Of a stretch of DNA of 64,000 bases, positions 1-64,000 are shown piece by piece; within the stretch, counting starts at the first letter, position 1; the number at the start of each line of letters is the position of its first letter. The position numbers and the translations under genes were made by a program. The notes beneath the pieces are model-generated. The model worked only from the letters and a program-made list of their open reading frames with translations. It did no database searches and was not told the origin of the DNA. The stretch covers positions 3,462-67,461 of the forward strand of contig CAJWLM010000004.1 of the NCBI GenBank assembly GCA_913043025.1. Reading direction: 5' to 3'. The stretch is from an uncultured Rhodospirillaceae bacterium (GTDB lineage Bacteria; Pseudomonadota; Alphaproteobacteria; UBA8366).

Positions 1-1264
1 CTATCATTCACTCTTTATTGTGAAGCCGGCCAGTAAAATACACTTACTCGCTGATGTAAGAAATTCAGTTATTGGGGTCGGCGACCAATTTTCCACCAGC
101 GGTAGAGAGGTACCCAGTCGTGAACTAGCTGAAATTGGTATCGATATCGGTAATGAAAACGCCTTTGCCAAGGTCGTCACAATGGACAATCACGATACCG
201 CAATTCGAGCCGTATTAAATGGAGAAGTCGACGTAGCCGCAGTGAGTTCGGTTAATCTTGAAGCGTTAGTGGTTGATGGTTCAGTAAGGCCTGATGAGTT
301 TCGAATAATCCACCAGTCTACAAATATACCCGGTGCTCCACTGGTCTATACCAGAAATATTCCTTCCAATTTGAAACAAAGACTAAAAGAATTAGTCCTT
401 GATGCTCACAACCATTTCCAGGTAGGTGGGTACGGGGGGCTTGTCGAGCGTTACGTTGATCCTGTTGAAAGTCATCGAAAGCACTTGGAAGTTCGCTTGC
501 GACCACAGTGGGGGTGGCGCACAATTGTTGGGATTTTAGCATTTATATTTGTCTATGCTCTGGTTTTTATAGATTTGGAGGTCAGTCTTACTCAGTTAAT
601 TAGTCGATCAATTATGTATATTTCTGACGTCTTAGGCAGAATGCTGCCGCCTGATTTCTCGAACTTTAGAGAGCTCATGGGCGCAATGGTTGAAACTGTC
701 GAGATAGCAATGCTTGGGACGCTACTAGCCATTACACTCTCTATTCCAATAGGCTTGTTATCCGCCCGCAATATTGCACCGAACTATTTTCTATATTTCA
801 TTGCGCGCACTGTGACGGTTTTTTTTCGCGCCATACCTGAATTTATCATGGCAATGATACTGGTTATTGCGATTGGTTTCGGTGCAATGCCAGGAGTAAT
901 AGCGCTTGGTTTTCATACAATGGGGTTTCTAGCCAAATTTTATGCTGAGGCTATCGAGCATATAGATGAAAATCCTATACAAGCACTTGACTCAATGGGA
1001 GCATCGAAAGGCCAAGTTCTTGCCTTTGCTATCGTCCCACAAGTTATGCCGGCGTTCATTGGTAATAATCTCTATATACTCGATCGTAATATCCGTATGG
1101 CAACGATGCTTGGGATAGTAGGTGCAGGGGGTATCGGATATGAATTACAGTCGGCGTTTCGCATGTTCGAATACGATCGAGTCTCAGCAATAATAATTAT
1201 AATTTTTGCGACAATATTTTTAATAGACATGATCTCATCTCATGTCCGTGCAAAAATTATGTAG
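1..1264 (+). CDS. phnE: Phosphonate ABC transporter, PhnD-like substrate-binding domain fused to PhnE permease (5' end outside window)
   Basis: The reading frame is open back to base 2, so the gene starts upstream of the window. The N-terminal part (STSGREVP...HDTAIRAVLNGEVDVAAV) looks like the C-terminal lobe of PhnD. The C-terminal ~250 aa has TM segments and the PhnE-type EAA loop (AEAIEHIDENPIQALDSMGASKGQVLAFAIVPQVMP). Confidence 0.75.
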   Translation, partial: YHSLFIVKPASKIHLLADVRNSVIGVGDQFSTSGREVPSRELAEIGIDIGNENAFAKVVTMDNHDTAIRAVLNGEVDVAAVSSVNLEALVVDGSVRPDEFRIIHQSTNIPGAPLVYTRNIPSNLKQRLKELVLDAHNHFQVGGYGGLVERYVDPVESHRKHLEVRLRPQWGWRTIVGILAFIFVYALVFIDLEVSLTQLISRSIMYISDVLGRMLPPDFSNFRELMGAMVETVEIAMLGTLLAITLSIPIGLLSARNIAPNYFLYFIARTVTVFFRAIPEFIMAMILVIAIGFGAMPGVIALGFHTMGFLAKFYAEAIEHIDENPIQALDSMGASKGQVLAFAIVPQVMPAFIGNNLYILDRNIRMATMLGIVGAGGIGYELQSAFRMFEYDRVSAIIIIIFATIFLIDMISSHVRAKIM

Positions 1265-1337
1265 ATTTAGAAGACACCATTTATTTTGTGGTGTTAGGTT
1301 AGCATGAGAGAGAAATTTTAAAAATGGTCCCCCCGCC

Positions 1338-2234
1338 ATGCCTGTTTTATCGTCTCAGCTGCGAGGAATTGTATTCTTAGTTATATCAGGAGCAATATTA
1401 TCTTTTACCGATGGATTGGCAAAACTTTTGGCGGGCACATTGGTAATTGGCGAAATAATTTTTTTCAGAGCCTGTTTTGTATTTGTCCCAATTTTGGTCA
1501 TCATCGGTTGGCGCGGCGGTTTTTCCACTCTCCGGGTCTACAGTTGGAAATCTCAGTTATGTCGGGCAGCGTGCGTAATTGTGACAACCTATCTATTTCT
1601 GGCCGCCACCCGTCATTTGCCACTTGCTGATGCGATAGCAATTCTTTTTGCTTCGCCTATTTTTATAACAGCCATGGCGCCTTTTGCGCTTGGTGAGAGA
1701 GTTGGCTGGCGGAGATGGTCTGCAGTTTTAATTGGATTTATAGGCGTACTATTAATGGTTCGTCCTGGCAGTAATCCGCTTGTTATTTCAGCTTTGTTGG
1801 CACTAGGTGCAACTTTTTGTTTATCTGTACGTGATATAATTACTCGTGCGATGTCGGGGCGCGAATCAACTAGCGCTATTATGCTAGTCTCGACTGGATG
1901 CATACTTGTGAGTGGATTTGCAAGCTGGCCTTTAAGCTATTTTATCCCCGGCATTGGTGAATGGCGTATGCCGACAACACGAGAGTTTTGGCTTCTTGCA
2001 ATGACGGGAATATTACAGGGGGTCGGGCAGTATTTTATGGTCACGGCTTTTCTACTAGCTGAGGCTGTTATAGTTGTACCATTTCGATATTTCTCCCTGA
2101 TTTTCGCAGCGCTATTCGGTTATTTGATATTTGGAGATATACCTAGCCTCACTATGCTTGCTGGTGCCGTTGTAGTCGTGGGAAGCGGGCTCTACATATT
2201 CCAGAGAGAGGTTAGGTTTACGAAGCAATGCTAA
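1338..2234 (+). CDS. EamA/DMT family transporter
   Basis: A 298-aa polytopic membrane protein with about 10 predicted TM helices in two repeated halves, typical of EamA. Confidence 0.8.
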   Translation: MPVLSSQLRGIVFLVISGAILSFTDGLAKLLAGTLVIGEIIFFRACFVFVPILVIIGWRGGFSTLRVYSWKSQLCRAACVIVTTYLFLAATRHLPLADAIAILFASPIFITAMAPFALGERVGWRRWSAVLIGFIGVLLMVRPGSNPLVISALLALGATFCLSVRDIITRAMSGRESTSAIMLVSTGCILVSGFASWPLSYFIPGIGEWRMPTTREFWLLAMTGILQGVGQYFMVTAFLLAEAVIVVPFRYFSLIFAALFGYLIFGDIPSLTMLAGAVVVVGSGLYIFQREVRFTKQC

Positions 2235-2240
2235 AATTGG

Positions 2241-3266
2241 TCAATTCGGGCGATGTACCGCAAAGTTCACCATTTTTAGTAATGCATCTTTCATTGGACA
2301 CTCGCGAAAAATGCCAAGAGAGTCACGAGCAATGGCACCGTAGTGGCCGGCGCGATCAATAGTGTCTCGCAGTGTATTATGCTTGTCCATAAGAGTTTTT
2401 GCATATGCTATGTCTTGTGCTGTCTGATTTAGCTCTTCCAAAGTGCGCCGCCAAAATGATCGTTCCTCATCATTCCCCCGTCGCCAAGCCAGAATAACTG
2501 GCAACGTAATTTTCCCTTCACGAAAATCGTCGCCGATTGTTTTGCCAAGGGAGTCTTCTTCTGCAGCATAATCAAGGACGTCATCTATAAGTTGAAAAGC
2601 AATACCTAAATTCATCCCAAAGCTCTCTAGCGCCTGCTCCTCCGCCGTAGGGCGTTCGGCCACAACGGCACCAACGCTTGCTGCCGCAGCGAAAAGGGTG
2701 GCCGTTTTTGCCCGGATCACGTTGAGGTAAGCTTCCTCGCTGGTTTCAGTGTCATTGGTGGTCAATAACTGCATGACCTCTCCCTCAGCAATAACTGCAG
2801 AAGCGTTGGAAAGGATCTTCAATACTCTCAAAGAACCATCACTAACCATTATCTGGAATGCACGTGAAAAAAGGAAATCCCCAACAAGAACGGAAGATTG
2901 GTTACCCCAAACGGCGTTAGCGCTGTCTTTCCCTCTCCTCAACCGAGACTCATCTACGACATCATCATGTAATAATGTGGCAGTGTGAATAAACTCAACA
3001 CATGTTGCAAGTCCGATGTGGCGATCTCCCTGATAACCGCATAGGTTAGCTGCAGCAAGGGTTAAAAGCGGCCTTAGGCGCTTTCCCCCTGATGCAACAA
3101 TGTGTCCAGCAAGCTGGGGAATAAGTGAGACAGGGCTATGCATACTATCAACTATCAATTGATTGACACGATGCAAGTCATCTCCCACCAGAGCAATAAT
3201 GGATTCAAGAGATGGAGTGTCCGGTAACGGTTTTCGCGAAGTGCCGAGGCTTATAATATTTCCCAA
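2241..3266 (-). CDS. ispB: Polyprenyl (octaprenyl) diphosphate synthase
   Basis: Two Asp-rich motifs, LLHDDVVDES and QLIDDVLDY. Length of 341 aa is typical of IspB. Confidence 0.85.
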   Translation of the reverse strand: MGNIISLGTSRKPLPDTPSLESIIALVGDDLHRVNQLIVDSMHSPVSLIPQLAGHIVASGGKRLRPLLTLAAANLCGYQGDRHIGLATCVEFIHTATLLHDDVVDESRLRRGKDSANAVWGNQSSVLVGDFLFSRAFQIMVSDGSLRVLKILSNASAVIAEGEVMQLLTTNDTETSEEAYLNVIRAKTATLFAAAASVGAVVAERPTAEEQALESFGMNLGIAFQLIDDVLDYAAEEDSLGKTIGDDFREGKITLPVILAWRRGNDEERSFWRRTLEELNQTAQDIAYAKTLMDKHNTLRDTIDRAGHYGAIARDSLGIFRECPMKDALLKMVNFAVHRPN

Positions 3267-3387
3267 CTAATCTTGCCTTTCACTAAGAGCATATTGTCTA
3301 AGTATAGCACCTTAACCATAAAGTACCTTGTCTTACGGTCAAGCTGGACGAATTGTCTCACTAAATGCATGTAAGGGAGTAAAGCAC

Positions 3388-4341
3388 ATGCGGGAAATAT
3401 TGCGCACCAATGACATTGTCTACATTTCATGGGTAACCAGAATTCTCGCTGACTCCGGTATAAAGTTATTCACCTTAGATAATCATATGAGTGTCCTAGG
3501 GGGATCCGCGGGCGCGATCTCAAGGAGATTGATGGTAGCAGATAGTGAATTTGGACAAGCCCGAGAATTGATTGAGATGGCTGAGCGGGAACGCGCATCT
3601 AGACCGGTGCCGGATTATATTTTAGGGGGCCGTCTCTTGCTTTGCCAGCCGAAAAAAGGTTTCCGCGCAGGTATTGAGCCAATTTTACTGGCTGCTGCTG
3701 TTCCTGATAGTGTGTCTGGGCAGGTGCTCGAGTTAGGATGTGGTGTGGGGACTGCTGCCCTATGTTACGCATCTCGGGTTTCGGACAGTCCAGTGATTGG
3801 TGTTGAAAAGCAATCGGAATTGGCTAAATTAGCTTTAGACAATGTTTCTAAAAATCACCTTAACGACAGAATTAGGATCATTAACGAGGATATAATTTTT
3901 CTCCATAAGATATTGGCACCTTGTAGTTTTTACCATGTGATGGCTAATCCACCCTTCGTTGAGGCTGAACGGGCTGATCCGAAAATGCATCCGTTACGAT
4001 GGGGTAGCCATGTAGAGGGTAGCGCTAAATTAGCAGATTGGGTATCTGTCGCCCGTAAATTGCTCAAACCGAAGGGTACTTTTACCGTCATTTACGACGC
4101 GGGCAGGATAGACGATTTAATCGCTTTATTGAAGGTCGGATTTGGCGGTATAACAATATTTCCGTTATGGCCTTCGGTACAAGAAAAAGGCCAAGACGCT
4201 AAGCGTGTTCTGGTGCAGGCGCGCAAAGGTGTAAAGAGCCCTGCACGTATTGCAGGCGGTATGGTTCTACATGATATTAATGGTTCTTTCACATCGGCGG
4301 CAGCAAATATACTTGAACGCGGGGCTGAGCTGGCTTTTTAG
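3388..4341 (+). CDS. DUF2007-like N-terminal domain fused to an N6-adenine-type SAM methyltransferase (TrmN6/YfiC-like)
   Basis: SAM motif I (VLELGCGVG) and motif IV (NPPF). The N-terminal ~70 aa (MREILRTNDIVYISWVTRILADSGIK...) resembles DUF2007. The ATG at 3388 follows AAGGGAG; the ORF is open from 3328. Confidence 0.7.
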   Translation: MREILRTNDIVYISWVTRILADSGIKLFTLDNHMSVLGGSAGAISRRLMVADSEFGQARELIEMAERERASRPVPDYILGGRLLLCQPKKGFRAGIEPILLAAAVPDSVSGQVLELGCGVGTAALCYASRVSDSPVIGVEKQSELAKLALDNVSKNHLNDRIRIINEDIIFLHKILAPCSFYHVMANPPFVEAERADPKMHPLRWGSHVEGSAKLADWVSVARKLLKPKGTFTVIYDAGRIDDLIALLKVGFGGITIFPLWPSVQEKGQDAKRVLVQARKGVKSPARIAGGMVLHDINGSFTSAAANILERGAELAF

Positions 4342-4419
4342 GGATTCCTTGCAAATCTGTTCTAGGTTTATCGTTTAGGGTCTTTGCCGTAGGATTTTAA
4401 TAGCATTAGGTAAATCGAT

Positions 4420-5298
4420 ATGGATAAAAAACAAAAAGTGATGAGAGAAAAATCGAAACGAAAGTCAATTGTCAGATCCTTTTTTGGTTACTTCAGGCGT
4501 TGTCCACAGGTTTCAGTATTACGTCTTTCAGGTGTTATAGGTGAGGCTGGCGTGGGTCGAAGAAATGGCCTTACTTTGGCTGACCTTGAGAGCTCAATTG
4601 AAGCAGCTTTTGAGGTGCCGAGGCTCCGAGCCGTTGCACTTAGTATCAATTCCCCCGGTGGGTCTCCGGTCCAATCCGCGTTAATTGCAGAATATATTCA
4701 ATCTTTAGCAAAGCAAAAGAAGGTAAAAGTGTACGCTTTCTGTGACGATGTTGCAGCATCCGGAGGATATTGGCTCGCTTGTGCAGCTGATGAAATATAT
4801 GCAAATGGTGCTTCGGTAGTGGGGTCCATTGGGGTTATCACTGCCAGCTTCGGATTTGATCAATTTATCAAACGCATAGGCATCGAGCGCCGCGTTTATA
4901 CGGCCGGAAAAAACAAGCATCGACTCGATCCTTTCCTCCCGGAGAATGAGAATGACGTGAGATATTTGCGAGTGCTGCAAAAAGATCTGCATGAACAATT
5001 CAAGGAATATGTGCGCCAGCGTCGCGGTAAAAGACTCAAGGGTACATCACGTGTCATATTCAACGGCGATTTTTGGAGTGGCATAAAGGCTTTTGAACTT
5101 GGTTTAATAGACGGTGTTGGCGAAATGCGCAGTGTACTCAAAAAGAAATATGGAGAAGATGTTCGGTTTAGTTTAATTGAGGAGAAGAAAAGCTTTCTAG
5201 CAAAGCGCTTTGGTATTAAGAAAAATGGTACGAGGTGGGCAGATGAATTGCTGCTGGCGCTCGAGGAGCGAGCGTTGTGGAATAGGTTTGGACTCTAA
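4420..5298 (+). CDS. S49 family serine peptidase (SppA-like)
   Basis: Motifs SINSPGGS and AASGGYWLACAAD, typical of short SppA/S49 peptidases. Confidence 0.8.
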   Translation: MDKKQKVMREKSKRKSIVRSFFGYFRRCPQVSVLRLSGVIGEAGVGRRNGLTLADLESSIEAAFEVPRLRAVALSINSPGGSPVQSALIAEYIQSLAKQKKVKVYAFCDDVAASGGYWLACAADEIYANGASVVGSIGVITASFGFDQFIKRIGIERRVYTAGKNKHRLDPFLPENENDVRYLRVLQKDLHEQFKEYVRQRRGKRLKGTSRVIFNGDFWSGIKAFELGLIDGVGEMRSVLKKKYGEDVRFSLIEEKKSFLAKRFGIKKNGTRWADELLLALEERALWNRFGL

Positions 5299-5581
5299 TT
5301 ATTTATTTCATTGAGCGATAGTAGGGTTGGTGAGGCATAGCCGTAAAAAAAGGCATATGGTGAACCTCAGAAATTAAACAATCGCAAGTTGCGTTATCCT
5401 AGAAAGACGACAAAATGTTCGGTTTGGGCTGGGTTCCTATGCATAATTGCTTTGATGATATTTGTGTGGCTGACATGACACTTATTGACCAAGGCTTTAA
5501 CCACCTTTATTTTTGGAGATATCTAATTTGGGTCACCAAATACCTTGCCACACGGTAATTCTCGAGAGTATGGCTTTATAA

Positions 5582-6454
5582 ATGTCCTCGGAAAATTCCT
5601 TTCAAACCCTCATTCTTAAACTCCATGAATTTTGGGCATCCAAGGGTTGCGTGATTTTGCAGCCCTATGATATTGAAGTTGGGGCTGGCACCTTTCATCC
5701 TGCGACGACACTACGTGCATTAGGGCCAGACCCTTGGAAAGTAGCTTACGTTCAACCTTCTCGCCGGCCAACCGACGGCCGGTATGGAGAAAATCCCAAC
5801 CGGTTACAGCACTATTATCAGTATCAAGTGATACTTAAACCCTCGCCGATTGAAAGTCAGGAGCTATACCTAGAGAGTCTATCCGCAATTGGCATTGATA
5901 TAAATCAACACGATATTCGGTTTGTTGAGGACGACTGGGAGAGCCCAACGCTGGGTGCTTGGGGTCTTGGATGGGAAATTTGGTGTGATGGGATGGAGGT
6001 GAGCCAATTTACCTATTTCCAGCAGGTAGGCGGTTTTGACTGTAAGCCAGTTTGTACGGAAATCACATATGGCCTAGAACGTTTGGCTATGCATGTTCAA
6101 GAAGTCGAGAATGTATATGATCTTGATTTTAACGGAGAGGGTGTGCGTTATGGTGATATTTTTCGGACAGCGGAGAAGCAATATTCCACTTATAATTTTG
6201 AGTGTGCAAACACCGAGATATTATTGCAGCATTTCCGTGACGCCGAAACAGAATGTAAAAGTTTGACTGCACGAGAATTACCCCTACCTGCTTACGATCA
6301 CTGTTTAAAGGCGAGCCATACATTCAATTTGCTCGATGCCCGCGGCGTAATAAGCGTTACCGAGAGGCAATCCTATATTTTACGAGTGCGTGCGCTCGCA
6401 AAAGCGTGTTGTAGAAGCTGGTTAATAAACCAGGGGCACTTGATTGATGGCTGA
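5582..6454 (+). CDS. glyQ: Glycine--tRNA ligase alpha subunit
   Basis: Highly conserved blocks [12 protein letters not shown] and [22 protein letters not shown]. Followed by glyS with an overlapping stop/start. Confidence 0.95.
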
Positions 6455-8525
6455 ACTACTTCTGGAAATCCTTTGCCAAGAAATACCGTCTAGGATGCAG
6501 AGCAAAGCTTGTGAAGATCTGAAGCAGTCAATCTGCCGTGGTCTTAAAGATTATAGGTTAGAGTTTACACGTGTTGAGGCTTATGTAACACCTAGGCGCT
6601 TAACTGTCGTAGTAGATGGCGTGCTCGAAACCCAGCCGGATGTTCGCGAGGAACGACGCGGTCCACGCATTGATGCGCCAAAACGGGCTATTGATGGTTT
6701 TCTCGGTAGCATTGGTATTCAAACTGTTGAGGAATGCGAACAGCGTGAAACGGAAAAAGGTACATTTTTGTTCGCCGTTTTAGAACAACAGGGCCTCCCC
6801 ACTATCGATATTCTGCCAAAATTAATAACTGCTTCGATCGAGCGAGTTTCATGGCCAAAGTCAATGCGGTGGGGTGAAAATTTGTTTCGTTGGGTGCGCC
6901 CCATTCATTCATTGTTGGCACTATTCGATGGAATCCCAGTCAAAGGTGCGCTTGATTTGCAGGGGGAGAAAATACCCTTTGGAACAGTCACTTCTGGCCA
7001 TCGATTTATGGCTCCTGATCCTTTCGAGGTAAAAGGCTTTGACGATTACTGCGCAAAACTTAACAATGGATTCGTTATCCTCAATCCTGCCGAACGCAAA
7101 AGGAAGATAGCAAAACAACTATCCAAGCTTGCCAGAAAAGTTAGTTTGCATGTTAAAGAGGATAATGAACTTTTGTTAGAGGTTGCTGGCCTTGTGGAAT
7201 GGCCAGTTCCACTGATTGGTCATATTGATACTGCATTCATGTCCTTGCCGCCCGAAGTTCTCACAACAGCTATCAGAACACACTTAAAGTATTTTCTTTT
7301 TGAGACCTCCTCGGGTGATCTTGCACCCTCTTTTGCTACTGTCGCTAATATCATGACAAAAGATCAAGGACTAGGGATCATTAAGGGTAATGAGCGTGTT
7401 CTGAGAGCTAGACTGTCAGACGCATGTTTTTTTTGGGATAAGGACCGGGAAACAACACTTGAAAGTCGCATCCCAGCGCTTAGTGAGATTACCTTTCATG
7501 ATAAGCTTGGATCATTGACTGACAAAGTGGAACGCATGCAACATCTTGCAGTTGTATTGGCACCATATTTTAGTAAAGCAAAGGCTTTACAGATACAGAA
7601 CGCCATACGTCTTTGTAAAACCGATCTTGTTACTCAAATGGTCGGTGAATTTCCTGAATTGCAAGGTAAAATGGGTCAATACTATGCGCTTAATGACGGA
7701 GAAAGCGATCAAGTTGCTGAAGCTATAGCCAATCACTATCACCCACAAGGGCGTGGCGATACTTGTCCCTCGGCACCGGTCTCAGTCACTGTAGGTTTAG
7801 CAGATAGACTTGATACCTTAGCCGGTTTCTGGGCCATTGATGACAAGCCTACGGGATCTAAGGATCCATATGCACTCCGACGAGCTGTACTCGGAACCAT
7901 TCGACTTATTGTTGAAAATGAATTGAGGATACCATTGCGTCCAGTTTTTGTTGCAGCACTCAAAGCGCAGGAACTCAATTGTGAGACTGCTACTGTAGCA
8001 CTCGATTTACTTAATTTTTTCATAGATCGATTGAAGGTGCACCTGCGAGAGAAAGGGGTTCGCCATGATCTTATTTCAGCCATTTTCGCGCTTGGGGACG
8101 AAGACGATTTGGTCCGATTGCTTAGACGAGTCAATGCGCTGGCTGACTTCGTTGAAAGTGATGATGGAGGAAATTTGTTGGTTGCTTTCAATAGAGCCGC
8201 TAATATCCTCAAAATAGAGGAAAAAAGAGATGGAAGAGAATTTAGTGCGGAGATAGATGAAGCGGTTTTAGTGCAAGACGAGGAAAAAGAACTCGCTGCG
8301 GCCCTAGTAAAGGCGAGAGACGACACCGATGCTGCGTTGACTAAGGAAGACTATGTCACGGCGATGCATGCGATGGCGGCATTGCGGACGCCTGTTGATA
8401 ATTTTTTCAATAATGTGACAGTCAATACGAAGGACGCAACATTACGTACCAATCGTTTAAAATTGCTTTCAGGGATACGTCAAACTACGCGCGCAGTCGC
8501 TGACTTCAATCAAATTGGGGGGTAA
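6447..8525 (+). CDS. glyS: Glycine--tRNA ligase beta subunit
   Basis: N-terminus is [13 protein letters not shown]. About 690 aa, overlapping the glyQ stop. The ATG at 6447 is one codon inside the listed ORF. Confidence 0.95.
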
Positions 8526-8530
8526 TTTGG

Positions 8531-11194
8531 ATGAATAGATGGGTTTACAGTTTCGGAGCAAATGAAACTGCGGGCGATGCTAGTATGCGCGATTTACTTG
8601 GCGGTAAAGGAGCAAACTTGGCTGAGATGTCCAAGCTAGGATTGCCGGTACCCCCTGGATTTTCTATTACCACAGAAGTTTGCACCCATTTTTATAAAAA
8701 TCATAATGCTTACCCAGACACTTTGAAGCAGCAGGTTGATAAAGCATTATGCTTGATTGAGTCCGAGGTCGGCTGCAAATTTGGTGACCCAAAAAACCCA
8801 TTACTTGTATCGGTAAGATCAGGTGCTCGGGTTTCAATGCCAGGCATGATGGATACCGTATTGAATCTCGGCCTCAACAAAATTACCGTTGAGGGCCTGG
8901 CGCAGAAAAGTGATGATGCGCGATTTGCCTATGATAGTTATCGTCGGTTTATTCAAATGTATGGTGATGTCGTCCTCGGCATTGACCATTACAATTTTGA
9001 AGAGATTTTAGATTTGAAAAAAGATGAGGCCGGAGTAACTCTCGATACAGAACTAACGTCAGATGATTTGAAGTCTTTAATAGATGCATATGAAGAAAAA
9101 GTTTCTAGCGTGACTGGCAAAGCCTTCCCTCAGGATCCAGTGGAACAGCTTTGGGGAGCGATTGGAGCTGTTTTTTCAAGTTGGATGGTTCCACGTGCGA
9201 TCACATACCGTAAACTCAATGATATTCCGGAGAATTGGGGCACTGCGGTCAATATTCAGGCGATGGTTTTCGGCAATATGGGGGAAAATTGTGCAACTGG
9301 CGTCGCCTTTACTCGCGATCCGTCAACGGGAGAAAATATATTTTACGGCGAATACCTTGTTAACGCTCAGGGTGAGGATGTCGTTGCCGGCATTCGTACA
9401 CCACAGCATCTGACAAAAGAGGGTAAGGAATCGAATAAATCCAATTTGCCAAGCATGGAAGAGGTCATGCCACAAGTTTTCGACCAACTCAAAGGTATTC
9501 GTAGTACTCTTGAACAACATTATACTGATATGCAGGACATAGAATTTACGGTGCAGCAAGGAAAGCTGTATATGCTCCAAACACGGGCAGGTAAACGGAC
9601 AACGGCTGCCGCTTTAAAAATAGCTGTTGATATGGTGGATGAGGGATTAATTGGTAGCGAGACAGCTATATCACGGATCGAGCCGTCATCATTAGATCAA
9701 CTTTTACATCCCACTCTTGATCCAGATGCAAATAGAAAAATAGTTGCACGTGGCCTCCCGGCATCACCGGGCGCGGCATCCGGTAAGGTCGTTTTCGACG
9801 CTGATGAGGCGGAACGGATATCGGCAAGAGGTGAGCAAGTTATTCTTGTGCGAATTGAAACAAGCCCAGAAGATATTCACGGTATGCATGCTGCTGAAGG
9901 TATTCTAACTACTCGGGGGGGCATGACAAGTCACGCGGCCGTTGTTGCGCGTGGCATGGGGAGACCTTGTGTAGCCGGCGCGGGTGAATTGCGGGTTGAT
10001 TATCAAGCTAAGACCATTGCTGCTCGTGATGTTGTGATTGGGGAAGGTGAGGAGATTACGTTAGATGGAGCTAGTGGTGACGTGATGGTTGGACGCGTTG
10101 CCACAATTCAACCAGAAATGTCTGATAATTTTCAGAGGCTTATGAAATGGGCTGACGACATTCGATGCCTGAAAGTCCGAACCAATGCGGAAACACCTAC
10201 CGAGTGTCGTATAGCTCGCGAATTTGGAGCGGAAGGTGTCGGCCTTTGCAGAACTGAGCACATGTTCTTTGAATCAGACCGTATAATTGCTATGCGTGAG
10301 ATGATAGTCAGCAATAATCTCGAGCAACGTCGTGTTGCTCTCGCTAAACTACTTCCTATGCAAAAGGCAGATTTTCACGATATTTTTCGTATTATGAAAG
10401 GACTACCCATAACGATCCGACTGCTAGATCCCCCGTTACATGAGTTTTTGCCTAAAACCGACGAAGAGATTAGAGAGGTAGCAGAGGCAGCAGGTGTTGC
10501 GGCTGATGAAGTTCGCCGTCGAGCTGCGCAGTTAGAAGAGGCTAATCCTATGTTGGGGCATCGAGGGTGTCGTTTAGGGGTCACCTATCCTGAAATTTCG
10601 GAGATGCAAGCGCGTGCGATTTTTGAAGCCGCTTTAAGTGTTAAAGAGGAGATTGGTGAAGAAGTGCACTTAGAAATTATGGTGCCATTAGTGGCAACCG
10701 GTAGAGAAATTGAGATTATTAAAGAAGTGATAGATAGGGTTGCCAATGATATTGAGAAAGAAACAGGTGATACTCTTAAATACATTGTTGGAACGATGAT
10801 TGAATTACCTCGGGCGGCATTATGTGCGTCCGAAATAGCCAAGACAGCGAGTTTTTTTAGTTTCGGAACCAATGATTTGACACAAACTGCGTTTGGTCTC
10901 AGCCGTGATGATTCTGGCTCATTTAGTCAGGAGTACGAGGAGCAGGGTGTGTTCTCAGTTGATCCATTCGTAACTTTGGATAGAGAGGGTGTTGGAGAAT
11001 TAGTACGCATGGCTGCTGAACGGGGACGGTCTGTAAGGCCTGATATAAAGCTCGGTATATGCGGTGAACACGGAGGAGACCCATCATCAATACAGTTTTG
11101 CGCGGAGATTGGTCTAGATTACGTATCGTGTTCACCTTTCAGAGTCCCCATAGCACGGCTGGCTTTGGCTCAAGCTGCTATTCTGCAGAAGTAG
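8531..11194 (+). CDS. ppdK: Pyruvate, phosphate dikinase
   Basis: 887 aa. Phosphohistidine motif GGMTSHAAVVARG and PEP-utilising C-terminal motif FFSFGTNDLTQ. Confidence 0.95.
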   Translation: MNRWVYSFGANETAGDASMRDLLGGKGANLAEMSKLGLPVPPGFSITTEVCTHFYKNHNAYPDTLKQQVDKALCLIESEVGCKFGDPKNPLLVSVRSGARVSMPGMMDTVLNLGLNKITVEGLAQKSDDARFAYDSYRRFIQMYGDVVLGIDHYNFEEILDLKKDEAGVTLDTELTSDDLKSLIDAYEEKVSSVTGKAFPQDPVEQLWGAIGAVFSSWMVPRAITYRKLNDIPENWGTAVNIQAMVFGNMGENCATGVAFTRDPSTGENIFYGEYLVNAQGEDVVAGIRTPQHLTKEGKESNKSNLPSMEEVMPQVFDQLKGIRSTLEQHYTDMQDIEFTVQQGKLYMLQTRAGKRTTAAALKIAVDMVDEGLIGSETAISRIEPSSLDQLLHPTLDPDANRKIVARGLPASPGAASGKVVFDADEAERISARGEQVILVRIETSPEDIHGMHAAEGILTTRGGMTSHAAVVARGMGRPCVAGAGELRVDYQAKTIAARDVVIGEGEEITLDGASGDVMVGRVATIQPEMSDNFQRLMKWADDIRCLKVRTNAETPTECRIAREFGAEGVGLCRTEHMFFESDRIIAMREMIVSNNLEQRRVALAKLLPMQKADFHDIFRIMKGLPITIRLLDPPLHEFLPKTDEEIREVAEAAGVAADEVRRRAAQLEEANPMLGHRGCRLGVTYPEISEMQARAIFEAALSVKEEIGEEVHLEIMVPLVATGREIEIIKEVIDRVANDIEKETGDTLKYIVGTMIELPRAALCASEIAKTASFFSFGTNDLTQTAFGLSRDDSGSFSQEYEEQGVFSVDPFVTLDREGVGELVRMAAERGRSVRPDIKLGICGEHGGDPSSIQFCAEIGLDYVSCSPFRVPIARLALAQAAILQK

Positions 11195-11272
11195 AAACCG
11201 AAAATAGTTCGTCTCAACAATATGCAGAGTAAAGTTCCATGAATACGACATAACAGTTGTATTTATTCATAG

Positions 11273-13036
11273 TTAGAAATTTGCAGAGAGTACTTCGAAT
11301 ACATCACCATCAGGCCTGAAGCCCTCTACATGTCGCCTATGCCAGAGTGCATAAAATAAAAGCGTCCAAGCTGCAAAACCTGCATGCTTATCATTGGATT
11401 TGAATATGCGTATGACTTCAGTGGGATTGCAGATTTGCTGAATTGCAGGCAGTCTTGCTACGAGCGGCCCGAGTTTTTCACCGCGTTGGCTTATCCAATA
11501 ACCTACTGGTACGGTGAAACCTCTCTTGCGTGACAATGGCTCCGCCTTAGGCAAAATTTTGCTCAACCATTGACGTAAAATCCACTTCCCTTTGCCATTT
11601 GAGATTTTCAGTGAGTCTTTGAGCAAGAAAACCATCGCTGCCACTTTTTTGTCGAGAAATGGTGTGCGTCCTTCCAGTCCATGCGACATCAAGCAACGAT
11701 CAAGTTTTGTAAGGAGATCATTGGGTAACCAATCGCGACAGTCTGTGGCCTGTGCTATTTGAAGTTTACTGCGGGGGCTCGTTGATCCACTTGCTTCCAT
11801 AGATGCAATGGAATCTCGCCACGCATGTGGGGGCTTTCTAAGAACTTTAAGCCTGTCAAAAGTGCCGCGCTCACGTATTGTTCGCCCGCCACGCCACCAA
11901 GGTCGTAGCAGTCGGCGGTAGCGTCCATAACCCGCAAACAACTCGTCGCCTCCCTCTCCAGATAGAACTACTTTTAATTCTTGGGCAGCGACACTTGCTA
12001 ATTTCCAAGTAGGCAAAATTGCATAGTCTGCTGCCGGGTCATCCATGGCAGCCGCTATTGTTGGAAGACTATTCCAAAAATCTGCCTCGCCAAAAGTAAC
12101 CTCAGTGTGGACTGAGCCTACTGACTCAGCAAGTTGACGAGCGTGTTCACGTTCATCCGCAACTCCAGAAAATGTAAAGCCGATTGTGAATGTCTGCACC
12201 GGTTTTTCATTAAGTCTGGCCATCAGAGCAAGAATCGCTGAAGAATCAATTCCCCCGGACAAGAATAATCCGTATGGTACATCGGAGAGTTGATGGACAG
12301 AAACGCTATCTTCTAGGACCGCATCAAGCGCTTCAATAGCGTCTCCGATCGGTTGGTCAGTGGTGGGCCCATCAGGAAGGGGTGGTAGATATGTGCGCTC
12401 TATTATCCTACCTCGCCGAATGACAAGTGTCTCTCCCGGTTTCACTCTCTCAATACCTCTATAAATAGTAGTATCACCGCAGGTAAACTGCATTTGGAGT
12501 AATTCATCCAAACGGTTTTCATTAATCTCAGGTGCAAGTAGTCCCGCAGCAAAAAAGGCTTGTGGTTCTGAAGCAAAAGCGAATCCCTCTTGTGTTTCGG
12601 CAAAATAAAGCGGTTTAATTCCAAATGGATCGCGTGCTAAAAGCAATTTTTCTTGCGCAGGGTCGTGAAGAGCTATCGAATACATGCCACGTAAATTGCG
12701 CGCAAAATCTATTCCGTCACGGTGGTAGAGTGATATTGGGGGCTCACAATCGGAACGCGTTTTAAAAACCTTTGGACCGAACTCTTTCCGTAGTTCGAGA
12801 TAATTATATATTTCGCCATTTGCGATAAGCGCCGTGCCAGCGGAGTCGTAGAGTGGCTGATCACCCGTTTCTAGGTCAATGATGGCGAGCCGCCTTTGCA
12901 CCATTCCAACATTGCCTACGACATGGCGCCCTTCGCCGTCAGGACCTCGATGGGCAAGTGCTGCCGCAAACGCATCGAGTACCGATTTGGCCGGGGGTTT
13001 ACCATCAAATGTCATCAAGCCAGCAATTCCACACAT
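11273..13036 (-). CDS. asnB: Asparagine synthase (glutamine-hydrolysing)-like amidotransferase
   Basis: Ntn nucleophile start MCGIAG and PP-loop SGGIDSS. Last gene of the glycosyltransferase operon (TAATG overlap with the upstream gene). Confidence 0.85.
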   Translation of the reverse strand: MCGIAGLMTFDGKPPAKSVLDAFAAALAHRGPDGEGRHVVGNVGMVQRRLAIIDLETGDQPLYDSAGTALIANGEIYNYLELRKEFGPKVFKTRSDCEPPISLYHRDGIDFARNLRGMYSIALHDPAQEKLLLARDPFGIKPLYFAETQEGFAFASEPQAFFAAGLLAPEINENRLDELLQMQFTCGDTTIYRGIERVKPGETLVIRRGRIIERTYLPPLPDGPTTDQPIGDAIEALDAVLEDSVSVHQLSDVPYGLFLSGGIDSSAILALMARLNEKPVQTFTIGFTFSGVADEREHARQLAESVGSVHTEVTFGEADFWNSLPTIAAAMDDPAADYAILPTWKLASVAAQELKVVLSGEGGDELFAGYGRYRRLLRPWWRGGRTIRERGTFDRLKVLRKPPHAWRDSIASMEASGSTSPRSKLQIAQATDCRDWLPNDLLTKLDRCLMSHGLEGRTPFLDKKVAAMVFLLKDSLKISNGKGKWILRQWLSKILPKAEPLSRKRGFTVPVGYWISQRGEKLGPLVARLPAIQQICNPTEVIRIFKSNDKHAGFAAWTLLFYALWHRRHVEGFRPDGDVFEVLSANF

Positions 13037-14061
13037 TATCTTGTAACCACCTTAAAGAAGTTGCGGTAAAGCGACGTAACGCGCGCTTCAGTGAAATTTT
13101 TCTCGTATGCCTGGAAACCTTGTTCAGCAATTGCGGTCGCGAGATCCCCTGAGGAAAGCACCGACTGTATCGCAGAAGATAGCGCAGATGCGTCATTGAG
13201 GGGGGTCAAGAGCCCATTGAATCCTGTTTTTATGAGAGCCTTGGGGCCAGTTGCCTCGGCGGCTACAACTGGTTTTTTCTGAGCCCATGCTTCCAGTACA
13301 ACATTGCCGAGAGGCTCCACGCGCGATGAACAGACTAGCAAATCACAACTAGCAATCAAGTTATTTGTATCAGAACGCCAACCAAGAAATTTTACGCGAT
13401 CAGAAATACCCAACTGTTTAGCTAAATTCTTGAGTGAAGTTTGTTCTGGTCCCTCCCCAGCAATCCACAAGTAAGTGCGTGGCAATGAAACCAAAGCTTC
13501 CAATAATACATCAAAGGCTTTATTTGAGTGCAACCGTCCCAGCGCTAACAATAGTGGTGCATCATTTGGCGTATTCATTATTGATCGGTCGACTGCTTCT
13601 CCGGGAGTATCGTCAACAAAATTTGGTAAATAATGAATTTGGCTTTCCGGCCAGCCCAAACCCGCAATATATTGGCAAATATGCTTAGTGTTAGCGACCA
13701 GGTGATCACACTTATGATAGTATTTTAGGTCATAATAGCCTCCGAGGCGGCCAACGATTAAATGTTTTCCTGGAGTGCAAAATTTTGCGGCACGGCTCAT
13801 CCAGGCAAAAATGACATCAGGTGCATATTCGGTGGCCTGTCTTTGGAGCCGCCTTCCTGTTGTCCAGTCAAAAATGCTACCAAAGCGATATATTTCAAAG
13901 GGTATCCCTGCATCTTTTAGAGTTTTTTCACGTTTGCTATTGGTTCTTATGGCGGCTGCTTGACCAATTCCAGTTTGAGCCAGTGCTGGCAGAAGTCGCG
14001 AGAAAAACTCTTCCGCACCGCCAACACGGGCCCCTGCCATAGCGTGTAGAATGCGTATCAA
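13036..14061 (-). CDS. Glycosyltransferase family 4 (GT-B)
   Basis: N-terminus LIRILHAMAGARVGGAE and C-terminal E-x7-E-like EPLGNVVLEAWA. The probable TTG start at 14061 overlaps the upstream stop (TTGA); the ORF is open to 14178. Confidence 0.75.
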   Translation of the reverse strand: MIRILHAMAGARVGGAEEFFSRLLPALAQTGIGQAAAIRTNSKREKTLKDAGIPFEIYRFGSIFDWTTGRRLQRQATEYAPDVIFAWMSRAAKFCTPGKHLIVGRLGGYYDLKYYHKCDHLVANTKHICQYIAGLGWPESQIHYLPNFVDDTPGEAVDRSIMNTPNDAPLLLALGRLHSNKAFDVLLEALVSLPRTYLWIAGEGPEQTSLKNLAKQLGISDRVKFLGWRSDTNNLIASCDLLVCSSRVEPLGNVVLEAWAQKKPVVAAEATGPKALIKTGFNGLLTPLNDASALSSAIQSVLSSGDLATAIAEQGFQAYEKNFTEARVTSLYRNFFKVVTR

Positions 14062-14822
14062 TTTTTTTCCAATCGTGCTTTTAAGTAAGAGAGTACTGGG
14101 TAAAGGCCTGCGAATAAAGCGTTGAGGAATCCATAGGGGCCTTCTCTGTAGCCTTGTCGGCTTACGTAACACTTCCAAAATCGGGAAAACATACGTCTGA
14201 TGTTATGGCCGAATGATCCTATGTCACAGGATGAGCGAAGATCTGCGGCTCTAGCTGTAGTGTAACGGTCGAGCCGTTGAATCATGTCTGAGATATTTTT
14301 ATCTACGAAATGGATCATCCGATTTTCAAGTACTTTTCTAGGGCCTTTTAATTCAAGTGATGGATGGATGCGTTGGCTTCCCCACCGCTTGTGTCCCTTT
14401 CGGAACAATCTCGGCGCAGCGCTGACACCCCATGAAGCACCCCAGCCGTAGCGAACCCTCTTCTCACCTACATAATTGTCAAATGGAATGAGAAAATATC
14501 CCGCTTCTGTGTGTTTAATTACTTCCTTAATCTCATCGGCAAGTGGGGTAGAGACTCTTTCATCACTATCGACCTCCAGTATCCAATCACTATCGCAGGC
14601 TCGAATTCCAGCGTTTCTCCTATCACCTTCTAAGTCCCAATTACCTTCAATAAGGTTCCCCGTGAATTTGGATGCGATAAGCTTTGAGTCATCGGTACAC
14701 TTATCTAGTACAACCACCAGCTGATCCGCGAATGAGAGTCCTTGAAGGCATTCAGCAAGTTGTTTCTCTTCATTGTGAGTAACAACCAAAGCAGAGATGC
14801 TTTTTTGCTTAGCATTATCCAT
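14058..14822 (-). CDS. Glycosyltransferase family 2
   Basis: SALVVTHNEE near the N-terminus and a DxD-like EVDSDE. Its start overlaps the GT9 stop (ATGGATAA). Confidence 0.8.
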   Translation of the reverse strand: MDNAKQKSISALVVTHNEEKQLAECLQGLSFADQLVVVLDKCTDDSKLIASKFTGNLIEGNWDLEGDRRNAGIRACDSDWILEVDSDERVSTPLADEIKEVIKHTEAGYFLIPFDNYVGEKRVRYGWGASWGVSAAPRLFRKGHKRWGSQRIHPSLELKGPRKVLENRMIHFVDKNISDMIQRLDRYTTARAADLRSSCDIGSFGHNIRRMFSRFWKCYVSRQGYREGPYGFLNALFAGLYPVLSYLKARLEKN

Positions 14823-15783
14823 CTTGCATCCCTTTCACCTGGCTCCATAATTTTATAAGAGAATCTTCAACCACTTGCACCTGCAATCCATCCATTAAAG
14901 TACCTGTTGTGCGATGATTGTAACCAGAAGTTCCGGTAAGTTCCTCAAAACTCTGTGGAGTTCTGACCCATCTACAGTGACTGCCCCATGGGCCATAGAG
15001 AGTTTCCCGACTAGGTCCAAAAAGTCCGAGGGTTGGTATTCCAGCCGCAGCCGCCATATGCATTAATCCTGAGTCATTTCCTACAAAAAGCGAACATCGT
15101 TCAAGACATGCTGCTAGTGTCAGTAAGCCGACGGTCCCAACCAGATCGATGCACTGGTTGGATGGGAGTGCTGCCAGAACTGGCTCAGCCTGGTGACGTT
15201 CGTTTGCCGAAGCTAAAACTGCAACTGTTGCTCCAGGAAGCAAGCCGTCCTCTGCAATAATTCGAGTTGCCAAGGCTGCAAAGTTCTTTGCGCGCCACTG
15301 CTTGCCACGCCAGTTTGCTGCAGGTGCAACCGCGAGGATTGGGCCACACTCGGGGATCAACTTAGCTGCTTTTGCGCGCTCCTGGGTATTGACCCAAATT
15401 CGCGGCGCTGGCGGTTGTTTTTCGAGTCCGACGATACGGCCTATGAATTTAACTCGGTGGCATTGTTCATCTGGTTTCGGAATCGAATAATGTTTTTTGT
15501 TTAATAGAAAATAGCCCAGCGCCGAGCGCCGTAAATCTACTATAATGTCCCAGCGAATTGTAAAAACCTGTCTCCAAAGTGTAAGCCAATGAGAAGAAAG
15601 AGGCTGTTTCTCCATAATGATACACCGCTCTAAACCAGGAGCGTAAGAGAATATTGGCGCAGGGATTGGCCCCGTAGCCACTGTGATAGCTGCCTCCGGA
15701 TACTTGTTGGCAAGGTGATCAAGTAGACCTGTAGATAATATAGCATCGCCAAGTCTATTTGCGGTTATGAATAGAATACGCAT
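14815..15783 (-). CDS. Glycosyltransferase family 9 (LPS heptosyltransferase-like)
   Basis: MRILFITANRLGDAILST start and GNDSGLMHMAAAAGIPT motif, typical of GT9. Confidence 0.8.
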   Translation of the reverse strand: MRILFITANRLGDAILSTGLLDHLANKYPEAAITVATGPIPAPIFSYAPGLERCIIMEKQPLSSHWLTLWRQVFTIRWDIIVDLRRSALGYFLLNKKHYSIPKPDEQCHRVKFIGRIVGLEKQPPAPRIWVNTQERAKAAKLIPECGPILAVAPAANWRGKQWRAKNFAALATRIIAEDGLLPGATVAVLASANERHQAEPVLAALPSNQCIDLVGTVGLLTLAACLERCSLFVGNDSGLMHMAAAAGIPTLGLFGPSRETLYGPWGSHCRWVRTPQSFEELTGTSGYNHRTTGTLMDGLQVQVVEDSLIKLWSQVKGMQDG

Positions 15784-15869
15784 TGCAGATGATTATAGTA
15801 GGGAATACCCTCGTGTTATAGATTGGCCAATTGTAAAATGCCCTTGTGTGAGATGGCTAGGATGAAATA

Positions 15870-16760
15870 ATGGTCTCATTTAGTATACTTCAAGACAGAG
15901 GTTTGCTCACTGTTAGTGGTGCAGATCGCTCAAGTTTTTTGCAGGGACTAATTTCGAACGATATTCATAGTGTAACTCCGGAGCGCGCTGTCTGGTCTGC
16001 ATTACTCACTCCTCAAGGTAAGTACTTGTATGACTTTTTTATAGCAGAGTTTGAAGGACGGTATCTGATCGATTGCGAAGCAGCACGTTTAATGGATCTT
16101 GGGCGGCGGTTAAGCAAATACAAATTGCGAGCTTCGGTAGATCTTGGTAAAGAGGAAGGTATGGCTGTACTCGCTGTCTACGGCGCTGGAGTTGGTAAAT
16201 ATTTTGGTCTAAGAGAGAATCCGGGAGAGGTTGCCGCATTTCGCGATGGTATCGCATTTGTTGATCCGCGACTCGTTGATGTGGGCGTGAGAGCTATTTT
16301 AGGAAAAGAATCCGCTAAAGCAGCTCTAGAATCAATAGATTTGGAAGAAGTGGCGGCCGAGAGCTACGATGCATTCAGGCTTGGTTTTGGTGTCCCGGAT
16401 GGCAGCCGAGATATGATTGTCGAGAAGTCTACTTTGCTTGAGAGCAACTTCGAAGAACTTAACGGGGTTGATTGGGATAAGGGTTGCTATATGGGCCAGG
16501 AACTTACCGCTCGGACGAAATACCGTGGGTTATTAAAGAAACGCATGGTGCCTGTAAAAATTGAAGGTCATGAGCCTTCACTTGGGGCACCTATTTTTTG
16601 CGATAAACGACAGGTTGGAGAGATGCGCAGTACCCGCTCGGGACTCGGAATTGCCTTAATAAGGTTGGAATACTTGGAACGGGCAATCTCAGGAGAGATC
16701 AAGCTTATTGCGGAGGGCTCGGTTATTACCCCTCGAAAACCGGACTGGGCCAATTTTTAA
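15870..16760 (+). CDS. ygfZ: Folate-binding Fe-S cluster repair/tRNA-modification protein YgfZ
   Basis: GcvT-like fold signature with the YgfZ motif KGCYMGQE. Confidence 0.8.
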   Translation: MVSFSILQDRGLLTVSGADRSSFLQGLISNDIHSVTPERAVWSALLTPQGKYLYDFFIAEFEGRYLIDCEAARLMDLGRRLSKYKLRASVDLGKEEGMAVLAVYGAGVGKYFGLRENPGEVAAFRDGIAFVDPRLVDVGVRAILGKESAKAALESIDLEEVAAESYDAFRLGFGVPDGSRDMIVEKSTLLESNFEELNGVDWDKGCYMGQELTARTKYRGLLKKRMVPVKIEGHEPSLGAPIFCDKRQVGEMRSTRSGLGIALIRLEYLERAISGEIKLIAEGSVITPRKPDWANF

Positions 16761-16916
16761 GAGTAATAAATTATGGTCGGCCATTGTTCAGAGCTTTTTG
16801 GTAAATAGTGCATGGCGTAACGTAGCGAGATTGATAATCTCGATGATCCGAAAAACTGATATTTCATACTGATAGCAGGATAAAATTTTTGACGTAGGGC
16901 AAAATTAGTCTCTTTG

Positions 16917-18023
16917 TCACCGGCAAATTGATCGTAATGCTTCCCATTCTGCACTACTTAAAGCTGGCTCGTAACTCGTCGTTGGTTTTGGGCGGATTGC
17001 ATCAATTCGATCTTGCAAAGTTGGATGAGAAGCAAAGTACCTAAAAATTCCAGTATTTTTTTTCATCCCCTCTGATTTTAACTTTTCAAAAAAAGTTACA
17101 AAACCGGCATTATCAATGCCTGCCTTCGTTAATATGCTGGTAGCAAAGGAGTCTGCTTCTGCCTCGTTCTTTCGTGAATATGATGAGGTTGCCAGTTGGA
17201 GTGCGATGCCAGATGCAAGATCTCCAGTAGCACCAGAAAAACCCGTGAGTGCACTTATAAAAATTGACCATCCATGAGCATGGATAAGGGCTTTTGTTGG
17301 GTGGCGTTCTATTACATGCCCCATCTCATGGGCCAGCACACCAGCTACCTCATCTGGAGTTTCGGCTTTTGTTATGAGACCACTGAGTAACACCACATTG
17401 CCGCCAGGAGCTGCAAAAGCATTGACAGTCTCGCTTTTCAATATTTGGACTTTAAGGTTGTATGGTGTCTCAATAGGTTTTTTCAGTCGATATGTGAGCT
17501 TTCTGAGGGCGGCAATACCTTTCGGATTAGTGCAATAATGAGCCTCTGGCCCGAGTGCTTCGGTAACTATGCTTATTACTTGGTCTCCAAGGCCTTCCTC
17601 CAAGTGCATTGGAATCATATCTGCCAATGGACCAGCAAGCCGGGGAAGTCCGTAGGTTACAAAACCTATTGTGCAAGCGAGCAAAATTCCAACCGAGATT
17701 AAAAGAATCTTGGTTCTGATGGAGTGTGGCGGGCATGTCAAGTTTCGTGCATTTTTGCGCAAAGTTTCAACGACCGCTGGGTCGTCAATGGTGAGCCTTG
17801 CTCCTTGTACAGATCGGTTAAGGATGCGAGTAGGACGGTTATGAGCGATTTTTTCTGCCAATTGAATGTCACGCCATGCCCATTCTGCGGGTGGAACAGA
17901 ATCCTTACCCTTAATTTGAACCCCGCACCCCGTTAAAACAATTTCAACGGGATATACAGCGGCTGTAACACCATCGTTATATTGGGCTTTGAACTGTGAC
18001 TTTTCAGTTATCTTAGAAAGCAT
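16917..18023 (-). CDS. M48 family zinc metallopeptidase with N-terminal soluble domain and TM anchor
   Basis: HExxH motif HEMGHVIERH. A central TM segment (ILLISVGILLACTIGFVTYG). Overlaps the upstream DUF898 gene by 11 nt. Confidence 0.8.
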   Translation of the reverse strand: MLSKITEKSQFKAQYNDGVTAAVYPVEIVLTGCGVQIKGKDSVPPAEWAWRDIQLAEKIAHNRPTRILNRSVQGARLTIDDPAVVETLRKNARNLTCPPHSIRTKILLISVGILLACTIGFVTYGLPRLAGPLADMIPMHLEEGLGDQVISIVTEALGPEAHYCTNPKGIAALRKLTYRLKKPIETPYNLKVQILKSETVNAFAAPGGNVVLLSGLITKAETPDEVAGVLAHEMGHVIERHPTKALIHAHGWSIFISALTGFSGATGDLASGIALQLATSSYSRKNEAEADSFATSILTKAGIDNAGFVTFFEKLKSEGMKKNTGIFRYFASHPTLQDRIDAIRPKPTTSYEPALSSAEWEALRSICR

Positions 18024-19203
18024 CTATATTGAGTGCATCTGCAAGGCCTTCACCCGATTTTGGTTTAGCCTGCTGGCTTTGAAACAGTTTCTCAGGCGAG
18101 AAAGAACCGGCAAGGCTCAGGCTGTTAAATATTTTGATTAAGTGTCTATGCAGTAAAATTATCGGCAAAAAAAGATAAAAAGCAATAACGATTATTATCG
18201 TATACGCTTGGCCTGCCAGCTCATTACTAATAAATATAGCAACCATGAGAATGATCAAACTACCAAAAACCATATAGAAAAATAAAGGAAGATAGATTTG
18301 TATTATATTCCACGTTGTTAGGTTTGATTGTGCTGATATGTCCTCAAATTTAATTGAACTACAAAAGTGGCGAATTGATACTGCCTTATACCAAACTGTT
18401 GTGATGGGCAGCAAACAAAAGAAGATGAGCGGTATTAACAGATAACTCAGAAATGCTAGCGAGTGAATGTGTTGTATATCTTGGGAAAGGAACGCAATTG
18501 CTGCTGAGACGTGTGGTTCCACCGCGGTGTATATCAGTAGCGCCAAGATAATTGTAGTGCTCAGACAAATTACCCAAGCGTGCATCAAAGTACGCACATT
18601 TGCGCCGAATTCGAAAGTGACCCCACCAAAAGTGGCATGTTCTACTCGATATTTAAGCAGTTTTACTTGCATATAGGGGTAGGCTAGACCCAATGAAATA
18701 AACATCAAAAACGTGCAGAGTGTTGCTTGATTGGCATATGTCACAGAAGATCCATTCAATTCGGAGCAAATACCCCGCCAGCTGGTTCGGCTTAATCGAT
18801 AGCGTTGTGCACGATAAACTGCGACGTGTGAAAGATAAAAAAATAAAAGCCCAAGGAAACCTTGTGCCAATACAGGTCCGAATGTAATCCCGTAGCCTAA
18901 AAGAACTACCGGTAATAAAAAACTGCAAACCCCGATCGGAACCAAAATACAAACTATGATAAGAAAACCTACGAATAAATCCATGCCCGTGCCACTGTAT
19001 TCTAATGGTTGTCCCAAAAGAGACACGCGGCTCCATAAATAGCGCCGTATGTTTGTTTTGCCCCAAAACCTATAAATGCCAAATGTGATTAGTGAGAACA
19101 TTGTATTGAGTAAAACGAGTGGTAGGAGCTCTCGGAGTCTTCCCTCATAGAAAAGGGCAGGATTTTGATGCGGTTCGTATTGCAGGCCTGCTTCTTTTTT
19201 CAT
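18013..19203 (-). CDS. YjgN/DUF898 family polytopic membrane protein
   Basis: A 396-aa protein with about 8 TM helices. The N-terminal FYEGRLRELLPLVLLNTMFSLITFGIYRFWGKT is typical of DUF898. Confidence 0.7.
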   Translation of the reverse strand: MKKEAGLQYEPHQNPALFYEGRLRELLPLVLLNTMFSLITFGIYRFWGKTNIRRYLWSRVSLLGQPLEYSGTGMDLFVGFLIIVCILVPIGVCSFLLPVVLLGYGITFGPVLAQGFLGLLFFYLSHVAVYRAQRYRLSRTSWRGICSELNGSSVTYANQATLCTFLMFISLGLAYPYMQVKLLKYRVEHATFGGVTFEFGANVRTLMHAWVICLSTTIILALLIYTAVEPHVSAAIAFLSQDIQHIHSLAFLSYLLIPLIFFCLLPITTVWYKAVSIRHFCSSIKFEDISAQSNLTTWNIIQIYLPLFFYMVFGSLIILMVAIFISNELAGQAYTIIIVIAFYLFLPIILLHRHLIKIFNSLSLAGSFSPEKLFQSQQAKPKSGEGLADALNIDAF

Positions 19204-19386
19204 TTTTCTGACTTTGCTATGACTTTCGTGGAACCAAAATATCTTCTGATATCATACGTATTTCAACTTCACGACTATACACCCATCCTCTGGCATTAGA
19301 AATTTGCATAAGATGTTTCCCACGGTTCCGAAAATATAATTTCTAGAGTACCTTCGCTTAACCCTGAGCTTATAGGAGCTACGAAT

Positions 19387-20385
19387 ATGTCCAATGAAAC
19401 ATTTCCAGCACTTTTATTAAAAGAAAAAAATGGCGACGTTGTAAATGAAATAACTGATCTATTTATAGACGACTTACCAGAGGGCGAGGTGACGGTGAAA
19501 GTTGAGTATTCTACCGTTAACTACAAAGATGGCATGGTAGTGAATGGTCTTGGTCGCTTGGTCCGCAATTATCCGCATGTGCCCGGTATTGACTTTGCCG
19601 GCATTGTAGAAATCTCAAATGACGACCGTTATAAGGCTGGAGACAAAGTTGTTCTAACTGGCTGGCATGTTGGAGAGCGTTACTGGGGTGGATATTCTGC
19701 GAAAGTCAATATTAAAGCAGACTGGCTTGTCCCTTTACCAAAAAAATTATCAACAAAACATGCGATGGCAATCGGCACTGCTGGTCTCACCTCTATGTTG
19801 TGTATTTCGGCTCTGGAGAAGCAGGGCCTCAAGACTGGTAACGGACCTGTTTTGGTAACTGGCGCGTCAGGTGGTGTTGGCTCAATTGCAATCGCTATAC
19901 TCTCTAATCTTGGTTATGAGGTATGCGCTTCTACAGGCAAAAATGATAAGCATGACTTCTTAAAATTAATGGGTGCCGCAGAGATATTACCACGAGAAGA
20001 TTTGGCTGGTCCCGCTAAGGCACCACTAGACAGCGAACGCTGGGCAGGTGCTGTGGATGCGGTTGGCGCAAACACACTGGCTAATGTGCTGTCTCAAATG
20101 AAATATGGCTGTTCTGTTGCTGCCTGTGGTCTTGCGGGTGGCTCTAAATTGGATACAACGGTCATTCCATTTTTGTTGCGAGGTGTGAACCTGTTGGGTA
20201 TTGACTCTGTGGTACAACCGTATGATGCGCGCTGCGCTGCGTGGAAACGTGTGGCCAATGACCTTCCTTTGGAGAGGCTCGATACTTTGACACAGATCAT
20301 TTCGCTGAGAGATGTGCCTAAAGCAGCAACAGATATTTTAAACGGCAGTGTGACGGGACGATTGATTGTTGATTTGTCGATTTAA
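19387..20385 (+). CDS. YhdH/YhfP-type MDR quinone oxidoreductase (AcuI-like acrylyl-CoA reductase family)
   Basis: N-terminal GroES-like domain plus the nucleotide motif VLVTGASGGVGS. 332 aa. Confidence 0.8.
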   Translation: MSNETFPALLLKEKNGDVVNEITDLFIDDLPEGEVTVKVEYSTVNYKDGMVVNGLGRLVRNYPHVPGIDFAGIVEISNDDRYKAGDKVVLTGWHVGERYWGGYSAKVNIKADWLVPLPKKLSTKHAMAIGTAGLTSMLCISALEKQGLKTGNGPVLVTGASGGVGSIAIAILSNLGYEVCASTGKNDKHDFLKLMGAAEILPREDLAGPAKAPLDSERWAGAVDAVGANTLANVLSQMKYGCSVAACGLAGGSKLDTTVIPFLLRGVNLLGIDSVVQPYDARCAAWKRVANDLPLERLDTLTQIISLRDVPKAATDILNGSVTGRLIVDLSI

Positions 20386-21338
20386 TTCGGTGCCGCTAAA
20401 ACCCTGATCGGTTCGCCATCAAGAAACTGCATGATGTTTTCGACAACGTCGGCATAGTGCTTTTCATGATTTTCAGTTGTAACGTAGCCGATATGAGGAG
20501 TGAGAATCACATTCTCAAGCTTTCTAAACCTATCTGCCGCTGGGAGCGGCTCAGACATGTAAACATCCAGTCCTGCTCCTGCAATTTGATTAGTCTTAAG
20601 GGCTAGATACAAAGCGTCTTGGTCAATGATTGGGGCGCGTGAAGTGTTAACTATATAAGCACTCTTTTTCATCGCCGTTAGCTCTGTGGTGCCTATCATA
20701 CCGCGGCTGCGTTCACTCATGCCGTAATGGATAGTAATAATATCGGCCTGAGCAAATAGCTGTTCTTTAGAAACTTTTACAACGCCGGCCTCTTGCGCGC
20801 GTTCATCGGTTAAATTTTGGCTCCACGCCTCTACGTTCATATCAAAGGCAATTCCAACTTTTGCCATCCGCGCGCCTAAATTTCCTAGCCCTACGATGCC
20901 CAGTGTTTTATTAGCAAGATTAAAGCCTGGTTTAGTCTGCCATCCGCCCTTCCGCATAGATTTGTGCTGTCCGGGAATATCTCGCATCAAACTTATAATA
21001 AGTCCCCAAGCAAGCTCTGATGTTGGGGATCCGACTCCCCCTGTACCACATACGGTGACACCGTATTCTGCTGCGGCTTCTAGATCGAAGGATTTATTTC
21101 GGCCTCCGGTGGTAATCAATAGTTGAAGATTTGGAAGTTGCTGTAGTGTTGAGCGCGGAAAGGGAGTTCGCTCACGCATCCCAACAATAATTTCAAAATC
21201 ATGAAGGGATTCTATTACATTTTGCTCATTTTTGAGATGTTCGTTGAAGACGGAAATTTTCGCCTTCTTATTAACTTGTGACCAATCGGTAAATTCTAAA
21301 ACTTTGTCGAAGTAGTCGTCGAGAATAGCAACGCGCAT
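20382..21338 (-). CDS. D-isomer-specific 2-hydroxyacid dehydrogenase family protein
   Basis: Rossmann motif LGIVGLGNLGARMA, plus SRAPIID and the catalytic-region TPHIGY. Confidence 0.85.
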   Translation of the reverse strand: MRVAILDDYFDKVLEFTDWSQVNKKAKISVFNEHLKNEQNVIESLHDFEIIVGMRERTPFPRSTLQQLPNLQLLITTGGRNKSFDLEAAAEYGVTVCGTGGVGSPTSELAWGLIISLMRDIPGQHKSMRKGGWQTKPGFNLANKTLGIVGLGNLGARMAKVGIAFDMNVEAWSQNLTDERAQEAGVVKVSKEQLFAQADIITIHYGMSERSRGMIGTTELTAMKKSAYIVNTSRAPIIDQDALYLALKTNQIAGAGLDVYMSEPLPAADRFRKLENVILTPHIGYVTTENHEKHYADVVENIMQFLDGEPIRVLAAPN

Positions 21339-21435
21339 AACAGTTTTGCCTTAAAATATTATTGTCAATGGATTCAGCAAAGTACGGGCCATAAAGGCAT
21401 GATTACAAATGCCATCAAATAATGTTTGATGATAA

Positions 21436-22002
21436 TCAAGCGATTATATCTAGAACTGAGCCGCGTGGTGGTGCCCCGGAATTACCCGTGGTGGTTTTGC
21501 CATCAGGCAAAGTGATTTCAGCCTTGCCATTAGAGCTTTTACTGTTGCCGCTAGAGTCTAAATTTGATTGTGTACCGACTGTATTAATTTCGGTATTTCC
21601 AGTTGATGAATTTTGTTTACCACCGCCTGCAGCTTCGGCGCCTTGAACGGAACCCGCCCCACCGTTTGCAATCTCGGGAGTGTTCTGTTGTTCTAGCCCA
21701 TCTTGACCTACTTCTTGAAGGGACATGAGAGCTTCGGCTGCTGCTCTTCTCGACTGCATTGCGACCAATGCACCTGTATCGGCTGTCTCGATTGCACGCC
21801 GTTCCTCTCCCTTAACTGTGCGAAGCCCGGTATCTCTCTCGGGATCACTGTATTTTGCAGTAACCCGGATGCCATCATAGGTTTGTCGACTTTGTGCGCT
21901 GTCAACCTGGTCTCTGGTGCGTTGGCTGTGACTATCTCGGACAACAGTATTTATCCCGCTCCCGGAATTAGGTGAATTTTGTGCTGAGCCTACGTCTACC
22001 AT
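21436..22002 (-). CDS. Hypothetical low-complexity (Gly/Ser/Asn/Thr-rich) protein
   Basis: It is the longest ORF in this interval (188 aa). No recognisable motif, signal peptide or TM segment, and no clear Shine-Dalgarno before the ATG. Confidence 0.35.
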   Translation of the reverse strand: MVDVGSAQNSPNSGSGINTVVRDSHSQRTRDQVDSAQSRQTYDGIRVTAKYSDPERDTGLRTVKGEERRAIETADTGALVAMQSRRAAAEALMSLQEVGQDGLEQQNTPEIANGGAGSVQGAEAAGGGKQNSSTGNTEINTVGTQSNLDSSGNSKSSNGKAEITLPDGKTTTGNSGAPPRGSVLDIIA

Positions 22003-22213
22003 GAGACTAAGATGGGGTATTTTGGAAAAATTTTCAAGCTTCTTTATTTCAATATAAAAATATATAATGAATATATATTTATATTTGTAAAATACAATTT
22101 TACTATTATGAAATAAAAGTAAAATATATATTACAAAAAGTTAAAAATTATTTTACTTTATACATGTAAAATATAGTATGAACATATCTATATACAGCAT
22201 TTAGTAAATAAGA
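22003..22213. promoter_or_regulatory. Extremely AT-rich intergenic region with 5 copies of GTAAAAT/ATTTTAC
   Basis: A hand count over 22021-22200 gives 25 G+C in 180 nt (about 14%). GTAAAAT occurs at 22087, 22119 and 22166. ATTTTAC occurs at 22097 and 22150. The span 22087-22103 is a perfect 7-3-7 palindrome. Confidence 0.5.
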
Positions 22214-23080
22214 TTAACTATCGTCGCTTTTTTTTTCCATTGCTACGTATGTGGCGCTAGCAAATATCATGGCTGCGCCGAACCAAACTAATACATCAGG
22301 CACCTCGTTAAACATGACGTAACCGAGAATTGCAGTCCAAATCAACCTCATAAAGTCCAATGGCATTACCGCCTGTGCATCTGCCCTTCCAAGTGCTTCG
22401 GTAAGTGTGTACTGACCTAAAGTTCCTGAAGCAGCGATGATAAAAAGATAGATGCACTGGTAGATGGTAGGGGTTTGCCAAAAAATTAACGCTGTTGGCA
22501 ACGACATAATTGCCAACAACAAAGCCATATAAGCAGTTATAGTCATACTGCTTTCAGTTCGCGCTAATAATTTAATTACGATTAATGTGCCACTCCATAT
22601 AAATGCCGAAATTATTATCCATAGTGAACCTACATCAGTAAAACCAAAGCCAGGCCTCAGTATAATCAAAGCGCCTACGAAGCCGGTGCCCATGGCTAAG
22701 AGTTTTGTGGTTTTAACGCGTTCTTTGAGAAATAAAATAGCTAGCAAAACAGCGAATAAAGGGGCAGTGAAGGCTAGGGCTGTAGCCTCGGCGAGCGGTG
22801 TGAGGCTCAAACCAACATAAAAAAAGGCCATAGCTATAACATTCAACCCTGCGCGTATACCATGAAGACCAAGGCGGGCAGTGCGGAAATTTTTAAGCCT
22901 ATTCTTTAACAAGAACGGTGAGAGCGCCAGTAAGCCAAACGCATTGCGAAAAAAAACAACCACCATAGGCTCAAGCTCCTGGGTTATGTCACGTATGCTG
23001 GCATTCATTAACGCAAAGCTAATAGTCGAAACCAGCATGAGGAAGGAGGCATGAAATTTAAGGTTGGGGCGAGGAGCCAT
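22214..23080 (-). CDS. EamA/DMT family transporter
   Basis: A 288-aa protein with 10 predicted TM helices and an EamA-like repeat structure. Confidence 0.8.
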   Translation of the reverse strand: MAPRPNLKFHASFLMLVSTISFALMNASIRDITQELEPMVVVFFRNAFGLLALSPFLLKNRLKNFRTARLGLHGIRAGLNVIAMAFFYVGLSLTPLAEATALAFTAPLFAVLLAILFLKERVKTTKLLAMGTGFVGALIILRPGFGFTDVGSLWIIISAFIWSGTLIVIKLLARTESSMTITAYMALLLAIMSLPTALIFWQTPTIYQCIYLFIIAASGTLGQYTLTEALGRADAQAVMPLDFMRLIWTAILGYVMFNEVPDVLVWFGAAMIFASATYVAMEKKSDDS

Positions 23081-23393
23081 GAGTGTCCGTACAAATGAAT
23101 TTTGAGTAGTCTGAATTGTTTTTCAAATTCGATCTCTTATTTGGCGGCATGCCAGAATTAAAAAAGAAAATGGGAGTGATTGACCTTATGCCAGTTGTGT
23201 TGGATATTTTAAGGTACGACGTTGAGCGAAGCTGCAGAAATCTGGGTTTTGAATTAGATGAAAATTAATTTTTGGCGAAAAAAATTGCTAGGTCCGGTCC
23301 AGGGCCCTTTGCTCTTCCGGAAATAGCATAACTAACCGTCAATGTAGAGCCGATTTATTCAGGTCAACTGTAAGGTTTTAAAGGAATATATAA

Positions 23394-24242
23394 ATGGTCG
23401 CAGTGCAAACTAATGATTACAAAAAAATTATCGCCAAGCCATTTGCCCCTAACTTAGGTGCGGAAATTCACGAAGTTGACCTAAGTAAGACGATTTCAGA
23501 CGAGCAATTTGAAGAAATCCACCATGCATTTTTACAATACCAGGTTTTATTTTTCAAAGGTCAAAGAGTTATACCACCAGAAATACATGTCGAGTTTGGC
23601 AAAAGATTTGGTGAGCTTCATACACATCCTGCGGCGCCCACAATGAAGGGACACCCAGAAGTTTTTGAGATTCATGCAACAAAAAACTCAAAAATTGCTA
23701 ACGGTGAATTCTGGCACTCGGACGTTTCTTGCGATGAGGAGCCCCCTTTAGGCACGATGTTACAGATTCATATTTTGCCTGATTGTGGCGGTGATACCAT
23801 GTTTAACAATATGTATTCGGCATACGAGGCTTTATCCCAACCAATAAAAAATATGATTAGTGACCTAACAGCATTACACAGCTCAGAGCATATTTATAAG
23901 GGGCGATATGCAGATAGAGGCCAAAAAGACACTGATATAGACTGCCCGGAAGCTATACACCCAATTGTTAGAACTCATCCCGAAACGGGGAAGAAAGGGC
24001 TCTTTGTTAACCGGACCTTTACAACTCGAATAAACGAATTATCGGAAGATGAGAGTAATATTTTGCTAGAGCTGTTATTTCAGCAAGGCGAACACATTAA
24101 TCATCAAATAAGATTTCGATGGTCCAAAAATGATATGGCTTTTTGGGACAACCGGTGTTGCATGCATCGCGCTATTTGGGATTATTGGCCGGAAGAAAGA
24201 AAAGGTCGAAGGGTTACGATTAAAGGCGACAAACCAGCATAG
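23394..24242 (+). CDS. TauD/TfdA family Fe(II)/2-oxoglutarate dioxygenase (taurine dioxygenase-like)
   Basis: HxD iron motif FWHSDVS, distal His block WDNRCCMHRA, and VRTHPETGKK. Confidence 0.85.
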   Translation: MVAVQTNDYKKIIAKPFAPNLGAEIHEVDLSKTISDEQFEEIHHAFLQYQVLFFKGQRVIPPEIHVEFGKRFGELHTHPAAPTMKGHPEVFEIHATKNSKIANGEFWHSDVSCDEEPPLGTMLQIHILPDCGGDTMFNNMYSAYEALSQPIKNMISDLTALHSSEHIYKGRYADRGQKDTDIDCPEAIHPIVRTHPETGKKGLFVNRTFTTRINELSEDESNILLELLFQQGEHINHQIRFRWSKNDMAFWDNRCCMHRAIWDYWPEERKGRRVTIKGDKPA

Positions 24243-24346
24243 TTTTTTTGTATGCCTCATTACAAATTTAGGGACACAGCCAACAATTCTGTCACTATAA
24301 TGGGCTTAATTTGTGAATAGTGCTCCCGATCCTGAGACCATATCAT

Positions 24347-24386
24347 GCAAAAATAGTGGGAGCTGCACTATTTTTGCAGCTCCCAC
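24347..24386. terminator. Bidirectional intrinsic terminator with two overlapping alternative hairpins
   Basis: GCAAAAATAGTG (24347-24358) pairs with CACTATTTTTGC (24366-24377). GTGGGAGCTGCA (24356-24367) pairs with TGCAGCTCCCAC (24375-24386). T-runs follow on both strands, and the element lies between convergent genes. Confidence 0.6.
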
Positions 24387-24422
24387 ACACATATCTCACA
24401 TAGAAATCAACCAATAAAACAT

Positions 24423-25205
24423 TTAGAATGATTTAGATATTGAAAAAATACCGCGGGTGTCGCAGTTACCCACACCACCACAATCATCAGTATCATTCAT
24501 ATCATTTGCTACGTACTTTCCTGAAAGAGTAAATCCGCGAATGTCACGGCTGAGCGCAATAGACCAATCAGTGAAATCAACCCCGGCGTCTTGCTCAAAA
24601 CTACCCGTTCCAACTGTTCCGTCCAAAGTAAATTTGTAAGGTAGCGGCACACTAATACTCGCGCCGAAATAATGGAATTCTCCAGCATTCACCGTGTAAT
24701 CAGGAGAATATGTATATGACACACCAAGCGATGCGACACCAAAGTCATAACCTAGCCCGCCTGCATACTCAACATAGTCGTTACCAGAACCACTAGTATC
24801 CGGATATATATACCAAATGGTGTAAAAATCGATCGAAATACCATTAATCTCAGTGTTAATACCGGGCGTTAAATTCATTTCTATCTGCGAATCATCAGTG
24901 CTCCCGAAATTTACATTCGAACCCCAAACACTTGTGTACAAATTGATGGGAATGGGAGATTTGAACTGGTCTTGCAACCCTAAGGAATATCCAAACGAAC
25001 CTTGGATTGCAGGACTTGCGCCAGTTTGAGAAACACCGCGAAACGCATAATCACTGGCCAAAGACACATCTGATGAAAATTCACCGGGAACTTGGTTGAA
25101 AAATTCATCGATTGGATCTGCATCTTTTTTGTGCCCGCCCGCAAAAGCCGCACTACCTAACGTCATTATCGCCAATGCTATGAAAGCTATTAATTTTGAC
25201 CGCAT
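24423..25205 (-). CDS. TorF-family (TIGR02001-like) outer-membrane beta-barrel protein
   Basis: Signal peptide ending SAAFA, the motif SDYAFRGVSQT, alternating beta-strand pattern, and a C-terminal Phe (SISKSF). Confidence 0.7.
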   Translation of the reverse strand: MRSKLIAFIALAIMTLGSAAFAGGHKKDADPIDEFFNQVPGEFSSDVSLASDYAFRGVSQTGASPAIQGSFGYSLGLQDQFKSPIPINLYTSVWGSNVNFGSTDDSQIEMNLTPGINTEINGISIDFYTIWYIYPDTSGSGNDYVEYAGGLGYDFGVASLGVSYTYSPDYTVNAGEFHYFGASISVPLPYKFTLDGTVGTGSFEQDAGVDFTDWSIALSRDIRGFTLSGKYVANDMNDTDDCGGVGNCDTRGIFSISKSF

Positions 25206-25586
25206 TATCTGATTCCTTGCAAATATTTTTTGTTGTGTTTTTACCTACAGTTTAAATAAAACAGGGCCACATTATTTTCAATCACTTATTTGCTGTTAAC
25301 TCCATGTAATAAAACGATTTATCAAAGTGTTGTAAATTTACAATATGGGTAAAAATTGCCCATGCTAAGGGCATTTTGATTAAAAATTGTGCTATAACGT
25401 TGTTGGTGGTATTTTGTGCACTCAACCAGACAAGTGCCGGCATCCCAAAGCCGGGAGATTGTGCACTACTTCTGAGCAAAGTTATATTTTTTAGGCAATT
25501 ATTTTGCCGGGGATTGTGGTTGTCTGTTCTTTTGCTAATGGCAGTTCTGAACAGTACAATAACTTCAGAATATTAGGGAAATTGAA

Positions 25587-27005
25587 ATGGGTCGAAATAC
25601 CGATACTAAGAAGCTGCGACCGCCGTCCGTAGATCGATTACTCAAATCTAAGGAAATGGTCTTGGCGTGCGATGCTTATGGGCGCCATTTGGTGGCAGAT
25701 GCTATACGCGAAGAAGTGGCTTTACTGCGTTCCTCAATAACGTCTGGCGTTGTCACGCCACCAATGATGGAACCGCGAAATATTTTCTTAGCGGTCAACA
25801 AACGGTTGTCCAATTGGTTGCGACCTTCACTGCAGAGGGTTTTTAATCTCACTGGGACTGTTCTTCATACTAATTTAGGTAGGGCATCTATCCCGGTCGA
25901 AGCGTTAGAGGCTGTGGCAATGGTCGCTACCGGGGCCTCGAATTTGGAATATGACCTAGGTAAGGGTTGCCGTGGTGACCGAGATGATCATATCGAACCT
26001 TTAATCTGTAAATTGACTGGGGCAGATGCAGCTACGGTGGTCAATAACAATGCTGCGGCGGTATTGTTATTGCTGAACACACTTGCTGACAAGAAGGAAG
26101 TGCTGGTATCGCGAGGTCAATTAGTTGAGATAGGCGGATCTTTCCGCATCCCAGATATTATGAAGCGCGCAGGCTGCAGGTTACGTGAAGTGGGAACGAC
26201 TAATCGCACACATAAGGAAGATTATGCGGAGGTAATCGAAAAAAAGACCGCATTACTGATGTCAGTCCATACTAGTAATTACGTTGTGACTGGCTTTACC
26301 GCCGAGGTGGCACAATCTGATTTGGCTGTGATCGCGCACGAACATGGCTTACCTTACGTGGTAGACCTTGGCAGCGGTATGCTGATTGATATGACGCAGT
26401 TTGGGTTACCTCATGAGCCAACTCCCCAAGATGCGATCGCCGATGGTGCAGACCTCGTCACATTTAGCAGTGATAAATTACTCGGAGGCCCTCAGGCCGG
26501 CATAATAGCAGGGCGTGCTGATCTCATTAGGAAGATTAAAAAAAATCCATTAAAACGCGCACTGAGGCTTGATAAGATGACGATTGCTGCGCTGGAAGCG
26601 GTGCTACGGCTTTATCTAAATCCAGATTGTTTGGTCGAACGCTTACCTTCGTTGAGGGCGTTGTCCAAGCCGAAGACAAATATAATCAATGAAGCAACGG
26701 AGATAGCTCCTGCTGTAAGCGAAGCGTTAAAAAAAACTGCGACCGTGGGCGTCATCGAAATGAAAAGCCAAGTAGGAAGTGGTTCACAACCAACAAGCTT
26801 ATTGCCAAGTGGTGGGCTCGCAATTGTGCCAGCCGGAGGAAAGAAAGGTCGTGGTTCGAGATTGAAAGCACTCGCCGCTGCCTTTCGTAATCTACCGATA
26901 CCGGTAATAGGCCGTGTTACTGAGGACAAGTTTTTACTTGATTTTCGTTGCCTAGACAATCGCGTCGAGTTCGAGACTCAGTTAAACCAACTCCGGTACT
27001 CCTGA
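25587..27005 (+). CDS. selA: L-seryl-tRNA(Sec) selenium transferase
   Basis: PLP-lysine motif FSSDKLLGGPQAG. 472 aa, followed immediately by selB. Confidence 0.9.
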   Translation: MGRNTDTKKLRPPSVDRLLKSKEMVLACDAYGRHLVADAIREEVALLRSSITSGVVTPPMMEPRNIFLAVNKRLSNWLRPSLQRVFNLTGTVLHTNLGRASIPVEALEAVAMVATGASNLEYDLGKGCRGDRDDHIEPLICKLTGADAATVVNNNAAAVLLLLNTLADKKEVLVSRGQLVEIGGSFRIPDIMKRAGCRLREVGTTNRTHKEDYAEVIEKKTALLMSVHTSNYVVTGFTAEVAQSDLAVIAHEHGLPYVVDLGSGMLIDMTQFGLPHEPTPQDAIADGADLVTFSSDKLLGGPQAGIIAGRADLIRKIKKNPLKRALRLDKMTIAALEAVLRLYLNPDCLVERLPSLRALSKPKTNIINEATEIAPAVSEALKKTATVGVIEMKSQVGSGSQPTSLLPSGGLAIVPAGGKKGRGSRLKALAAAFRNLPIPVIGRVTEDKFLLDFRCLDNRVEFETQLNQLRYS

Positions 27006-27008
27006 TCC

Positions 27009-28952
27009 ATGATAGTGGCAACAGCGGGACACATAGACCACGGTAAAACCGTGTTAGTGCATGCGCTCACTGGAGTAAATACGGATAGACTGCCGGAAGA
27101 AAAATCACGCGGTCTCTCGATCGATTTGGGTTTTGCATATCGGTCATTTGATGAGAATCATACAATTGGGTTTGTTGATGTGCCGGGCCATGAGAAATTC
27201 ATTCGAAATATGTTAGCTGGCGTGACTGGGATCGATTTCGCACTGATGGTAATTGCCGCTGACGATGGTCCTATGCCTCAGACTAGAGAACACTTGGCAA
27301 TTATAAATCTTCTTGGTGTTGAAAATGGCGCGATTGCATTAACTAAAATAGACCGGGTCGATCAAGAACGGCGAGCTGAAGTTCAAAATGAAATTGCATC
27401 TTTAGTTGCTGACACAGTCATGGAGAACAAACCTATTTTCCCATGCTCAGGTCAGACAGGTCAGGGTATTATTGCGCTTAGTGAGCATCTGAAGAAAAAG
27501 GCTTTGGAGATTGCTTCAAGGGAGAAAACTGGAAAATTTCGGATGGCAATTGATCGGGTTTTCACTCTCCCTGGCGCAGGATTAGTAGTTACTGGAACTG
27601 TTTTTTCAGGAAAGACCACGTTAGGTGATCGTCTTGTTGTTTCGCCGCAAGGCCTAAATGTGCGGATCCGTTCAATCCATGCCCAAAATTCCCAGAGTGA
27701 AATTGGGTATGCAGGTCAGCGATGTGCTCTTAATATTACAGGAAGTGGGATCGATAGAGCAACAGTCTCGCGTGGAGATTGGGTGCTAGAGGGCGGACTG
27801 CATCAGCCAACAGCATGTGTTGATGCCACCATTGCTGTTCTCAAGTCAGAAAAAAGGTCTCTCATGCACTGGACGCCAGTTCATATTCACATTGGAGCTA
27901 AAGATATTACTGGCCGGGTGGCAGTTTTAGAGCACCAGAAGATAGCTCCCGGGGAACATGGTTTGGTCCAGCTAGTGTTAGATGAGAAATTGGGGTGTCT
28001 GCACGGAGATCGATTAGTTCTTCGTGATCAGTCAGCACGTCGAACTATCGCAGGAGGTATGGTGCTTGATCCATTTGCCTCTGAAAGACGAAGGCGGAAA
28101 ACAGGCCGGCTCAGGACTTTAAGAGCATTGGAATGTTCGGATCCGGGAAAAGCGCTAGGCAGGTTGCTGAAGTGCCAACGAAACGGCGTCAACCTGAGCC
28201 GTTTTAAGGTCCTTTGGAATATGTGCGACAAAGAAGCTGAGATGTTATGGCAGAAGTCAGATATGGTCTGCATAAGTTCTGCTGACGGGGAAATTGGTAT
28301 TTCCCTAGATTTCTGGGCTCATTTAAAAACAGTAATTATTGATGGTCTTGAGGCATGGCATCAACGATGGCCAGACAGGCCAGGCCCTGAGAAGGAGCGA
28401 TTACGGCGTTCGCTAGAATCGCTCGTTGAGGAGCCAATTTTTTCAGCAGCAATAACTGATCTAATCCGAGCCGGTTCAATCATTCAGAATGGTGCTTTTT
28501 CGTGCTTGCCTGGATATAGGCCCAAATTTGAAGGAAAGGTGGCTTCTCTATGGGAGCAAGTAGCAAAATTATTAGTGAATGACAGCTTGCGCCCCCCTCG
28601 TACCCGCGAGATAGCGGCTGAAGTGGATATAGATCTTAAGAAAGTAGAGGAGCTACTGGCCCGCGCATCTGCGATGGGGCTTGTCTATAGAATCTCGGAT
28701 AACCGATATTTTCTTTCTGAGACCGTGCAAGCATTGGCAGCTATAGCAGAGCGACTAGCTAACGAGGCCGATGATAATATGTTCACTGCTAAATTTTACC
28801 GAGACAACACTACCATAGGCCGCAATTTAGCAATTGAAGTGCTAGAGTTCTTCGATAGAAAAAAATTTACCAAGCGTATTGATGACAAGAGAACAGTTGA
28901 ATGTTCACATCAAGAGATTTTTGGCTCTGCACTGGATAAATCGGACGTGTAG
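27009..28952 (+). CDS. selB: Selenocysteine-specific translation elongation factor
   Basis: GTPase motifs GHIDHGKT, DVPGHEKF and TKID, plus a long winged-helix C-terminal extension (647 aa). Confidence 0.9.
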   Translation: MIVATAGHIDHGKTVLVHALTGVNTDRLPEEKSRGLSIDLGFAYRSFDENHTIGFVDVPGHEKFIRNMLAGVTGIDFALMVIAADDGPMPQTREHLAIINLLGVENGAIALTKIDRVDQERRAEVQNEIASLVADTVMENKPIFPCSGQTGQGIIALSEHLKKKALEIASREKTGKFRMAIDRVFTLPGAGLVVTGTVFSGKTTLGDRLVVSPQGLNVRIRSIHAQNSQSEIGYAGQRCALNITGSGIDRATVSRGDWVLEGGLHQPTACVDATIAVLKSEKRSLMHWTPVHIHIGAKDITGRVAVLEHQKIAPGEHGLVQLVLDEKLGCLHGDRLVLRDQSARRTIAGGMVLDPFASERRRRKTGRLRTLRALECSDPGKALGRLLKCQRNGVNLSRFKVLWNMCDKEAEMLWQKSDMVCISSADGEIGISLDFWAHLKTVIIDGLEAWHQRWPDRPGPEKERLRRSLESLVEEPIFSAAITDLIRAGSIIQNGAFSCLPGYRPKFEGKVASLWEQVAKLLVNDSLRPPRTREIAAEVDIDLKKVEELLARASAMGLVYRISDNRYFLSETVQALAAIAERLANEADDNMFTAKFYRDNTTIGRNLAIEVLEFFDRKKFTKRIDDKRTVECSHQEIFGSALDKSDV

Positions 28953-29131
28953 GGCAGGGAAGGAGCATTTCTGGGAAGTGAATTTAAGCTTTTGTTTGTT
29001 TTGGCTCTTTGTATGCTTATAATTTTGGACCTTGTAGAAAATAGTTTTAGACCCTTGGGATTTGTTGGCTCAGTCTTGATATATTTTATAGCCGCTTGAT
29101 CAGTTGCTCGTTGCGTCATAAGGTCTCGATT

Positions 29132-29228
29132 GGAGGCGTTACGTTGCCCGGTGGTGCGCCCGGTCTTCAAAACCGGAGAGGGGTATTTTGATGCTCCTGG
29201 TGGGTTCGACTCCCACACGCTTCCGCCA
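29132..29228 (+). tRNA. selC: tRNA-Sec (anticodon UCA)
   Basis: An 8-bp acceptor stem (GGAGGCGT / ACGCTTCC with one G-U). D-loop CGGT as in E. coli selC. Anticodon loop CTTCAAA with TCA at 29167-29169. Long variable arm, T-arm GTGGG-TTCGACT-CCCAC, discriminator G and encoded CCA. 97 nt. Confidence 0.9.
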
Positions 29229-29268
29229 AACAACATAATTGAGAAGTTTAAACATACAGGATTGTCAA

Positions 29269-29820
29269 ATGGCACGGATTGCTTATCCAGACCTTTCGCA
29301 ACTTTCAGAAGATGTTCAAGAATTGGCGGCGCGTATAAACCCAATGCTGAATGTTTTTCGAATGCTCGCTCATGCTGAATCTGCGTATTATGGCTTCATG
29401 AAGTTTGGAAATGCGCTTCTAATGAAGTCTGAACTTAATCCGGTTTTGAGGGAAATTATCATCCTTCGGGTTGGCCATCTTTCGAAGGCATCCTACGAGA
29501 TTTATCAGCACGAAAAAATTGCCCGTCATGTTGGCGTATCATCAGATAAGATCAAGGCGCTGGGTTCGGGTGAGAACGAGGACGTATTCGATTATATCGA
29601 GAATATCGTTATCCGATTTACCGACGAAGTCGTTCACTCGGTTAAGGCACACGAAAATACTTTTGATGCGATTTCCCAATATCTAAACCCTCGTCAATTG
29701 AACGAAGCAATTTTAATTATTGGATTTTATATGATGGTTTGTCGCTACCTTGAGAATCTTGAGATTGATATTGAGGAAGAGGGCGTTGTGGACCCAACGC
29801 TTAACTTTGCACCAGACTGA
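29269..29820 (+). CDS. Carboxymuconolactone decarboxylase (CMD/AhpD-like) family protein
   Basis: MARIAYPDLSQLSEDVQELAARINP...NVFRMLAHAE...LREIIILRVGHL is typical of the CMD family. The ORF is open from 29239, and the ATG at 29269 is the usual family start. Confidence 0.7.
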   Translation: MARIAYPDLSQLSEDVQELAARINPMLNVFRMLAHAESAYYGFMKFGNALLMKSELNPVLREIIILRVGHLSKASYEIYQHEKIARHVGVSSDKIKALGSGENEDVFDYIENIVIRFTDEVVHSVKAHENTFDAISQYLNPRQLNEAILIIGFYMMVCRYLENLEIDIEEEGVVDPTLNFAPD

Positions 29821-29881
29821 TTTAGGCTTTTTAAATAAGTAACACTTTTTAAAAAATTTGTCACATTATGTGGGGGAGGAT

Positions 29882-31000
29882 ATGGTTCTAACCGTCAAAA
29901 GCAAACTAGCCTTACAGAGTACTGTGCCTCCCGATATTGACCTTGTGGAGTGGTATTATGAACAAGGGTTCTCCGATGGATTACCAGTAGTTCCTCCTAC
30001 GCCAGGAAAAATAGATGCGATGTTAGAGGAGCTGGGCGGTGAAACAGAAAGTGTTGTATGCAGAGTGCCACCTCGTTGGGGCACATTGACGACCGAGGTG
30101 CTCGCTATCAACTTGGTCATGGCGGGCTGTAAACCAGCATATGCAAGAGTGGTGCGTGCGGCATTGATAGCTTTGACTGATAATGCCTTCAATCTGAATG
30201 GTGTGCAGGCCACTACTCATATGGCTTCTCCACTTTTGGTCGTGAATGGACCGGTGAGAGATGAGATTGGGATGAACTCTGGTTATAACACATTTGGCTC
30301 AGGTAATCGTGCCAATGCCACAATAGGCCGTGCTGTTCGAATGGTTTTGCTAAATGTTGGTGGAGCATGGCCAGGAGATCTTGATAAATCGACATTAGGG
30401 TCGCCAGCAAAATATGCATACTGTATCGCGGAAAATGAAGAAGAAAGTCCCTTTATTCCTTATCACGTTGAAAAAGGGTTTGATGACTCTGATTCAACGG
30501 TTTTCGTTATGGCGGCAGAACCTCCCCACTCAGTCACCAACCATGTAGCTGATGATCCCGAGGGAGTGCTGGAATCTGTCTCCTCTGCGATGAGTACTTT
30601 TGCTAACAATAATGCAGTATCTGGTGGCCATTGCGCCATTGTCTTGGGGCCAGAACACGCAAAAACCATAAGCAGTAAAGGATGGAGCCGTAGCGACATA
30701 AGGAACTTTCTTTGGATGCATTCTGGGAACCGCTTCGGTGATATCGCTTTCGATCATCGTTATGGTAAAATTTATAATCGCAACCTTCCTAAATGGTATA
30801 AACGTGGCATTGAAGATCGAATCCCGATTGTTCCCTCACCCGATCATATTCATCTTTTCGTCGCCGGTGGAGAGGCAGGTCGGTTCTCAGCCTTTATTCC
30901 CGGGTGGGGTCATATGACCAATCCGGTATTACGCTCTGTTTCCGGATTGCCAGCTGCAACAACGGATACACTGTGTAATGATGAAGCTTGTCAGTATTAA
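29882..31000 (+). CDS. Conserved hypothetical protein (family not recognised)
   Basis: The ATG at 29882 follows GGGGGAGGA. A 372-aa soluble protein with motifs FSDGLPVVPPTPGK and NRANATIGRAVRMV. It ends 18 nt before the selenoprotein gene. Confidence 0.6.
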   Translation: MVLTVKSKLALQSTVPPDIDLVEWYYEQGFSDGLPVVPPTPGKIDAMLEELGGETESVVCRVPPRWGTLTTEVLAINLVMAGCKPAYARVVRAALIALTDNAFNLNGVQATTHMASPLLVVNGPVRDEIGMNSGYNTFGSGNRANATIGRAVRMVLLNVGGAWPGDLDKSTLGSPAKYAYCIAENEEESPFIPYHVEKGFDDSDSTVFVMAAEPPHSVTNHVADDPEGVLESVSSAMSTFANNNAVSGGHCAIVLGPEHAKTISSKGWSRSDIRNFLWMHSGNRFGDIAFDHRYGKIYNRNLPKWYKRGIEDRIPIVPSPDHIHLFVAGGEAGRFSAFIPGWGHMTNPVLRSVSGLPAATTDTLCNDEACQY

Positions 31001-31018
31001 CAGTTCGGGAGAGAAAAT

Positions 31019-31567
31019 ATGATTTCAGAAGAAACTTCTCAACAACAGGCTGTCTATGATCCTCGCGGTATAGCTGAGGCGGATTTAGTACCACTGTCTG
31101 CACGACCAAAAACACTTCTAAATTTGAGACTTGCAGTGCTCGATAATACGAAATGGAATGCAGGAAAGCTTCTGCGTAAAACTATGTCAAAGCTCGACAA
31201 AGAATTCAGTTTTGAAAGTATTAATTATTACAAAAAGGAGAGTTTTTCTAAGGTCGCTTCTGCTGCATTACTAGCTGAGATTGTCGAACATAATGATATA
31301 GCAATTACTGCTATTGGCGATTGAGGCTCATGCACATCGTGCTGTATGCATGATGGGTTTGCGCTTGAAAAATATCGAATTCCCACGGCGGTAATCTGTA
31401 CAACCACATTTCTTCATGAAGCACACCAACAGCGTGCGGCATTAGGCATGAGGGATCTTAATCCAGTGGCTATTACACACCCTCTCAGCACGATCTCTGA
31501 TGAGGAAATCGAAATGCGCGTTGATGAGGCTACTGTGCAAATCCGAAAGGTGTTGATGGGAAAATAA
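31019..31567 (+). CDS. UGSC-motif selenoprotein (Sec encoded by the UGA at 31322-31324)
   Basis: ORFs 31019-31324 and 31346-31567 are in the same frame, separated only by TGA. Read-through gives AITAIGD-U-GSCTSCCMHDGF... A hairpin lies directly 3' of the UGA, and selA/selB/selC are 2-5 kb upstream. Confidence 0.75.
31328..31353 (+). promoter_or_regulatory. Candidate bacterial SECIS hairpin
   Basis: A perfect 7-bp inverted repeat, TCATGCA (31328-31334) and TGCATGA (31347-31353), with a 12-nt loop CATCGTGCTGTA that contains GU. It starts 4 nt after the UGA. Confidence 0.5.
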
Positions 31568-31652
31568 TTGTATTTTTAAGGTAGCATAACCACTCAACAA
31601 TCTTCATTGCCTGTCGCACTCTTCCTGAGTGGGTGTTTATCCTGCAATGCAG

Positions 31653-33152
31653 CTAGCTTCTTGTGCGCGTTGTTTGCCAAATCCGAATTCCGATGACGAG
31701 CGCAGCTAGAAATATGAAAAAGATTGCTAAAGGACGTTCAAGGAAAATCATCGGACCGTCATTATGGAGAAGCAAGGCTTGGCGTAATGCACGCTCAGCA
31801 CCAGGCCCCAGGATAAACGCGATAATAAATGCGGGTAAACTATAATCGAATTTCTTAAAAAAGTAACCAACGAAACCAAAGACCAACATCATCATCACGT
31901 CAAACATCTGGTTGCGCAGAGCATAAACCGCAACAATTGAAGTTAGAAAAATAAAGGGATAAATAACGCGCATTGGTAATTTGGCCATGGCTCGGCCTAT
32001 CAGACCTGATCCCCAGTACCCAATTACGTAGTAAGTCGCTATACAAAGTAATCCAGAAGCAAACAGACCATAGATCGTGTCCCTTTCCTCGACAAAAATG
32101 CGTGGCCCAATATGCATACCATGTATTAAAAATACTCCTCCTAGCAATGCGGCAGCGACACTTCCAGGTATTCCAAGTGTGAGAAGTGGTATGATGTTCG
32201 CACCCGAAACTGAATTGTTTGCAGCTTCTGCTGCGGCAACACCCTTAACTTCTCCGTCTCCCCATTTGTCACCAGGTGAGGCCGTTCGTCGTGCCTCGGC
32301 ATAAGCTACAAAACAAGCTGCTGATGCTCCAACACCAGGCAACATTCCGATGATCGTACCCATGCCTGTTGATTTTGCCATGACTGGTAAACACCGTTTC
32401 AGGTCTGACCATGTTACGTAATTATCGGCGGGTACGTCGGATTTCTCAGACATCATGCGCTCGGAACCTAATGAACCGCGGTCCGCAATTTGCACAAAGA
32501 CTTCTGAGGCAACAAATACTCCTAATAATACAGGGACTAGTCCTATTCCGGTTTCTAGCATGTTAATTTCAAAGGTTAGGCGCGGCAAAGAGCTTATCGG
32601 GTCAAGCCCAATGATTGACAACAAAATTCCAAAGACTGTGCTGATTAAACCCCGCATGATTGAGGCTCCTATCACACTGCCAATGATCACAAAAGCCGTG
32701 CAGTAAACCGCAAAAATTTCTGGTGGCCCCATTCGTGCGGTATAGACCGCGATGAAGGCAGCACCAAAAATTAGAAGACATTCGGAAAATGTATCGCCGG
32801 CAGCAGACGCTATAACTGCCATTTTTAGAGCTTTGCCTTGTTTTCCTTGCCTGGTGAGAGGATATCCTTCGATCTGAGTTGCGGACGCTTGAGGAGTGCC
32901 AGGGGTGTTGAATAGGATTGCTGGAATTGAGCCACCGAAGCTCGCAGATTTTCCGATAGTGTATACAAAAACCAGGGCGGAAAGTGGCTCCAGATAAAAC
33001 GACAAGGGTATAATCATAGAAATTGCAGCTGACGCAGTGAGGCCAGGGGTTGCACCAGCTAGTAGGCCAATGGTGGTGCCGAGGATTGCATAAAAAACTG
33101 CCCAGCCACTGGAAAACAACGAAATAAAACCGTCGACAATGGGATGGTCCAT
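31653..33152 (-). CDS. tctA: Tripartite tricarboxylate transporter large permease
   Basis: A 499-aa polytopic protein with TctA-type blocks (GLLAGATPGLTASAAISMIIPLSF, GMLPGVGASAA). Confidence 0.85.
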   Translation of the reverse strand: MDHPIVDGFISLFSSGWAVFYAILGTTIGLLAGATPGLTASAAISMIIPLSFYLEPLSALVFVYTIGKSASFGGSIPAILFNTPGTPQASATQIEGYPLTRQGKQGKALKMAVIASAAGDTFSECLLIFGAAFIAVYTARMGPPEIFAVYCTAFVIIGSVIGASIMRGLISTVFGILLSIIGLDPISSLPRLTFEINMLETGIGLVPVLLGVFVASEVFVQIADRGSLGSERMMSEKSDVPADNYVTWSDLKRCLPVMAKSTGMGTIIGMLPGVGASAACFVAYAEARRTASPGDKWGDGEVKGVAAAEAANNSVSGANIIPLLTLGIPGSVAAALLGGVFLIHGMHIGPRIFVEERDTIYGLFASGLLCIATYYVIGYWGSGLIGRAMAKLPMRVIYPFIFLTSIVAVYALRNQMFDVMMMLVFGFVGYFFKKFDYSLPAFIIAFILGPGAERALRQALLLHNDGPMIFLERPLAIFFIFLAALVIGIRIWQTTRTRS

Positions 33153-33167
33153 ATTGATCTCCGTCCG

Positions 33168-33728
33168 TCAAATGCCAATCAATTTTCGTAGAGTTCCGAA
33201 AATATAATAATTATCGAATTCAAATATCAGTCCGCGTGGCTCAGATAGTCGTAAAATGCCAAAGAAAATGATATAATAAAAGGTCATTGAAATGGTTGGA
33301 ATTACAAACAACATTCGTGTACCACGATTGCCAAAGAGTGCTAGGGTTGAAGACAGGCAAATAATCGATGGAACCAGATACTGGATCAACGTCATAAGTC
33401 CCACATATAAAAATGCAATGGTGGCCATCGGTATTACCCAGACAACGAAAAGATGAAGCTCGGATGGTAGGTTGCAAATTAGCCGACCAAATAGGGTGAA
33501 TGGCATTGTGGCGTCTTTCTCCTTTTTTCCTTTGTGCATTGAAAAAAAGGAGGACAAAACAAAGCTGGCGCAGAGTGCAACAAGAACAATGCCAACTGAT
33601 AGCGGAAACGTATCAGGGTCCATGCCATGACCAAATGGGTCCTCTTCGATTAAAAAAATTTGCCAAAAAAACACGAGAGTGACGCTAAGCATCACAATAC
33701 TCGAAATAAAGTTACTGCGAGCTGACAT
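33168..33728 (-). CDS. tctB: Tripartite tricarboxylate transporter small membrane subunit
   Basis: A 186-aa protein with 4-5 TM helices, lying between tctC and tctA. Confidence 0.6.
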   Translation of the reverse strand: MSARSNFISSIVMLSVTLVFFWQIFLIEEDPFGHGMDPDTFPLSVGIVLVALCASFVLSSFFSMHKGKKEKDATMPFTLFGRLICNLPSELHLFVVWVIPMATIAFLYVGLMTLIQYLVPSIICLSSTLALFGNRGTRMLFVIPTISMTFYYIIFFGILRLSEPRGLIFEFDNYYIFGTLRKLIGI

Positions 33729-33816
33729 GCTACACCTTGCCGGAAGTCAAAAAAATTGATGAAGTTAGGGTTAGAGTTCTTACAGATACCCCCAACTACA
33801 CGGAACTTGTTTCCAA

Positions 33817-34788
33817 TTATTTTTTCTTTTTGCGTGCTGCTTTCAACTCGTCCACAAGTGGCTTCCAACCCTCAGCAAGACCCTTGTAATATTCGGCTGT
33901 TGAAGGACCTGATTGGTATTTAGCCGGCAAACCTGCCTTCTTGAGAAGCTTTCCATACGCTTTATGGCTCGTCATATTTTTGCAAGCGGTATCAAGTGAC
34001 GAAATAATACTGTTAGGAACGTCCTTTGGAGCCATAATTATCATCGGCGTGAACACTTCGAGGAGGTTAAGCCCCTGTTCTTTGACCGAAGGAATTTTTT
34101 TGTTATTAGGATCACGCTCAGGGTAAATCAGACCGAGAGCACGCACCTGATCTTGAAAGCCATTTATTAGGTGAACACCAATAACAGAAAAATCAACTTG
34201 TTTGCCTATTAAAAGACCGCGTGCCGGCGCTCCACCTTTTGCGGGCACATCAACCGCATTCATATTGTTTCTTTTAGTAAAAGCAAGTCCGGCAATACCC
34301 CAAGTTGTGGTTCGACCCGGAGTTGAATATCTTAATTTACCCGGATTGGCTTTGACATGGTCGACTAACTCTTTAGCGGTTTTAAATTTACTGCTTTGGT
34401 GAACGAATAAGGCAGGTAAAAGGCGTCCCACCATGCACACGATTTTGAAATCCTTAAATGGATCAACTGGCGCCTTGCGAAACTGCGTAGAAAAATAAAA
34501 TGAGCCGCCAGAAGCAAGATAAAGGGTATGGCCATCCGGTGTAGAATCAGCAACATATTTTGCAGCAGGGATAGCTGATCCACCAGGTTTATTGACAACA
34601 ATAAGTGGTTGGTTGTTTATAAAGGTGGGAGCAACAGAAGCGAGCGCACGAGCGTATGAGTCTGTTCCACCGCCTGCACCAAACCCGACAACAAGAGTTA
34701 TGGGTTTCTCGGGGAACACCGCGAGAGCTGGAACAGCTACGGAGGCTATAGCAAAAGCGCTAGCTGCTAGAAATGTTTTGAATTTCAT
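33817..34788 (-). CDS. tctC: Tripartite tricarboxylate transporter substrate-binding protein (Bug family)
   Basis: Signal peptide then FPEKPITLVVGFGAGGGTDSYARAL, typical of Bug/TctC proteins. Confidence 0.85.
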   Translation of the reverse strand: MKFKTFLAASAFAIASVAVPALAVFPEKPITLVVGFGAGGGTDSYARALASVAPTFINNQPLIVVNKPGGSAIPAAKYVADSTPDGHTLYLASGGSFYFSTQFRKAPVDPFKDFKIVCMVGRLLPALFVHQSSKFKTAKELVDHVKANPGKLRYSTPGRTTTWGIAGLAFTKRNNMNAVDVPAKGGAPARGLLIGKQVDFSVIGVHLINGFQDQVRALGLIYPERDPNNKKIPSVKEQGLNLLEVFTPMIIMAPKDVPNSIISSLDTACKNMTSHKAYGKLLKKAGLPAKYQSGPSTAEYYKGLAEGWKPLVDELKAARKKKK

Positions 34789-34991
34789 AATGTTCTCCCT
34801 GTACGTTAAAAAAATTAACTACATCGTTATTATTTTAGTATTATCATTTTCATTTCTTTCGATCATAGCACAACAACCTGCCAGTTTTCTAGTAGGGGCT
34901 TCTGCTATGATAAGCCCGATAATTAAAGTGGAATGTATATTGCCCGAGCACTTATCCATTTAACAAATAGCCAGCCATGAGAGGATCGGTC

Positions 34992-35894
34992 ATGACAATA
35001 GAAACAGTAGCAGTTTTAAGCCCTGGTGACATGGGGCATAATTACGGCATTGCGCTCGACAAAGCAGGATTTCGTATCATTACTTGCCTCGATGGGCGAA
35101 GCGAACGCACTAAAGAGCTGGCGCTGAAGGCCAATTTTGAGGATGTGGGCAGTATTGATGATGTGGTTCGCGAGGGCGATTTGATTTTATCTATAATGCC
35201 ACCAGCCAATTCGGAAGGTATTGCGAAAGAAATAGCTAAAGCAATGGAAAGCACAGGATCCAAACCGCACTTTGCAGATTGCAATGCTATATCGCCGAAA
35301 ACCTCCAAGATTGTCGGCACGCATATTATCGGCGCTGGAGCTAATTATATTGATGCTGGAATTGTTGGTCCTGGGCCTGGTACTCGCGAGCGGCCAACTA
35401 GCATGTATGTGAGTGGCCCTAATAGCAAGCCAGTGATGGACATTAATGGTCCACATATCGAAGTTATAGATCTTGGTGCTGAGATCGGGAAAGCGTCAGC
35501 TGCAAAGATGTGTTACGCGGCTATTACCAAAGGAAGTTGGACACTCTATACGACAGCGCTCGTAGCTGCGGAAGCGCTCGGCGTTTCAGAACAGCTTCAT
35601 AGCGCCCTCAAACAGAGCCGTCCAAGTATTTGGGCTGATATCGAAAAGATGTTGCCTCGGTTGCCGCTCGATGCGGGCCGGTGGATTGGTGAAATGGAGG
35701 AAATAGCTGAAACTATGGGAGCAGCTGGAGCGTCATCACACTTCCACCGCGGTGCAGCTGAAACGATGGAGCTTCTTGATTCTACACCAATTGCCAAAGA
35801 AACAAGAGAAAATTATGACAAAGATCGAACTTTGCAGCAATGCCTTGGAATATTTGCAGAACATTTGCCAGTAAAAAGTGCGAGCAAAAACTAA
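34992..35894 (+). CDS. NAD(P)-binding oxidoreductase with DUF1932-type C-terminal domain
   Basis: N-terminal dinucleotide fold VAVLSPGDMGHNYG. 6-PGDH-like layout with ASAAKMCYAAITKG. The ORF is open from 34977. Confidence 0.6.
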   Translation: MTIETVAVLSPGDMGHNYGIALDKAGFRIITCLDGRSERTKELALKANFEDVGSIDDVVREGDLILSIMPPANSEGIAKEIAKAMESTGSKPHFADCNAISPKTSKIVGTHIIGAGANYIDAGIVGPGPGTRERPTSMYVSGPNSKPVMDINGPHIEVIDLGAEIGKASAAKMCYAAITKGSWTLYTTALVAAEALGVSEQLHSALKQSRPSIWADIEKMLPRLPLDAGRWIGEMEEIAETMGAAGASSHFHRGAAETMELLDSTPIAKETRENYDKDRTLQQCLGIFAEHLPVKSASKN

Positions 35895-35989
35895 GAAATA
35901 CTATTGTCTGCAAAGGATAGATATCAATATAGCAACGTGGCCTGTTGCAGAGGGCCTCTTATCTCACCGAGTATAATAGAGGGTGTTGC

Positions 35990-36904
35990 ATGTGTAATTG
36001 GGAAGAGGCAAGGGCATTAGAGGAAGAATTATTAACCAACTGTGAGCTGCGGAAAACAGCTTGCGGAGATGGGCACATGGTTTGGCGCATTTGGGGTAGT
36101 GGCCCCCCCTTAGTAATGCTTCACGGAGGGGCTGGTTCATGGCGGCATTGGGCCCTGAATATTCGCAGTTTGGCACGGTACTTTACGCTCTTAGTCGCCG
36201 ACTTGCCCGGGTTGGGAGACTCCGCTGAGCCGCCAATACCTTTCGATAATAATAATTTTCGTTCTTCAATAGGGCATTTAGCTAATATTATTTGTGACGG
36301 CATTGATGAATTGATTGGAGAAAAAGCGCATTTTAAAATATTGGCTTTTTCTTTTGGAGCAATAAATAGCGGATACGTGGCATTGCGTATGGGATCACGC
36401 GTTCAGCACCTGACTCTTGTTGGTGCAGGAGCGATGGGATGCACCTGGAGTGGCTTGCCTGCTGAGCCTAAATCATTAAGGGGGACAAAGACCGAGAAAG
36501 AACGGCGGGAAGTGCACCGTCATAACCTCGGCATATTAATGATTGGAAATCCAAATAATATCGATGACAGAGCAGTTTACCTCCAGTCAGAAAACATTTC
36601 CCGAGCAAGGCTACGCAGTTACCGCATAGCGGGAACTGACACGCTCCGTTGGGCACTTGAGCAGGTTAACAGCCCCATAAGTGGTATTTGGGGGCGGGGC
36701 GATGTCTACGCCATGCCGGATCTGGAAGGGCGGATCGATGTGATAAAAGGGATATTCAATGGCGCTGACTGCCGGGTCATTGAGGGGGCTGGTCATTGGG
36801 TTATGTACGAGGCGGCCGATACTTTTAATCAGGTTGGGTTGGAACAATTAGGCGCAATTGTGCAAAAGGGCGAGAGGGAAATTGGGCAAGCAAATGCAAG
36901 CTGA
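35990..36904 (+). CDS. Alpha/beta hydrolase, tandem paralog 1
   Basis: Oxyanion/helix block HGGAGSWRHWALNI, nucleophile elbow AFSFGA, Asp in IWGRGD, His in GAGHWVMYEA. The ATG at 35990 follows AGAGGG; the ORF is open from 35945. Confidence 0.75.
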   Translation: MCNWEEARALEEELLTNCELRKTACGDGHMVWRIWGSGPPLVMLHGGAGSWRHWALNIRSLARYFTLLVADLPGLGDSAEPPIPFDNNNFRSSIGHLANIICDGIDELIGEKAHFKILAFSFGAINSGYVALRMGSRVQHLTLVGAGAMGCTWSGLPAEPKSLRGTKTEKERREVHRHNLGILMIGNPNNIDDRAVYLQSENISRARLRSYRIAGTDTLRWALEQVNSPISGIWGRGDVYAMPDLEGRIDVIKGIFNGADCRVIEGAGHWVMYEAADTFNQVGLEQLGAIVQKGEREIGQANAS

Positions 36905-37727
36905 CGAATATATCACGGAAATTGAGTCATTGTCGGATGTAAAGACTTCGCATTGCGGTGGAGGGGAAATGGTCTGGCATGTTTGGGGTGAAGGCGAGCC
37001 TTTGATATTATTTCATGGCGGGTTTGGAAGCTGGATGCATTGGATTAAAAATATCGAATTTCTCGCTCGCCATTTTCAGGTATGGTGTCCTGATATTCCA
37101 TGCCACGGAGATTCTTCCGTGGCCCCTGAGCCACATGACGCATCAAACATAAGCAAGATCATCTCTGATGGCATAGATCAGGTTCTGCCAAATTTTGAAA
37201 AGCTTCGAATGTGCGGGTTTTCATTTGGGGGAATTATGGCCGGCAATACAGCAGTATGGCAGGGCGAACGCGTACACAAATTACTAATAGTGGGGTCGAA
37301 TGGCCTTGACTGCAGAAAAGGACCTGTTTCCGGTTTACAGGATTGGCGTAAATCAAATACCACAAAAGAACGTCTTGCTTGCCATCAACGTAATCTCGAG
37401 ATTATTATGTTTGGAAATCCACAAAATGTCGACGATTTGGCAATCTACCTCCAAGATAGGAATACTCGGCGATCCCGAATGAAGTCTCGTCATATTGCGA
37501 GCACGCCGGCGCTGCTCAATGCGTTACCGAAGTTGAAGGGCAGTTTATTTGGCATCTGGGGCGAAAAGGATGTCTACGCTAAAGATTTCATGGATGAACG
37601 TCGCAAGGTGTTTGAACGGATACAACCTGGCTGTGAATTTGAAGTTATTCCTGAGGCTGGTCATTGGGTGCCTTATGAAGCAGCTACACAATTCAATTTG
37701 TTAGCACTGGAAATGTTAAGGGATTAA
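36894..37727 (+). CDS. Alpha/beta hydrolase, tandem paralog 2
   Basis: HGGFGSWMHWIKNI, GFSFGG, IWGEKD, EAGHWVPYEA. The start is uncertain: ATG at 36894 or TTG at 36858, both overlapping the end of paralog 1. Confidence 0.75.
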   Translation: MQADEYITEIESLSDVKTSHCGGGEMVWHVWGEGEPLILFHGGFGSWMHWIKNIEFLARHFQVWCPDIPCHGDSSVAPEPHDASNISKIISDGIDQVLPNFEKLRMCGFSFGGIMAGNTAVWQGERVHKLLIVGSNGLDCRKGPVSGLQDWRKSNTTKERLACHQRNLEIIMFGNPQNVDDLAIYLQDRNTRRSRMKSRHIASTPALLNALPKLKGSLFGIWGEKDVYAKDFMDERRKVFERIQPGCEFEVIPEAGHWVPYEAATQFNLLALEMLRD

Positions 37728-37733
37728 GCTTGC

Positions 37734-38630
37734 ATGCTATTGGGAAAACAACGAGAGGCTCTCAAAGGAGGTGCTCCCCGGCATGGCGAAACGCCGGCGG
37801 ATTGTGTTGCTCGGTTTGATACTTCAGCAGAGATCTTAAATACTCCTTGCGGTGATGGAAGTTTGGTGTGGAGAAAATGGGGTGATGGCGAGCCGGTGCT
37901 TTTTTTTCATGGCAATCACGGCTCCTGGACGCACTGGATCCGGAATATCAGCGTTGTAGCTGAAAAATACTCCGTTTTTTGCGCGGACTCTCCCGGGCTT
38001 GGGGATTCCTCCCTGCCTCCATCCCCTTACAGCCTGGAGTGTATAATAGATGCATTCGAAATTGGCATTAAGGATTTAATTACCGAAAAAGTACCGATTC
38101 ATTTCGTTGGATTTTCCTATGGAAGCGCCATTGCTGCTAATACAGCGCTTCGATTCAAACAGCGTGTGAAATCATTGACAATGTGTGCATCTGCGCGATT
38201 GACAGCAACTGCAGATATTCCGCGTGTCATGAAAAGCTGGCGCCGCGCATCAACAGATGAAGATAGGTGGGAAGCACATAGACACAATCTTGCTGAGATG
38301 ATGATCGCAAAGCCAGAGTGTATTGACGATCTAGCTGTTTACCTTCAAAGTCAAAATGCGCCACGCGCCCGCATACGTACGAAGGAATTTATTCCTCGTG
38401 ATAGTTTGATAAATGCGCTTATTGGGTTGAGAGGGGTGCCTATACTAAATATCTGGGGCACAGAAGATGGTTTCTTCAGGGCATTCCTTGAAAGCAAAAC
38501 AGAACTTATTGACGGAAACAATATCGAGCTTGATGTAAAAACCATAGCCAATGTGTCCCACTGGTCACCTTATGAGGCATACACAACTGTCAATGAATGG
38601 TTAATAGAATGGTTTCAGGCACATGATTAG
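37734..38630 (+). CDS. Alpha/beta hydrolase, tandem paralog 3
   Basis: HGNHGSWTHWIRNI, GFSYGS, IWGTED, NVSHWSPYEA. Its N-terminal block ETPADCVARF is shared with paralog 4. Confidence 0.75.
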   Translation: MLLGKQREALKGGAPRHGETPADCVARFDTSAEILNTPCGDGSLVWRKWGDGEPVLFFHGNHGSWTHWIRNISVVAEKYSVFCADSPGLGDSSLPPSPYSLECIIDAFEIGIKDLITEKVPIHFVGFSYGSAIAANTALRFKQRVKSLTMCASARLTATADIPRVMKSWRRASTDEDRWEAHRHNLAEMMIAKPECIDDLAVYLQSQNAPRARIRTKEFIPRDSLINALIGLRGVPILNIWGTEDGFFRAFLESKTELIDGNNIELDVKTIANVSHWSPYEAYTTVNEWLIEWFQAHD

Positions 38631-38644
38631 ATTTGGTAATACCA

Positions 38645-39526
38645 ATGGAAAATGAAGTTCTTGGTGGTGGCTTTCCGCGCAACGATGAAACACCAGAGGA
38701 GTGTGTGGCTCGTTTTGAGAATGCGGCTGAGATTGCTTATACACCATGTGGCGATGGCCATGTGATATGGCATATTTGGGGAGATGGCGATCCTTTATTG
38801 CTATTGCATGGCAATCATGGAAGCTGGACTCACTGGATCAAAAATATACCATTTCTCTCCGAGCAATATCGAATTCTTGTTCCGGATGCCCCTGGGTTGG
38901 GGGACTCCTCGGTGCCGCCAGAACCTCATTCAATGGATGGGATGGCTTCTATCATGAACTCAGGTCTGGATAACTTAATAGGGAGCAAAACACGATGCCA
39001 TATGGCGGGTTTCTCCTATGGCAGTACACTGGGTGGTTACATGGCAATAGGTTTGGGCGCTCGTCTCAAGACATTCGCCATGATAGGAGCGGCTCGATTG
39101 ACTGGCCAACGAACTATGGTAGAGGGCTTAATCAATTGGAAACGTTTGGAAGATCCAGAAGAGATCATTGAAGCGCATCGACACAACCTAGGCCGAGTCA
39201 TGTTTAGCGGGCCGAGAGTAGTCGACGACCTCGCTCTTTATACTCAGGCCAAAAATGCGCCGCGAGCCAGAGTGAAGGCCCACCATTTTGCCCGTCGCCT
39301 AACCCTGCCAGATGCGTTGGTTAAATCGGCGACACAAATTTGTGCTTATTGGGGCACAGCAGATCAGTATTACCCCCATTATATTCAATCATACGACGAG
39401 CAAATTACTGCCCGAGGTCTTAAAATAAAAACTGAAATCATCGAGGGTGCTGGTCATTGGGCAATTTATGAGGCATCAAACGAAATGAACGAAAAGATGC
39501 TCAAATTCATGACATCACATGATTAA
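38645..39526 (+). CDS. Alpha/beta hydrolase, tandem paralog 4
   Basis: HGNHGSWTHWIKNI, GFSYGS, YWGTAD, GAGHWAIYEA. ATG at 38645; the ORF is open from 38633. Confidence 0.75.
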   Translation: MENEVLGGGFPRNDETPEECVARFENAAEIAYTPCGDGHVIWHIWGDGDPLLLLHGNHGSWTHWIKNIPFLSEQYRILVPDAPGLGDSSVPPEPHSMDGMASIMNSGLDNLIGSKTRCHMAGFSYGSTLGGYMAIGLGARLKTFAMIGAARLTGQRTMVEGLINWKRLEDPEEIIEAHRHNLGRVMFSGPRVVDDLALYTQAKNAPRARVKAHHFARRLTLPDALVKSATQICAYWGTADQYYPHYIQSYDEQITARGLKIKTEIIEGAGHWAIYEASNEMNEKMLKFMTSHD

Positions 39527-39551
39527 AGCTGTTTTCAAATTGTTGTAGCAT

Positions 39552-42500
39552 ATGTATTTCGACTCCAGATTGTGGCCATATACTAAAGGCGTGCGGTTAC
39601 GCATTTTAGCAGCAGTCCTTGTTGGATTGCTAGCAGCCGCTTTCGGTGTTGGGCGTTTGGCATTACTTGGTTGGTTGTTGGGGCGGGTCTGGGAGGGTGC
39701 ACCACTTACTCAGTTGTTGCTGCCAATATCAGTTATTGCGGTCGTGATGTTATCCCGAGGTTGGCTTGAATATTGGCGCAACATGATAGCACACAAGACA
39801 GCAGCGAAGGTTCAGGTGCATATACGGAAATTATTGTACAAACAGGTGGTCGCACTCGGGCCATCTTATTTTGGAAACGAAAGAACAGGTTCAGTAATAG
39901 CTGCTATGATTGACGGTGTTGAGCAGTTGGAAATTTATTTCGGCCAGTATATACCGCAGCTTTGCATCGCCACTATAACGCCGCTTGGAATTTTCGTAGG
40001 TGTTGCATTTCTGGATACGCCAGTCGCGCTAGTAATGCTTGGGGCAGCTTTAGTGACACTGGTTGGGCCGCAGATTTTTCATAAAATGGAAGCGGGAAAT
40101 TCGCGGCAACGCTCAATTGCGTTTAAAGCCTTTGCTGCTGAATTTCTAGATGCGGTTCAGGGGCTTGGTACACTGAAGGCATTTGGTCAAGCTAGGAGAC
40201 GTGCAACATATCTAGCGCTGAAGGCTAAGGCATTATTGCGTTCAACCATGTGGGTCCTCGCAACGAATCAGATTGCGCGTGGTTTAACAGATGCTGGTAT
40301 TGCCGTAGGTGTTGCGGCGACCTTAACATTGGGAGCCTACCGGTTGGTTGAAGGAGAAATTTCGCTTTCTGCTTTGTTGATTATCCTCATGATGGGTACC
40401 GAGGCCTACCGTCCGCTTCGCGATATGCGGTCATTACTTCACGCTGGCATGACTGGAAGGTCAGCAGCAGATATGATGCTGGGGCTCTTAAGTTCGAAAC
40501 CCGAGATTCAAGAATGTGTCGACGCCCAACCAACTCCTGATTTATCACCAACAATTTCATTCAAAAATGTGAAATTTGCTTACCCCAATTCTCGACGCAA
40601 TGCACATAGGGGGTTGAGTTTTGAAGTGGATCGAGGGGAGAGGATCGGTATAGTTGGCCCATCTGGTTGCGGTAAGTCGACGATTGTCAAGCTGTTACTC
40701 CGACAATATGATCCGAGTACGGGTGCGATTCTACTTGGCGGAATAAACTTATGTGATTTGCGATTAGAGGATCTTCGCAAACAAATGGCAGTCGTGAATC
40801 AAGATACCTATCTATTCCATGGAACAGTCGAAGATAATATCCGCTTAGGGAAGCCACACGCCACAGAAAATGAAATAAAAGCCGCAGCAATTTCAGCTAA
40901 TGCACACGATTTCATCAAACAATTGCCACAGATGTATGAAACTACCATCGGCGAACGTGGCATTAGACTTTCGGGCGGCCAGCGTCAGCGTATCGCGATC
41001 GCAAGAGCCTTGTTACGAGATGCGCCGATATTAGTGCTTGATGAAGCTTTGTCGTCCGTAGATGCTGAAAATGAGGCGATCATTCAAGAAGCGCTTGATC
41101 GATTGATGCAAGGCCGAACGGTGTTGATTTTTGCTCACCGGCTTTCTAGCGTTATAGGTGCTAACAGAATATTGGTCTTAGAAAATGGAAGGGTTTGTGA
41201 GCAAGGAAATCATGAGGAGTTGCTTGCTGCTGGTGGCATTTATCACAAATTAATGGCTGTGCAGGCAGCTCAAGTAGGCGAATATCAGGTTCCATATTTC
41301 GGCACGGATGACACTGCACCCAATCAAGTGATAAAAACGAATGATATTGATCGTCTTGCTGAGGCTGAAGCACAAAGTGAGCCGACTGATGCTATACTCA
41401 GAGCAAATGGAATGGGCTGGTTAGATGTTTTTCGTGAATTATTGAGTTTCGTGGGGCCTTGGCGTACTCAATTGTTGACGACTTTCATACTAGGGGTAGC
41501 GCGAGTATGCGCATTTATTGGTGTGGGCGTGATGGGTGCGCTAGCAGTAAGTGCAATTAAGCTAAACGAACCATTCGAGGTGTATCTAATTTGGCTCGGT
41601 ATTCTCGCTCCCATGGCAGGCCTCCTTCATTGGCTCGAAAGTTGGCTTGCCCACGATTTTGCTTATCGGATGCTTGCAGAGATGCGGATTCAATTGTTCG
41701 AAAAACTTGAGGCTTTGGCACCATCTTATTTGCTCAGAAGACGCACGGGTGACCTCGTAAGCATGGCGACACAGGATGTCGAGACAATCGAGTATTTTTT
41801 TGCACACACTATTGCACCGGCATTTGTTGCGGTTTTGGTCCCATTTGTTGTTTTTACAGTATTGATAATTGAAGGGTGGCAACTCGCGGTTGCGCTTGCT
41901 CCGTTCTTAGCGTGGGTTGCGTTAAGTCCCTTTCTTAAGCGAAAGCGCATTGACCGGTTAGCATCGCGTGCGCGGGAGGTACTAGGGAACCTTAATGCTC
42001 ACGCTGTAGATACGGTCCAGGGACTAGCAGAAATTACAGCATTCCAGGCGGAACGACGACGCGAGATTGAGTTTATTCAGAAGGTACGGGAGCACCATCG
42101 AGCTCGTCTTCCTTTCTTCGGAGATATGACTGCACAAGCGGCCATATTAGAAACCGCTATCGGCCTCGGTGGTCTTGCCGTCATCACAACTGGTGCTCAC
42201 CTTGTCGCAGTAGGGTCATTTGAACCTTCTAATTTGCCCCTTTTGACCATTCTTGCAATGGCGGCGTTTTTACCGATTTCAGAAATTGCTCACATCGGTC
42301 GACACCTTGCTGACACACTCGGGTCGACACGCAGGATTTACGCTGTTCATGGAGAGCCGGTTGATGTAACCGACGGGCCGGGCGTGACACGGCCAAAAAG
42401 TGTCGGCGGGGCAGAGCTGGCTCTGGAGAAAGTATCGTTTCGTTATTTTGGTCGTAAGCTGGATGCCCTGCATGAGGTCGCATTCACCATTCCTGCCGGT

Positions 42501-43157
42501 AAAACTGTTGCATTAGTGGGTCCATCGGGTTCAGGCAAAAGTACCACCGCACATCTCTTGATGCGATTTTGGGACCCAAATAATGGCCGGGTGACGATGG
42601 ATGGCTGTGATCTTCGCGAATTTGCACTTGATGACCTGCGTCGGCAAATAGCACTTGTTGCTCAGGATACTTATCTTTTCAACGACACGTTGAAAAATAA
42701 CATATTAATGGCTAAACCGGACGCTAGTGATTTTGAGGTTAATAAGGCGGTACAAAGAGCGGCGCTCGGAGAATTCGTTGGAACCGTGCCAGGTGGATTG
42801 GAATCCTCTGTTGGCGAGCGTGGCATGCATCTTTCTGGAGGGCAGCGTCAACGAGTTGCGATTGCGCGTGCATTCCTCAAAGACGCACCTGTGCTAATTT
42901 TGGACGAGGCAACCAGTCATCTCGACGCCGTAAGTGAGACATCTGTGCGAGACGCTTTGAAAGAATTAATGGCTAATCGCACCACGCTCGTTATTGCTCA
43001 TCGACTATCAACAATTCGTGAAGCGGATTTAATAATAGTACTCGAAAACGGTTTTATTTCCGAAGTTGGTTCGCATGACGAATTGCTTTCAAATAAGGGA
43101 TTATATGCGAAATTAGTTTCGCGTCAGATGGTTGCGGCGGCACAGAGTATCACCTAG
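39552..43157 (+). CDS. Fused full-length ABC exporter (TMD-NBD-TMD-NBD), CydD-CydC-like
   Basis: 1201 aa. Two sets of 6 TM helices, each followed by an NBD. Walker A: GPSGCGKST and GPSGSGKST. Signature: LSGGQRQRIAIARA and LSGGQRQRVAIARA. Walker B: ILVLDEALS and VLILDEATS. Confidence 0.85.
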   Translation: MYFDSRLWPYTKGVRLRILAAVLVGLLAAAFGVGRLALLGWLLGRVWEGAPLTQLLLPISVIAVVMLSRGWLEYWRNMIAHKTAAKVQVHIRKLLYKQVVALGPSYFGNERTGSVIAAMIDGVEQLEIYFGQYIPQLCIATITPLGIFVGVAFLDTPVALVMLGAALVTLVGPQIFHKMEAGNSRQRSIAFKAFAAEFLDAVQGLGTLKAFGQARRRATYLALKAKALLRSTMWVLATNQIARGLTDAGIAVGVAATLTLGAYRLVEGEISLSALLIILMMGTEAYRPLRDMRSLLHAGMTGRSAADMMLGLLSSKPEIQECVDAQPTPDLSPTISFKNVKFAYPNSRRNAHRGLSFEVDRGERIGIVGPSGCGKSTIVKLLLRQYDPSTGAILLGGINLCDLRLEDLRKQMAVVNQDTYLFHGTVEDNIRLGKPHATENEIKAAAISANAHDFIKQLPQMYETTIGERGIRLSGGQRQRIAIARALLRDAPILVLDEALSSVDAENEAIIQEALDRLMQGRTVLIFAHRLSSVIGANRILVLENGRVCEQGNHEELLAAGGIYHKLMAVQAAQVGEYQVPYFGTDDTAPNQVIKTNDIDRLAEAEAQSEPTDAILRANGMGWLDVFRELLSFVGPWRTQLLTTFILGVARVCAFIGVGVMGALAVSAIKLNEPFEVYLIWLGILAPMAGLLHWLESWLAHDFAYRMLAEMRIQLFEKLEALAPSYLLRRRTGDLVSMATQDVETIEYFFAHTIAPAFVAVLVPFVVFTVLIIEGWQLAVALAPFLAWVALSPFLKRKRIDRLASRAREVLGNLNAHAVDTVQGLAEITAFQAERRREIEFIQKVREHHRARLPFFGDMTAQAAILETAIGLGGLAVITTGAHLVAVGSFEPSNLPLLTILAMAAFLPISEIAHIGRHLADTLGSTRRIYAVHGEPVDVTDGPGVTRPKSVGGAELALEKVSFRYFGRKLDALHEVAFTIPAGKTVALVGPSGSGKSTTAHLLMRFWDPNNGRVTMDGCDLREFALDDLRRQIALVAQDTYLFNDTLKNNILMAKPDASDFEVNKAVQRAALGEFVGTVPGGLESSVGERGMHLSGGQRQRVAIARAFLKDAPVLILDEATSHLDAVSETSVRDALKELMANRTTLVIAHRLSTIREADLIIVLENGFISEVGSHDELLSNKGLYAKLVSRQMVAAAQSIT

Positions 43158-43243
43158 GAAAAACCTCAGTAACTTGCGCTGGAGGTCAATACCGGGTGTA
43201 ATTGGTGCGTTTAAAAGTAGAAGCAGTAACATAGGAGGTACTG

Positions 43244-44731
43244 ATGGCAGCTCTGAAGCGCTATCAGCATTATATTAATGGTGAGTGGGTAGATCCATCC
43301 AACGATGAGTGGATAGAAAGTTACAACCCTTATTCCGGAAAACCGTGGGCCGAAGTTCCTCGCGGAGATGCTGCGGATGCTGATCGTGCTGTTTCCGCTG
43401 CATTCAAAGCTTATACATCTGGTGATTGGCCCAATGTGGGCGCTACAGAGCGCGGTGCCCTGATGCGTAAGTTGGGGGACCTCATTGCTGCTAATTCTCA
43501 AAAGCTTGCCGCGATTGAAGTCCAAGACAATGGCAAGCTCATGGCAGAAATGGGAGCACAGCTGGGCTATATTCCTCAATGGTATTATTATTTTGGCGGA
43601 TTAGCCGATAAGATTGAGGGATCAGTCTTACCGATTGATAAGCCCGATACATTTAATTTTACTGTCCATGAGCCACTTGGGGTGTGCGTTGCAATAACGC
43701 CATGGAATTCACCCTTATTGATCACTGCTTGGAAACTTGCTCCAGCTTTAGCAGCTGGCAATACTGTCGTGATAAAGCCATCAGAATACACTTCTGCATC
43801 TACTTTTGAGTTTGTAAAATTAGTTGAGGAGGCAGGCATTCCGCCGGGTGTCATAAATGTTGTTTCCGGCTATGGTAATGAAATTGGTGAAGCACTTGTG
43901 GCGCATGAAAAGGTTGCAAAGGTTTCTTTCACCGGCGGCACGGTTAGTGGAACCCGGGTTTACGAAAATGCTGCCAGCGGTCTCAAAAAGGTTAGTCTTG
44001 AGCTTGGGGGCAAATCACCGAATATTGTGTTTGATGATTGCGAGATCGATAATGCAGTAAAAGGTGCGATATCAGGCATATTCGCTGCTACTGGGCAAAC
44101 ATGCATAGCTGGATCTCGCCTTCTGGTTCAAGAAAGTATTCATGATGAGTTCGTGGATCGGCTAATTACATTAGCTAAAACAGCAAAAATGGGCGATCCT
44201 ATGTCAATAGAAACACAGGTCGGCCCCGTGACGACACCACCGCAATACAAGAAAATTCTTAGTTATTTTGACATCGCAAAAGAAGATGGAGCAGAATGTG
44301 TGCTGGGTGGGAGCAAATCCGACGACCCGTCCCTTGAGCATGGGTGGTTCGTCCAGCCGACAATTTACACGGGCGTAAGAAATTCAATGCGCATTGCTCA
44401 GGAAGAAATATTTGGGCCGGTGTTATCAGTAATTCCATTTAAAGATGACGACCACGCGGTCGAAATTGCTAATGATGTCGTTTATGGTCTTGCTTCAGGT
44501 GTATGGACACAGAGTATTCGTCGTGCCCTTGAAATTTCTAAACGCATTCAAGCAGGCACAGTCTGGGTCAACACTTATCGAGCAGTCAGTTTTGTCTCAC
44601 CTTTTGGGGGGTTTAAGCGTTCAGGATTAGGTAAAGAAAGTGGCCAGCATGCGATACGCGAGTACATGCAAACGAAAAGTATCTGGATAAGCACAGCAGA
44701 AGAGGTGCCAAATCCATTCATCATTCGATAA
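43244..44731 (+). CDS. NAD(P)-dependent aldehyde dehydrogenase
   Basis: Preceded by AGGAGG. Motifs ELGGKSP and catalytic Cys block FAATGQTCIAGSR. 495 aa. Confidence 0.9.
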   Translation: MAALKRYQHYINGEWVDPSNDEWIESYNPYSGKPWAEVPRGDAADADRAVSAAFKAYTSGDWPNVGATERGALMRKLGDLIAANSQKLAAIEVQDNGKLMAEMGAQLGYIPQWYYYFGGLADKIEGSVLPIDKPDTFNFTVHEPLGVCVAITPWNSPLLITAWKLAPALAAGNTVVIKPSEYTSASTFEFVKLVEEAGIPPGVINVVSGYGNEIGEALVAHEKVAKVSFTGGTVSGTRVYENAASGLKKVSLELGGKSPNIVFDDCEIDNAVKGAISGIFAATGQTCIAGSRLLVQESIHDEFVDRLITLAKTAKMGDPMSIETQVGPVTTPPQYKKILSYFDIAKEDGAECVLGGSKSDDPSLEHGWFVQPTIYTGVRNSMRIAQEEIFGPVLSVIPFKDDDHAVEIANDVVYGLASGVWTQSIRRALEISKRIQAGTVWVNTYRAVSFVSPFGGFKRSGLGKESGQHAIREYMQTKSIWISTAEEVPNPFIIR

Positions 44732-44759
44732 TAGTTTTCTTAATTGGAGGAATTAACGT

Positions 44760-46145
44760 ATGGCGCAAATTGCTTTTGATCAACCAGAAGCCAAGGGGCT
44801 AACAGCTAAGTTGGCAAACCACGCTGCAGATCTGTCATTCGACGAATTGCCAGATGATATTGTATCAATTGCAAAGTGCTGTTTTCTTGATTGGTTAGCC
44901 GTAACTTTGGCTGCGCAAGACGATCCAATAACAAAAATGCTCATTTCTGAGGCCAAAGAACAAGGAGGCAACCGACAAGCAACAATCATTGGCGATGGAC
45001 TCCAAACTTCGGTTGGGCAAGCCGCTCTCATTAATGGGACCGTGAGCCATGCTTTAGATTATGATGATGTAAATCTCCTGATGATTGGTCATCCATCCGT
45101 AATTACTTTTGCTGCAATGTTGGGCCCGGCCGAACGTGATGGCACAAGTGGTAGGGATTTCATAACCGCTTTTGTTGCTGGAACCGAGATTGGTTGTCGC
45201 GTAGGTAAACAGCTGATGGGGGAGTCTCATTATCAAAAAGGTTGGCATATGACTGGTACTGCTGGCACTTTTGCTGCTGCTGCGGCAGCCGGGAAAATTC
45301 TTGGCCTTGAATCAGACACTATGACTGTTGCGTTTGGAATTGCAGCCAGTCAGGCGGCCGGGCTAAAAGCAAATTTTGGCACTATGTGTAAGCCATTGCA
45401 TGCAGGGAAGGCATGCCAAAATGGCCTTTTTGCCGCTTCAATGGCTAAACGTGGTTGGACCAGTAATAGAGAGATACTCGAATGTGTTCAGGGTTTTGGT
45501 GATACACAAACGAATGCATTCACGCCGGATCTTGCTACCGAGGGATTGGGCGAACGGTTTCTGACGCGTGGAATGTTATTTAAATATCACGCAGCTTGTT
45601 ATGGCACTCATGCCGCAATTGAAGCAGCTAGGGTCGTGCGTTCTACTCATGGCGTTTCACCCGATGAGATAGAGAATGTCGAACTCCACGTACCATCAGG
45701 TTACTTTAAAATGTGTAATATCCACGAACCGCGCACGGGCCTTGAGGGTAAATTTAGCCTTCGGTTTACAACAGCGATGGGACTTTTAGGCGAAGATACG
45801 AGCAGTATGGATAGCTATTCAGTTGAGAAATGTAAGCACCCAGCGGTTATTGCAATGAGGGATAGAATAAAAGTTGTAGCCAATGACGATTTAGAAAATG
45901 ATCATGCAGTTGCGGACATTATATTAACGAAGAAAAATGGTGGTGTGGTTCGCCAAAGTGGAGCCGTCTACGAACCAGAAACCAATCAATCGAGGCAGTG
46001 GTCGCGGTTGACTGAGAAGTTCATGAGTCTTGCCATGCCGGTTATTGGTGCTGACAAAGCTGGTCAGATTGTCGATAACGTAGGGGCATTACAGGCCATG
46101 GACGATCTTCAATTTATTCCCAAACTCGCGGTGAAAGAGGGTTAA
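44760..46145 (+). CDS. MmgE/PrpD family protein
   Basis: Typical PrpD-family blocks (AKCCFLDWLAVTLAA, HALDYDDV, GWHMTGTAGTFAAAAAA). Confidence 0.85.
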   Translation: MAQIAFDQPEAKGLTAKLANHAADLSFDELPDDIVSIAKCCFLDWLAVTLAAQDDPITKMLISEAKEQGGNRQATIIGDGLQTSVGQAALINGTVSHALDYDDVNLLMIGHPSVITFAAMLGPAERDGTSGRDFITAFVAGTEIGCRVGKQLMGESHYQKGWHMTGTAGTFAAAAAAGKILGLESDTMTVAFGIAASQAAGLKANFGTMCKPLHAGKACQNGLFAASMAKRGWTSNREILECVQGFGDTQTNAFTPDLATEGLGERFLTRGMLFKYHAACYGTHAAIEAARVVRSTHGVSPDEIENVELHVPSGYFKMCNIHEPRTGLEGKFSLRFTTAMGLLGEDTSSMDSYSVEKCKHPAVIAMRDRIKVVANDDLENDHAVADIILTKKNGGVVRQSGAVYEPETNQSRQWSRLTEKFMSLAMPVIGADKAGQIVDNVGALQAMDDLQFIPKLAVKEG

Positions 46146-46148
46146 GGT

Positions 46149-47873
46149 ATGCCTGCGCCACATCGCGGTCGCGCATTATCAAACCGTCACATGGTTGCAG
46201 CCGGGAATTATCATGCGGCGTTAGTTGGTATGAACATTCTCGAAGCTGGCGGAAATGCAATCGATGCTGGTGTGGCAGTGGGTATAGCGTTGGGGGTTAC
46301 AAATTGCGATCAGGTCAATTTTGGTGGGGTTGCGCCTATTATGATTCGCATGGCCGAAACGGCAAAAGTGATGACCATCTCGGGTCTTGGATGGTGGCCC
46401 AAAGCTGCCGATGTTGAATATTTTATCAATGTACACAAAGGTAAAATGCCACCAGGCATAAGACGAACTGTTATTCCGGCAGCACCAGATGCATGGATAA
46501 CCGCACTTGAACTTTACGGCACTATGACATTTGGTGAAGTTGTTGAGGGCGCGAGGCGGCTAGCGATTGATGGATATCCTGCAACAACACTGAACGCAGA
46601 GTTGATGTTAGCCAATAGGAAGGCTCTTCTCAAATGGCCTGCTAATAGAGAGGTATTTTTGCCGGACGGCATTCCGCCAAAAGCAGGAGAAAATTTTATC
46701 CAGACTGACCTAGCGGCCACAATGCAATATATGGTTGACGAGGAAATGGCGGCTAAAGGTGGACGTGAGGAGGGTTTGAGGGCTGCGAGGAATGCGTTCT
46801 ATAAAGGTGACATAGCTGAGAAGATTGCTGCCTATAATAATGCAAACGGCGGCTGGATTACACGCGAAGATTTAGCTGAGTACAGGTCAGGTCATGAAGA
46901 GCCTTATTCTATTAAATTTATGGATTACACGGTTTTTGGCTGTGGCCCTTGGTGTCAGGGGCCAATAATTCTTGAAACATTGAATATATTGCGGGGTATT
47001 GACCTCAAGTCGATGGGGCATAACTCGCCCGAGTACCTTCACACCATTCTGGAAGCACTCAATCTCTCCTATGCTGATCGACATTTCTATCAGGGCGATC
47101 CTCGCTTTGTTGATGTGCCGATGGAGGGCCTTTTAAGCGATGAATATGGTGCGTTGCGTAGGAATTTGATTGACGCTAGCAAAGCATTTGGAGAAATGCC
47201 ACCGCCGGGCAGCGCAGAACAGCTCGGGATCACGCCTAGAAAGAATGTAGAGGTTGGCGAAAAGGCCATAGGCTTTAAGGAGATGGCTGTAGACACAGCG
47301 TATACATGTGTTATCGATAAATATGGCAATGCATTTTCGGCTACTCCGAGTGATGGCCAACATTCATCTCCAATGATTCCTGGGCTTGGTTTCGTCCCGT
47401 CGAATAGAGGTTCACAATCATGGACTGATCCTAATAATCCCGCCTGTATGGCTGCCGGAAAGCGACCAAGATTAACTCCAAATCCAGCACTTGCAATTAA
47501 GGAAAACGAGTGGATTATGCCTTTCGGATCCCCAGGTAACGACGTGCAGCCGCAAGCCATGATCCAGGTATTGCTTAACCAACATCTTTGGGGGATGCGG
47601 CCTCTGGAGGCGGTAGAAGCACCACGAGTGGCATCTACGAATTTCCCAAGGTCGTCAGAACCTCATGATTATTTTGCCGGTCGCATTAATGTTGAAGGCC
47701 GCATAAACCAACAAACATGCAAAAAACTTTCAGCACTAGGGCATGATGTTGTTATGTGGCCAGATTGGGAGTGGAGGGCTGGCGCAGTAAGTATGATCAG
47801 AGTAGATTTGAAAACGGGTATTATGGAGGGCGCAGCTGATCCTAGGAGACCCGGACTAGCATTAGGGGCATAA
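46149..47873 (+). CDS. Gamma-glutamyltransferase family protein, no signal peptide
   Basis: The N-terminal block AAGNYHAALVGMNILEAGGNAIDAGVAV is typical of GGT. A candidate autoprocessing Thr lies in VDTAYTCVID. The N-terminus MPAPHRGRALSNRH lacks a hydrophobic leader. Confidence 0.8.
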   Translation: MPAPHRGRALSNRHMVAAGNYHAALVGMNILEAGGNAIDAGVAVGIALGVTNCDQVNFGGVAPIMIRMAETAKVMTISGLGWWPKAADVEYFINVHKGKMPPGIRRTVIPAAPDAWITALELYGTMTFGEVVEGARRLAIDGYPATTLNAELMLANRKALLKWPANREVFLPDGIPPKAGENFIQTDLAATMQYMVDEEMAAKGGREEGLRAARNAFYKGDIAEKIAAYNNANGGWITREDLAEYRSGHEEPYSIKFMDYTVFGCGPWCQGPIILETLNILRGIDLKSMGHNSPEYLHTILEALNLSYADRHFYQGDPRFVDVPMEGLLSDEYGALRRNLIDASKAFGEMPPPGSAEQLGITPRKNVEVGEKAIGFKEMAVDTAYTCVIDKYGNAFSATPSDGQHSSPMIPGLGFVPSNRGSQSWTDPNNPACMAAGKRPRLTPNPALAIKENEWIMPFGSPGNDVQPQAMIQVLLNQHLWGMRPLEAVEAPRVASTNFPRSSEPHDYFAGRINVEGRINQQTCKKLSALGHDVVMWPDWEWRAGAVSMIRVDLKTGIMEGAADPRRPGLALGA

Positions 47874-48122
47874 GCTCTAAAAAATTGTATGCCGTTATAA
47901 GTTATCACCGAGAAAGACCATCTTTGAAAAAAATTATCGGTGAAGATAAATCGCTGAGACTGTTTATAAAATAGTTCCAATAACTAAAATGAAGTGAGCG
48001 CAAGGTGCTTGTGAACGGAATGACTTTATTTTTGTACTGTAGTTCATAGTCCATAATCATTTCGTATATAGATTTATTGCGGTAAGATATCGTAGTAAAT
48101 TACCGAGAGGGGGAACTCAATA

Positions 48123-48647
48123 ATGGGTCATACGATAGAAAGTTTTAGTGCTACTTGCAATCAATTGCTTAAAGCTGAGCCAGGGCCAGCAGGACGTGAA
48201 AAAGTGCGTGCGCTCCTTAGCGAGGTGCTAATGGATGACGAATTTATTTCTACCCATTTTGGCCCCGATAATGTTGACCCTCGGAAATGTCTATACAAGG
48301 ACGAGGATTTAGGATTTTGTATATTCGCCCATGTACACACTGGATCCAAAGAAAGTCCACCGCATGACCATGGTCCACAATGGGCAATTTATGGTCAGGC
48401 AGATGGTATCACTGACATGAATGAGTGGGTTCTAATTACTGCACCTGACGGCGATAGACCTGGTAAGGTCAAACTAAAGAAGACTTATAAAATGAAGCGT
48501 GGAGACGTTTACCTATACAACGAGAAGCAGCTTCATTCTCCTCGTCGCGATGGTCCGACAAAGTTGATACGCATAGAGGGCTCCAATCTTGACTTTGTGA
48601 AGCGCCAACGGTTTGAGCCAATCGATGAGGTGGTGGCAGCCGAATAG
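48123..48647 (+). CDS. Cupin-fold protein (cysteine-dioxygenase-like layout), function unknown
   Basis: 174 aa. A His-rich metal motif, FAHVHTGSKESPPHDHG, followed by beta-strand-rich sequence and a later H (QLHSP). Preceded by GAGAGGGGGA. Confidence 0.5.
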   Translation: MGHTIESFSATCNQLLKAEPGPAGREKVRALLSEVLMDDEFISTHFGPDNVDPRKCLYKDEDLGFCIFAHVHTGSKESPPHDHGPQWAIYGQADGITDMNEWVLITAPDGDRPGKVKLKKTYKMKRGDVYLYNEKQLHSPRRDGPTKLIRIEGSNLDFVKRQRFEPIDEVVAAE

Positions 48648-48732
48648 AATTCAAACACATACCCAACATCGAGTGGTTCGTATTTTTTGATCAAACGTGT
48701 GACCAGCTAACCTCAAAAAAAGCTAGAACTGA

Positions 48733-50571
48733 TCATTGGTGGTGTTTATCAGGGCCTGCGAAAGTGGAATTAATAACCTTAAGAAACAAAGAAGCGAAAA
48801 GCTTTAATTTGGCTTTGCCGACACCATTAATTTCTGCGAACTCCGACTCGGTGCGTGGCATTATCCTGGCCATGTGTGCTAGCGTCCGGTCTGTAAATAT
48901 TAGGTAGGCTGGCACCCTGCGTTGACATGCTAGCTCGAGCCTTAGGTGTTTTAGTTTAGCGAGCAGTGCTATTTGTGGCTGCGTTAAAGTAGTGCCTGTT
49001 TCAGGCGATGGTGGCATGGGATGTGTTTTCAATTTTGACGTAAATTGGGTCAATCGATATCGAAAAGTCTCTAGGCCAGATTCTAGCACCCTGCCTTTTT
49101 TGGTTATTTTAAGCCCTCCATAATTTTCGATATCGGTATTCAGAAATCCTGCGGCAACAAGTTGCCGAATTATGGAGCGCCACTCCTGTACTTTATGGTT
49201 TTTGCCACAGCAGAAGGTTTCAAGGTCCTGATGGCCGGCTTTCAGGACCTTTTCTGTATTTGTGCCTCGGAGTACATTTATCAAATGAGTCACTCCATAG
49301 ATCATTCCGGTTTGGCGAATAACTCTCATAAGTAACTTAGCCTCTTCGGTCCCATCAACAAGGAAAGTTGGATTGAGGCAACGGTCGCAGTTGCCGCAGG
49401 CATTGCTTTGCTCGCCGAAATAGCCGAGCAATGTCCTTCTGCGGCATTCAGGGGCTTCGCAGAACCCAAGTAGAGCATCGAGTTTTTGATGTTCACGACG
49501 CTTGCGATCATCAGCACTGTTCTCTTGGTCTATAAATAAACGACGCATTCGTATGTCTTGAAGTCCGTAAAGCATTTGCGCCTCAGCGGGCTCCCCATCA
49601 CGTCCAGCACGGCCAATTTCTTGATAGTAAGCCTCGAGTGTACTCGGGAGGTCGGTATGGAAAACATACCGCACATCAGCTTTATCAATACCCATGCCGA
49701 AGGCGATGGTCGCGACGATAACAACGCCGGGTTCTGTCATGAATATATTTTGATGTTGCTCTCGTATTTCTGAAGGTAAACCAGCATGGTACGGTAGCGC
49801 GGGAATATTTTCCTTGCAAAGAAGGGCCGCCGCTTCCTCGGTTTTTTTTCGTGAAAGACAATAAATTATCCCGCTCTGCCCTTTTCTGGCTTTCGTAAAA
49901 GCTAGCATTTGGGATTTCCAGTTATTCTTCATTTCGACCGCGATTTTTATATTCGGCCGATCAAAGCCAAGAACGATAGTCCCAGCATTTCCATTGAAAA
50001 GTTTATCTAAAATGTCTGCTTGCGTTGCTGGATCGGCCGTCGCTGTAAGAGCTGCTATGGGTGCTTTTGGGAAGTGTTTCCTAAGGTTTCCTAAAAGCTC
50101 GTACTCTGGTCTAAAACTCGGCCCCCACTGCGATATGCAGTGTGCCTCATCGATAGCAATTAGACCAACCTCAAGTTTGGCGAGCGCATCGAGCATTCGC
50201 TCGGTCATCATACGTTCCGGTGCAAGATAGATTATCTTAATCTGGCCCGCGGCAACTTGGCGCCATGCGGCAACATTTTCTGCCCGACTTTGTGAGGAAT
50301 TGATGCTGACAGCAGCCACGCCAAGAATCCTCAATGCGGTTACTTGATCTTGCATAAGTGCAACTAGCGGAGATATTACCACGGTAAGTCCGGGCCTTAT
50401 CAATGCGGGCACCTGAAAACAAAAGCTTTTGCCAGAGCCCGTTGGCATAACAGCGAGTGCATTATGACCAGATAAAAGCGTATCAATGACTTCTTCTTGC
50501 CCGGGCCGAAATTTATTGAAGCCAAAAGTCTCTCGTAAGATCTTATATTTAGCAGTCGATGAATTGGTCAT
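48733..50571 (-). CDS. recQ: ATP-dependent DNA helicase RecQ
   Basis: Motif I MPTGSGKS, DEAH box IAIDEAHCISQWG, Zn-binding Cys cluster (CRRRTLL...CGNCDRC), and a C-terminal HRDC-like region. Confidence 0.9.
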   Translation of the reverse strand: MTNSSTAKYKILRETFGFNKFRPGQEEVIDTLLSGHNALAVMPTGSGKSFCFQVPALIRPGLTVVISPLVALMQDQVTALRILGVAAVSINSSQSRAENVAAWRQVAAGQIKIIYLAPERMMTERMLDALAKLEVGLIAIDEAHCISQWGPSFRPEYELLGNLRKHFPKAPIAALTATADPATQADILDKLFNGNAGTIVLGFDRPNIKIAVEMKNNWKSQMLAFTKARKGQSGIIYCLSRKKTEEAAALLCKENIPALPYHAGLPSEIREQHQNIFMTEPGVVIVATIAFGMGIDKADVRYVFHTDLPSTLEAYYQEIGRAGRDGEPAEAQMLYGLQDIRMRRLFIDQENSADDRKRREHQKLDALLGFCEAPECRRRTLLGYFGEQSNACGNCDRCLNPTFLVDGTEEAKLLMRVIRQTGMIYGVTHLINVLRGTNTEKVLKAGHQDLETFCCGKNHKVQEWRSIIRQLVAAGFLNTDIENYGGLKITKKGRVLESGLETFRYRLTQFTSKLKTHPMPPSPETGTTLTQPQIALLAKLKHLRLELACQRRVPAYLIFTDRTLAHMARIMPRTESEFAEINGVGKAKLKLFASLFLKVINSTFAGPDKHHQ

Positions 50572-50728
50572 TTAACTCAGGACGTAATTATAATACGTTG
50601 AACATAACCCTTCTAAATAAATGTGCGACATCCAAATAGGTATTTGAAGCATTTCCTTGTGGACGAAATTGGGGAAGGTTGGGTAGGCAATTCTTTGCGA
50701 TTAATATAAAAAGAGGAAGCATATTAAA

Positions 50729-51109
50729 ATGGAAGCAGTTAATTTTGCAGCCAATTGGGTAGATATTGTTAACAAAAAATCCGTGACGCAGATACTTGCT
50801 CTTTATGCTGAGAGCTCCATCTTGCTGCCAACTTTTTCAGCTACACCAGCCAAAGGGCACAATCAAATTGAATCTTATTTTAGGAGATTATTATCTCGGG
50901 ATGCTGTCGCTGTGGAGCTTGATGACGAATCGGTTGGCGCGGACAATATATCAGCTAATATTACGGCTACTTACGGGACCTATACGTTTTTCTACAGCGA
51001 AAAGGGAATGCAAAAGCGTTTTCCGGCGCGATTCACCTTCGTTCTCGATACGGATAAGTCAGCGCCGATTATACACCACCACTCATCACTAATTCCTCCA
51101 TCTTCATAA
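50729..51109 (+). CDS. NTF2-like (DUF4440/SgcJ-EcaC-type) protein
   Basis: 126 aa. The pattern WVDIVNKKSVTQILALYAE...FTFVLDTD...IIHHHSS is typical of the SnoaL/DUF4440 fold. Confidence 0.55.
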   Translation: MEAVNFAANWVDIVNKKSVTQILALYAESSILLPTFSATPAKGHNQIESYFRRLLSRDAVAVELDDESVGADNISANITATYGTYTFFYSEKGMQKRFPARFTFVLDTDKSAPIIHHHSSLIPPSS

Positions 51110-51118
51110 TTTAGAGGA

Positions 51119-51193
51119 TGGTGCCGCCGAGTGGAATTGAACCACTGGCCTCGCCCTTACCAAGGGCGCGCTCTACCCCTGAGCTACGGCGGC
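51119..51193 (-). tRNA. tRNA-Thr (anticodon GGU)
   Basis: The reverse complement folds as a cloverleaf. Acceptor GCCGCCG/CGGCGGC, D-arm GCTC-AGGGGTA-GAGC, anticodon arm CGCCC-TTGGTAA-GGGCG, T-arm AGTGG-TTCAATT-CCACT, discriminator A, encoded CCA. Confidence 0.9.
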
Positions 51194-51325
51194 ACAAGTG
51201 TTGAAGTTCCGGTATATGCCATAGTGAACATTGTCCGGCAAGCTGTCGTATTATTATCGTAACTGGTTTTTTTAGCTCCATTGGTTTATTTATGGATGGG
51301 AATCTTAGACCGAATCACTTAGCAA

Positions 51326-51475
51326 ATGAATAAAAAAATCACGAAACCGGAAACATCTGAAAATTGCAATGAAAACGGAAGTCGACCTAGCCGTAAAGCG
51401 CGACAGGGTGACGCGTTGAGAGAGAACCTATTGAAAAGAAAAGCACAAAAAAGAGGACGGCTTGAAAAGTCCTAA
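51326..51475 (+). CDS. Possible small basic protein (49 aa)
   Basis: ATG-to-TAA ORF encoding MNKKITKPETSENCNENGSRPSRKARQGDALRENLLKRKAQKRGRLEKS. It is below the ORF-track size cut-off, and the Lys/Arg-rich C-terminus is helix-like. Confidence 0.3.
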   Translation: MNKKITKPETSENCNENGSRPSRKARQGDALRENLLKRKAQKRGRLEKS

Positions 51476-51584
51476 AAAAACAGGCGTTTTTTTCCAAGGC
51501 AAAAATTCGGAACTGACCCTCGTCTTGTGATCCCGACCTTCATCGTTTAGTCATCAAATATAACCGAAAAACGTGGGGGTCATT

Positions 51585-52139
51585 ATGTCAATTATGCCGG
51601 ATAGTTGGATTCGCGAGAAAGCTCAAAAAGATGGTATGATTGATCCTTTTATTGATGCTCAGAATCGTGATGGAACCATTTCATTTGGTGTTTCATCATA
51701 TGGATATGATGCAAGAGTAAGCAGAGAATTTAAGATTTTTACGAACGTAGATAATGCGATCGTTGATCCCAAGGCATTCTCAGACCAAAGTTTTGTCGAA
51801 CGTGATACAGATGTCTGCATAATCCCACCGAATTCTTTTGCTCTCGCCTCTACAGTGGAATATTTTCGGATACCTCGGAATGTTTTGGTTATTTGCCTTG
51901 GCAAGTCAACATATGCTCGTTGCGGGATAATCGTGAATGTTACACCGTTGGAGCCTGAGTGGGAGGGGCACGTAACACTCGAATTTTCAAATACCACGCC
52001 ACTGCCAGCAAAAATATACGCAGAAGAGGGAGCCTGCCAATTTTTGTTTCTCAAAGGTGAGGGTGAGCCCGATATCTCATATGCCGATCGGAAAGGGAAA
52101 TATATGGGGCAACGGGGGGTAACTCTGCCTCGGTTGTAA
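51585..52139 (+). CDS. dcd: dCTP deaminase
   Basis: [10 protein letters not shown] start, with the blocks SSYGYDARV and [24 protein letters not shown]. The ORF is open from the GTG at 51573. Confidence 0.9.
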
Positions 52140-52230
52140 ATATACGTTCTACACGAGTATTGACTGATGAATATTCGACTGAATCGTATCTGCTTTCCCA
52201 GCGATAAAAGCGATAAAATTGAAGAGTGAT

Positions 52231-53505
52231 ATGGATCGAATAAGAATCAAAGGCGGAAACAAAATTGAGGGAATAATTCCGATTAGTGGAGCCAAGAATG
52301 CTGCTCTGCCGCTGATGGCTTCAAGCTTACTCACTGAGGAGCCGTTAACATTATCTAATGTGCCGAATTTGGAGGATATTAGAACGCTTGCTGATTTGCT
52401 TGAACAGCATGGAGTGTTTGTTGAGAGGCATCTAGATAAGGCGGAAATTACTTTCACTGCGTGCGAAATAACCAACACGAGAGCACCTTATGATTTGGTG
52501 CGGAAGATGAGAGCTAGCGTGCTTGTACTCGGGCCAATCCTCAGCCGATTTGGTAAAGCTAAAGTATCATTGCCTGGTGGTTGTGCGATTGGTACAAGGC
52601 CTATTGATTTGCATTTAAAGGCATTAGAACTTTTGGGTGCAGATATAGTGCTCGAAGGGGGCTATGTCTTAGCTTCAGCTCCCTGCGGATTGAAGGGCGC
52701 CGATATTACGTTTCCTTTCGTTTCAGTTGGGGCAACTGAAAATATTATGATGGCAGCCACCCTCGCTGACGGAGAAACAAGGTTGATCAATGCTGCGCGC
52801 GAACCTGAGATAATTGATCTTGCGGCTTGTTTAACTGCAATGGGTGCGAGTATTGACGGAATAGGGAGCGATACACTCGTAATTCAGGGTAGAAAATTAC
52901 TTGGCGGTGCGCGTCACACAGTCATGCCGGACAGAATTGAAACGGGGACGTATGCAATGGCTGCTGCAGCTACCGGCGGTGACGTTTTACTGAAGGGCGC
53001 TCAGCCAGAACATCTCGTTGCGGTAACTGATAAACTAACGGAGTCTGGTGCTGTTATCACGGAGATCCCTGGAGAGAATGGAGGGGTGCGGATAGCCTGT
53101 CAACGCGGTGGTTTAGTAGGCGTTGACGTCATGACTGAGCCCTTTCCTGGTTTTCCAACAGACCTTCAGGCCCAATTTATGGCTCTGCTGAGTCTTTCGG
53201 ATGGAGCGTCGATGATAACGGAGCAAATCTTTGAAAATCGGTTTATGCATGTGCCAGAACTGATGCGTATGGGTGCAAACATTAACTTGCACGGAGGGTC
53301 GGCAATGGTCCGAGGTGTCAAGGCTCTTACAGGAGCACCAGTGATGGCCACTGATCTTCGTGCTTCCGTTAGCTTAGTAATAGCGGGTCTTGCTGCTGAA
53401 GGTGAGACCCTAGTAAGTAGGGTCTATCATCTTGACCGCGGTTATGAATGTCTGGAAAAAAAATTAGCCTCATGTGGTGCAGAGATTGAGCGCATTGAGG
53501 ATTAG
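52231..53505 (+). CDS. murA: UDP-N-acetylglucosamine 1-carboxyvinyltransferase
   Basis: [30 protein letters not shown] start and [16 protein letters not shown] containing the active-site Cys. Confidence 0.95.
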
Positions 53506-53508
53506 CCA

Positions 53509-53940
53509 ATGACTGAAGAGGCGGAACATTCGCCTATAAGGTTGAGAGCATTTTCGCTTGAAGACCTTTCGTTAATCTCGGCACTTTTGCAGGATGCGAT
53601 AGTGCCGATAGGAGATATAGCATTTCTGAAGGATGAGAAATCTTTTGTCTTAGTTGCCAGCAGGTATTGCTGGGAATACGACAATGAGGGGAACGGACTT
53701 CGTGTTTTGTCTGGGCTTCGCTTTGATGGTGTAACGCGCGCAGTTTCCCAAAAAATTGATCGTCGTGATAGAAACCAATTTCTTGAGTTATTATCTATAA
53801 ATTATTCAGATGGCTATGTTGCAATCCATTTTTCTCGCGGAGGAGCGATTCGTCTGGAGGTTGAGCATCTCACTGTTGCTGTCCAAGACCTTGCTGAACC
53901 CCGCCCAACAACATTTCAACCCCGGCACATAGATGACTAA
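53509..53940 (+). CDS. DUF2948 family protein
   Basis: A 143-aa protein starting directly after murA (LRAFSLEDLSLISALLQDAIV...). As I recall, this position is conserved in Alphaproteobacteria. Confidence 0.65.
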   Translation: MTEEAEHSPIRLRAFSLEDLSLISALLQDAIVPIGDIAFLKDEKSFVLVASRYCWEYDNEGNGLRVLSGLRFDGVTRAVSQKIDRRDRNQFLELLSINYSDGYVAIHFSRGGAIRLEVEHLTVAVQDLAEPRPTTFQPRHIDD

Positions 53941-54068
53941 GCAGTAATTGAACTTTTACAAAGATTCAAAATTAAAAAATTAATATTTTGGTTTAAAGGC
54001 TGAGCATTAATCACACTGAAATATTTTTCATTTGATGGAAACTGCAATGGGGCAAGCGTCATAATGTT

Positions 54069-54455
54069 TTAAAGCTTTTTGTCGATGCGTTTCCAATAAC
54101 TATCCTTCACTGCAATTTTACCATCCCGAAATGTGTAAATGTCTATGCCTCGTTGATCGACTACGGTACCGTCACTCATTTCCCCAGTGGCACGGAAACA
54201 GCCAAACACGTTTTCTTCGGTAAAATGGATGGATGTTTCGGAAAATCTTATTTCTTTAGTAGCAATGTCACGCTCTTTAAGAGCTGCGCGAACCTCATCT
54301 TTCCCACTGACAACCTTTCCATCAGGTGCGTTCGGGCCCTCAGCAAGTCGCCATTGAAAATCCTTAGTTACACATTCCAAAATACCTTCAATATCGCCTT
54401 TATTAAAAGCTTTGCCGAAGCGCCGCAGCAAGCTCATTACTTTGTCTTGGTCCAT
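54069..54455 (-). CDS. SnoaL-like / NTF2 family protein
   Basis: 128 aa. FGKAFNKGDIEGILECVTKDFQW ... GKIAVKDSYWK is typical of the SnoaL fold. Confidence 0.6.
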   Translation of the reverse strand: MDQDKVMSLLRRFGKAFNKGDIEGILECVTKDFQWRLAEGPNAPDGKVVSGKDEVRAALKERDIATKEIRFSETSIHFTEENVFGCFRATGEMSDGTVVDQRGIDIYTFRDGKIAVKDSYWKRIDKKL

Positions 54456-54615
54456 TTTAATCTACCATTCCTTCTTAATTTTTATCAGTGATTGGGAACC
54501 AATATGCCCATTCAGGTGCTGCTAATACCGCTTTAATGACTGCAATTATCATGATGAAAAAAATTTGAATAGAGAGAAAGATTCGGCTCTTTGTCGAATT
54601 AATTGATTAGCATTG

Positions 54616-55989
54616 TCATTCCGGTGTATGCGCCCTTCCCATTCGTATTATGTCCATAAGTTCGGTAATATTATCTAGACTTTCTAGTTTCTCAACGAGC
54701 TCAATTACTTTTCCAATGTGCCCATTGGGAAGTGCAAACTCACAACAATCGCGAAACTTTGCTAGACGCTCATCACGAGTAAGTGGAAGACCCCACATAC
54801 CGCGCGGCTTATCGCAGCGCTCTACTAACTCTTTTCCTTTTTTAGTTTTTACTCGAACGACAGCGTGGCAGTCTTGGAAGCTTCTAGGAATGTCATCAAG
54901 CATATTTAAATGGACTCTAGGCAACAAAGCTTTCACGTCCTCTGCAAAGCGCCGTTTATCTGAAAAAGTTGCTACTTTGACTTTTCGGTCAAGCAAAGCG
55001 ACGGTAGTCGCATATTGAACTGAAAATTTACCGTCAAGTCCACTTTCTGGCTCTGGCCTATCAACGTAGTGGAAAGTCGGAAAATCAACTATAACGCTAT
55101 CAATGTCTTCGGCATGCAAATCATAGTCGGTCGCAAGCTTTATCGCGGCGTCAATGGGTCTATGCGTGAAATAATTTGCAGGATGCTTTTTGAAGCCTAC
55201 GCCGGGATTTGCCATTCTAAAAGGTTTTGCAAAATCCTGCAGGAAGAGATCAAGCTCAACGTTTTCCGCTCCGTAAAAAAGTTCAAAAAAACCGCCTTTC
55301 CCCAGCATATCCTGGTTGGCAGTCCATCCCAATCTCGCAAGTGTGGCACACTCCACACCCATTCTAGCCGCATGGCCCGAATGGCTGGATTTAGTCATTG
55401 TTCCCGTATTGGTTGAAATTGATCCAGCTCGCGAGCCTCCAATACCAATTGCGCGCAAAAATTCTGGTTTATCAAGCTGTAGCAATATTCCGGATGCCGT
55501 AACTGCCCCCATCAAGCCAGATACACCAGGTTTGTGGAAACCTGTTCCAGCATCAATGGCGGCAGATGCCACTCGCATGCGTCCTTGCACTTCAAAGGCC
55601 AGGGTAACAGCCCGTATTATCTCGGTTCCTGGGGATTTATCACGCTCTGCAATTGCTAATATTGCTGGCAGTGTTGGGGAGGTTGGATGATTTAGCGGCC
55701 ACCAAGTATTGTCGAAGTCAAGCGCATGGGCAAGACACCCATTCGCATAAGCTGCATTCAATGCATTCGATTTAAAATTACCACAAATTAGGCTTGAGGT
55801 GGGGCTACCACCTAGCTCTTTCGTATATTCGAAAACGATACGCCCAAGCCCAAGCGGTTCACCGGCGCCCGCTATCATGACGCCAATCCCATCGAGGCAT
55901 ACTTGGCGAGCTATCTCCCGAACATCATCAGGTATATCTTCATATTTTGTTGAGACTAGAATATCGACAAGATTTTCGGTTAATGTCAC
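54616..55989 (-). CDS. MmgE/PrpD family protein (second copy in window)
   Basis: PrpD-family blocks (HALDFDNTW, GFHKPGVSGLMGAVTA). The GTG start at 55989 follows GGAGGA; the ORF is open to 56034. Confidence 0.85.
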   Translation of the reverse strand: MTLTENLVDILVSTKYEDIPDDVREIARQVCLDGIGVMIAGAGEPLGLGRIVFEYTKELGGSPTSSLICGNFKSNALNAAYANGCLAHALDFDNTWWPLNHPTSPTLPAILAIAERDKSPGTEIIRAVTLAFEVQGRMRVASAAIDAGTGFHKPGVSGLMGAVTASGILLQLDKPEFLRAIGIGGSRAGSISTNTGTMTKSSHSGHAARMGVECATLARLGWTANQDMLGKGGFFELFYGAENVELDLFLQDFAKPFRMANPGVGFKKHPANYFTHRPIDAAIKLATDYDLHAEDIDSVIVDFPTFHYVDRPEPESGLDGKFSVQYATTVALLDRKVKVATFSDKRRFAEDVKALLPRVHLNMLDDIPRSFQDCHAVVRVKTKKGKELVERCDKPRGMWGLPLTRDERLAKFRDCCEFALPNGHIGKVIELVEKLESLDNITELMDIIRMGRAHTPE

Positions 55990-56092
55990 TTCTATTCCTC
56001 CGTTGATATGTCTTGCTTGGTGACCCATGTACAAGCATTAAAGACTGAAGTGATATTGGCGGCAAGATAGCTGCCGGAACAGGGTTTGAACG

Positions 56093-56731
56093 ATGGTATA
56101 TAGCGTGAAGGAACTTTATTACACCTTGCAAGGAGAAGGCACCCACGCAGGCCGGCCAGCTGTATTCTGTCGTTTTTCTGGCTGCAACCTGTGGAGTGGA
56201 AGGGAAAGAGAGAGGCCTACGGCTATTTGCCAATTTTGTGATACAGAATTTGTTGGAGTAGATGGGCCGGGTGGTGGAAAATTTAATAACGCTCTGGCAC
56301 TGGCACGAGCAATCGCGGAAACTTGGGCAAGCTCATCAGAGGAAGGAATTCCCTATGTAGTATGTACCGGTGGGGAGCCTTTGTTGCAATTGGATACACC
56401 TTTAATAAAGGCTTTAAAGCAGGAACAATTCCAAATAGGGGTTGAAACTAACGGTACAATTTTGGCCCCCGAAGGATTAGACTGGGTCTGTGTCAGCCCG
56501 AAGGCTAATTCAGCATTGGTTCAGACAAGCGGAAATGAGTTGAAACTTGTGTATCCACAAAAGGGAATCGACCCGGCAATCTATAGTCACCTCGCTTTTG
56601 AACATTTTCTATTACAACCGAAAGATGGACCTAATCGTGATATTAATACATCGCGGGCAGCCGAATATTGCGAAGAACACAAAGAATGGCGTGTGAGCGT
56701 GCAAACACATAAATTAGTTGGTTTGATGTAA
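56093..56731 (+). CDS. queE: 7-carboxy-7-deazaguanine synthase (radical SAM)
   Basis: YTLQGEG motif and a C-x14-C-x2-C cluster (CNLWSGRERERPTAICQFC). 212 aa. Confidence 0.85.
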   Translation: MVYSVKELYYTLQGEGTHAGRPAVFCRFSGCNLWSGRERERPTAICQFCDTEFVGVDGPGGGKFNNALALARAIAETWASSSEEGIPYVVCTGGEPLLQLDTPLIKALKQEQFQIGVETNGTILAPEGLDWVCVSPKANSALVQTSGNELKLVYPQKGIDPAIYSHLAFEHFLLQPKDGPNRDINTSRAAEYCEEHKEWRVSVQTHKLVGLM

Positions 56732-56794
56732 AGCTTTTTATGGGGCATCTGCAGCGTTAGATGGCACTATTTTGTGAGTATGCGGTTGGATCTT

Positions 56795-57619
56795 TTAATG
56801 TGTGGGGGTACCTCTTATGCTCGTGCGCAGAAATATTATCGGTTGTCGCAGAGGGTTGTACTCCGTGGCACGGTGCCAACAACAAGGATTATCCCAGACA
56901 ACAGTGTCATTCATACGCTATCGGTGCGTTTCTTGGAATTGAGACTGAACACACCACGCAAACACCTCATTCAATAAAGCCCACGCTTTCTCGTGATCTA
57001 TCCCAACTAACGAGACGGTATGCGCAGGGTTTATAAACACAGATTTTTTGCGAGTCTCCGGATGCGTTCTTATTGCAGGCTGTTGTACAGGTTGCCTATT
57101 TTTATCGCTCGTTGAAAGTCTTTCTTGGCCGGGCGCAGTATTACCGCCTCACCGAAAAGTGGCCAACTGCCCTTCTATCTGCAACTTGAGGCGGCTAGGC
57201 ATTTTTGCAAATGCAAGTGTCATATTTGCAAATTCCGTATCGCCGTCAACATCAGGAATTTGTTGAGTATGCAGAAGGGTCGCTTTGGCAGGAGACTCAA
57301 AGTAGCACATATCAGTATGCCACGCATTACCCCGTGCTTCTTCAGCCGGATTAATCTCACCATTCTGGTCTAGGTTGGTCATTACCATCAATTCTTCAAA
57401 GTTCGGGTGCCTATACTTCTCTGTTATATGAGGTTGAAGGGCGCCAAACTGTGCGAATAAGCTTGGCGTCAGGGGTTGGTCCCTAAATACGAGAACCTTA
57501 TGGTCAAGGAAGGCGTAATTAATAAGATCCCAGGTTTCAGGGTCAATAGGCCGAGTAATGTCAACGCCCTTTATCTCGGCTAACATCACTTTCCCAAGCT
57601 GATTTATCTCGACGGTCAT
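56795..57619 (-). pseudogene. TauD/TfdA-family dioxygenase pseudogene with two in-frame stops
   Basis: The 156-aa ORF (WHTD iron motif) stops at a TGA (57149-57151). The same frame continues with IRTHPETRKKSVFIN, then a TAG at 56918-56920 where the intact paralog has Trp, then NDTVVWDNPCCWHRA, and ends at a TAA at 56795-56797. Total 275 codons including the TAA, which is full family length. Confidence 0.75.
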
Positions 57620-57621
57620 CC

Positions 57622-59172
57622 TTATGGTCGCATTGTTTTCGCAACCGGACCGAGATGTGATTTTGTTACTTCATACGCTTCCTCAATCCAATCACAAAGC
57701 AGGGGACGAGTTTCGCGCGGATCAATGATATCTGGAATTGAGAATTTTTCCGCAGTACGAAAGGGCGATGTGAACTTGGAGTAATATTGTTCTAATTCAT
57801 TTAGCCGAGCCTCGGGGTTCTCAGAACCTTCGATGTCTTTTCGGTATGCCGCCCATATACCCCCCTCGAGAGGAATAGAGCCCCAATATCCTGATGGCCA
57901 AGCATAGCGAAGATTAATGCCTCTTTTCCGACCGTGCATGCCACCTGCTAATCCAAAGGCGCGTTTCATGATAATTGAGCACCATGGAGTTTGGCTTTGT
58001 TCAATTGCGGCCAGACATTTAAGGACGGATCTTATAGTGCCACTTTTCTCTGCAGCGAGACCGGGCATAACGCCAGGCACATCGACAAAATTGACGATAG
58101 GGATATGAAAATTATCACACAGGTCAATAAACTTTTCAGTTTTCATCGCTGATGCACGCGTCATTGCTCCTCCTGCATAATTGGGGTCATTTGCCATAAC
58201 CCCAACAACGTACCCATTGAGCCTCGCAAGGCTAGTCACAAGTGATGGCCCGATCTTTGGCGCTATTTCAAAAATTGAGTCTCTGTCGAGCACTGCCTCG
58301 AGGATTTGGCGCACTTTATAACTTCGGCGGCGGTTCCGAGGTATCACCTCCAATAGCATTTCCTCACGTCGGTCGGAGGTGTCCGAAGGTTCTATGCGGG
58401 GTGGTAAATGATGAACGTTTTGCGGCATGTAGGATAAAAATTGTCGTGCCTGATCGAAGGCGTCTTGTTCATCTTTTGCGGCATTGTCTACGGCCCCATT
58501 GTCACGTGTTTGTATTCGCCAACCGCCCAGTTCTTCCTTGTCAAGGTCCTCTGCCATTGCAGCTTTCACCACAGGTGGTCCCGCAGCAAAAACCTGGCTG
58601 GTTCCCTTAACCATTACTGAAAAGTGAGCGTAGCCTACTTTGATAGCCCCGAGGCCTGCACAGGCACCTAAAGCGATACCTACAACAGGCACTTCTCCCA
58701 TCAGCTGAAATTGTGGCCAGCTAGGATAACCAGGAATTTTTGTGAAACCCATTTTTTCGAGAAGTTTAACACTGCCGCCCGCACTATCTACAAGTCGCAG
58801 CAGAGGCATTTTCATTTCAAGTGCATATCGCTCAATATAAAGCCATTTGTCAGCGATTGTTGCCTCTGATGAGCCTCCCCGAATTGTGAAATCGTCAATT
58901 GAAACAGCCACTTTGTTTTCGTTGATACAACCTTTGCCAATGATTGCGTTAGATGGTGTTGATGAAATAAAGTTACCTTTTTCATCATATTCACCCTTGC
59001 CCGCAATTTTGCCCATTTCGCGAAAACTGTTGGCATCAAGAAGCATGTTGATACGTTCCCGTGCCGTTTTTTTCCCTATCGAATGCTGATAATCTCGACC
59101 CTTTTTGCCGCCAAGCTGTTCTGCTAGTTCAGCCCGTTTATTCAACTCATCAACTTCTGATTTCCAACTCAT
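57622..59172 (-). CDS. Acyl-CoA carboxylase carboxyltransferase (beta) subunit family protein
   Basis: 516 aa with both crotonase-like carboxyltransferase halves (DFTIRGGSSE..., GVMANDPNYAGGAM...). Confidence 0.85.
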   Translation of the reverse strand: MSWKSEVDELNKRAELAEQLGGKKGRDYQHSIGKKTARERINMLLDANSFREMGKIAGKGEYDEKGNFISSTPSNAIIGKGCINENKVAVSIDDFTIRGGSSEATIADKWLYIERYALEMKMPLLRLVDSAGGSVKLLEKMGFTKIPGYPSWPQFQLMGEVPVVGIALGACAGLGAIKVGYAHFSVMVKGTSQVFAAGPPVVKAAMAEDLDKEELGGWRIQTRDNGAVDNAAKDEQDAFDQARQFLSYMPQNVHHLPPRIEPSDTSDRREEMLLEVIPRNRRRSYKVRQILEAVLDRDSIFEIAPKIGPSLVTSLARLNGYVVGVMANDPNYAGGAMTRASAMKTEKFIDLCDNFHIPIVNFVDVPGVMPGLAAEKSGTIRSVLKCLAAIEQSQTPWCSIIMKRAFGLAGGMHGRKRGINLRYAWPSGYWGSIPLEGGIWAAYRKDIEGSENPEARLNELEQYYSKFTSPFRTAEKFSIPDIIDPRETRPLLCDWIEEAYEVTKSHLGPVAKTMRP

Positions 59173-59294
59173 TTTCTCTTCCCCGATCTTTTTTAAATGG
59201 CATTACGTTGTTATTGTTACCAAAATCCATTAGGAGTGGTGTTTAATTAGCGGTGAGTTATACCAGAAGCAATAAGTTTGAGGAGGGGTGAAGC

Positions 59295-60506
59295 GTGTTT
59301 ACGCTTACTGAGGATCTTACAAAAGCATTTTTAAGTGATTTGGGTTTGCCTGTTCCACAAGGTTTGGCATTCGTTAAATCGGGTGAAGCAGCACGATATG
59401 CCGGAACTTTGAGTAGTGGTGCAGTAGTGAAGGCACTAATTCCAACGGGAAGGCGCGGTAAAGCGGGTGCAGTGGTATTAACGGATACACCCGAGGAAGT
59501 TAAGGCGGCGGCTGGGCGTTTATTGGGCACTGAGGTGCATGGTTTTGCTGTTGAAAAAATTTACGTCGAAAGCAAAGTCGAGATTTGTCGTGAATTCTAC
59601 TTAAGCTTTAGTTTGGATAGTTTCCCAGGCCAAATCTTAATATCTTCAAGCGGTGGGGTCGATATCGAAGAGACACATGCACGTGACTCTGCATCAGTCA
59701 TCCGTGGTGATATTGATCCTATTAAAGGGGTAAACAAAAAACAGGCAAGATATCTTTGGCAGCAAGCAGGCGTGACTGGAGATGAATTAGCAGAAGTAGT
59801 TTCTGCAACAACTTCTTTATATGATGCTTTTGTGAAGGCAGATGCAGTCATGATGGAAATAAACCCTTTAGTGCTGGACTCAGATGGGGCGGTGTCAATA
59901 GTCGGTGCAATGCTCGCAATTGATGAGAATGGCTTGCCTCGCCATCCAGATTGGGCAGAGATTGCTGATGGCAGTTTAATAGCGTCATGGCGCAAATTTA
60001 ATGCCCGCGAACTCAGTGTTTCTGAGGCTAATCGAAAGATTAAGGGTGGTGCCGTGCGTTACACTGAGCTTGACGGTGATATAGCACTTCTTGTCGGCGG
60101 CGGCGGTGCTGGATTGTTGCAGCATGACATGATGTTAGCTATCGGCGGCAGACCAGCCAACCATACAGATACCAATCCGGGGGCCGGCATAGAAGAAAAG
60201 TTCAAAGTCACAATCCGTGCAATTTTTGATAATCCGAATGTGAAATGCTTATTAGTTAGTTTTAATCATCAGCAACTTACCCATTGCGCTCGGAAGGCGC
60301 AACCTCTGGCTGAAATCCTTCGCGAACGAAATGTTAATACTCAGGAATTTCCCATCATTGTTCGCCTTGTTGGTCCCGGCGAAGAGGAAGCCAAGGAAAT
60401 TCTTGATGAATTTCCCGGTCTTACTTATTTGCCATTCGACGCGTCACTGGATGATGCGGTGCGCGCAGCTGTTGATATTCGTAACGCGATGGAGAATGTC
60501 AAATGA
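59295..60506 (+). CDS. ADP-forming CoA ligase beta-like subunit (SucC/ATP-grasp family, divergent)
   Basis: The GTG start follows GAGGAGG. ATP-grasp N-terminus (LTEDLTKAFLSDLGLPVPQG...VKALIPTGRRGKAGAV) and MEINPL motif. Overlaps the downstream alpha-like gene by 4 nt. Confidence 0.75.
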   Translation: MFTLTEDLTKAFLSDLGLPVPQGLAFVKSGEAARYAGTLSSGAVVKALIPTGRRGKAGAVVLTDTPEEVKAAAGRLLGTEVHGFAVEKIYVESKVEICREFYLSFSLDSFPGQILISSSGGVDIEETHARDSASVIRGDIDPIKGVNKKQARYLWQQAGVTGDELAEVVSATTSLYDAFVKADAVMMEINPLVLDSDGAVSIVGAMLAIDENGLPRHPDWAEIADGSLIASWRKFNARELSVSEANRKIKGGAVRYTELDGDIALLVGGGGAGLLQHDMMLAIGGRPANHTDTNPGAGIEEKFKVTIRAIFDNPNVKCLLVSFNHQQLTHCARKAQPLAEILRERNVNTQEFPIIVRLVGPGEEEAKEILDEFPGLTYLPFDASLDDAVRAAVDIRNAMENVK

Positions 60507-61399
60507 GCATACTTATAGATGAAAATACAAAAGTATTAGCGCAGGGATTAACTGGTGCTCAGGGCACAAGAGATGCAGAATTTTGTTTGCGGTACGGTAC
60601 TAAAATTGTGTGCGGAGTAACACCCGGCAAGGGCGGGCTAGAGGTTCATAATCTTCCAGTCTACGGAAGTGTGAAAGAGGCTTGTCAACAACACCAAGTG
60701 GACGCAAGCGTCATATACGCTCCACCGCTTTCAACAAAGGAGGCGGTGATAGAAGCACTGGGAGCCGGTCTGAAATTAATTGTTGCACTAGCTGAATTTG
60801 TTCCGCGTCATGACACCGCTGTGATTGCCGCTGCTGCTCGCGAAAATGGTGCAGTGGTTGTTGGCTGTAATACTAATGGGATAATCTCTCCAGGAAAGAG
60901 TAAGCTTGGTGCGATCGGCGGCGATGATCCCTCAGAGGTATTTGCTCCAGGCCGCATTGGTGTTGTCTCACGATCCGGAGGTATGTCGGCAGAGCTGTCA
61001 TTGGCAATTAAGCGCGGTGGGCTTGGAGTATCGACTTGTATTTCTATGGGTGGCGATGTGATACCAGGTAATCCGATGGTTGATTATATTCAGCGGTTTG
61101 TGGCTGACCCTGATACTGATGCAATCGTTATGTTTGGCGAGCCTGGCACCAAGGCGGAGCACGAGGTGGCCGCATATTTGAGGACAAAGGCCTGCACTAA
61201 ACCACTGATTGCACTTTTGGCAGGTGAGTTTCAAGAAAATTACCCACAAGGTGTAAGTTTTGGCCATGTTGCTGCAATGATAAATGACGTCGAAGACACC
61301 GTGTCAGCTAAGCGCAAAATGCTCTCTGCCGCGGGTGCAGTCGTAGTAAATTCACTTGGCGAAATTCCGCTAAAAATCCGGGAACAGCTGGGTTCCTGA
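60503..61399 (+). CDS. ADP-forming CoA ligase alpha-like subunit (SucD family, divergent)
   Basis: CoA-binding N-terminus (VLAQGLTGAQG), SRSGGMSAE, and a phosphohistidine-loop variant GHVAAM instead of the canonical GHAGA. Confidence 0.75.
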   Translation: MSILIDENTKVLAQGLTGAQGTRDAEFCLRYGTKIVCGVTPGKGGLEVHNLPVYGSVKEACQQHQVDASVIYAPPLSTKEAVIEALGAGLKLIVALAEFVPRHDTAVIAAAARENGAVVVGCNTNGIISPGKSKLGAIGGDDPSEVFAPGRIGVVSRSGGMSAELSLAIKRGGLGVSTCISMGGDVIPGNPMVDYIQRFVADPDTDAIVMFGEPGTKAEHEVAAYLRTKACTKPLIALLAGEFQENYPQGVSFGHVAAMINDVEDTVSAKRKMLSAAGAVVVNSLGEIPLKIREQLGS

Positions 61400-61569
61400 A
61401 AAATAATTGACTTCTGGCCAATTTATGCTGCTATGCAATACAAACGTGTTACGCTGTTATTAAATTTCGTTCTGTGACCATCAACAGTTTACAACTATTG
61501 GTTTTCGAAACATTGGGGTTTCAAGCGAGTTTATAGCTTGTATTGACCAATCATCACTATAGTGTGCCC

Positions 61570-62880
61570 ATGCCGATAACATTAGATACCACCGAAAATG
61601 ATTTTTTCTCGCAGTTTTCTCGCCTCATTAATGCGCAACGAGAAATAGTAGAAAATGTAGATAACGTGGTTGCTGAGATTCTCCGCGATGTAGGTGAAAG
61701 AGGTGATGCAGCCTTACTTCACTACACAAAGAAATTTGACCGTTTAGAACTGAATGCCTCGAGAATGCGATTTACAGAGGCCGAAATCATTGATGCTAGG
61801 GGTCAATGCAGCAAAAGCGCAATATCAGCCTTGATTGTAGCTGCTGAAAGGATACGCGAGTTTCACTTAAGGCAGATCCCTAAGGGGTATCAATTCCAGG
61901 ATAGTGCTGGAGTCAAGCTCGGTTTGCGATGGACGCCCATAACTGCAGCTGGCCTGTATGTTCCTGGTGGTACAGCTGCCTATCCAAGTTCCGTATTAAT
62001 GAATGGTATCCCAGCAAAAGTTGCGGGTGTTGAGCGGGTAGCTATGGTGGTCCCAACGCCAGATGGAGAAATTAATCCTCTTGTACTGGCTGCAGCAGAT
62101 ATTGCGGGCATATCCGAAATATACCGCGTCGGTGGTGCTCAAGCCGTGGGGGCGCTTGCCTTTGGAACAGAGACAATTGACCCTGTCGATAAAATAACGG
62201 GACCAGGAAACGCTTTCGTTGCTTCTGCTAAGCGGCAGGTATTTGGCAGGGTTGGGATTGATATGATTGCGGGTCCCTCGGAAATTTTGATTGTGGCTGA
62301 CTCTGAAAATGATCCGGATTGGATTGCTGCCGATTTATTGAGTCAGGCCGAGCACGATGAAAATGCACAATCTGTGCTGATTACCAATAGTAGTGATACG
62401 GCCCAAGCCGTGATGAAGTCCATAGACAAACAATTGGCATCCCTAAATAGGAAAGAGATAGCTAGGAAAAGCTGGAACGAAAATGGAGTCATTATTATTG
62501 CAAAGACTTGGGATGAGGTGCCTGAGCTGGTTGATCGTATTGCGCCTGAACATCTCGAGCTTGCTGTGCAAGAGCCTGAAAAATTAGCGGAAAAAATTAG
62601 GCATGCGGGTGCCATATTTCTTGGGAGACACACCCCGGAAGCAATTGGAGACTATGTTGCCGGCCCCAATCACGTTTTGCCCACGGCACGGTCAGCTCGT
62701 TTTTCATCTGGATTGGGGGCCTTAGATTTTATGAAGCGCACAACTCTTGTAAAGTGTGATTCAAATAGTATTCAGGAAATTGGACCTGCAGCTTGCGCTC
62801 TCGCGGAGGCAGAGGGTCTAGATGCTCATGCGCGATCGGTATCATTAAGATTGACACCGGAGGGAAAGGCCCGTGCCTAA
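61570..62880 (+). CDS. hisD: Histidinol dehydrogenase
   Basis: Blocks GGTAAYPSSVLM, ITGPGNAFVA and SQAEHDE. The ATG at 61570 is preferred; the ORF is open from the TTG at 61543. Confidence 0.9.
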   Translation: MPITLDTTENDFFSQFSRLINAQREIVENVDNVVAEILRDVGERGDAALLHYTKKFDRLELNASRMRFTEAEIIDARGQCSKSAISALIVAAERIREFHLRQIPKGYQFQDSAGVKLGLRWTPITAAGLYVPGGTAAYPSSVLMNGIPAKVAGVERVAMVVPTPDGEINPLVLAAADIAGISEIYRVGGAQAVGALAFGTETIDPVDKITGPGNAFVASAKRQVFGRVGIDMIAGPSEILIVADSENDPDWIAADLLSQAEHDENAQSVLITNSSDTAQAVMKSIDKQLASLNRKEIARKSWNENGVIIIAKTWDEVPELVDRIAPEHLELAVQEPEKLAEKIRHAGAIFLGRHTPEAIGDYVAGPNHVLPTARSARFSSGLGALDFMKRTTLVKCDSNSIQEIGPAACALAEAEGLDAHARSVSLRLTPEGKARA

Positions 62881-63346
62881 ATGCAGTATCGCTGACATAA
62901 CTCTCGATGAGGTTTCGCTTATTCGGTATAGGCCTGAGGTAGAACACGAGCGGAAAGTGGCAATATATGATTTGCTCGAAAGTAATTACTTTGCTCCTAT
63001 AGATGATGATCGAGGCCCATACAGGGTGCGTCTTAGCGTATCGGACGCGAATCGCTTAGTGATTGATATAAATGACGAGAATGATCAGCCTCTTCGTCAG
63101 GTTTTGGTCTCATTGATGTCATTGCGTCGAGTTGTTAAGGATTATTTCAAGATTTGTGAAAGTTATTTTGATGCGTTGCAAAAGCGGACCGTGCAACAAC
63201 TCGAAAGTATAGATATGGCGCGCAGAGGTCTGCATGACGAAGGGGCAAATTTGTTAACTGAACGCCTCGCTGATAAAATTGATATGGATGCCGATACAGC
63301 CCGGAGGCTCTTTACTCTCATTTGCGTCCTACACATACGAGCTTAA
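62873..63346 (+). CDS. UPF0262 family protein
   Basis: EVEHERKVAIYDLLESNYFAP is typical of UPF0262. As I recall, the position after hisD is conserved in Alphaproteobacteria. Confidence 0.7.
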   Translation: MPKCSIADITLDEVSLIRYRPEVEHERKVAIYDLLESNYFAPIDDDRGPYRVRLSVSDANRLVIDINDENDQPLRQVLVSLMSLRRVVKDYFKICESYFDALQKRTVQQLESIDMARRGLHDEGANLLTERLADKIDMDADTARRLFTLICVLHIRA

Positions 63347-63376
63347 TACAGCAACGAGAGTTAATTCATATTTTTT

Positions 63377-63958
63377 ATGACGCAAGTTTCCAGAATAAAA
63401 TTAATTTTAGCCTCGAGTTCTCTACGCAGACTTCACTTATTGGCGCAGATAGGCATTACACCTGATGCAGTAGTGTCACCTGACATTGACGAGTCTGTTG
63501 TTCAAAATGAAACTCCCCGTGAATACGTGAAGCGTATGGCATCTGCAAAAACAGATGCAGTGAAGCAATCTAGTAAGTACTTGCTGGCTGCAGATACTGC
63601 GGTGGTCTGTGGGAATCGAATTCTTCCAAAGGCTGAATCCGAGGATGCGGCTGTTTACTGTCTATCGCTTCTTTCCGGACGACGGCATAAGGTTTTGGGA
63701 AGCATCTGCCTTTTACTTCCAAATGGAGAACGAAGAATGCGCTTGGTTGAGACTACAGTTTCATTCAAAAGACTGACGGAAAGTGAAATTGAATCCTATC
63801 TACATAGCAGCGAGTGGGATGGTAAAGCTGGAGGCTATGCGATTCAGGGTCGCGCAGCTACATTCGTGAAACATATTTCTGGGTCCTATAGTAACGTTGT
63901 TGGCTTGTCTCTATATGATGTGGCTCAATTGCTGCGCGGTAACGGCTATCAATGGTGA
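63377..63958 (+). CDS. maf: Maf-like nucleoside triphosphate pyrophosphatase
   Basis: LILASSSLRRLHLLAQIGI start and C-terminal KAGGYAIQG...GSYSNVVGL. Confidence 0.85.
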   Translation: MTQVSRIKLILASSSLRRLHLLAQIGITPDAVVSPDIDESVVQNETPREYVKRMASAKTDAVKQSSKYLLAADTAVVCGNRILPKAESEDAAVYCLSLLSGRRHKVLGSICLLLPNGERRMRLVETTVSFKRLTESEIESYLHSSEWDGKAGGYAIQGRAATFVKHISGSYSNVVGLSLYDVAQLLRGNGYQW

Positions 63959-64000
63959 ATACGCCCATTGAAATTTTAATTGAAGACTCTCCAGCAGAAG
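63952..64000 (+). CDS. Start of a probable RNase E/G family gene (3' end outside window)
   Basis: The ATG overlaps the maf stop (ATGGTGA). MVNTPIEILIEDSPAE resembles RNase G N-termini, and maf-rng linkage is known from E. coli. Only 16 codons are visible. Confidence 0.35.
   Translation, partial: MVNTPIEILIEDSPAE

Follow-up and report, generated by a model that had tools for sequence, protein, structure and literature searches.

A UGA-containing gene of the UGSC selenoprotein family and its near-obligate upstream partner

Two short open reading frames that share a frame and are parted by one TGA raise the question of whether they are two genes or one and, if one, what a protein with selenocysteine at that place would do. 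The 64-kb stretch of DNA analysed here (the window) lists them at 31019-31324 (101 aa) and 31346-31567 (73 aa). The initial annotation had joined them into a single selenoprotein gene, and both the sequence and its translation agree with that arithmetic: the ATG at 31019, the TGA at 31322-31324 and the TAA at 31565-31567 are in-frame, this TGA is the sole separator, and the 183 codons with one internal stop yield the 182-aa read-through product as originally written, ...AITAIGD-U-GSCTSCCMHDGFALEKYRIPTAVICTTTF...ITHPLS... (translation of 31019-31567). The second frame starts at what is Met110 in the joined protein. The features of the gene are as follows.

31007..31013, + strand: Shine-Dalgarno-like GGGAGAG, a candidate read from the sequence, 5 nt before the ATG at 31019
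31019..31567, + strand: single coding sequence of a predicted UGSC-family selenoprotein, 182 aa with Sec102, running through the UGA to the TAA at 31565-31567
31322..31324, + strand: in-frame UGA, predicted selenocysteine, the U of U-G-S-C (TGA in 80/80 loci, Cys in full-length homologs)
31335..31355, + strand: probable bacterial SECIS, beginning 10 nt after the UGA; its stem of 8 bp (31335-31342 / 31348-31355) is closed by the loop UGUAU at 31343-31347

Comparison with the best 80 genomic homologs bears directly on the nature of the TGA. All 80 loci, which span Alpha- and Betaproteobacteria, Rokubacteria, Entotheonella and others, have TGA at this column, and a conserved GSCTSCC[M/T]HD comes directly after it. 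Full-length homologs with Cys at the same position are rarer (P0003-P0018 and P0108); the Cys/Sec column that had been proposed as a check on the gene is therefore present. A regex search for further in-frame-TGA gene candidates in the window returned this locus alone. If the TGA were instead a true stop, the locus would hold two small genes or a decaying pseudogene, and it is true that gene callers annotate two ORFs and that the second has an ATG of its own; public calls for orthologs split the gene into ORFs of 101 and 73/75 aa, each matching Pfam PF24696, just as had been foreseen for standard callers. Such a stop would not be expected at one column in every locus of such diverse bacteria, nor would the peptide just after it, which precedes any possible restart, be strongly conserved. 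The PF24696 profile passes through the stop, full-length Cys orthologs exist, the freezing of synonymous sites described below is confined to Sec forms, and Sec-decoding genes are adjacent here as well as in 14 of the 80 loci. We concluded that the comparative data effectively refute the absence of recoding, a reading to which we give next to no weight.

The joined protein matches two curated models. PF24696 (UGSC) scores 173.3 bits (cutoff 25, E 6.5e-51) and aligns as a single segment that spans the TGA and covers residues 12-180 of the 182; NCBIfam NF041046, "UGSC family (seleno)protein", scores 149.5 bits (cutoff 125). These matches and the Sec or Cys found in homologs at the column uphold the central proposal of the initial annotation, one selenoprotein gene of a UGSC-motif family. 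The family is the 'UGSC-containing protein' of the Zhang & Gladyshev surveys, with ABI76733.1 of Hyphomonas neptunium as reference. Since the models match over the full length and the U-G-S-C motif falls at the family's Sec/Cys column, nothing essential sets the window protein apart, and by these sequence comparisons 31019-31567 is an ordinary member of a catalogued selenoprotein family known since about 2006. The family that the initial annotation linked to marine metagenomes does appear in the GOS survey, under 'UGSC-containing', as one of the major families and of unknown function (PMC2398784). That survey counts 255 Sec against 21 Cys forms and notes, in 2008, a fusion of UGSC to an 'Unknown_1' domain (PMC2398784). 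Reviews as late as 2026 still give the function as unknown (PMC13188914). The homologs compared here resemble the GOS set in that the Sec form is far commoner than the Cys form, and they likewise come from aquatic and soil Proteobacteria. The selenoprotein itself was thus already known, and its detection here is a correct re-discovery; UGSC proteins are among the commonest selenoproteins of aquatic metagenomes, and the wider value of the locus lies in the context provided by the upstream gene, P380.

The conserved hairpin after the UGA differs from the one first put forward. The initial annotation's 7-bp pairing of TCATGCA (31328-31334) with TGCATGA (31347-31353) does exist; however, it is not the conserved structure, as 86% of its cells are paired in the 80 sequences, with two pairs disrupted in roughly half of these. 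A SECIS-compatible fold is found at 31335-31355, overlapping the earlier choice of 31328-31353. Here 95% of cells are paired across the 80 sequences, and a 6-bp core (31337-31342 / 31348-31353) is paired in 80/80. At 24-36 the pair is GU, GC or AU, depending on the sequence. Compensatory change is scarce, with double changes in one pair (five cells); conservation is too high for more to be visible. Codons +5 to +9 have frozen synonymous sites in Sec forms and not in Cys-form genes: the Sec forms use Ser TCG in 78/80, Cys TGC in 80/80, Cys TGT in 80/80 and Thr ACG in 39/39 cases, and His CAT in 72/80 against a CAC-biased background, whereas the hairpin is absent from Cys-form genes with the identical peptide, which have TGC at +7. 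The MFE fold of the window sequence supports the 31335-31355 hairpin. The 70-nt fold is unexceptional against shuffles (z = -1.26), and an Rfam search gave no match at the site. Hairpins of this class follow 17 of the 2331 TGA triplets in the window (0.7%), a rarity that is weak evidence alone and becomes strong once conservation is added. Bacterial SECIS elements of the E. coli fdhF type, as captured in the bSECISearch consensus, served as our reference. Like them, the window stem-loop lies inside the coding sequence, begins about 10-11 nt past the UGA and has a small apical loop with a G within its first two positions (UGUAU); unlike them, it has no bulged U that can be assigned. We suggest that 31335-31355 is a likely SECIS, predicted from its position and conservation.

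Upstream of the selenoprotein gene, and on the same strand, lie decoding genes and two further genes.

25587..27005, + strand: selA, selenocysteine synthase (TIGR00474, 579 bits; PF03841)
27009..28952, + strand: selB, Sec-specific elongation factor (TIGR00475, 442.5 bits; SelB winged-helix domains)
29132..29228, + strand: tRNA-Sec, anticodon UCA (ARAGORN; Rfam RF01852, 71.2 bits)
29239..29820, + strand: CMD/AhpD-like protein, between tRNA-Sec and P380 (PF02627, E 1e-8; without CxxC)
29858..31000, + strand: P380, a conserved 380-aa protein of an unnamed family; the listed start is TTG and the true start perhaps a few codons downstream
30974..30991, + strand: C-terminal tail of P380, C373-x-D-x-x-C378, followed by two residues and the stop

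A complete decoding set had been placed 2-5 kb upstream. The three components selA, selB and tRNA-Sec are there on the same strand, but 'complete' goes too far, as a motif regex (a weak test) saw no selD in the 64-kb window. The CMD/AhpD-like gene precedes P380 in 7 of the 80 loci only, and it is uncertain whether its product belongs to the module. Clustering of neighbours in 79 of the 80 loci revealed no third conserved gene near UGSC; the neighbours were named by eye from crude gene calling contaminated by shadow ORFs in GC-rich loci, and the best-recurring one, a CoA-transferase-III-like protein, was seen in 14 loci, the next ones in 12, 11 and fewer. Between 28.9 and 31.75 kb, predicted promoters and terminators are no more numerous than in shuffles.

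P380 is the one near-constant companion. The 18 nt between its stop (30998-31000) and the ATG of the selenoprotein gene separate two genes that are found together almost everywhere: in 78 of 79 assessable UGSC loci (L003 being the exception), and in all close Cys-form loci, P380 immediately precedes UGSC on the same strand, and when three P380 orthologs were picked independently, UGSC was the next gene in each (3/3). Distant actinobacterial UGSC homologs (P0108) do not have P380 adjacent. Vineibacter terrae, Reyranella and Hyphomonas neptunium are among the carriers that can be cultured. The P380 family comprises 5,721 clusters at 50% identity, and 41 of 65 long representatives of the superfamily are fused to UGSC, in both orders. 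The remaining fusions seen among these 65 are to Redoxin/AhpC-TSA (4), to the catalytic subunit of ferredoxin-thioredoxin reductase, FTR-B (2), and to a pyridine-nucleotide-disulfide oxidoreductase (1). Cys91 and Cys189 are conserved throughout the superfamily. A tail of the form C-x-[D/G]-x-x-C-x-x-COOH ends all 86 unfused orthologs, 75/75 of the Sec-type and 11/11 of the Cys-type, and is missing in the fused forms inspected. P380 and 62 relatives found nothing consistent in Pfam at E <= 10 or in NCBIfam at E <= 1, and neither the single sequence nor the 62-member profile found anything meaningful among PDB sequences. The structural model is of moderate quality (pLDDT 73), and the low pLDDT at residues 370-380 indicates that the tail is probably flexible. 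Foldseek with this model gave no match below E 0.001, the best being class I fumarate hydratase at a TM of 0.23. We presume that P380 is the catalytic partner of UGSC and that UGSC is probably its redox partner.

The fold of UGSC was modelled with AF2 on P0016, a natural Cys homolog that is 52% identical to the window protein. The model (pLDDT 86) is a strictly alternating (beta-alpha)x5 arrangement with no beta-beta hairpin, and Cys110, the equivalent of Sec, lies between strand 102-108 and helix 111-126. Its top 50 Foldseek matches in the PDB are of the flavodoxin, azoreductase, CheY-like, PTS-IIB and lumazine-synthase types (TM <= 0.5), with no thioredoxin, peroxiredoxin or glutaredoxin among them; a PDB sequence search with the UGSC profile found nothing meaningful. 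We therefore predict from the model that the fold is flavodoxin-like and not thioredoxin-like. The literature describes the family as thioredoxin-like (PMC13188914, PMC2398784), and UxxC is typical of thioredoxin-like selenoproteins, so one might suppose that UGSC acts on cellular disulfides or peroxides at large, with no involvement of P380. This we regard as very improbable: the modelled topology differs from the beta-alpha-beta-alpha-beta-beta-alpha order of thioredoxin, the Foldseek matches are flavodoxin-like only, and independent action sits poorly with the near-obligate pairing and frequent fusions with P380. The fold prediction, the P380 pairing and fusions, the CxxxxC tail and the purely local character of the PrdB/GrdB similarity considered below are additions of the present analysis.

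The cysteines around the UGA suggest a different role at first sight. With four Cys/Sec in eight positions, U102-x-x-C105-x-x-C108-C109 could hold a metal or an Fe-S cluster, or serve in detoxification by binding Hg or As, and 8 of 17 UGSC-family members do weakly match the ferredoxin-type NapF (best E 9.6e-4) and other ferredoxins. These are, however, short matches to a pattern of Cys. Only the U/C-x-x-C pair (U/C102 and C105) is found family-wide, the further Cys vary, the motif contains no more than two Cys in P0108 (CGSCSAATV) and in the fusion P0275 (CGSCTSWAV), and position 108 is Ala in many homologs. We rejected a metal or Fe-S site on the ground that just two of the four Cys occur throughout the family, and we rate its chances as slighter still than those of a thioredoxin-like protein acting alone.

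The initial annotation had also likened the U-x-x-C-x-x-C spacing to GrdB-type selenoproteins. A weak, local similarity does exist, but the third Cys at +6 is absent from the GOS PrdB/GrdB fragments examined (confirmed as PF07355), which have UxxC. Weak matches to PrdB (TIGR04483) are made by 12 of 17 UGSC-family members and to GrdB by 7 of 17 (best E 5.1e-5), with others to GrdF, GrdH and 'various selenoprotein B'; hhalign of UGSC with the GOS fragments pairs Sec with Sec and Cys with Cys (E 3.3e-4, probability 38%, 38 columns). As far as this weak alignment goes, the resemblance to GrdB/GrdF/GrdH/PrdB (PF07355, TIGR01917, TIGR04483) takes in a hydrophobic beta-strand, U-x-x-C at a helix N-terminus, an 'E..(G)IPT' strand after Sec at identical spacing, and a second, larger subunit. 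The window protein itself reaches 14.8 bits with TIGR01917 (cutoff 602.2) and has no match to PF07355; at 182 aa it is much shorter than the 431-position GrdB profile. On sequence grounds, it is not a member of the GrdB/PrdB family. The scan of 11 ORFs between 23.4 and 36.9 kb found no GrdA and no pyruvoyl proprotein of the type GrdE or PrdA; a Stickland-fermentation context is missing too, and bacteria with UGSC are mostly Alpha- and Betaproteobacteria, in contrast with the anaerobes in which glycine and proline reductases were characterised.

The chemistry could nonetheless be of this kind. P380 would then bind a small substrate that Sec102 attacks, with reductive cleavage of a C-N, C-S or C-O bond through a selenoether and Cys105 resolving it, as in protein B of D-proline or glycine reductase; UGSC would be the catalytic subunit and not merely an electron carrier. 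The weak PrdB/GrdB matches, the Sec-on-Sec alignment and a two-subunit layout reminiscent of PrdA/PrdB and GrdE/GrdB all speak for it. Set against this are the low probability and short span of that alignment, the score so far below the family cutoff, and a P380 that resembles neither the pyruvoyl proproteins GrdE/PrdA nor any Pfam family at E <= 10. Paralogous P380 proteins swap UGSC for redoxin, FTR-B or a flavoprotein disulfide reductase; as generic disulfide-exchange domains can take the place of UGSC, an electron relay fits better than substrate-specific selenoether chemistry. We judge the selenoether route unlikely, though less so than the other alternatives considered here.

Our preferred model is thus an electron relay, and we are fairly confident that UGSC is a selenoprotein read by means of the UGA and hairpin, flavodoxin-like in fold, and a dedicated selenol/thiol redox subunit of P380. 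In this model, the UGA at 31322-31324 would be decoded by tRNA-Sec, SelA and SelB, with SelB recruited by the hairpin at 31335-31355, and Sec102 would sit in its U-x-x-C motif at the end of strand 3 and the N-terminus of a helix. P380 would turn over its substrate through Cys91 and Cys189; the oxidised state would move to the flexible tail, C373-x4-C378, which would hand the oxidation to U102/C105 of UGSC as a selenenylsulfide. We infer the direction and steps of the relay and the roles of the individual cysteines; the reductase activity proposed for P380 is suggested by the domains fused to it. Class Ia ribonucleotide reductase offers a precedent, as its R1 subunit is served by a relay from thioredoxin or glutaredoxin to a C-terminal tail (C754/C759 in E. 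coli NrdA). P380 likewise ends in a C-x4-C-x2-COOH tail and is paired with a small selenol-thiol protein, but it shows no relation to RNR in sequence or fold, its own relay is a proposed one, and its small partner is a dedicated, flavodoxin-like selenoprotein.

On balance, we lean towards a broader proposal, that UGSC and P380 form a widespread and previously undescribed two-component selenol/thiol-dependent enzyme, in which P380 would be a new catalytic fold with Cys91/Cys189 and an RNR-like CxxxxC shuttle and UGSC a flavodoxin-fold selenoprotein with the PrdB/GrdB Sec domain as a distant relative. If true, one of the most abundant aquatic selenoproteins would gain a role after some 20 years of being listed without a known function. 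The near-obligate pairing and the frequent fusions suggest a reductase activity that may depend on thiol or selenol, and the alternative P380 fusions (redoxin, FTR-B and flavoprotein reductase) point the same way.

In the last step of the relay, an NAD(P)H-linked disulfide reductase, whether general or dedicated, would re-reduce UGSC. The neighbour clustering (79 of 80 loci) found no dedicated reductase gene conserved near Sec-type loci. Downstream of UGSC, the Mycobacterium Cys-form loci encode a 327-aa Pyr_redox_2 protein that resembles thioredoxin reductase in size and domain.

The reading frames listed at 31019-31324 and 31346-31567 are the two halves of one gene, a member of the UGSC family. 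As the initial annotation had it, a single frame runs from the ATG at 31019 to the TAA at 31565-31567, interrupted only by the TGA at 31322-31324, and translation gives a joined product of 182 residues, ...AITAIGD-U-GSCTSCCMHDGFALEKYRIPTAVICTTTF...ITHPLS..., in which the apparent start of the second frame is Met110. The gene begins 18 nt after the stop of its upstream neighbour, which encodes a 380-residue protein (P380).

29858-31000, forward strand: P380, a 380-residue reading frame directly upstream of UGSC
31007-31013, forward strand: Shine-Dalgarno-like GGGAGAG before the UGSC ATG
31019-31567, forward strand: UGSC coding sequence (sequence, translation, PF24696 and NF041046 matches)

With U changed to C, the product matches Pfam PF24696 ('UGSC family') at 173.3 bits over residues 12-180, unbroken across the stop; against NCBIfam NF041046 ('UGSC family (seleno)protein') it scores 149.5 bits, with the curated cutoff at 125 bits. 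Among 5.8 billion proteins searched there were about 100 homologs of 100-101 aa ending ...AIGD, which are Sec forms cut off at the UGA, and about 16 full-length homologs (184-207 aa); the latter align Cys at the UGA position (GDCGSC), so that the proposed Cys/Sec column is indeed found. The link to a UGSC selenoprotein family from marine metagenome surveys was also sound. This family is well documented, and few selenoprotein families are as abundant in the Global Ocean Sampling data, where Sec forms number 255 and Cys forms 21 (PMC2398784); a 2026 review still lists it as functionally uncharacterised (PMC13188914). The gene thus belongs to an already known kind, recognised correctly by current curated models, and will not surprise a specialist. 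Its context is more interesting, with the very large unnamed family of P380 tied to an abundant, functionally uncharacterised selenoprotein.

That this is a genuine UGSC selenoprotein gene seems to us nearly certain. Scanning GTDB with each species represented by one genome turned up 412 relatives; we retained the 80 best loci, which span Alpha- and Betaproteobacteria, Rokubacteria, Entotheonella and others. Every one of these best 80 of 412 has its TGA in the same alignment column (established by pattern for 79 and by eye for L040), with GSCTSCC[M/T]HD directly after it. A real stop is unlikely given this conservation of both the column and the downstream peptide, and two independent genes are excluded because the peptide is strongly conserved right after the stop, ahead of any restart codon; the UGA is recoded. 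Gene callers split the gene, as had been predicted, with orthologous loci publicly called as 101 plus 73/75 aa, and both halves of such orthologs match PF24696 (L095 8177-8725, L096 6269-6826, L097 2968-3516). One JGI protein (P0001) has Trp at the Sec column, the TGA having been read as Trp. Public gene calls show these two kinds of mishandling of the Sec codon, Trp at its column or split frames.

The perfect 7-bp hairpin first noticed after the UGA (31328-31334 / 31347-31353) exists in the window but is poorly conserved across the 80 sequences, being paired in 86% of cells, with two pairs broken in about half of the sequences. RNAalifold predicts a different, overlapping hairpin.

31335-31342 / 31348-31355, forward strand: SECIS-like hairpin, loop UGUAU (RNAalifold, conservation)

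Six core pairs of this conserved hairpin are intact in 80/80 sequences; pair 24-36 is found as G-U, G-C and A-U, and the outer pair 21-39 is G-C in 45, A-U in 5 (the window included) and unpaired in 28. The stem begins 10 nt past the UGA and a G occupies the second loop position, as is probably also the case in the fdhF element of E. coli and in the bSECISearch consensus. An Rfam search gave no match at the site, roughly 0.7% of the window's TGA triplets have a comparable hairpin after them, and the 70-nt fold after the UGA is unremarkable against shuffles (z = -1.26); taken alone, the hairpin is weak evidence for recoding. With so little variation in the sequence, compensatory changes offer little evidence, and we therefore examined synonymous sites in the codons after the UGA.

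Codon +5, Ser: TCG in 78/80 Sec forms, the two outliers being TCA
Codon +6, Cys: TGC in 80/80 Sec forms
Codon +7, Cys: TGT in 80/80 Sec forms
Codon +8, Met or Thr: ATG, or ACG in 39/39 Thr, where the same genes prefer ACC elsewhere
Codon +9, His: CAT in 72/80 Sec forms, against a CAC-biased background

Beyond this stretch, the codons of Sec forms vary normally. Cys-form genes with the same CGSCTSCC peptide carry TGC at +7 and lack the hairpin, and their minimum free energies over 45 nt are -7 to -14 kcal/mol, compared to a mean of -19.7 for Sec forms. To judge from the sequences, there is selection on the RNA that is specific to genes that must decode UGA.

Of the complete decoding set claimed for this neighbourhood, three genes lie upstream on the same strand, and selD was not found in the 64-kb window by a SelD-type motif search, a weak test.

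25587-27005, forward strand: selA, upstream of UGSC
27009-28952, forward strand: selB, upstream of UGSC
29132-29228, forward strand: tRNA-Sec, upstream of UGSC

Either selB or selA adjoins the UGSC locus in 14 of 80 genomes (best 80 of 412 relatives), and likewise in a Herminiimonas contig. The 64-kb window yielded no other convincing gene with an in-frame TGA, and possibly no selenoprotein gene other than UGSC lies near the selA-selB-tRNA-Sec cluster. Directly after tRNA-Sec and ahead of P380 lies a CMD/AhpD-like gene (29239-29820) that has neither a CxxC nor a UxxC motif, matches NCBIfam 'YciW-related (seleno)protein' weakly (E 0.00098) and accompanies P380 in only 7/80 loci.

Comparisons by sequence, by profile and by predicted fold gave P380 no match in Pfam-A, NCBIfam or the PDB, Foldseek produced nothing convincing, and the relatives of P380 are hypothetical proteins in every source that names one. 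P380 is a near-obligate partner of UGSC: of 79 assessable loci, 78 have it directly upstream in the same orientation (best 80 of 412 relatives; L073, cut at a contig end, was left out). The single exception is L003, where UGSC (5700-6010, TGA included) has a divergent gene upstream instead. Orthologs of P380 are 67-91% identical across phyla and also precede Cys-form UGSC genes, Mycobacterium ones included; in the reverse check, UGSC follows 3/3 independently chosen P380 orthologs. The pairing is not seen for distant homologs of UGSC from actinobacteria (30% identity). An exhaustive profile search placed 5,721 clusters at 50% identity in the P380 superfamily (1,597 with E <= 1e-30), and the partners are often fused: among 65 longer representatives scanned for domains, 41 carry UGSC, in both orders, 4 Redoxin/AhpC-TSA, 2 the ferredoxin-thioredoxin-reductase catalytic subunit and 1 a pyridine-nucleotide-disulfide oxidoreductase. 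Some P380-UGSC fusions stop at ...GD or start just past the Sec position and are Sec-containing fusions cut by the gene caller. The modules able to replace UGSC are all disulfide-exchange or disulfide-reducing, and mainly on this basis we suggest that UGSC rather probably serves P380 as its redox partner; a redox relay is what the fusions point to. The 2008 survey mentions a UGSC fusion to an 'Unknown_1' domain, which may or may not be P380 (PMC2398784), and the link is therefore probably not entirely new.

For the fold of UGSC we modelled P0016, a natural Cys homolog (52% identical, same CGSCTSCC motif; pLDDT 86, pTM 0.80). The model is a strictly alternating (beta-alpha)x5 domain with the Sec-equivalent Cys between strand 3 and helix 3, which sets UxxC at a helix N-terminus. 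Foldseek against the PDB matched it to generic flavodoxin-like domains only (TM <= 0.5), with no thioredoxin-fold protein in the top 50. Surveys state a 'Trx-like fold' for UGSC (PMC2398784, PMC13188914), which the predicted structure does not support; action as a stand-alone Trx-like oxidoreductase is unlikely, the model not being a thioredoxin fold. The likeness to GrdB suggested in the initial annotation holds locally, at the Sec site. UGSC from the window matches GrdB weakly (E 0.0098, residues 83-159 on profile positions 327-398), and among 17 family members 12 match PrdB and 7 GrdB (best E 5.1e-5). Profile-profile alignment with PrdB/GrdB fragments from the Global Ocean Sampling supplement, confirmed as PF07355, sets U on U and C on C (E 3.3e-4, probability 38%) and leaves the following strand ('E..(G)IPT') at the same distance. 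The shared local architecture possibly reflects remote homology; however, scores far below the family cutoffs and the lack of a GrdE/PrdA-like partner rule out membership of the PrdB/GrdB family. The main rival to our reading, a PrdB-like role in which the Sec attacks the substrate itself, draws on this likeness and seems to us improbable. Of the U-x-x-C-x-x-C pattern that had been likened to GrdB, UGSC does not conserve the third Cys, and the PrdB/GrdB fragments examined lack it. That UGSC holds a metal or an Fe-S cluster is unlikely.

If UGSC is the redox partner of P380, then P380 would be the catalytic subunit for some substrate and become oxidised at C91/C189. Near-invariant across its superfamily are C91 (MAGC motif), C189 (Y..C.AENE motif), D40, R158 and E192. 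The disulfide would pass to a C-terminal tail.

30974-30991, forward strand: P380 tail C373/C378, conserved in unfused orthologs

This tail, C-x-[D/G]-x-x-C-x-x-COOH, ends 86/86 unfused orthologs examined, has low model confidence and is missing from inspected forms fused to UGSC or redoxin; its spacing is presumably that of the R1 tail that accepts thioredoxin in E. coli ribonucleotide reductase, an analogy. From the tail the oxidised state could reach U102/C105 of UGSC as a selenenylsulfide, and an NAD(P)H-dependent reductase, either general or dedicated, would complete the cycle. A Pyr_redox_2 protein of 327 aa, which in size and domain resembles thioredoxin reductase, follows UGSC in two Mycobacterium contigs (L089 8658-9641, L090 5119-6102) and is a candidate for a dedicated reductase; the order at these Cys-form loci is LysR (divergent), P380, UGSC, Pyr_redox_2 protein.

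No third gene conserved across the Sec-type loci was found. L091/L092 and L096 have a CoA-transferase-III gene after UGSC, and, judged by eye, a gene of this kind also comes after UGSC in 14 Sec-type loci. Further downstream in the window, four tandem alpha/beta-hydrolase paralogs (35945-39526, 33-42% mutual identity) precede a protein of 1,201 aa in which two ABC transporter units are fused (39552-43157), an arrangement also present in the syntenic metagenome contig L095.

Follow-up and report, generated by a model that had tools for sequence, protein, structure and literature searches.

An anciently expanded tandem array of four alpha/beta hydrolases beside an ABC exporter gene in marine Alphaproteobacteria

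Organization of the locus and architecture of the hydrolases

The 64-kb stretch of DNA analysed here (the window) contains four consecutive alpha/beta-hydrolase open reading frames at positions 35990-39526, all on the plus strand. ABH1 (c1; 35990-36904, 304 aa) starts at an ATG with an AGAGGG ribosome-binding site upstream. The start of ABH2 (c2; 36894-37727, 277 aa), which contains a clade-specific PCHGDS motif, was placed at the methionine equivalent to the start of its orthologues and overlaps ABH1 by 11 nt. ABH3 (c3; 37734-38630, 298 aa) follows after a 6-nt gap; it is of a derived type and carries an ordered N-terminal extension with the pattern L-x-GG-x-PR-x-GETP-x-x-CV-x-RF. ABH4 (c4; 38645-39526, 293 aa) represents the sister type to c3. 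Its length agrees with that of a 95%-identical database protein (P0001), and a TTG codon at 38633 is an alternative start. The junctions range from the 11-nt overlap to a 14-nt gap, as the initial annotation of this DNA had given them. No signal peptide was detected in ABH1-4.

The array is embedded in a set of metabolic and transport genes. A dehydrogenase gene (34977-35894, plus strand; NAD_binding_2 and DUF1932 domains) lies 95 nt upstream of ABH1 and keeps this position beside the array in all marine arrays. Genes for a TctC-TctB-TctA tripartite tricarboxylate-type importer (31653-34788, minus strand) are divergent from the hydrolase block. Beginning 25 nt after ABH4, a 1201-aa fused two-half ABC exporter was identified by Pfam, NCBIfam and motifs (39552-43157, plus strand), and it is followed by genes for an aldehyde dehydrogenase, an MmgE/PrpD-family protein and a GGT-family protein that lacks a signal peptide (43244-47873, plus strand). 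The aldehyde dehydrogenase and PrpD genes are also found with the array in a distant lineage (L110).

All four proteins pass the gathering scores of Pfam Abhydrolase_1 and Abhydrolase_6 (46-68 bits against cut-offs of ∼26; 6e-14 for ABH1 against Abhydrolase_1). Alignment confirmed the block HG-x-x-GSW-x-HW-x-x-NI in each copy, together with the nucleophile elbows AFSFGA, GFSFGG, GFSYGS and GFSYGS (ABH1 to ABH4, respectively), a triad aspartate within (I/Y)WG-x-x-D, the G/S-H-W ... YEA segment and the H(R/Q)(H/R)NL motif. These shared motifs are present as first described except at the N-terminal block, where two residues, not one, separate CG(D/G)G from (V/I)W and where copy 2 reads CGGG. In the AlphaFold2 model of ABH1 (pLDDT 94), the triad residues Ser121, Asp238 and His269 follow strands 5, 7 and 8, an arrangement canonical for the alpha/beta hydrolases. 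Ser121 sits between a strand (residues 115-120) and a helix (residues 122-137), Asp238 comes after strand 230-235 and His269 after strand 260-264. ABH3 was modelled with similar confidence (pLDDT 94.4). The alignment and the models place Ser, Asp and His at the canonical structural positions in all four copies, and the triad residues are conserved across every aligned member of the hydrolase family. As judged from the retained triads, ABH1-4 are all catalytically intact, in line with the original description.

Age and recurrence of the array

The four copies share pairwise identities of 33-42%. They are not products of recent duplication or gene conversion because, in addition to this amino acid divergence, nucleotide-level matches between them are only short. 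In neighbour-joining trees that include a dozen or so related contigs of marine Rhodospirillaceae-like bacteria, c1, c2, c3 and c4 each form their own orthologous clade with 100% bootstrap support. The dN/dS ratios of the individual copies (0.06-0.15) indicate purifying selection. ABH1 is the fastest-evolving copy, with orthologues that are 55-57% identical. The quadruplication is old, and purifying selection has preserved each copy from before the split of the sampled marine Rhodospirillaceae-like lineages onwards; both the age and the selection had been proposed by eye in the initial annotation, and both proposals stand.

A survey of relatives showed that the array recurs in related marine contigs. 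Four-copy arrays were found at L001-4, L010, L011 and L032-37, five-copy arrays at L028 and L029 and a partial array at L030. Every complete marine array contains c1-c4 in the same order. These contigs are closely related, with 74-90% identity in genes neighbouring the array, and the conservation of the array neighbours may merely reflect this kinship. Independent arrays contain three copies (L067), at least four (L110) or two (L038 and L041); in unrelated high-GC lineages, separate arrays hold three or at least four copies. The copy number is still shifting and stands at three, four or five depending on the lineage. A phylogenetic tie of c1 and c2 to the high-GC arrays received a bootstrap value of only 21-40% in the deep branching of the tree.

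The wider family is distinct and unnamed. It comprises ∼700 clusters at 50% identity and is mostly single-copy in Proteobacteria, as at 69 of 78 metagenome loci. Members from cultured bacteria in PLSDB are annotated simply as 'alpha/beta hydrolase', and a literature search found no paper on this hydrolase family or on the four-hydrolase-plus-ABC arrangement. No conserved neighbourhood was found around single-copy members except a modest association with AMP-binding ligases: 8 of 91 single-copy loci have an AMP-binding gene at a distance of no more than 3 kb, and none has one further away. The family also includes two fusion proteins, one with an AMP-binding ligase and one with an FAD aromatic-ring hydroxylase. 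The AMP-binding and hydroxylase links were seen in family branches other than the array.

Proposed roles of the four copies and the adjacent exporter

Of the 48 alignment columns that are invariant in all four clades, 11 are located in the lid. Clade-specific fixed differences (n = 24) are clustered around the catalytic motifs and not in the lid; only 4 of them fall in the lid, which accounts for 29% of the columns, and lid-focused functional divergence was not found. Because the 11 lid residues are invariant and the clade-specific changes are not lid-enriched, the alignment argues for a common substrate head-group and not for four different substrate classes. A conserved lid without lid-focused divergence suits identical substrates, handled by redundant enzymes or by a complex, as well as it suits subfunctionalisation.

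The most likely reading, with an estimated probability of about 0.5, is that ABH1-4 work in the cytoplasm as subfunctionalised hydrolases of related carboxylate-bearing substrates and derive from an ancient tandem expansion of one family. The array would represent a single uncharacterised family of cytoplasmic Ser-Asp-His alpha/beta hydrolases in an operon-like arrangement. The serine nucleophile would attack the carbonyl of an ester, a thioester or an activated C-C bond and proceed through a covalent acyl-enzyme intermediate. The substrates are expected to share an anionic, carboxylate-bearing head-group, presumably held by the lid residues His176, Asn179, Gln199, Arg205 and Arg207, which are invariant in all copies. 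Immediately beside the catalytic centre, the copies differ at Ser+1, HG+1, His-2, Asp+2 and the end of strand 6. Because of these differences, the copies probably divide a range of related substrates, or steps, inside a putative catabolic block that would include the TTT-type carboxylate importer, the beta-hydroxyacid-type dehydrogenase, the aldehyde dehydrogenase and the MmgE/PrpD enzyme. The released acid is probably processed further, possibly by an acyl-CoA ligase in some lineages. As far as the present evidence goes, no new kind of mechanism is involved.

The same lid conservation is compatible with a rather unlikely alternative, in which the four (or five) paralogues are not independent enzymes but subunits of one obligate hetero-oligomeric hydrolase. 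Here, the analogy is to the homo-oligomeric meta-cleavage-product (MCP) hydrolases, and the stoichiometry would be secured by tight translational coupling. The overlapping or narrowly spaced gene junctions and the constancy of c1-c4 in every complete marine array would fit such a complex, multi-copy family arrays emerged or were maintained in three or more separate contexts, and the strictly conserved N-terminal hairpin (CGDG, W32 and W35) could provide an interface. However, single-copy members, which presumably function on their own, make up most of the family, arrays of 2, 3, 4 and 5 copies exist, and full triads are found in all copies, whereas scaffolding subunits often lose theirs. It is doubtful, to a somewhat greater degree, that an obligate hetero-oligomer contains four or five active paralogous subunits with differently tuned sites and that such forms evolved repeatedly from a single-copy ancestor.

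The exporter encoded downstream of ABH4 combines a CydD-like N-terminal half with a CydC-like C-terminal half, each with a canonical nucleotide-binding domain. It shares with the CydDC thiol/heme exporter the type IV exporter architecture, a best match to CydD in the N-half and a near-threshold match to CydC in the C-half. It differs from CydDC in forming a single fused polypeptide instead of two subunits and in scoring below the NCBIfam equivalog cut-offs in both halves (400.6 versus 435 for CydD and 312.1 versus 329 for CydC). No cydAB genes were found among the scanned ORFs of the window.

The initial annotation had presented the four hydrolases and the exporter as one arrangement, which suggests a functional unit. 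Such a system, in which a cytoplasmic compound such as a thiol or glutathione-linked metabolite or a detoxification product is processed, de-esterified or deacylated, and then exported, is improbable. The exporter gene does lie on the same strand as ABH4 without an intervening convincing terminator, it adjoins the array in all marine arrays, and in the distant L110 lineage (62% GC) an orthologous ABC gene is located within 7 kb of the array. The narrow shortfall of both halves from the CydD and CydC cut-offs and the recurrence of a GGT-family gene near the ABC orthologue in several lineages also speak for such a coupling. Against this coupling, five opposite-strand genes separate the array from the ABC gene in L110, and the independent arrays at L067, L038 and L041 have no ABC gene nearby. 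Orthologues of the exporter are 62-66% identical across many Alphaproteobacteria and stand alone in three of the four other lineages examined; at L111, L112/113 and L114/115, orthologues with 63-64% identity have no family hydrolase within 10 kb. Outside the array-bearing lineages, no hydrolase locus was found with this ABC gene nearby. Moreover, conservation is far higher in the ABC protein (74-80% identity) than among the hydrolases (55-72%), as expected of an independent housekeeping gene. The link between hydrolases and exporter looks loose, an adjacency in one clade, and the impression of a dedicated hydrolase-ABC exporter system is corrected. In the preferred reading of subfunctionalised cytoplasmic hydrolases, the exporter would be a conserved housekeeping-type gene that is merely adjacent in this clade and probably co-transcribed.

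The array provides a natural test case for division of labour among tandem paralogues. Through the long retention of four or five hydrolase genes in abundant uncultured marine alphaproteobacteria, it also offers enzyme discovery a concrete target, namely the hydrolysis of ester, thioester or C-C bonds in carboxylated dissolved organic matter.

Comparison with known hydrolase families

Several named families were rejected as assignments. The NCBIfam equivalogs for HsaD, BphD, MenH, PcaD, BioH, PHA depolymerases, haloalkane dehalogenases and OlsI all scored far under their cut-offs, and A. tumefaciens EstC, which has a GHSWG elbow, belongs to another family. The C-terminal alpha/beta-hydrolase domain of AcoC (acetoin dehydrogenase E2-like, PRK14875) was the top or second NCBIfam match for all four proteins. 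This match covers the full hydrolase domain at 55-74 bits, far below the cut-off of 307 bits. Unlike AcoC, the array proteins have no lipoyl domain, and genes for acetoin dehydrogenase E1 are absent from their surroundings.

Among characterised proteins, the MCP C-C hydrolases (HsaD, BphD, CumD and MhpC), which cleave carbon-carbon bonds in the degradation of aromatic compounds, come closest in both sequence and fold; this supports the earlier guess of an MhpC/BphD-like affinity. These enzymes are the top profile matches among solved structures (E values of 1e-20 to 1e-16), and HsaD, CumD and BphD are the best Foldseek matches of the ABH3 model (TM 0.66-0.76). The array proteins and the MCP hydrolases, including DxnB2, share an alpha/beta fold of ∼285 aa, a helical lid, the Ser-Asp-His triad, an asparagine that corresponds to BphD Asn51 and lies in the helix following the HG oxyanion motif, and the catalytic histidine followed by tryptophan. 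However, identity between the two groups is only 18-25%, and the array copies score 25-59 bits on the NCBIfam models of MCP hydrolases, against cut-offs of 400-462 (best scores of 58.6 versus 400 for HsaD and 47.1 versus 462 for BphD).

The two groups also differ at the residues around the active site. In MCP hydrolases, an asparagine directly precedes the nucleophile (G-N-S-x-G), and a lid arginine (BphD Arg190 or HsaD Arg192) binds the dienoate carboxylate. The array family has G-F-S-(F/Y)-G instead, with phenylalanine in the asparagine column of all members. The HsaD Arg192 column is occupied by leucine in all orthologues and by arginine only in copy 1 of the window; this arginine was rejected as a retained MCP signature, given the leucine in the orthologues of copy 1 itself. 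A conserved R-x-R located 12-14 residues past the Arg190/192 column may substitute for the lid arginine. Three residues of the HGGGPG oxyanion loop are deleted in the array family. The conserved CGHWA/T motif around the catalytic histidine of MCP hydrolases (Li, Hassler and Bugg 2008, as cited in PMC5201249) corresponds to AGHWV, AGHWV, VSHWS and AGHWA in ABH1-4, in which G/S-H-W is kept and the cysteine is absent.

MCP hydrolases are defined by the hydrolysis of vinylogous 1,5-diketones (PMC9546629). No extradiol dioxygenase, hydratase or aldolase was found among the 46 ORFs scanned in the 64-kb window, and ring-cleavage partner genes were likewise absent from the related loci examined. The array does not belong to a recognisable meta-cleavage pathway, in keeping with the initial view that it is not a textbook pathway. 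By these sequence comparisons, ABH1-4 are not members of the MCP C-C hydrolase family, because their scores lie far under the cut-offs, they lack the signatures Asn-Ser, lid Arg and CGHW, and no partner genes for ring cleavage are present in the window. It is highly improbable, for the same reasons, that they are true MCP hydrolases serving four ring-cleavage pathways with the remaining genes elsewhere in the genome, despite the structural matches, the retained Asn51 equivalent and His-Trp pair, the family member fused to a flavin aromatic-ring hydroxylase and the score of 516 bits that the neighbouring aldehyde dehydrogenase reaches on the HpaE model, below its cut-off of 638. The array family would instead be a sister group of the MCP C-C hydrolases. 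With its peculiar motifs TPCGDG, HW-x-x-NI, HRHNL and N-x-P-R-A-R, it is defined here as a coherent, nameless alpha/beta-hydrolase family that has its own signatures and stands beside the MCP C-C hydrolases.

The tandem hydrolase array

Four consecutive ORFs on the plus strand encode the alpha/beta hydrolases ABH1 (35990–36904), ABH2 (36894–37727), ABH3 (37734–38630) and ABH4 (38645–39526), confirming the array described in the initial annotation. The ATG of ABH1 is located seven bases 3' of AGAGGG, and ABH2 starts at the Met equivalent to the start of its orthologues, which generates an 11-nt overlap with ABH1. ABH4 has an alternative TTG at 38633, and its 293-residue product has the same length as P0001, a database protein with 95% identity. 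All four copies (c1–c4) score above the Pfam thresholds for Abhydrolase_1 and Abhydrolase_6, and a signal peptide was found in none of them. The AlphaFold2 models of copies 1 and 3 are confident (pLDDT 94.0 and 94.4, respectively) and position Ser, Asp and His after strands 5, 7 and 8 in the canonical topology. The previously listed motifs are present with two small amendments: the spacer between CG(D/G)G and (V/I)W is two residues long instead of one, and the form in copy 2 is CGGG. ABH1 of the window is atypical of its own orthologues, with an AFSFGA elbow in place of their GFSFG. A seven-residue insertion after the PGLGDS motif is common to all c1 orthologues and missing in c2–c4.

The four proteins exhibit pairwise identities of 33–42% and resemble each other at the nucleotide level only in short patches, which rules out both a recent duplication and homogenization by gene conversion. 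The same array is found in metagenome contigs (L001–L004 and L034–L037), in two Tara-type 'Rhodospirillaceae bacterium' MAGs (L010, PAXN01000021; L011, PBOR01000040) and in L032 and L033, relatives that are nearly identical to the window (92–95% identity). In neighbour-joining trees, each array position forms one clade that contains all lineages, with 100% bootstrap for c1, c2, c3 and c4. This branching dates the quadruplication before the divergence of the array-bearing marine lineages. Between L010 and L011, the closest pair whose synonymous sites are unsaturated, dN/dS values for ABH1–ABH4 are 0.135, 0.062, 0.067 and 0.145. The earlier proposal of an old duplication with selection on every copy is thus correct. 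The hydrolases diverge faster than their neighbours (55–72% versus 74–90% identity for flanking genes between the window and its relatives), and ABH1 evolves fastest. The dS values of L010 versus L011 across the adjacent hydrolase genes (7263–10861) are 0.21, 0.47, 0.67 and 0.11, a six-fold spread that suggests a recombination mosaic inside the array.

Copy number varies among relatives. L028 (3625–4515) and L029 (8001–8885) have five copies, the additional one being c3-like (57–59% identity to c3 of the window) and inserted between c3 and c4; L030 (1677–2561) carries this gene in a partial version of the same array. The insertion indicates that the array is still expanding. Three tandem copies are found in the high-GC organism of L067 and at least four in L110 (62% GC), and these two arrays have orthologues in common (92–100% bootstrap). 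L038 and L041 contain two c3/c4-like copies separated by an HIT-family gene. The conserved arrangement at these loci (L038, 2–2179; L041, 38–2252; L031, 70–2142) consists of a protein-kinase-like gene, a hydrolase, the HIT-family gene and a second hydrolase, followed by an opposite-strand MBL-fold gene. c3, c4 and the HIT-associated genes compose a superclade with 100% support, marked by an ordered N-terminal extension. The deeper branches, for instance those joining c1 or c2 with the high-GC arrays, reach bootstrap values of just 21–40%.

The family and its predicted function

Relatives of the four-copy profile number in the thousands. An exhaustive HMMER search yielded 707 clusters (50% identity) at E ≤ 1e-30 versus 11,956 at 1e-10, and the family is therefore well delimited among alpha/beta hydrolases. 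A typical member is a single-copy protein of about 283 residues from Alpha-, Beta- or Gammaproteobacteria. Source names are limited to 'alpha/beta fold hydrolase' or automatic labels, and none of the NCBIfam models comes close to its cut-off with ABH1–ABH4. The family has invariant features of its own, namely TPCGDG, two Trp residues in the N-terminal hairpin, HRHNL and Q-x-x-N-x-P-R-A-R in the lid. It is a new, unnamed family within a very well known kind of enzyme, in an arrangement that is unusual, conserved and multi-copy.

Of the alignment columns, 48 are invariant in all four orthologous clades, and 11 of these belong to the lid (H176, N179, L180, M184, D192, D193, A195, Q199, R205, R207 and L219). 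Another 24 columns are fixed within clades but differ between them; only four of these are lid positions, the lid accounting for 29% of all columns. Several of the 24 adjoin the catalytic motifs, at Ser+1 (F/F/Y/Y), HG+1 (G/G/N/N), His-2 (A/A/V/A), Asp+2 and the end of strand 6. The invariant lid residues, combined with clade differences near the catalytic motifs, suggest that the Arg pair binds a head-group common to all substrates and probably anionic, with fine-tuning near the reaction centre.

Two database proteins are apparent fusions of a family hydrolase, one with a C-terminal AMP-binding acyl-CoA ligase (P0367, 830 residues) and the other with an N-terminal FAD aromatic-ring hydroxylase (P0311, 856 residues). 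Moreover, 8 of 91 single-copy loci (about four lineages) have an AMP-binding gene less than 3 kb from the hydrolase, and none of the loci has one at a greater distance. For family members outside arrays, the ligase fusion and AMP-binding neighbours would, as indirect evidence, fit activation of the acid product of the hydrolase to a CoA thioester; a parallel is steroid catabolism, in which FadD3 follows HsaD (PMC9546629).

The most likely explanation, with a probability of about 50%, is that the array represents an old, still-evolving tandem expansion of one uncharacterised cytoplasmic serine-hydrolase family. By subfunctionalisation, the paralogues would have come to act on related substrates that bear a carboxylate, inside a catabolic gene block, with the downstream ABC exporter as a bystander. 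An obligate hetero-oligomer of ABH1–ABH4 is a less probable arrangement, consistent with the tight coupling of the genes and with the binding residues common to all copies.

The gene block and the ABC exporter

The block starts with TctC-TctB-TctA on the minus strand and continues on the plus strand with an NAD_binding_2/DUF1932 dehydrogenase, ABH1–ABH4, the ABC exporter, an aldehyde dehydrogenase, an MmgE/PrpD-family protein and a GGT-family protein, in which a signal peptide was not found. The marine clade keeps this order, interrupted in a single lineage by an inserted TauD gene. The ABC gene starts 25 nt 3' of ABH4, and no convincing terminator was found from ABH1 to the ABC gene. Its 1201-residue product fuses a CydD-like half to a CydC-like half with two canonical nucleotide-binding domains. 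The equivalog scores of the halves are just below cut-off (400.6 versus 435 for CydD and 312 versus 329 for CydC), and homologues with 62–66% identity number in the thousands.

The initial annotation proposed a pathway of four hydrolases plus exporter, of which adjacency is all that was found. In three of four other lineages inspected (L111, L112/113 and L114/115), the ABC orthologue is a solitary gene preceded by a divergent LysR gene, with no family hydrolase within 10 kb. In the fourth lineage (L110), the hydrolase array is located 7 kb upstream of the ABC gene, across five opposite-strand genes, and the same Aldedh-PrpD pair follows the ABC gene. No ABC gene is observed near the arrays of L067, L038 and L041. 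The exporter is thus independent and conserved, and what connects it to the hydrolases is position; an export-coupled system is unlikely, somewhat more so than the hetero-oligomer. In unrelated lineages, the fused CydDC-like ABC orthologue repeatedly has a GGT-family gene no more than about 8 kb away (window, 46149–47873; L112, 941–2653; L114, 3321–4997; L115, 3819–5531).

Upstream, selA, selB and tRNA-Sec (25587–29228) are followed about 2 kb downstream by a UGSC-family selenoprotein gene (31019–31564, plus strand). Its in-frame TGA (31322–31324) gives AIGD-U-GSCTSCC, and the frame stays open for about 80 further codons. A plus-strand ORF of about 375–380 residues (29858–31000), with no Pfam or NCBIfam match, always directly precedes this gene and may encode its functional partner; it is also found in L001 (523–1641), L029 and L033, with 79–89% identity between lineages. 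A CMD (AhpD-like) family ORF (29239–29820, plus strand) starts 11 nt past the tRNA-Sec gene, and L010, L011 and L033 share this placement beside the Sec genes.

Comparison with meta-cleavage product hydrolases

[quoted passage not shown] Four of them, HsaD, BphD, CumD and MhpC, are the closest solved structures by sequence (E 1e-20 to 1e-16). HsaD, CumD and BphD are also the best fold matches of copy 3 (TM 0.66–0.76), and the ranking for copy 1 is flatter and consists of generic alpha/beta hydrolases (TM 0.60–0.70). That ABH1–ABH4 are true MCP hydrolases with distant partner genes is highly improbable, given that the Asn before the MCP nucleophile is replaced by Phe, the Cys of the CGHWA/T motif cited for the MhpC family in PMC5201249 is absent, the HGGGPG loop is shorter by three residues and the HsaD Arg192 column contains Leu, with Arg only in copy 1 of the window and not in its orthologues. 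Moreover, genes for an extradiol dioxygenase, hydratase or aldolase are absent from the whole 64-kb window and from related loci. The family nevertheless retains the triad and the His-Trp pair in the HsaD alignment, as well as the BphD Asn51 equivalent in HW-x-x-N-I, and by these residues it appears to use the same catalytic platform as the MCP hydrolases, its nearest relatives.
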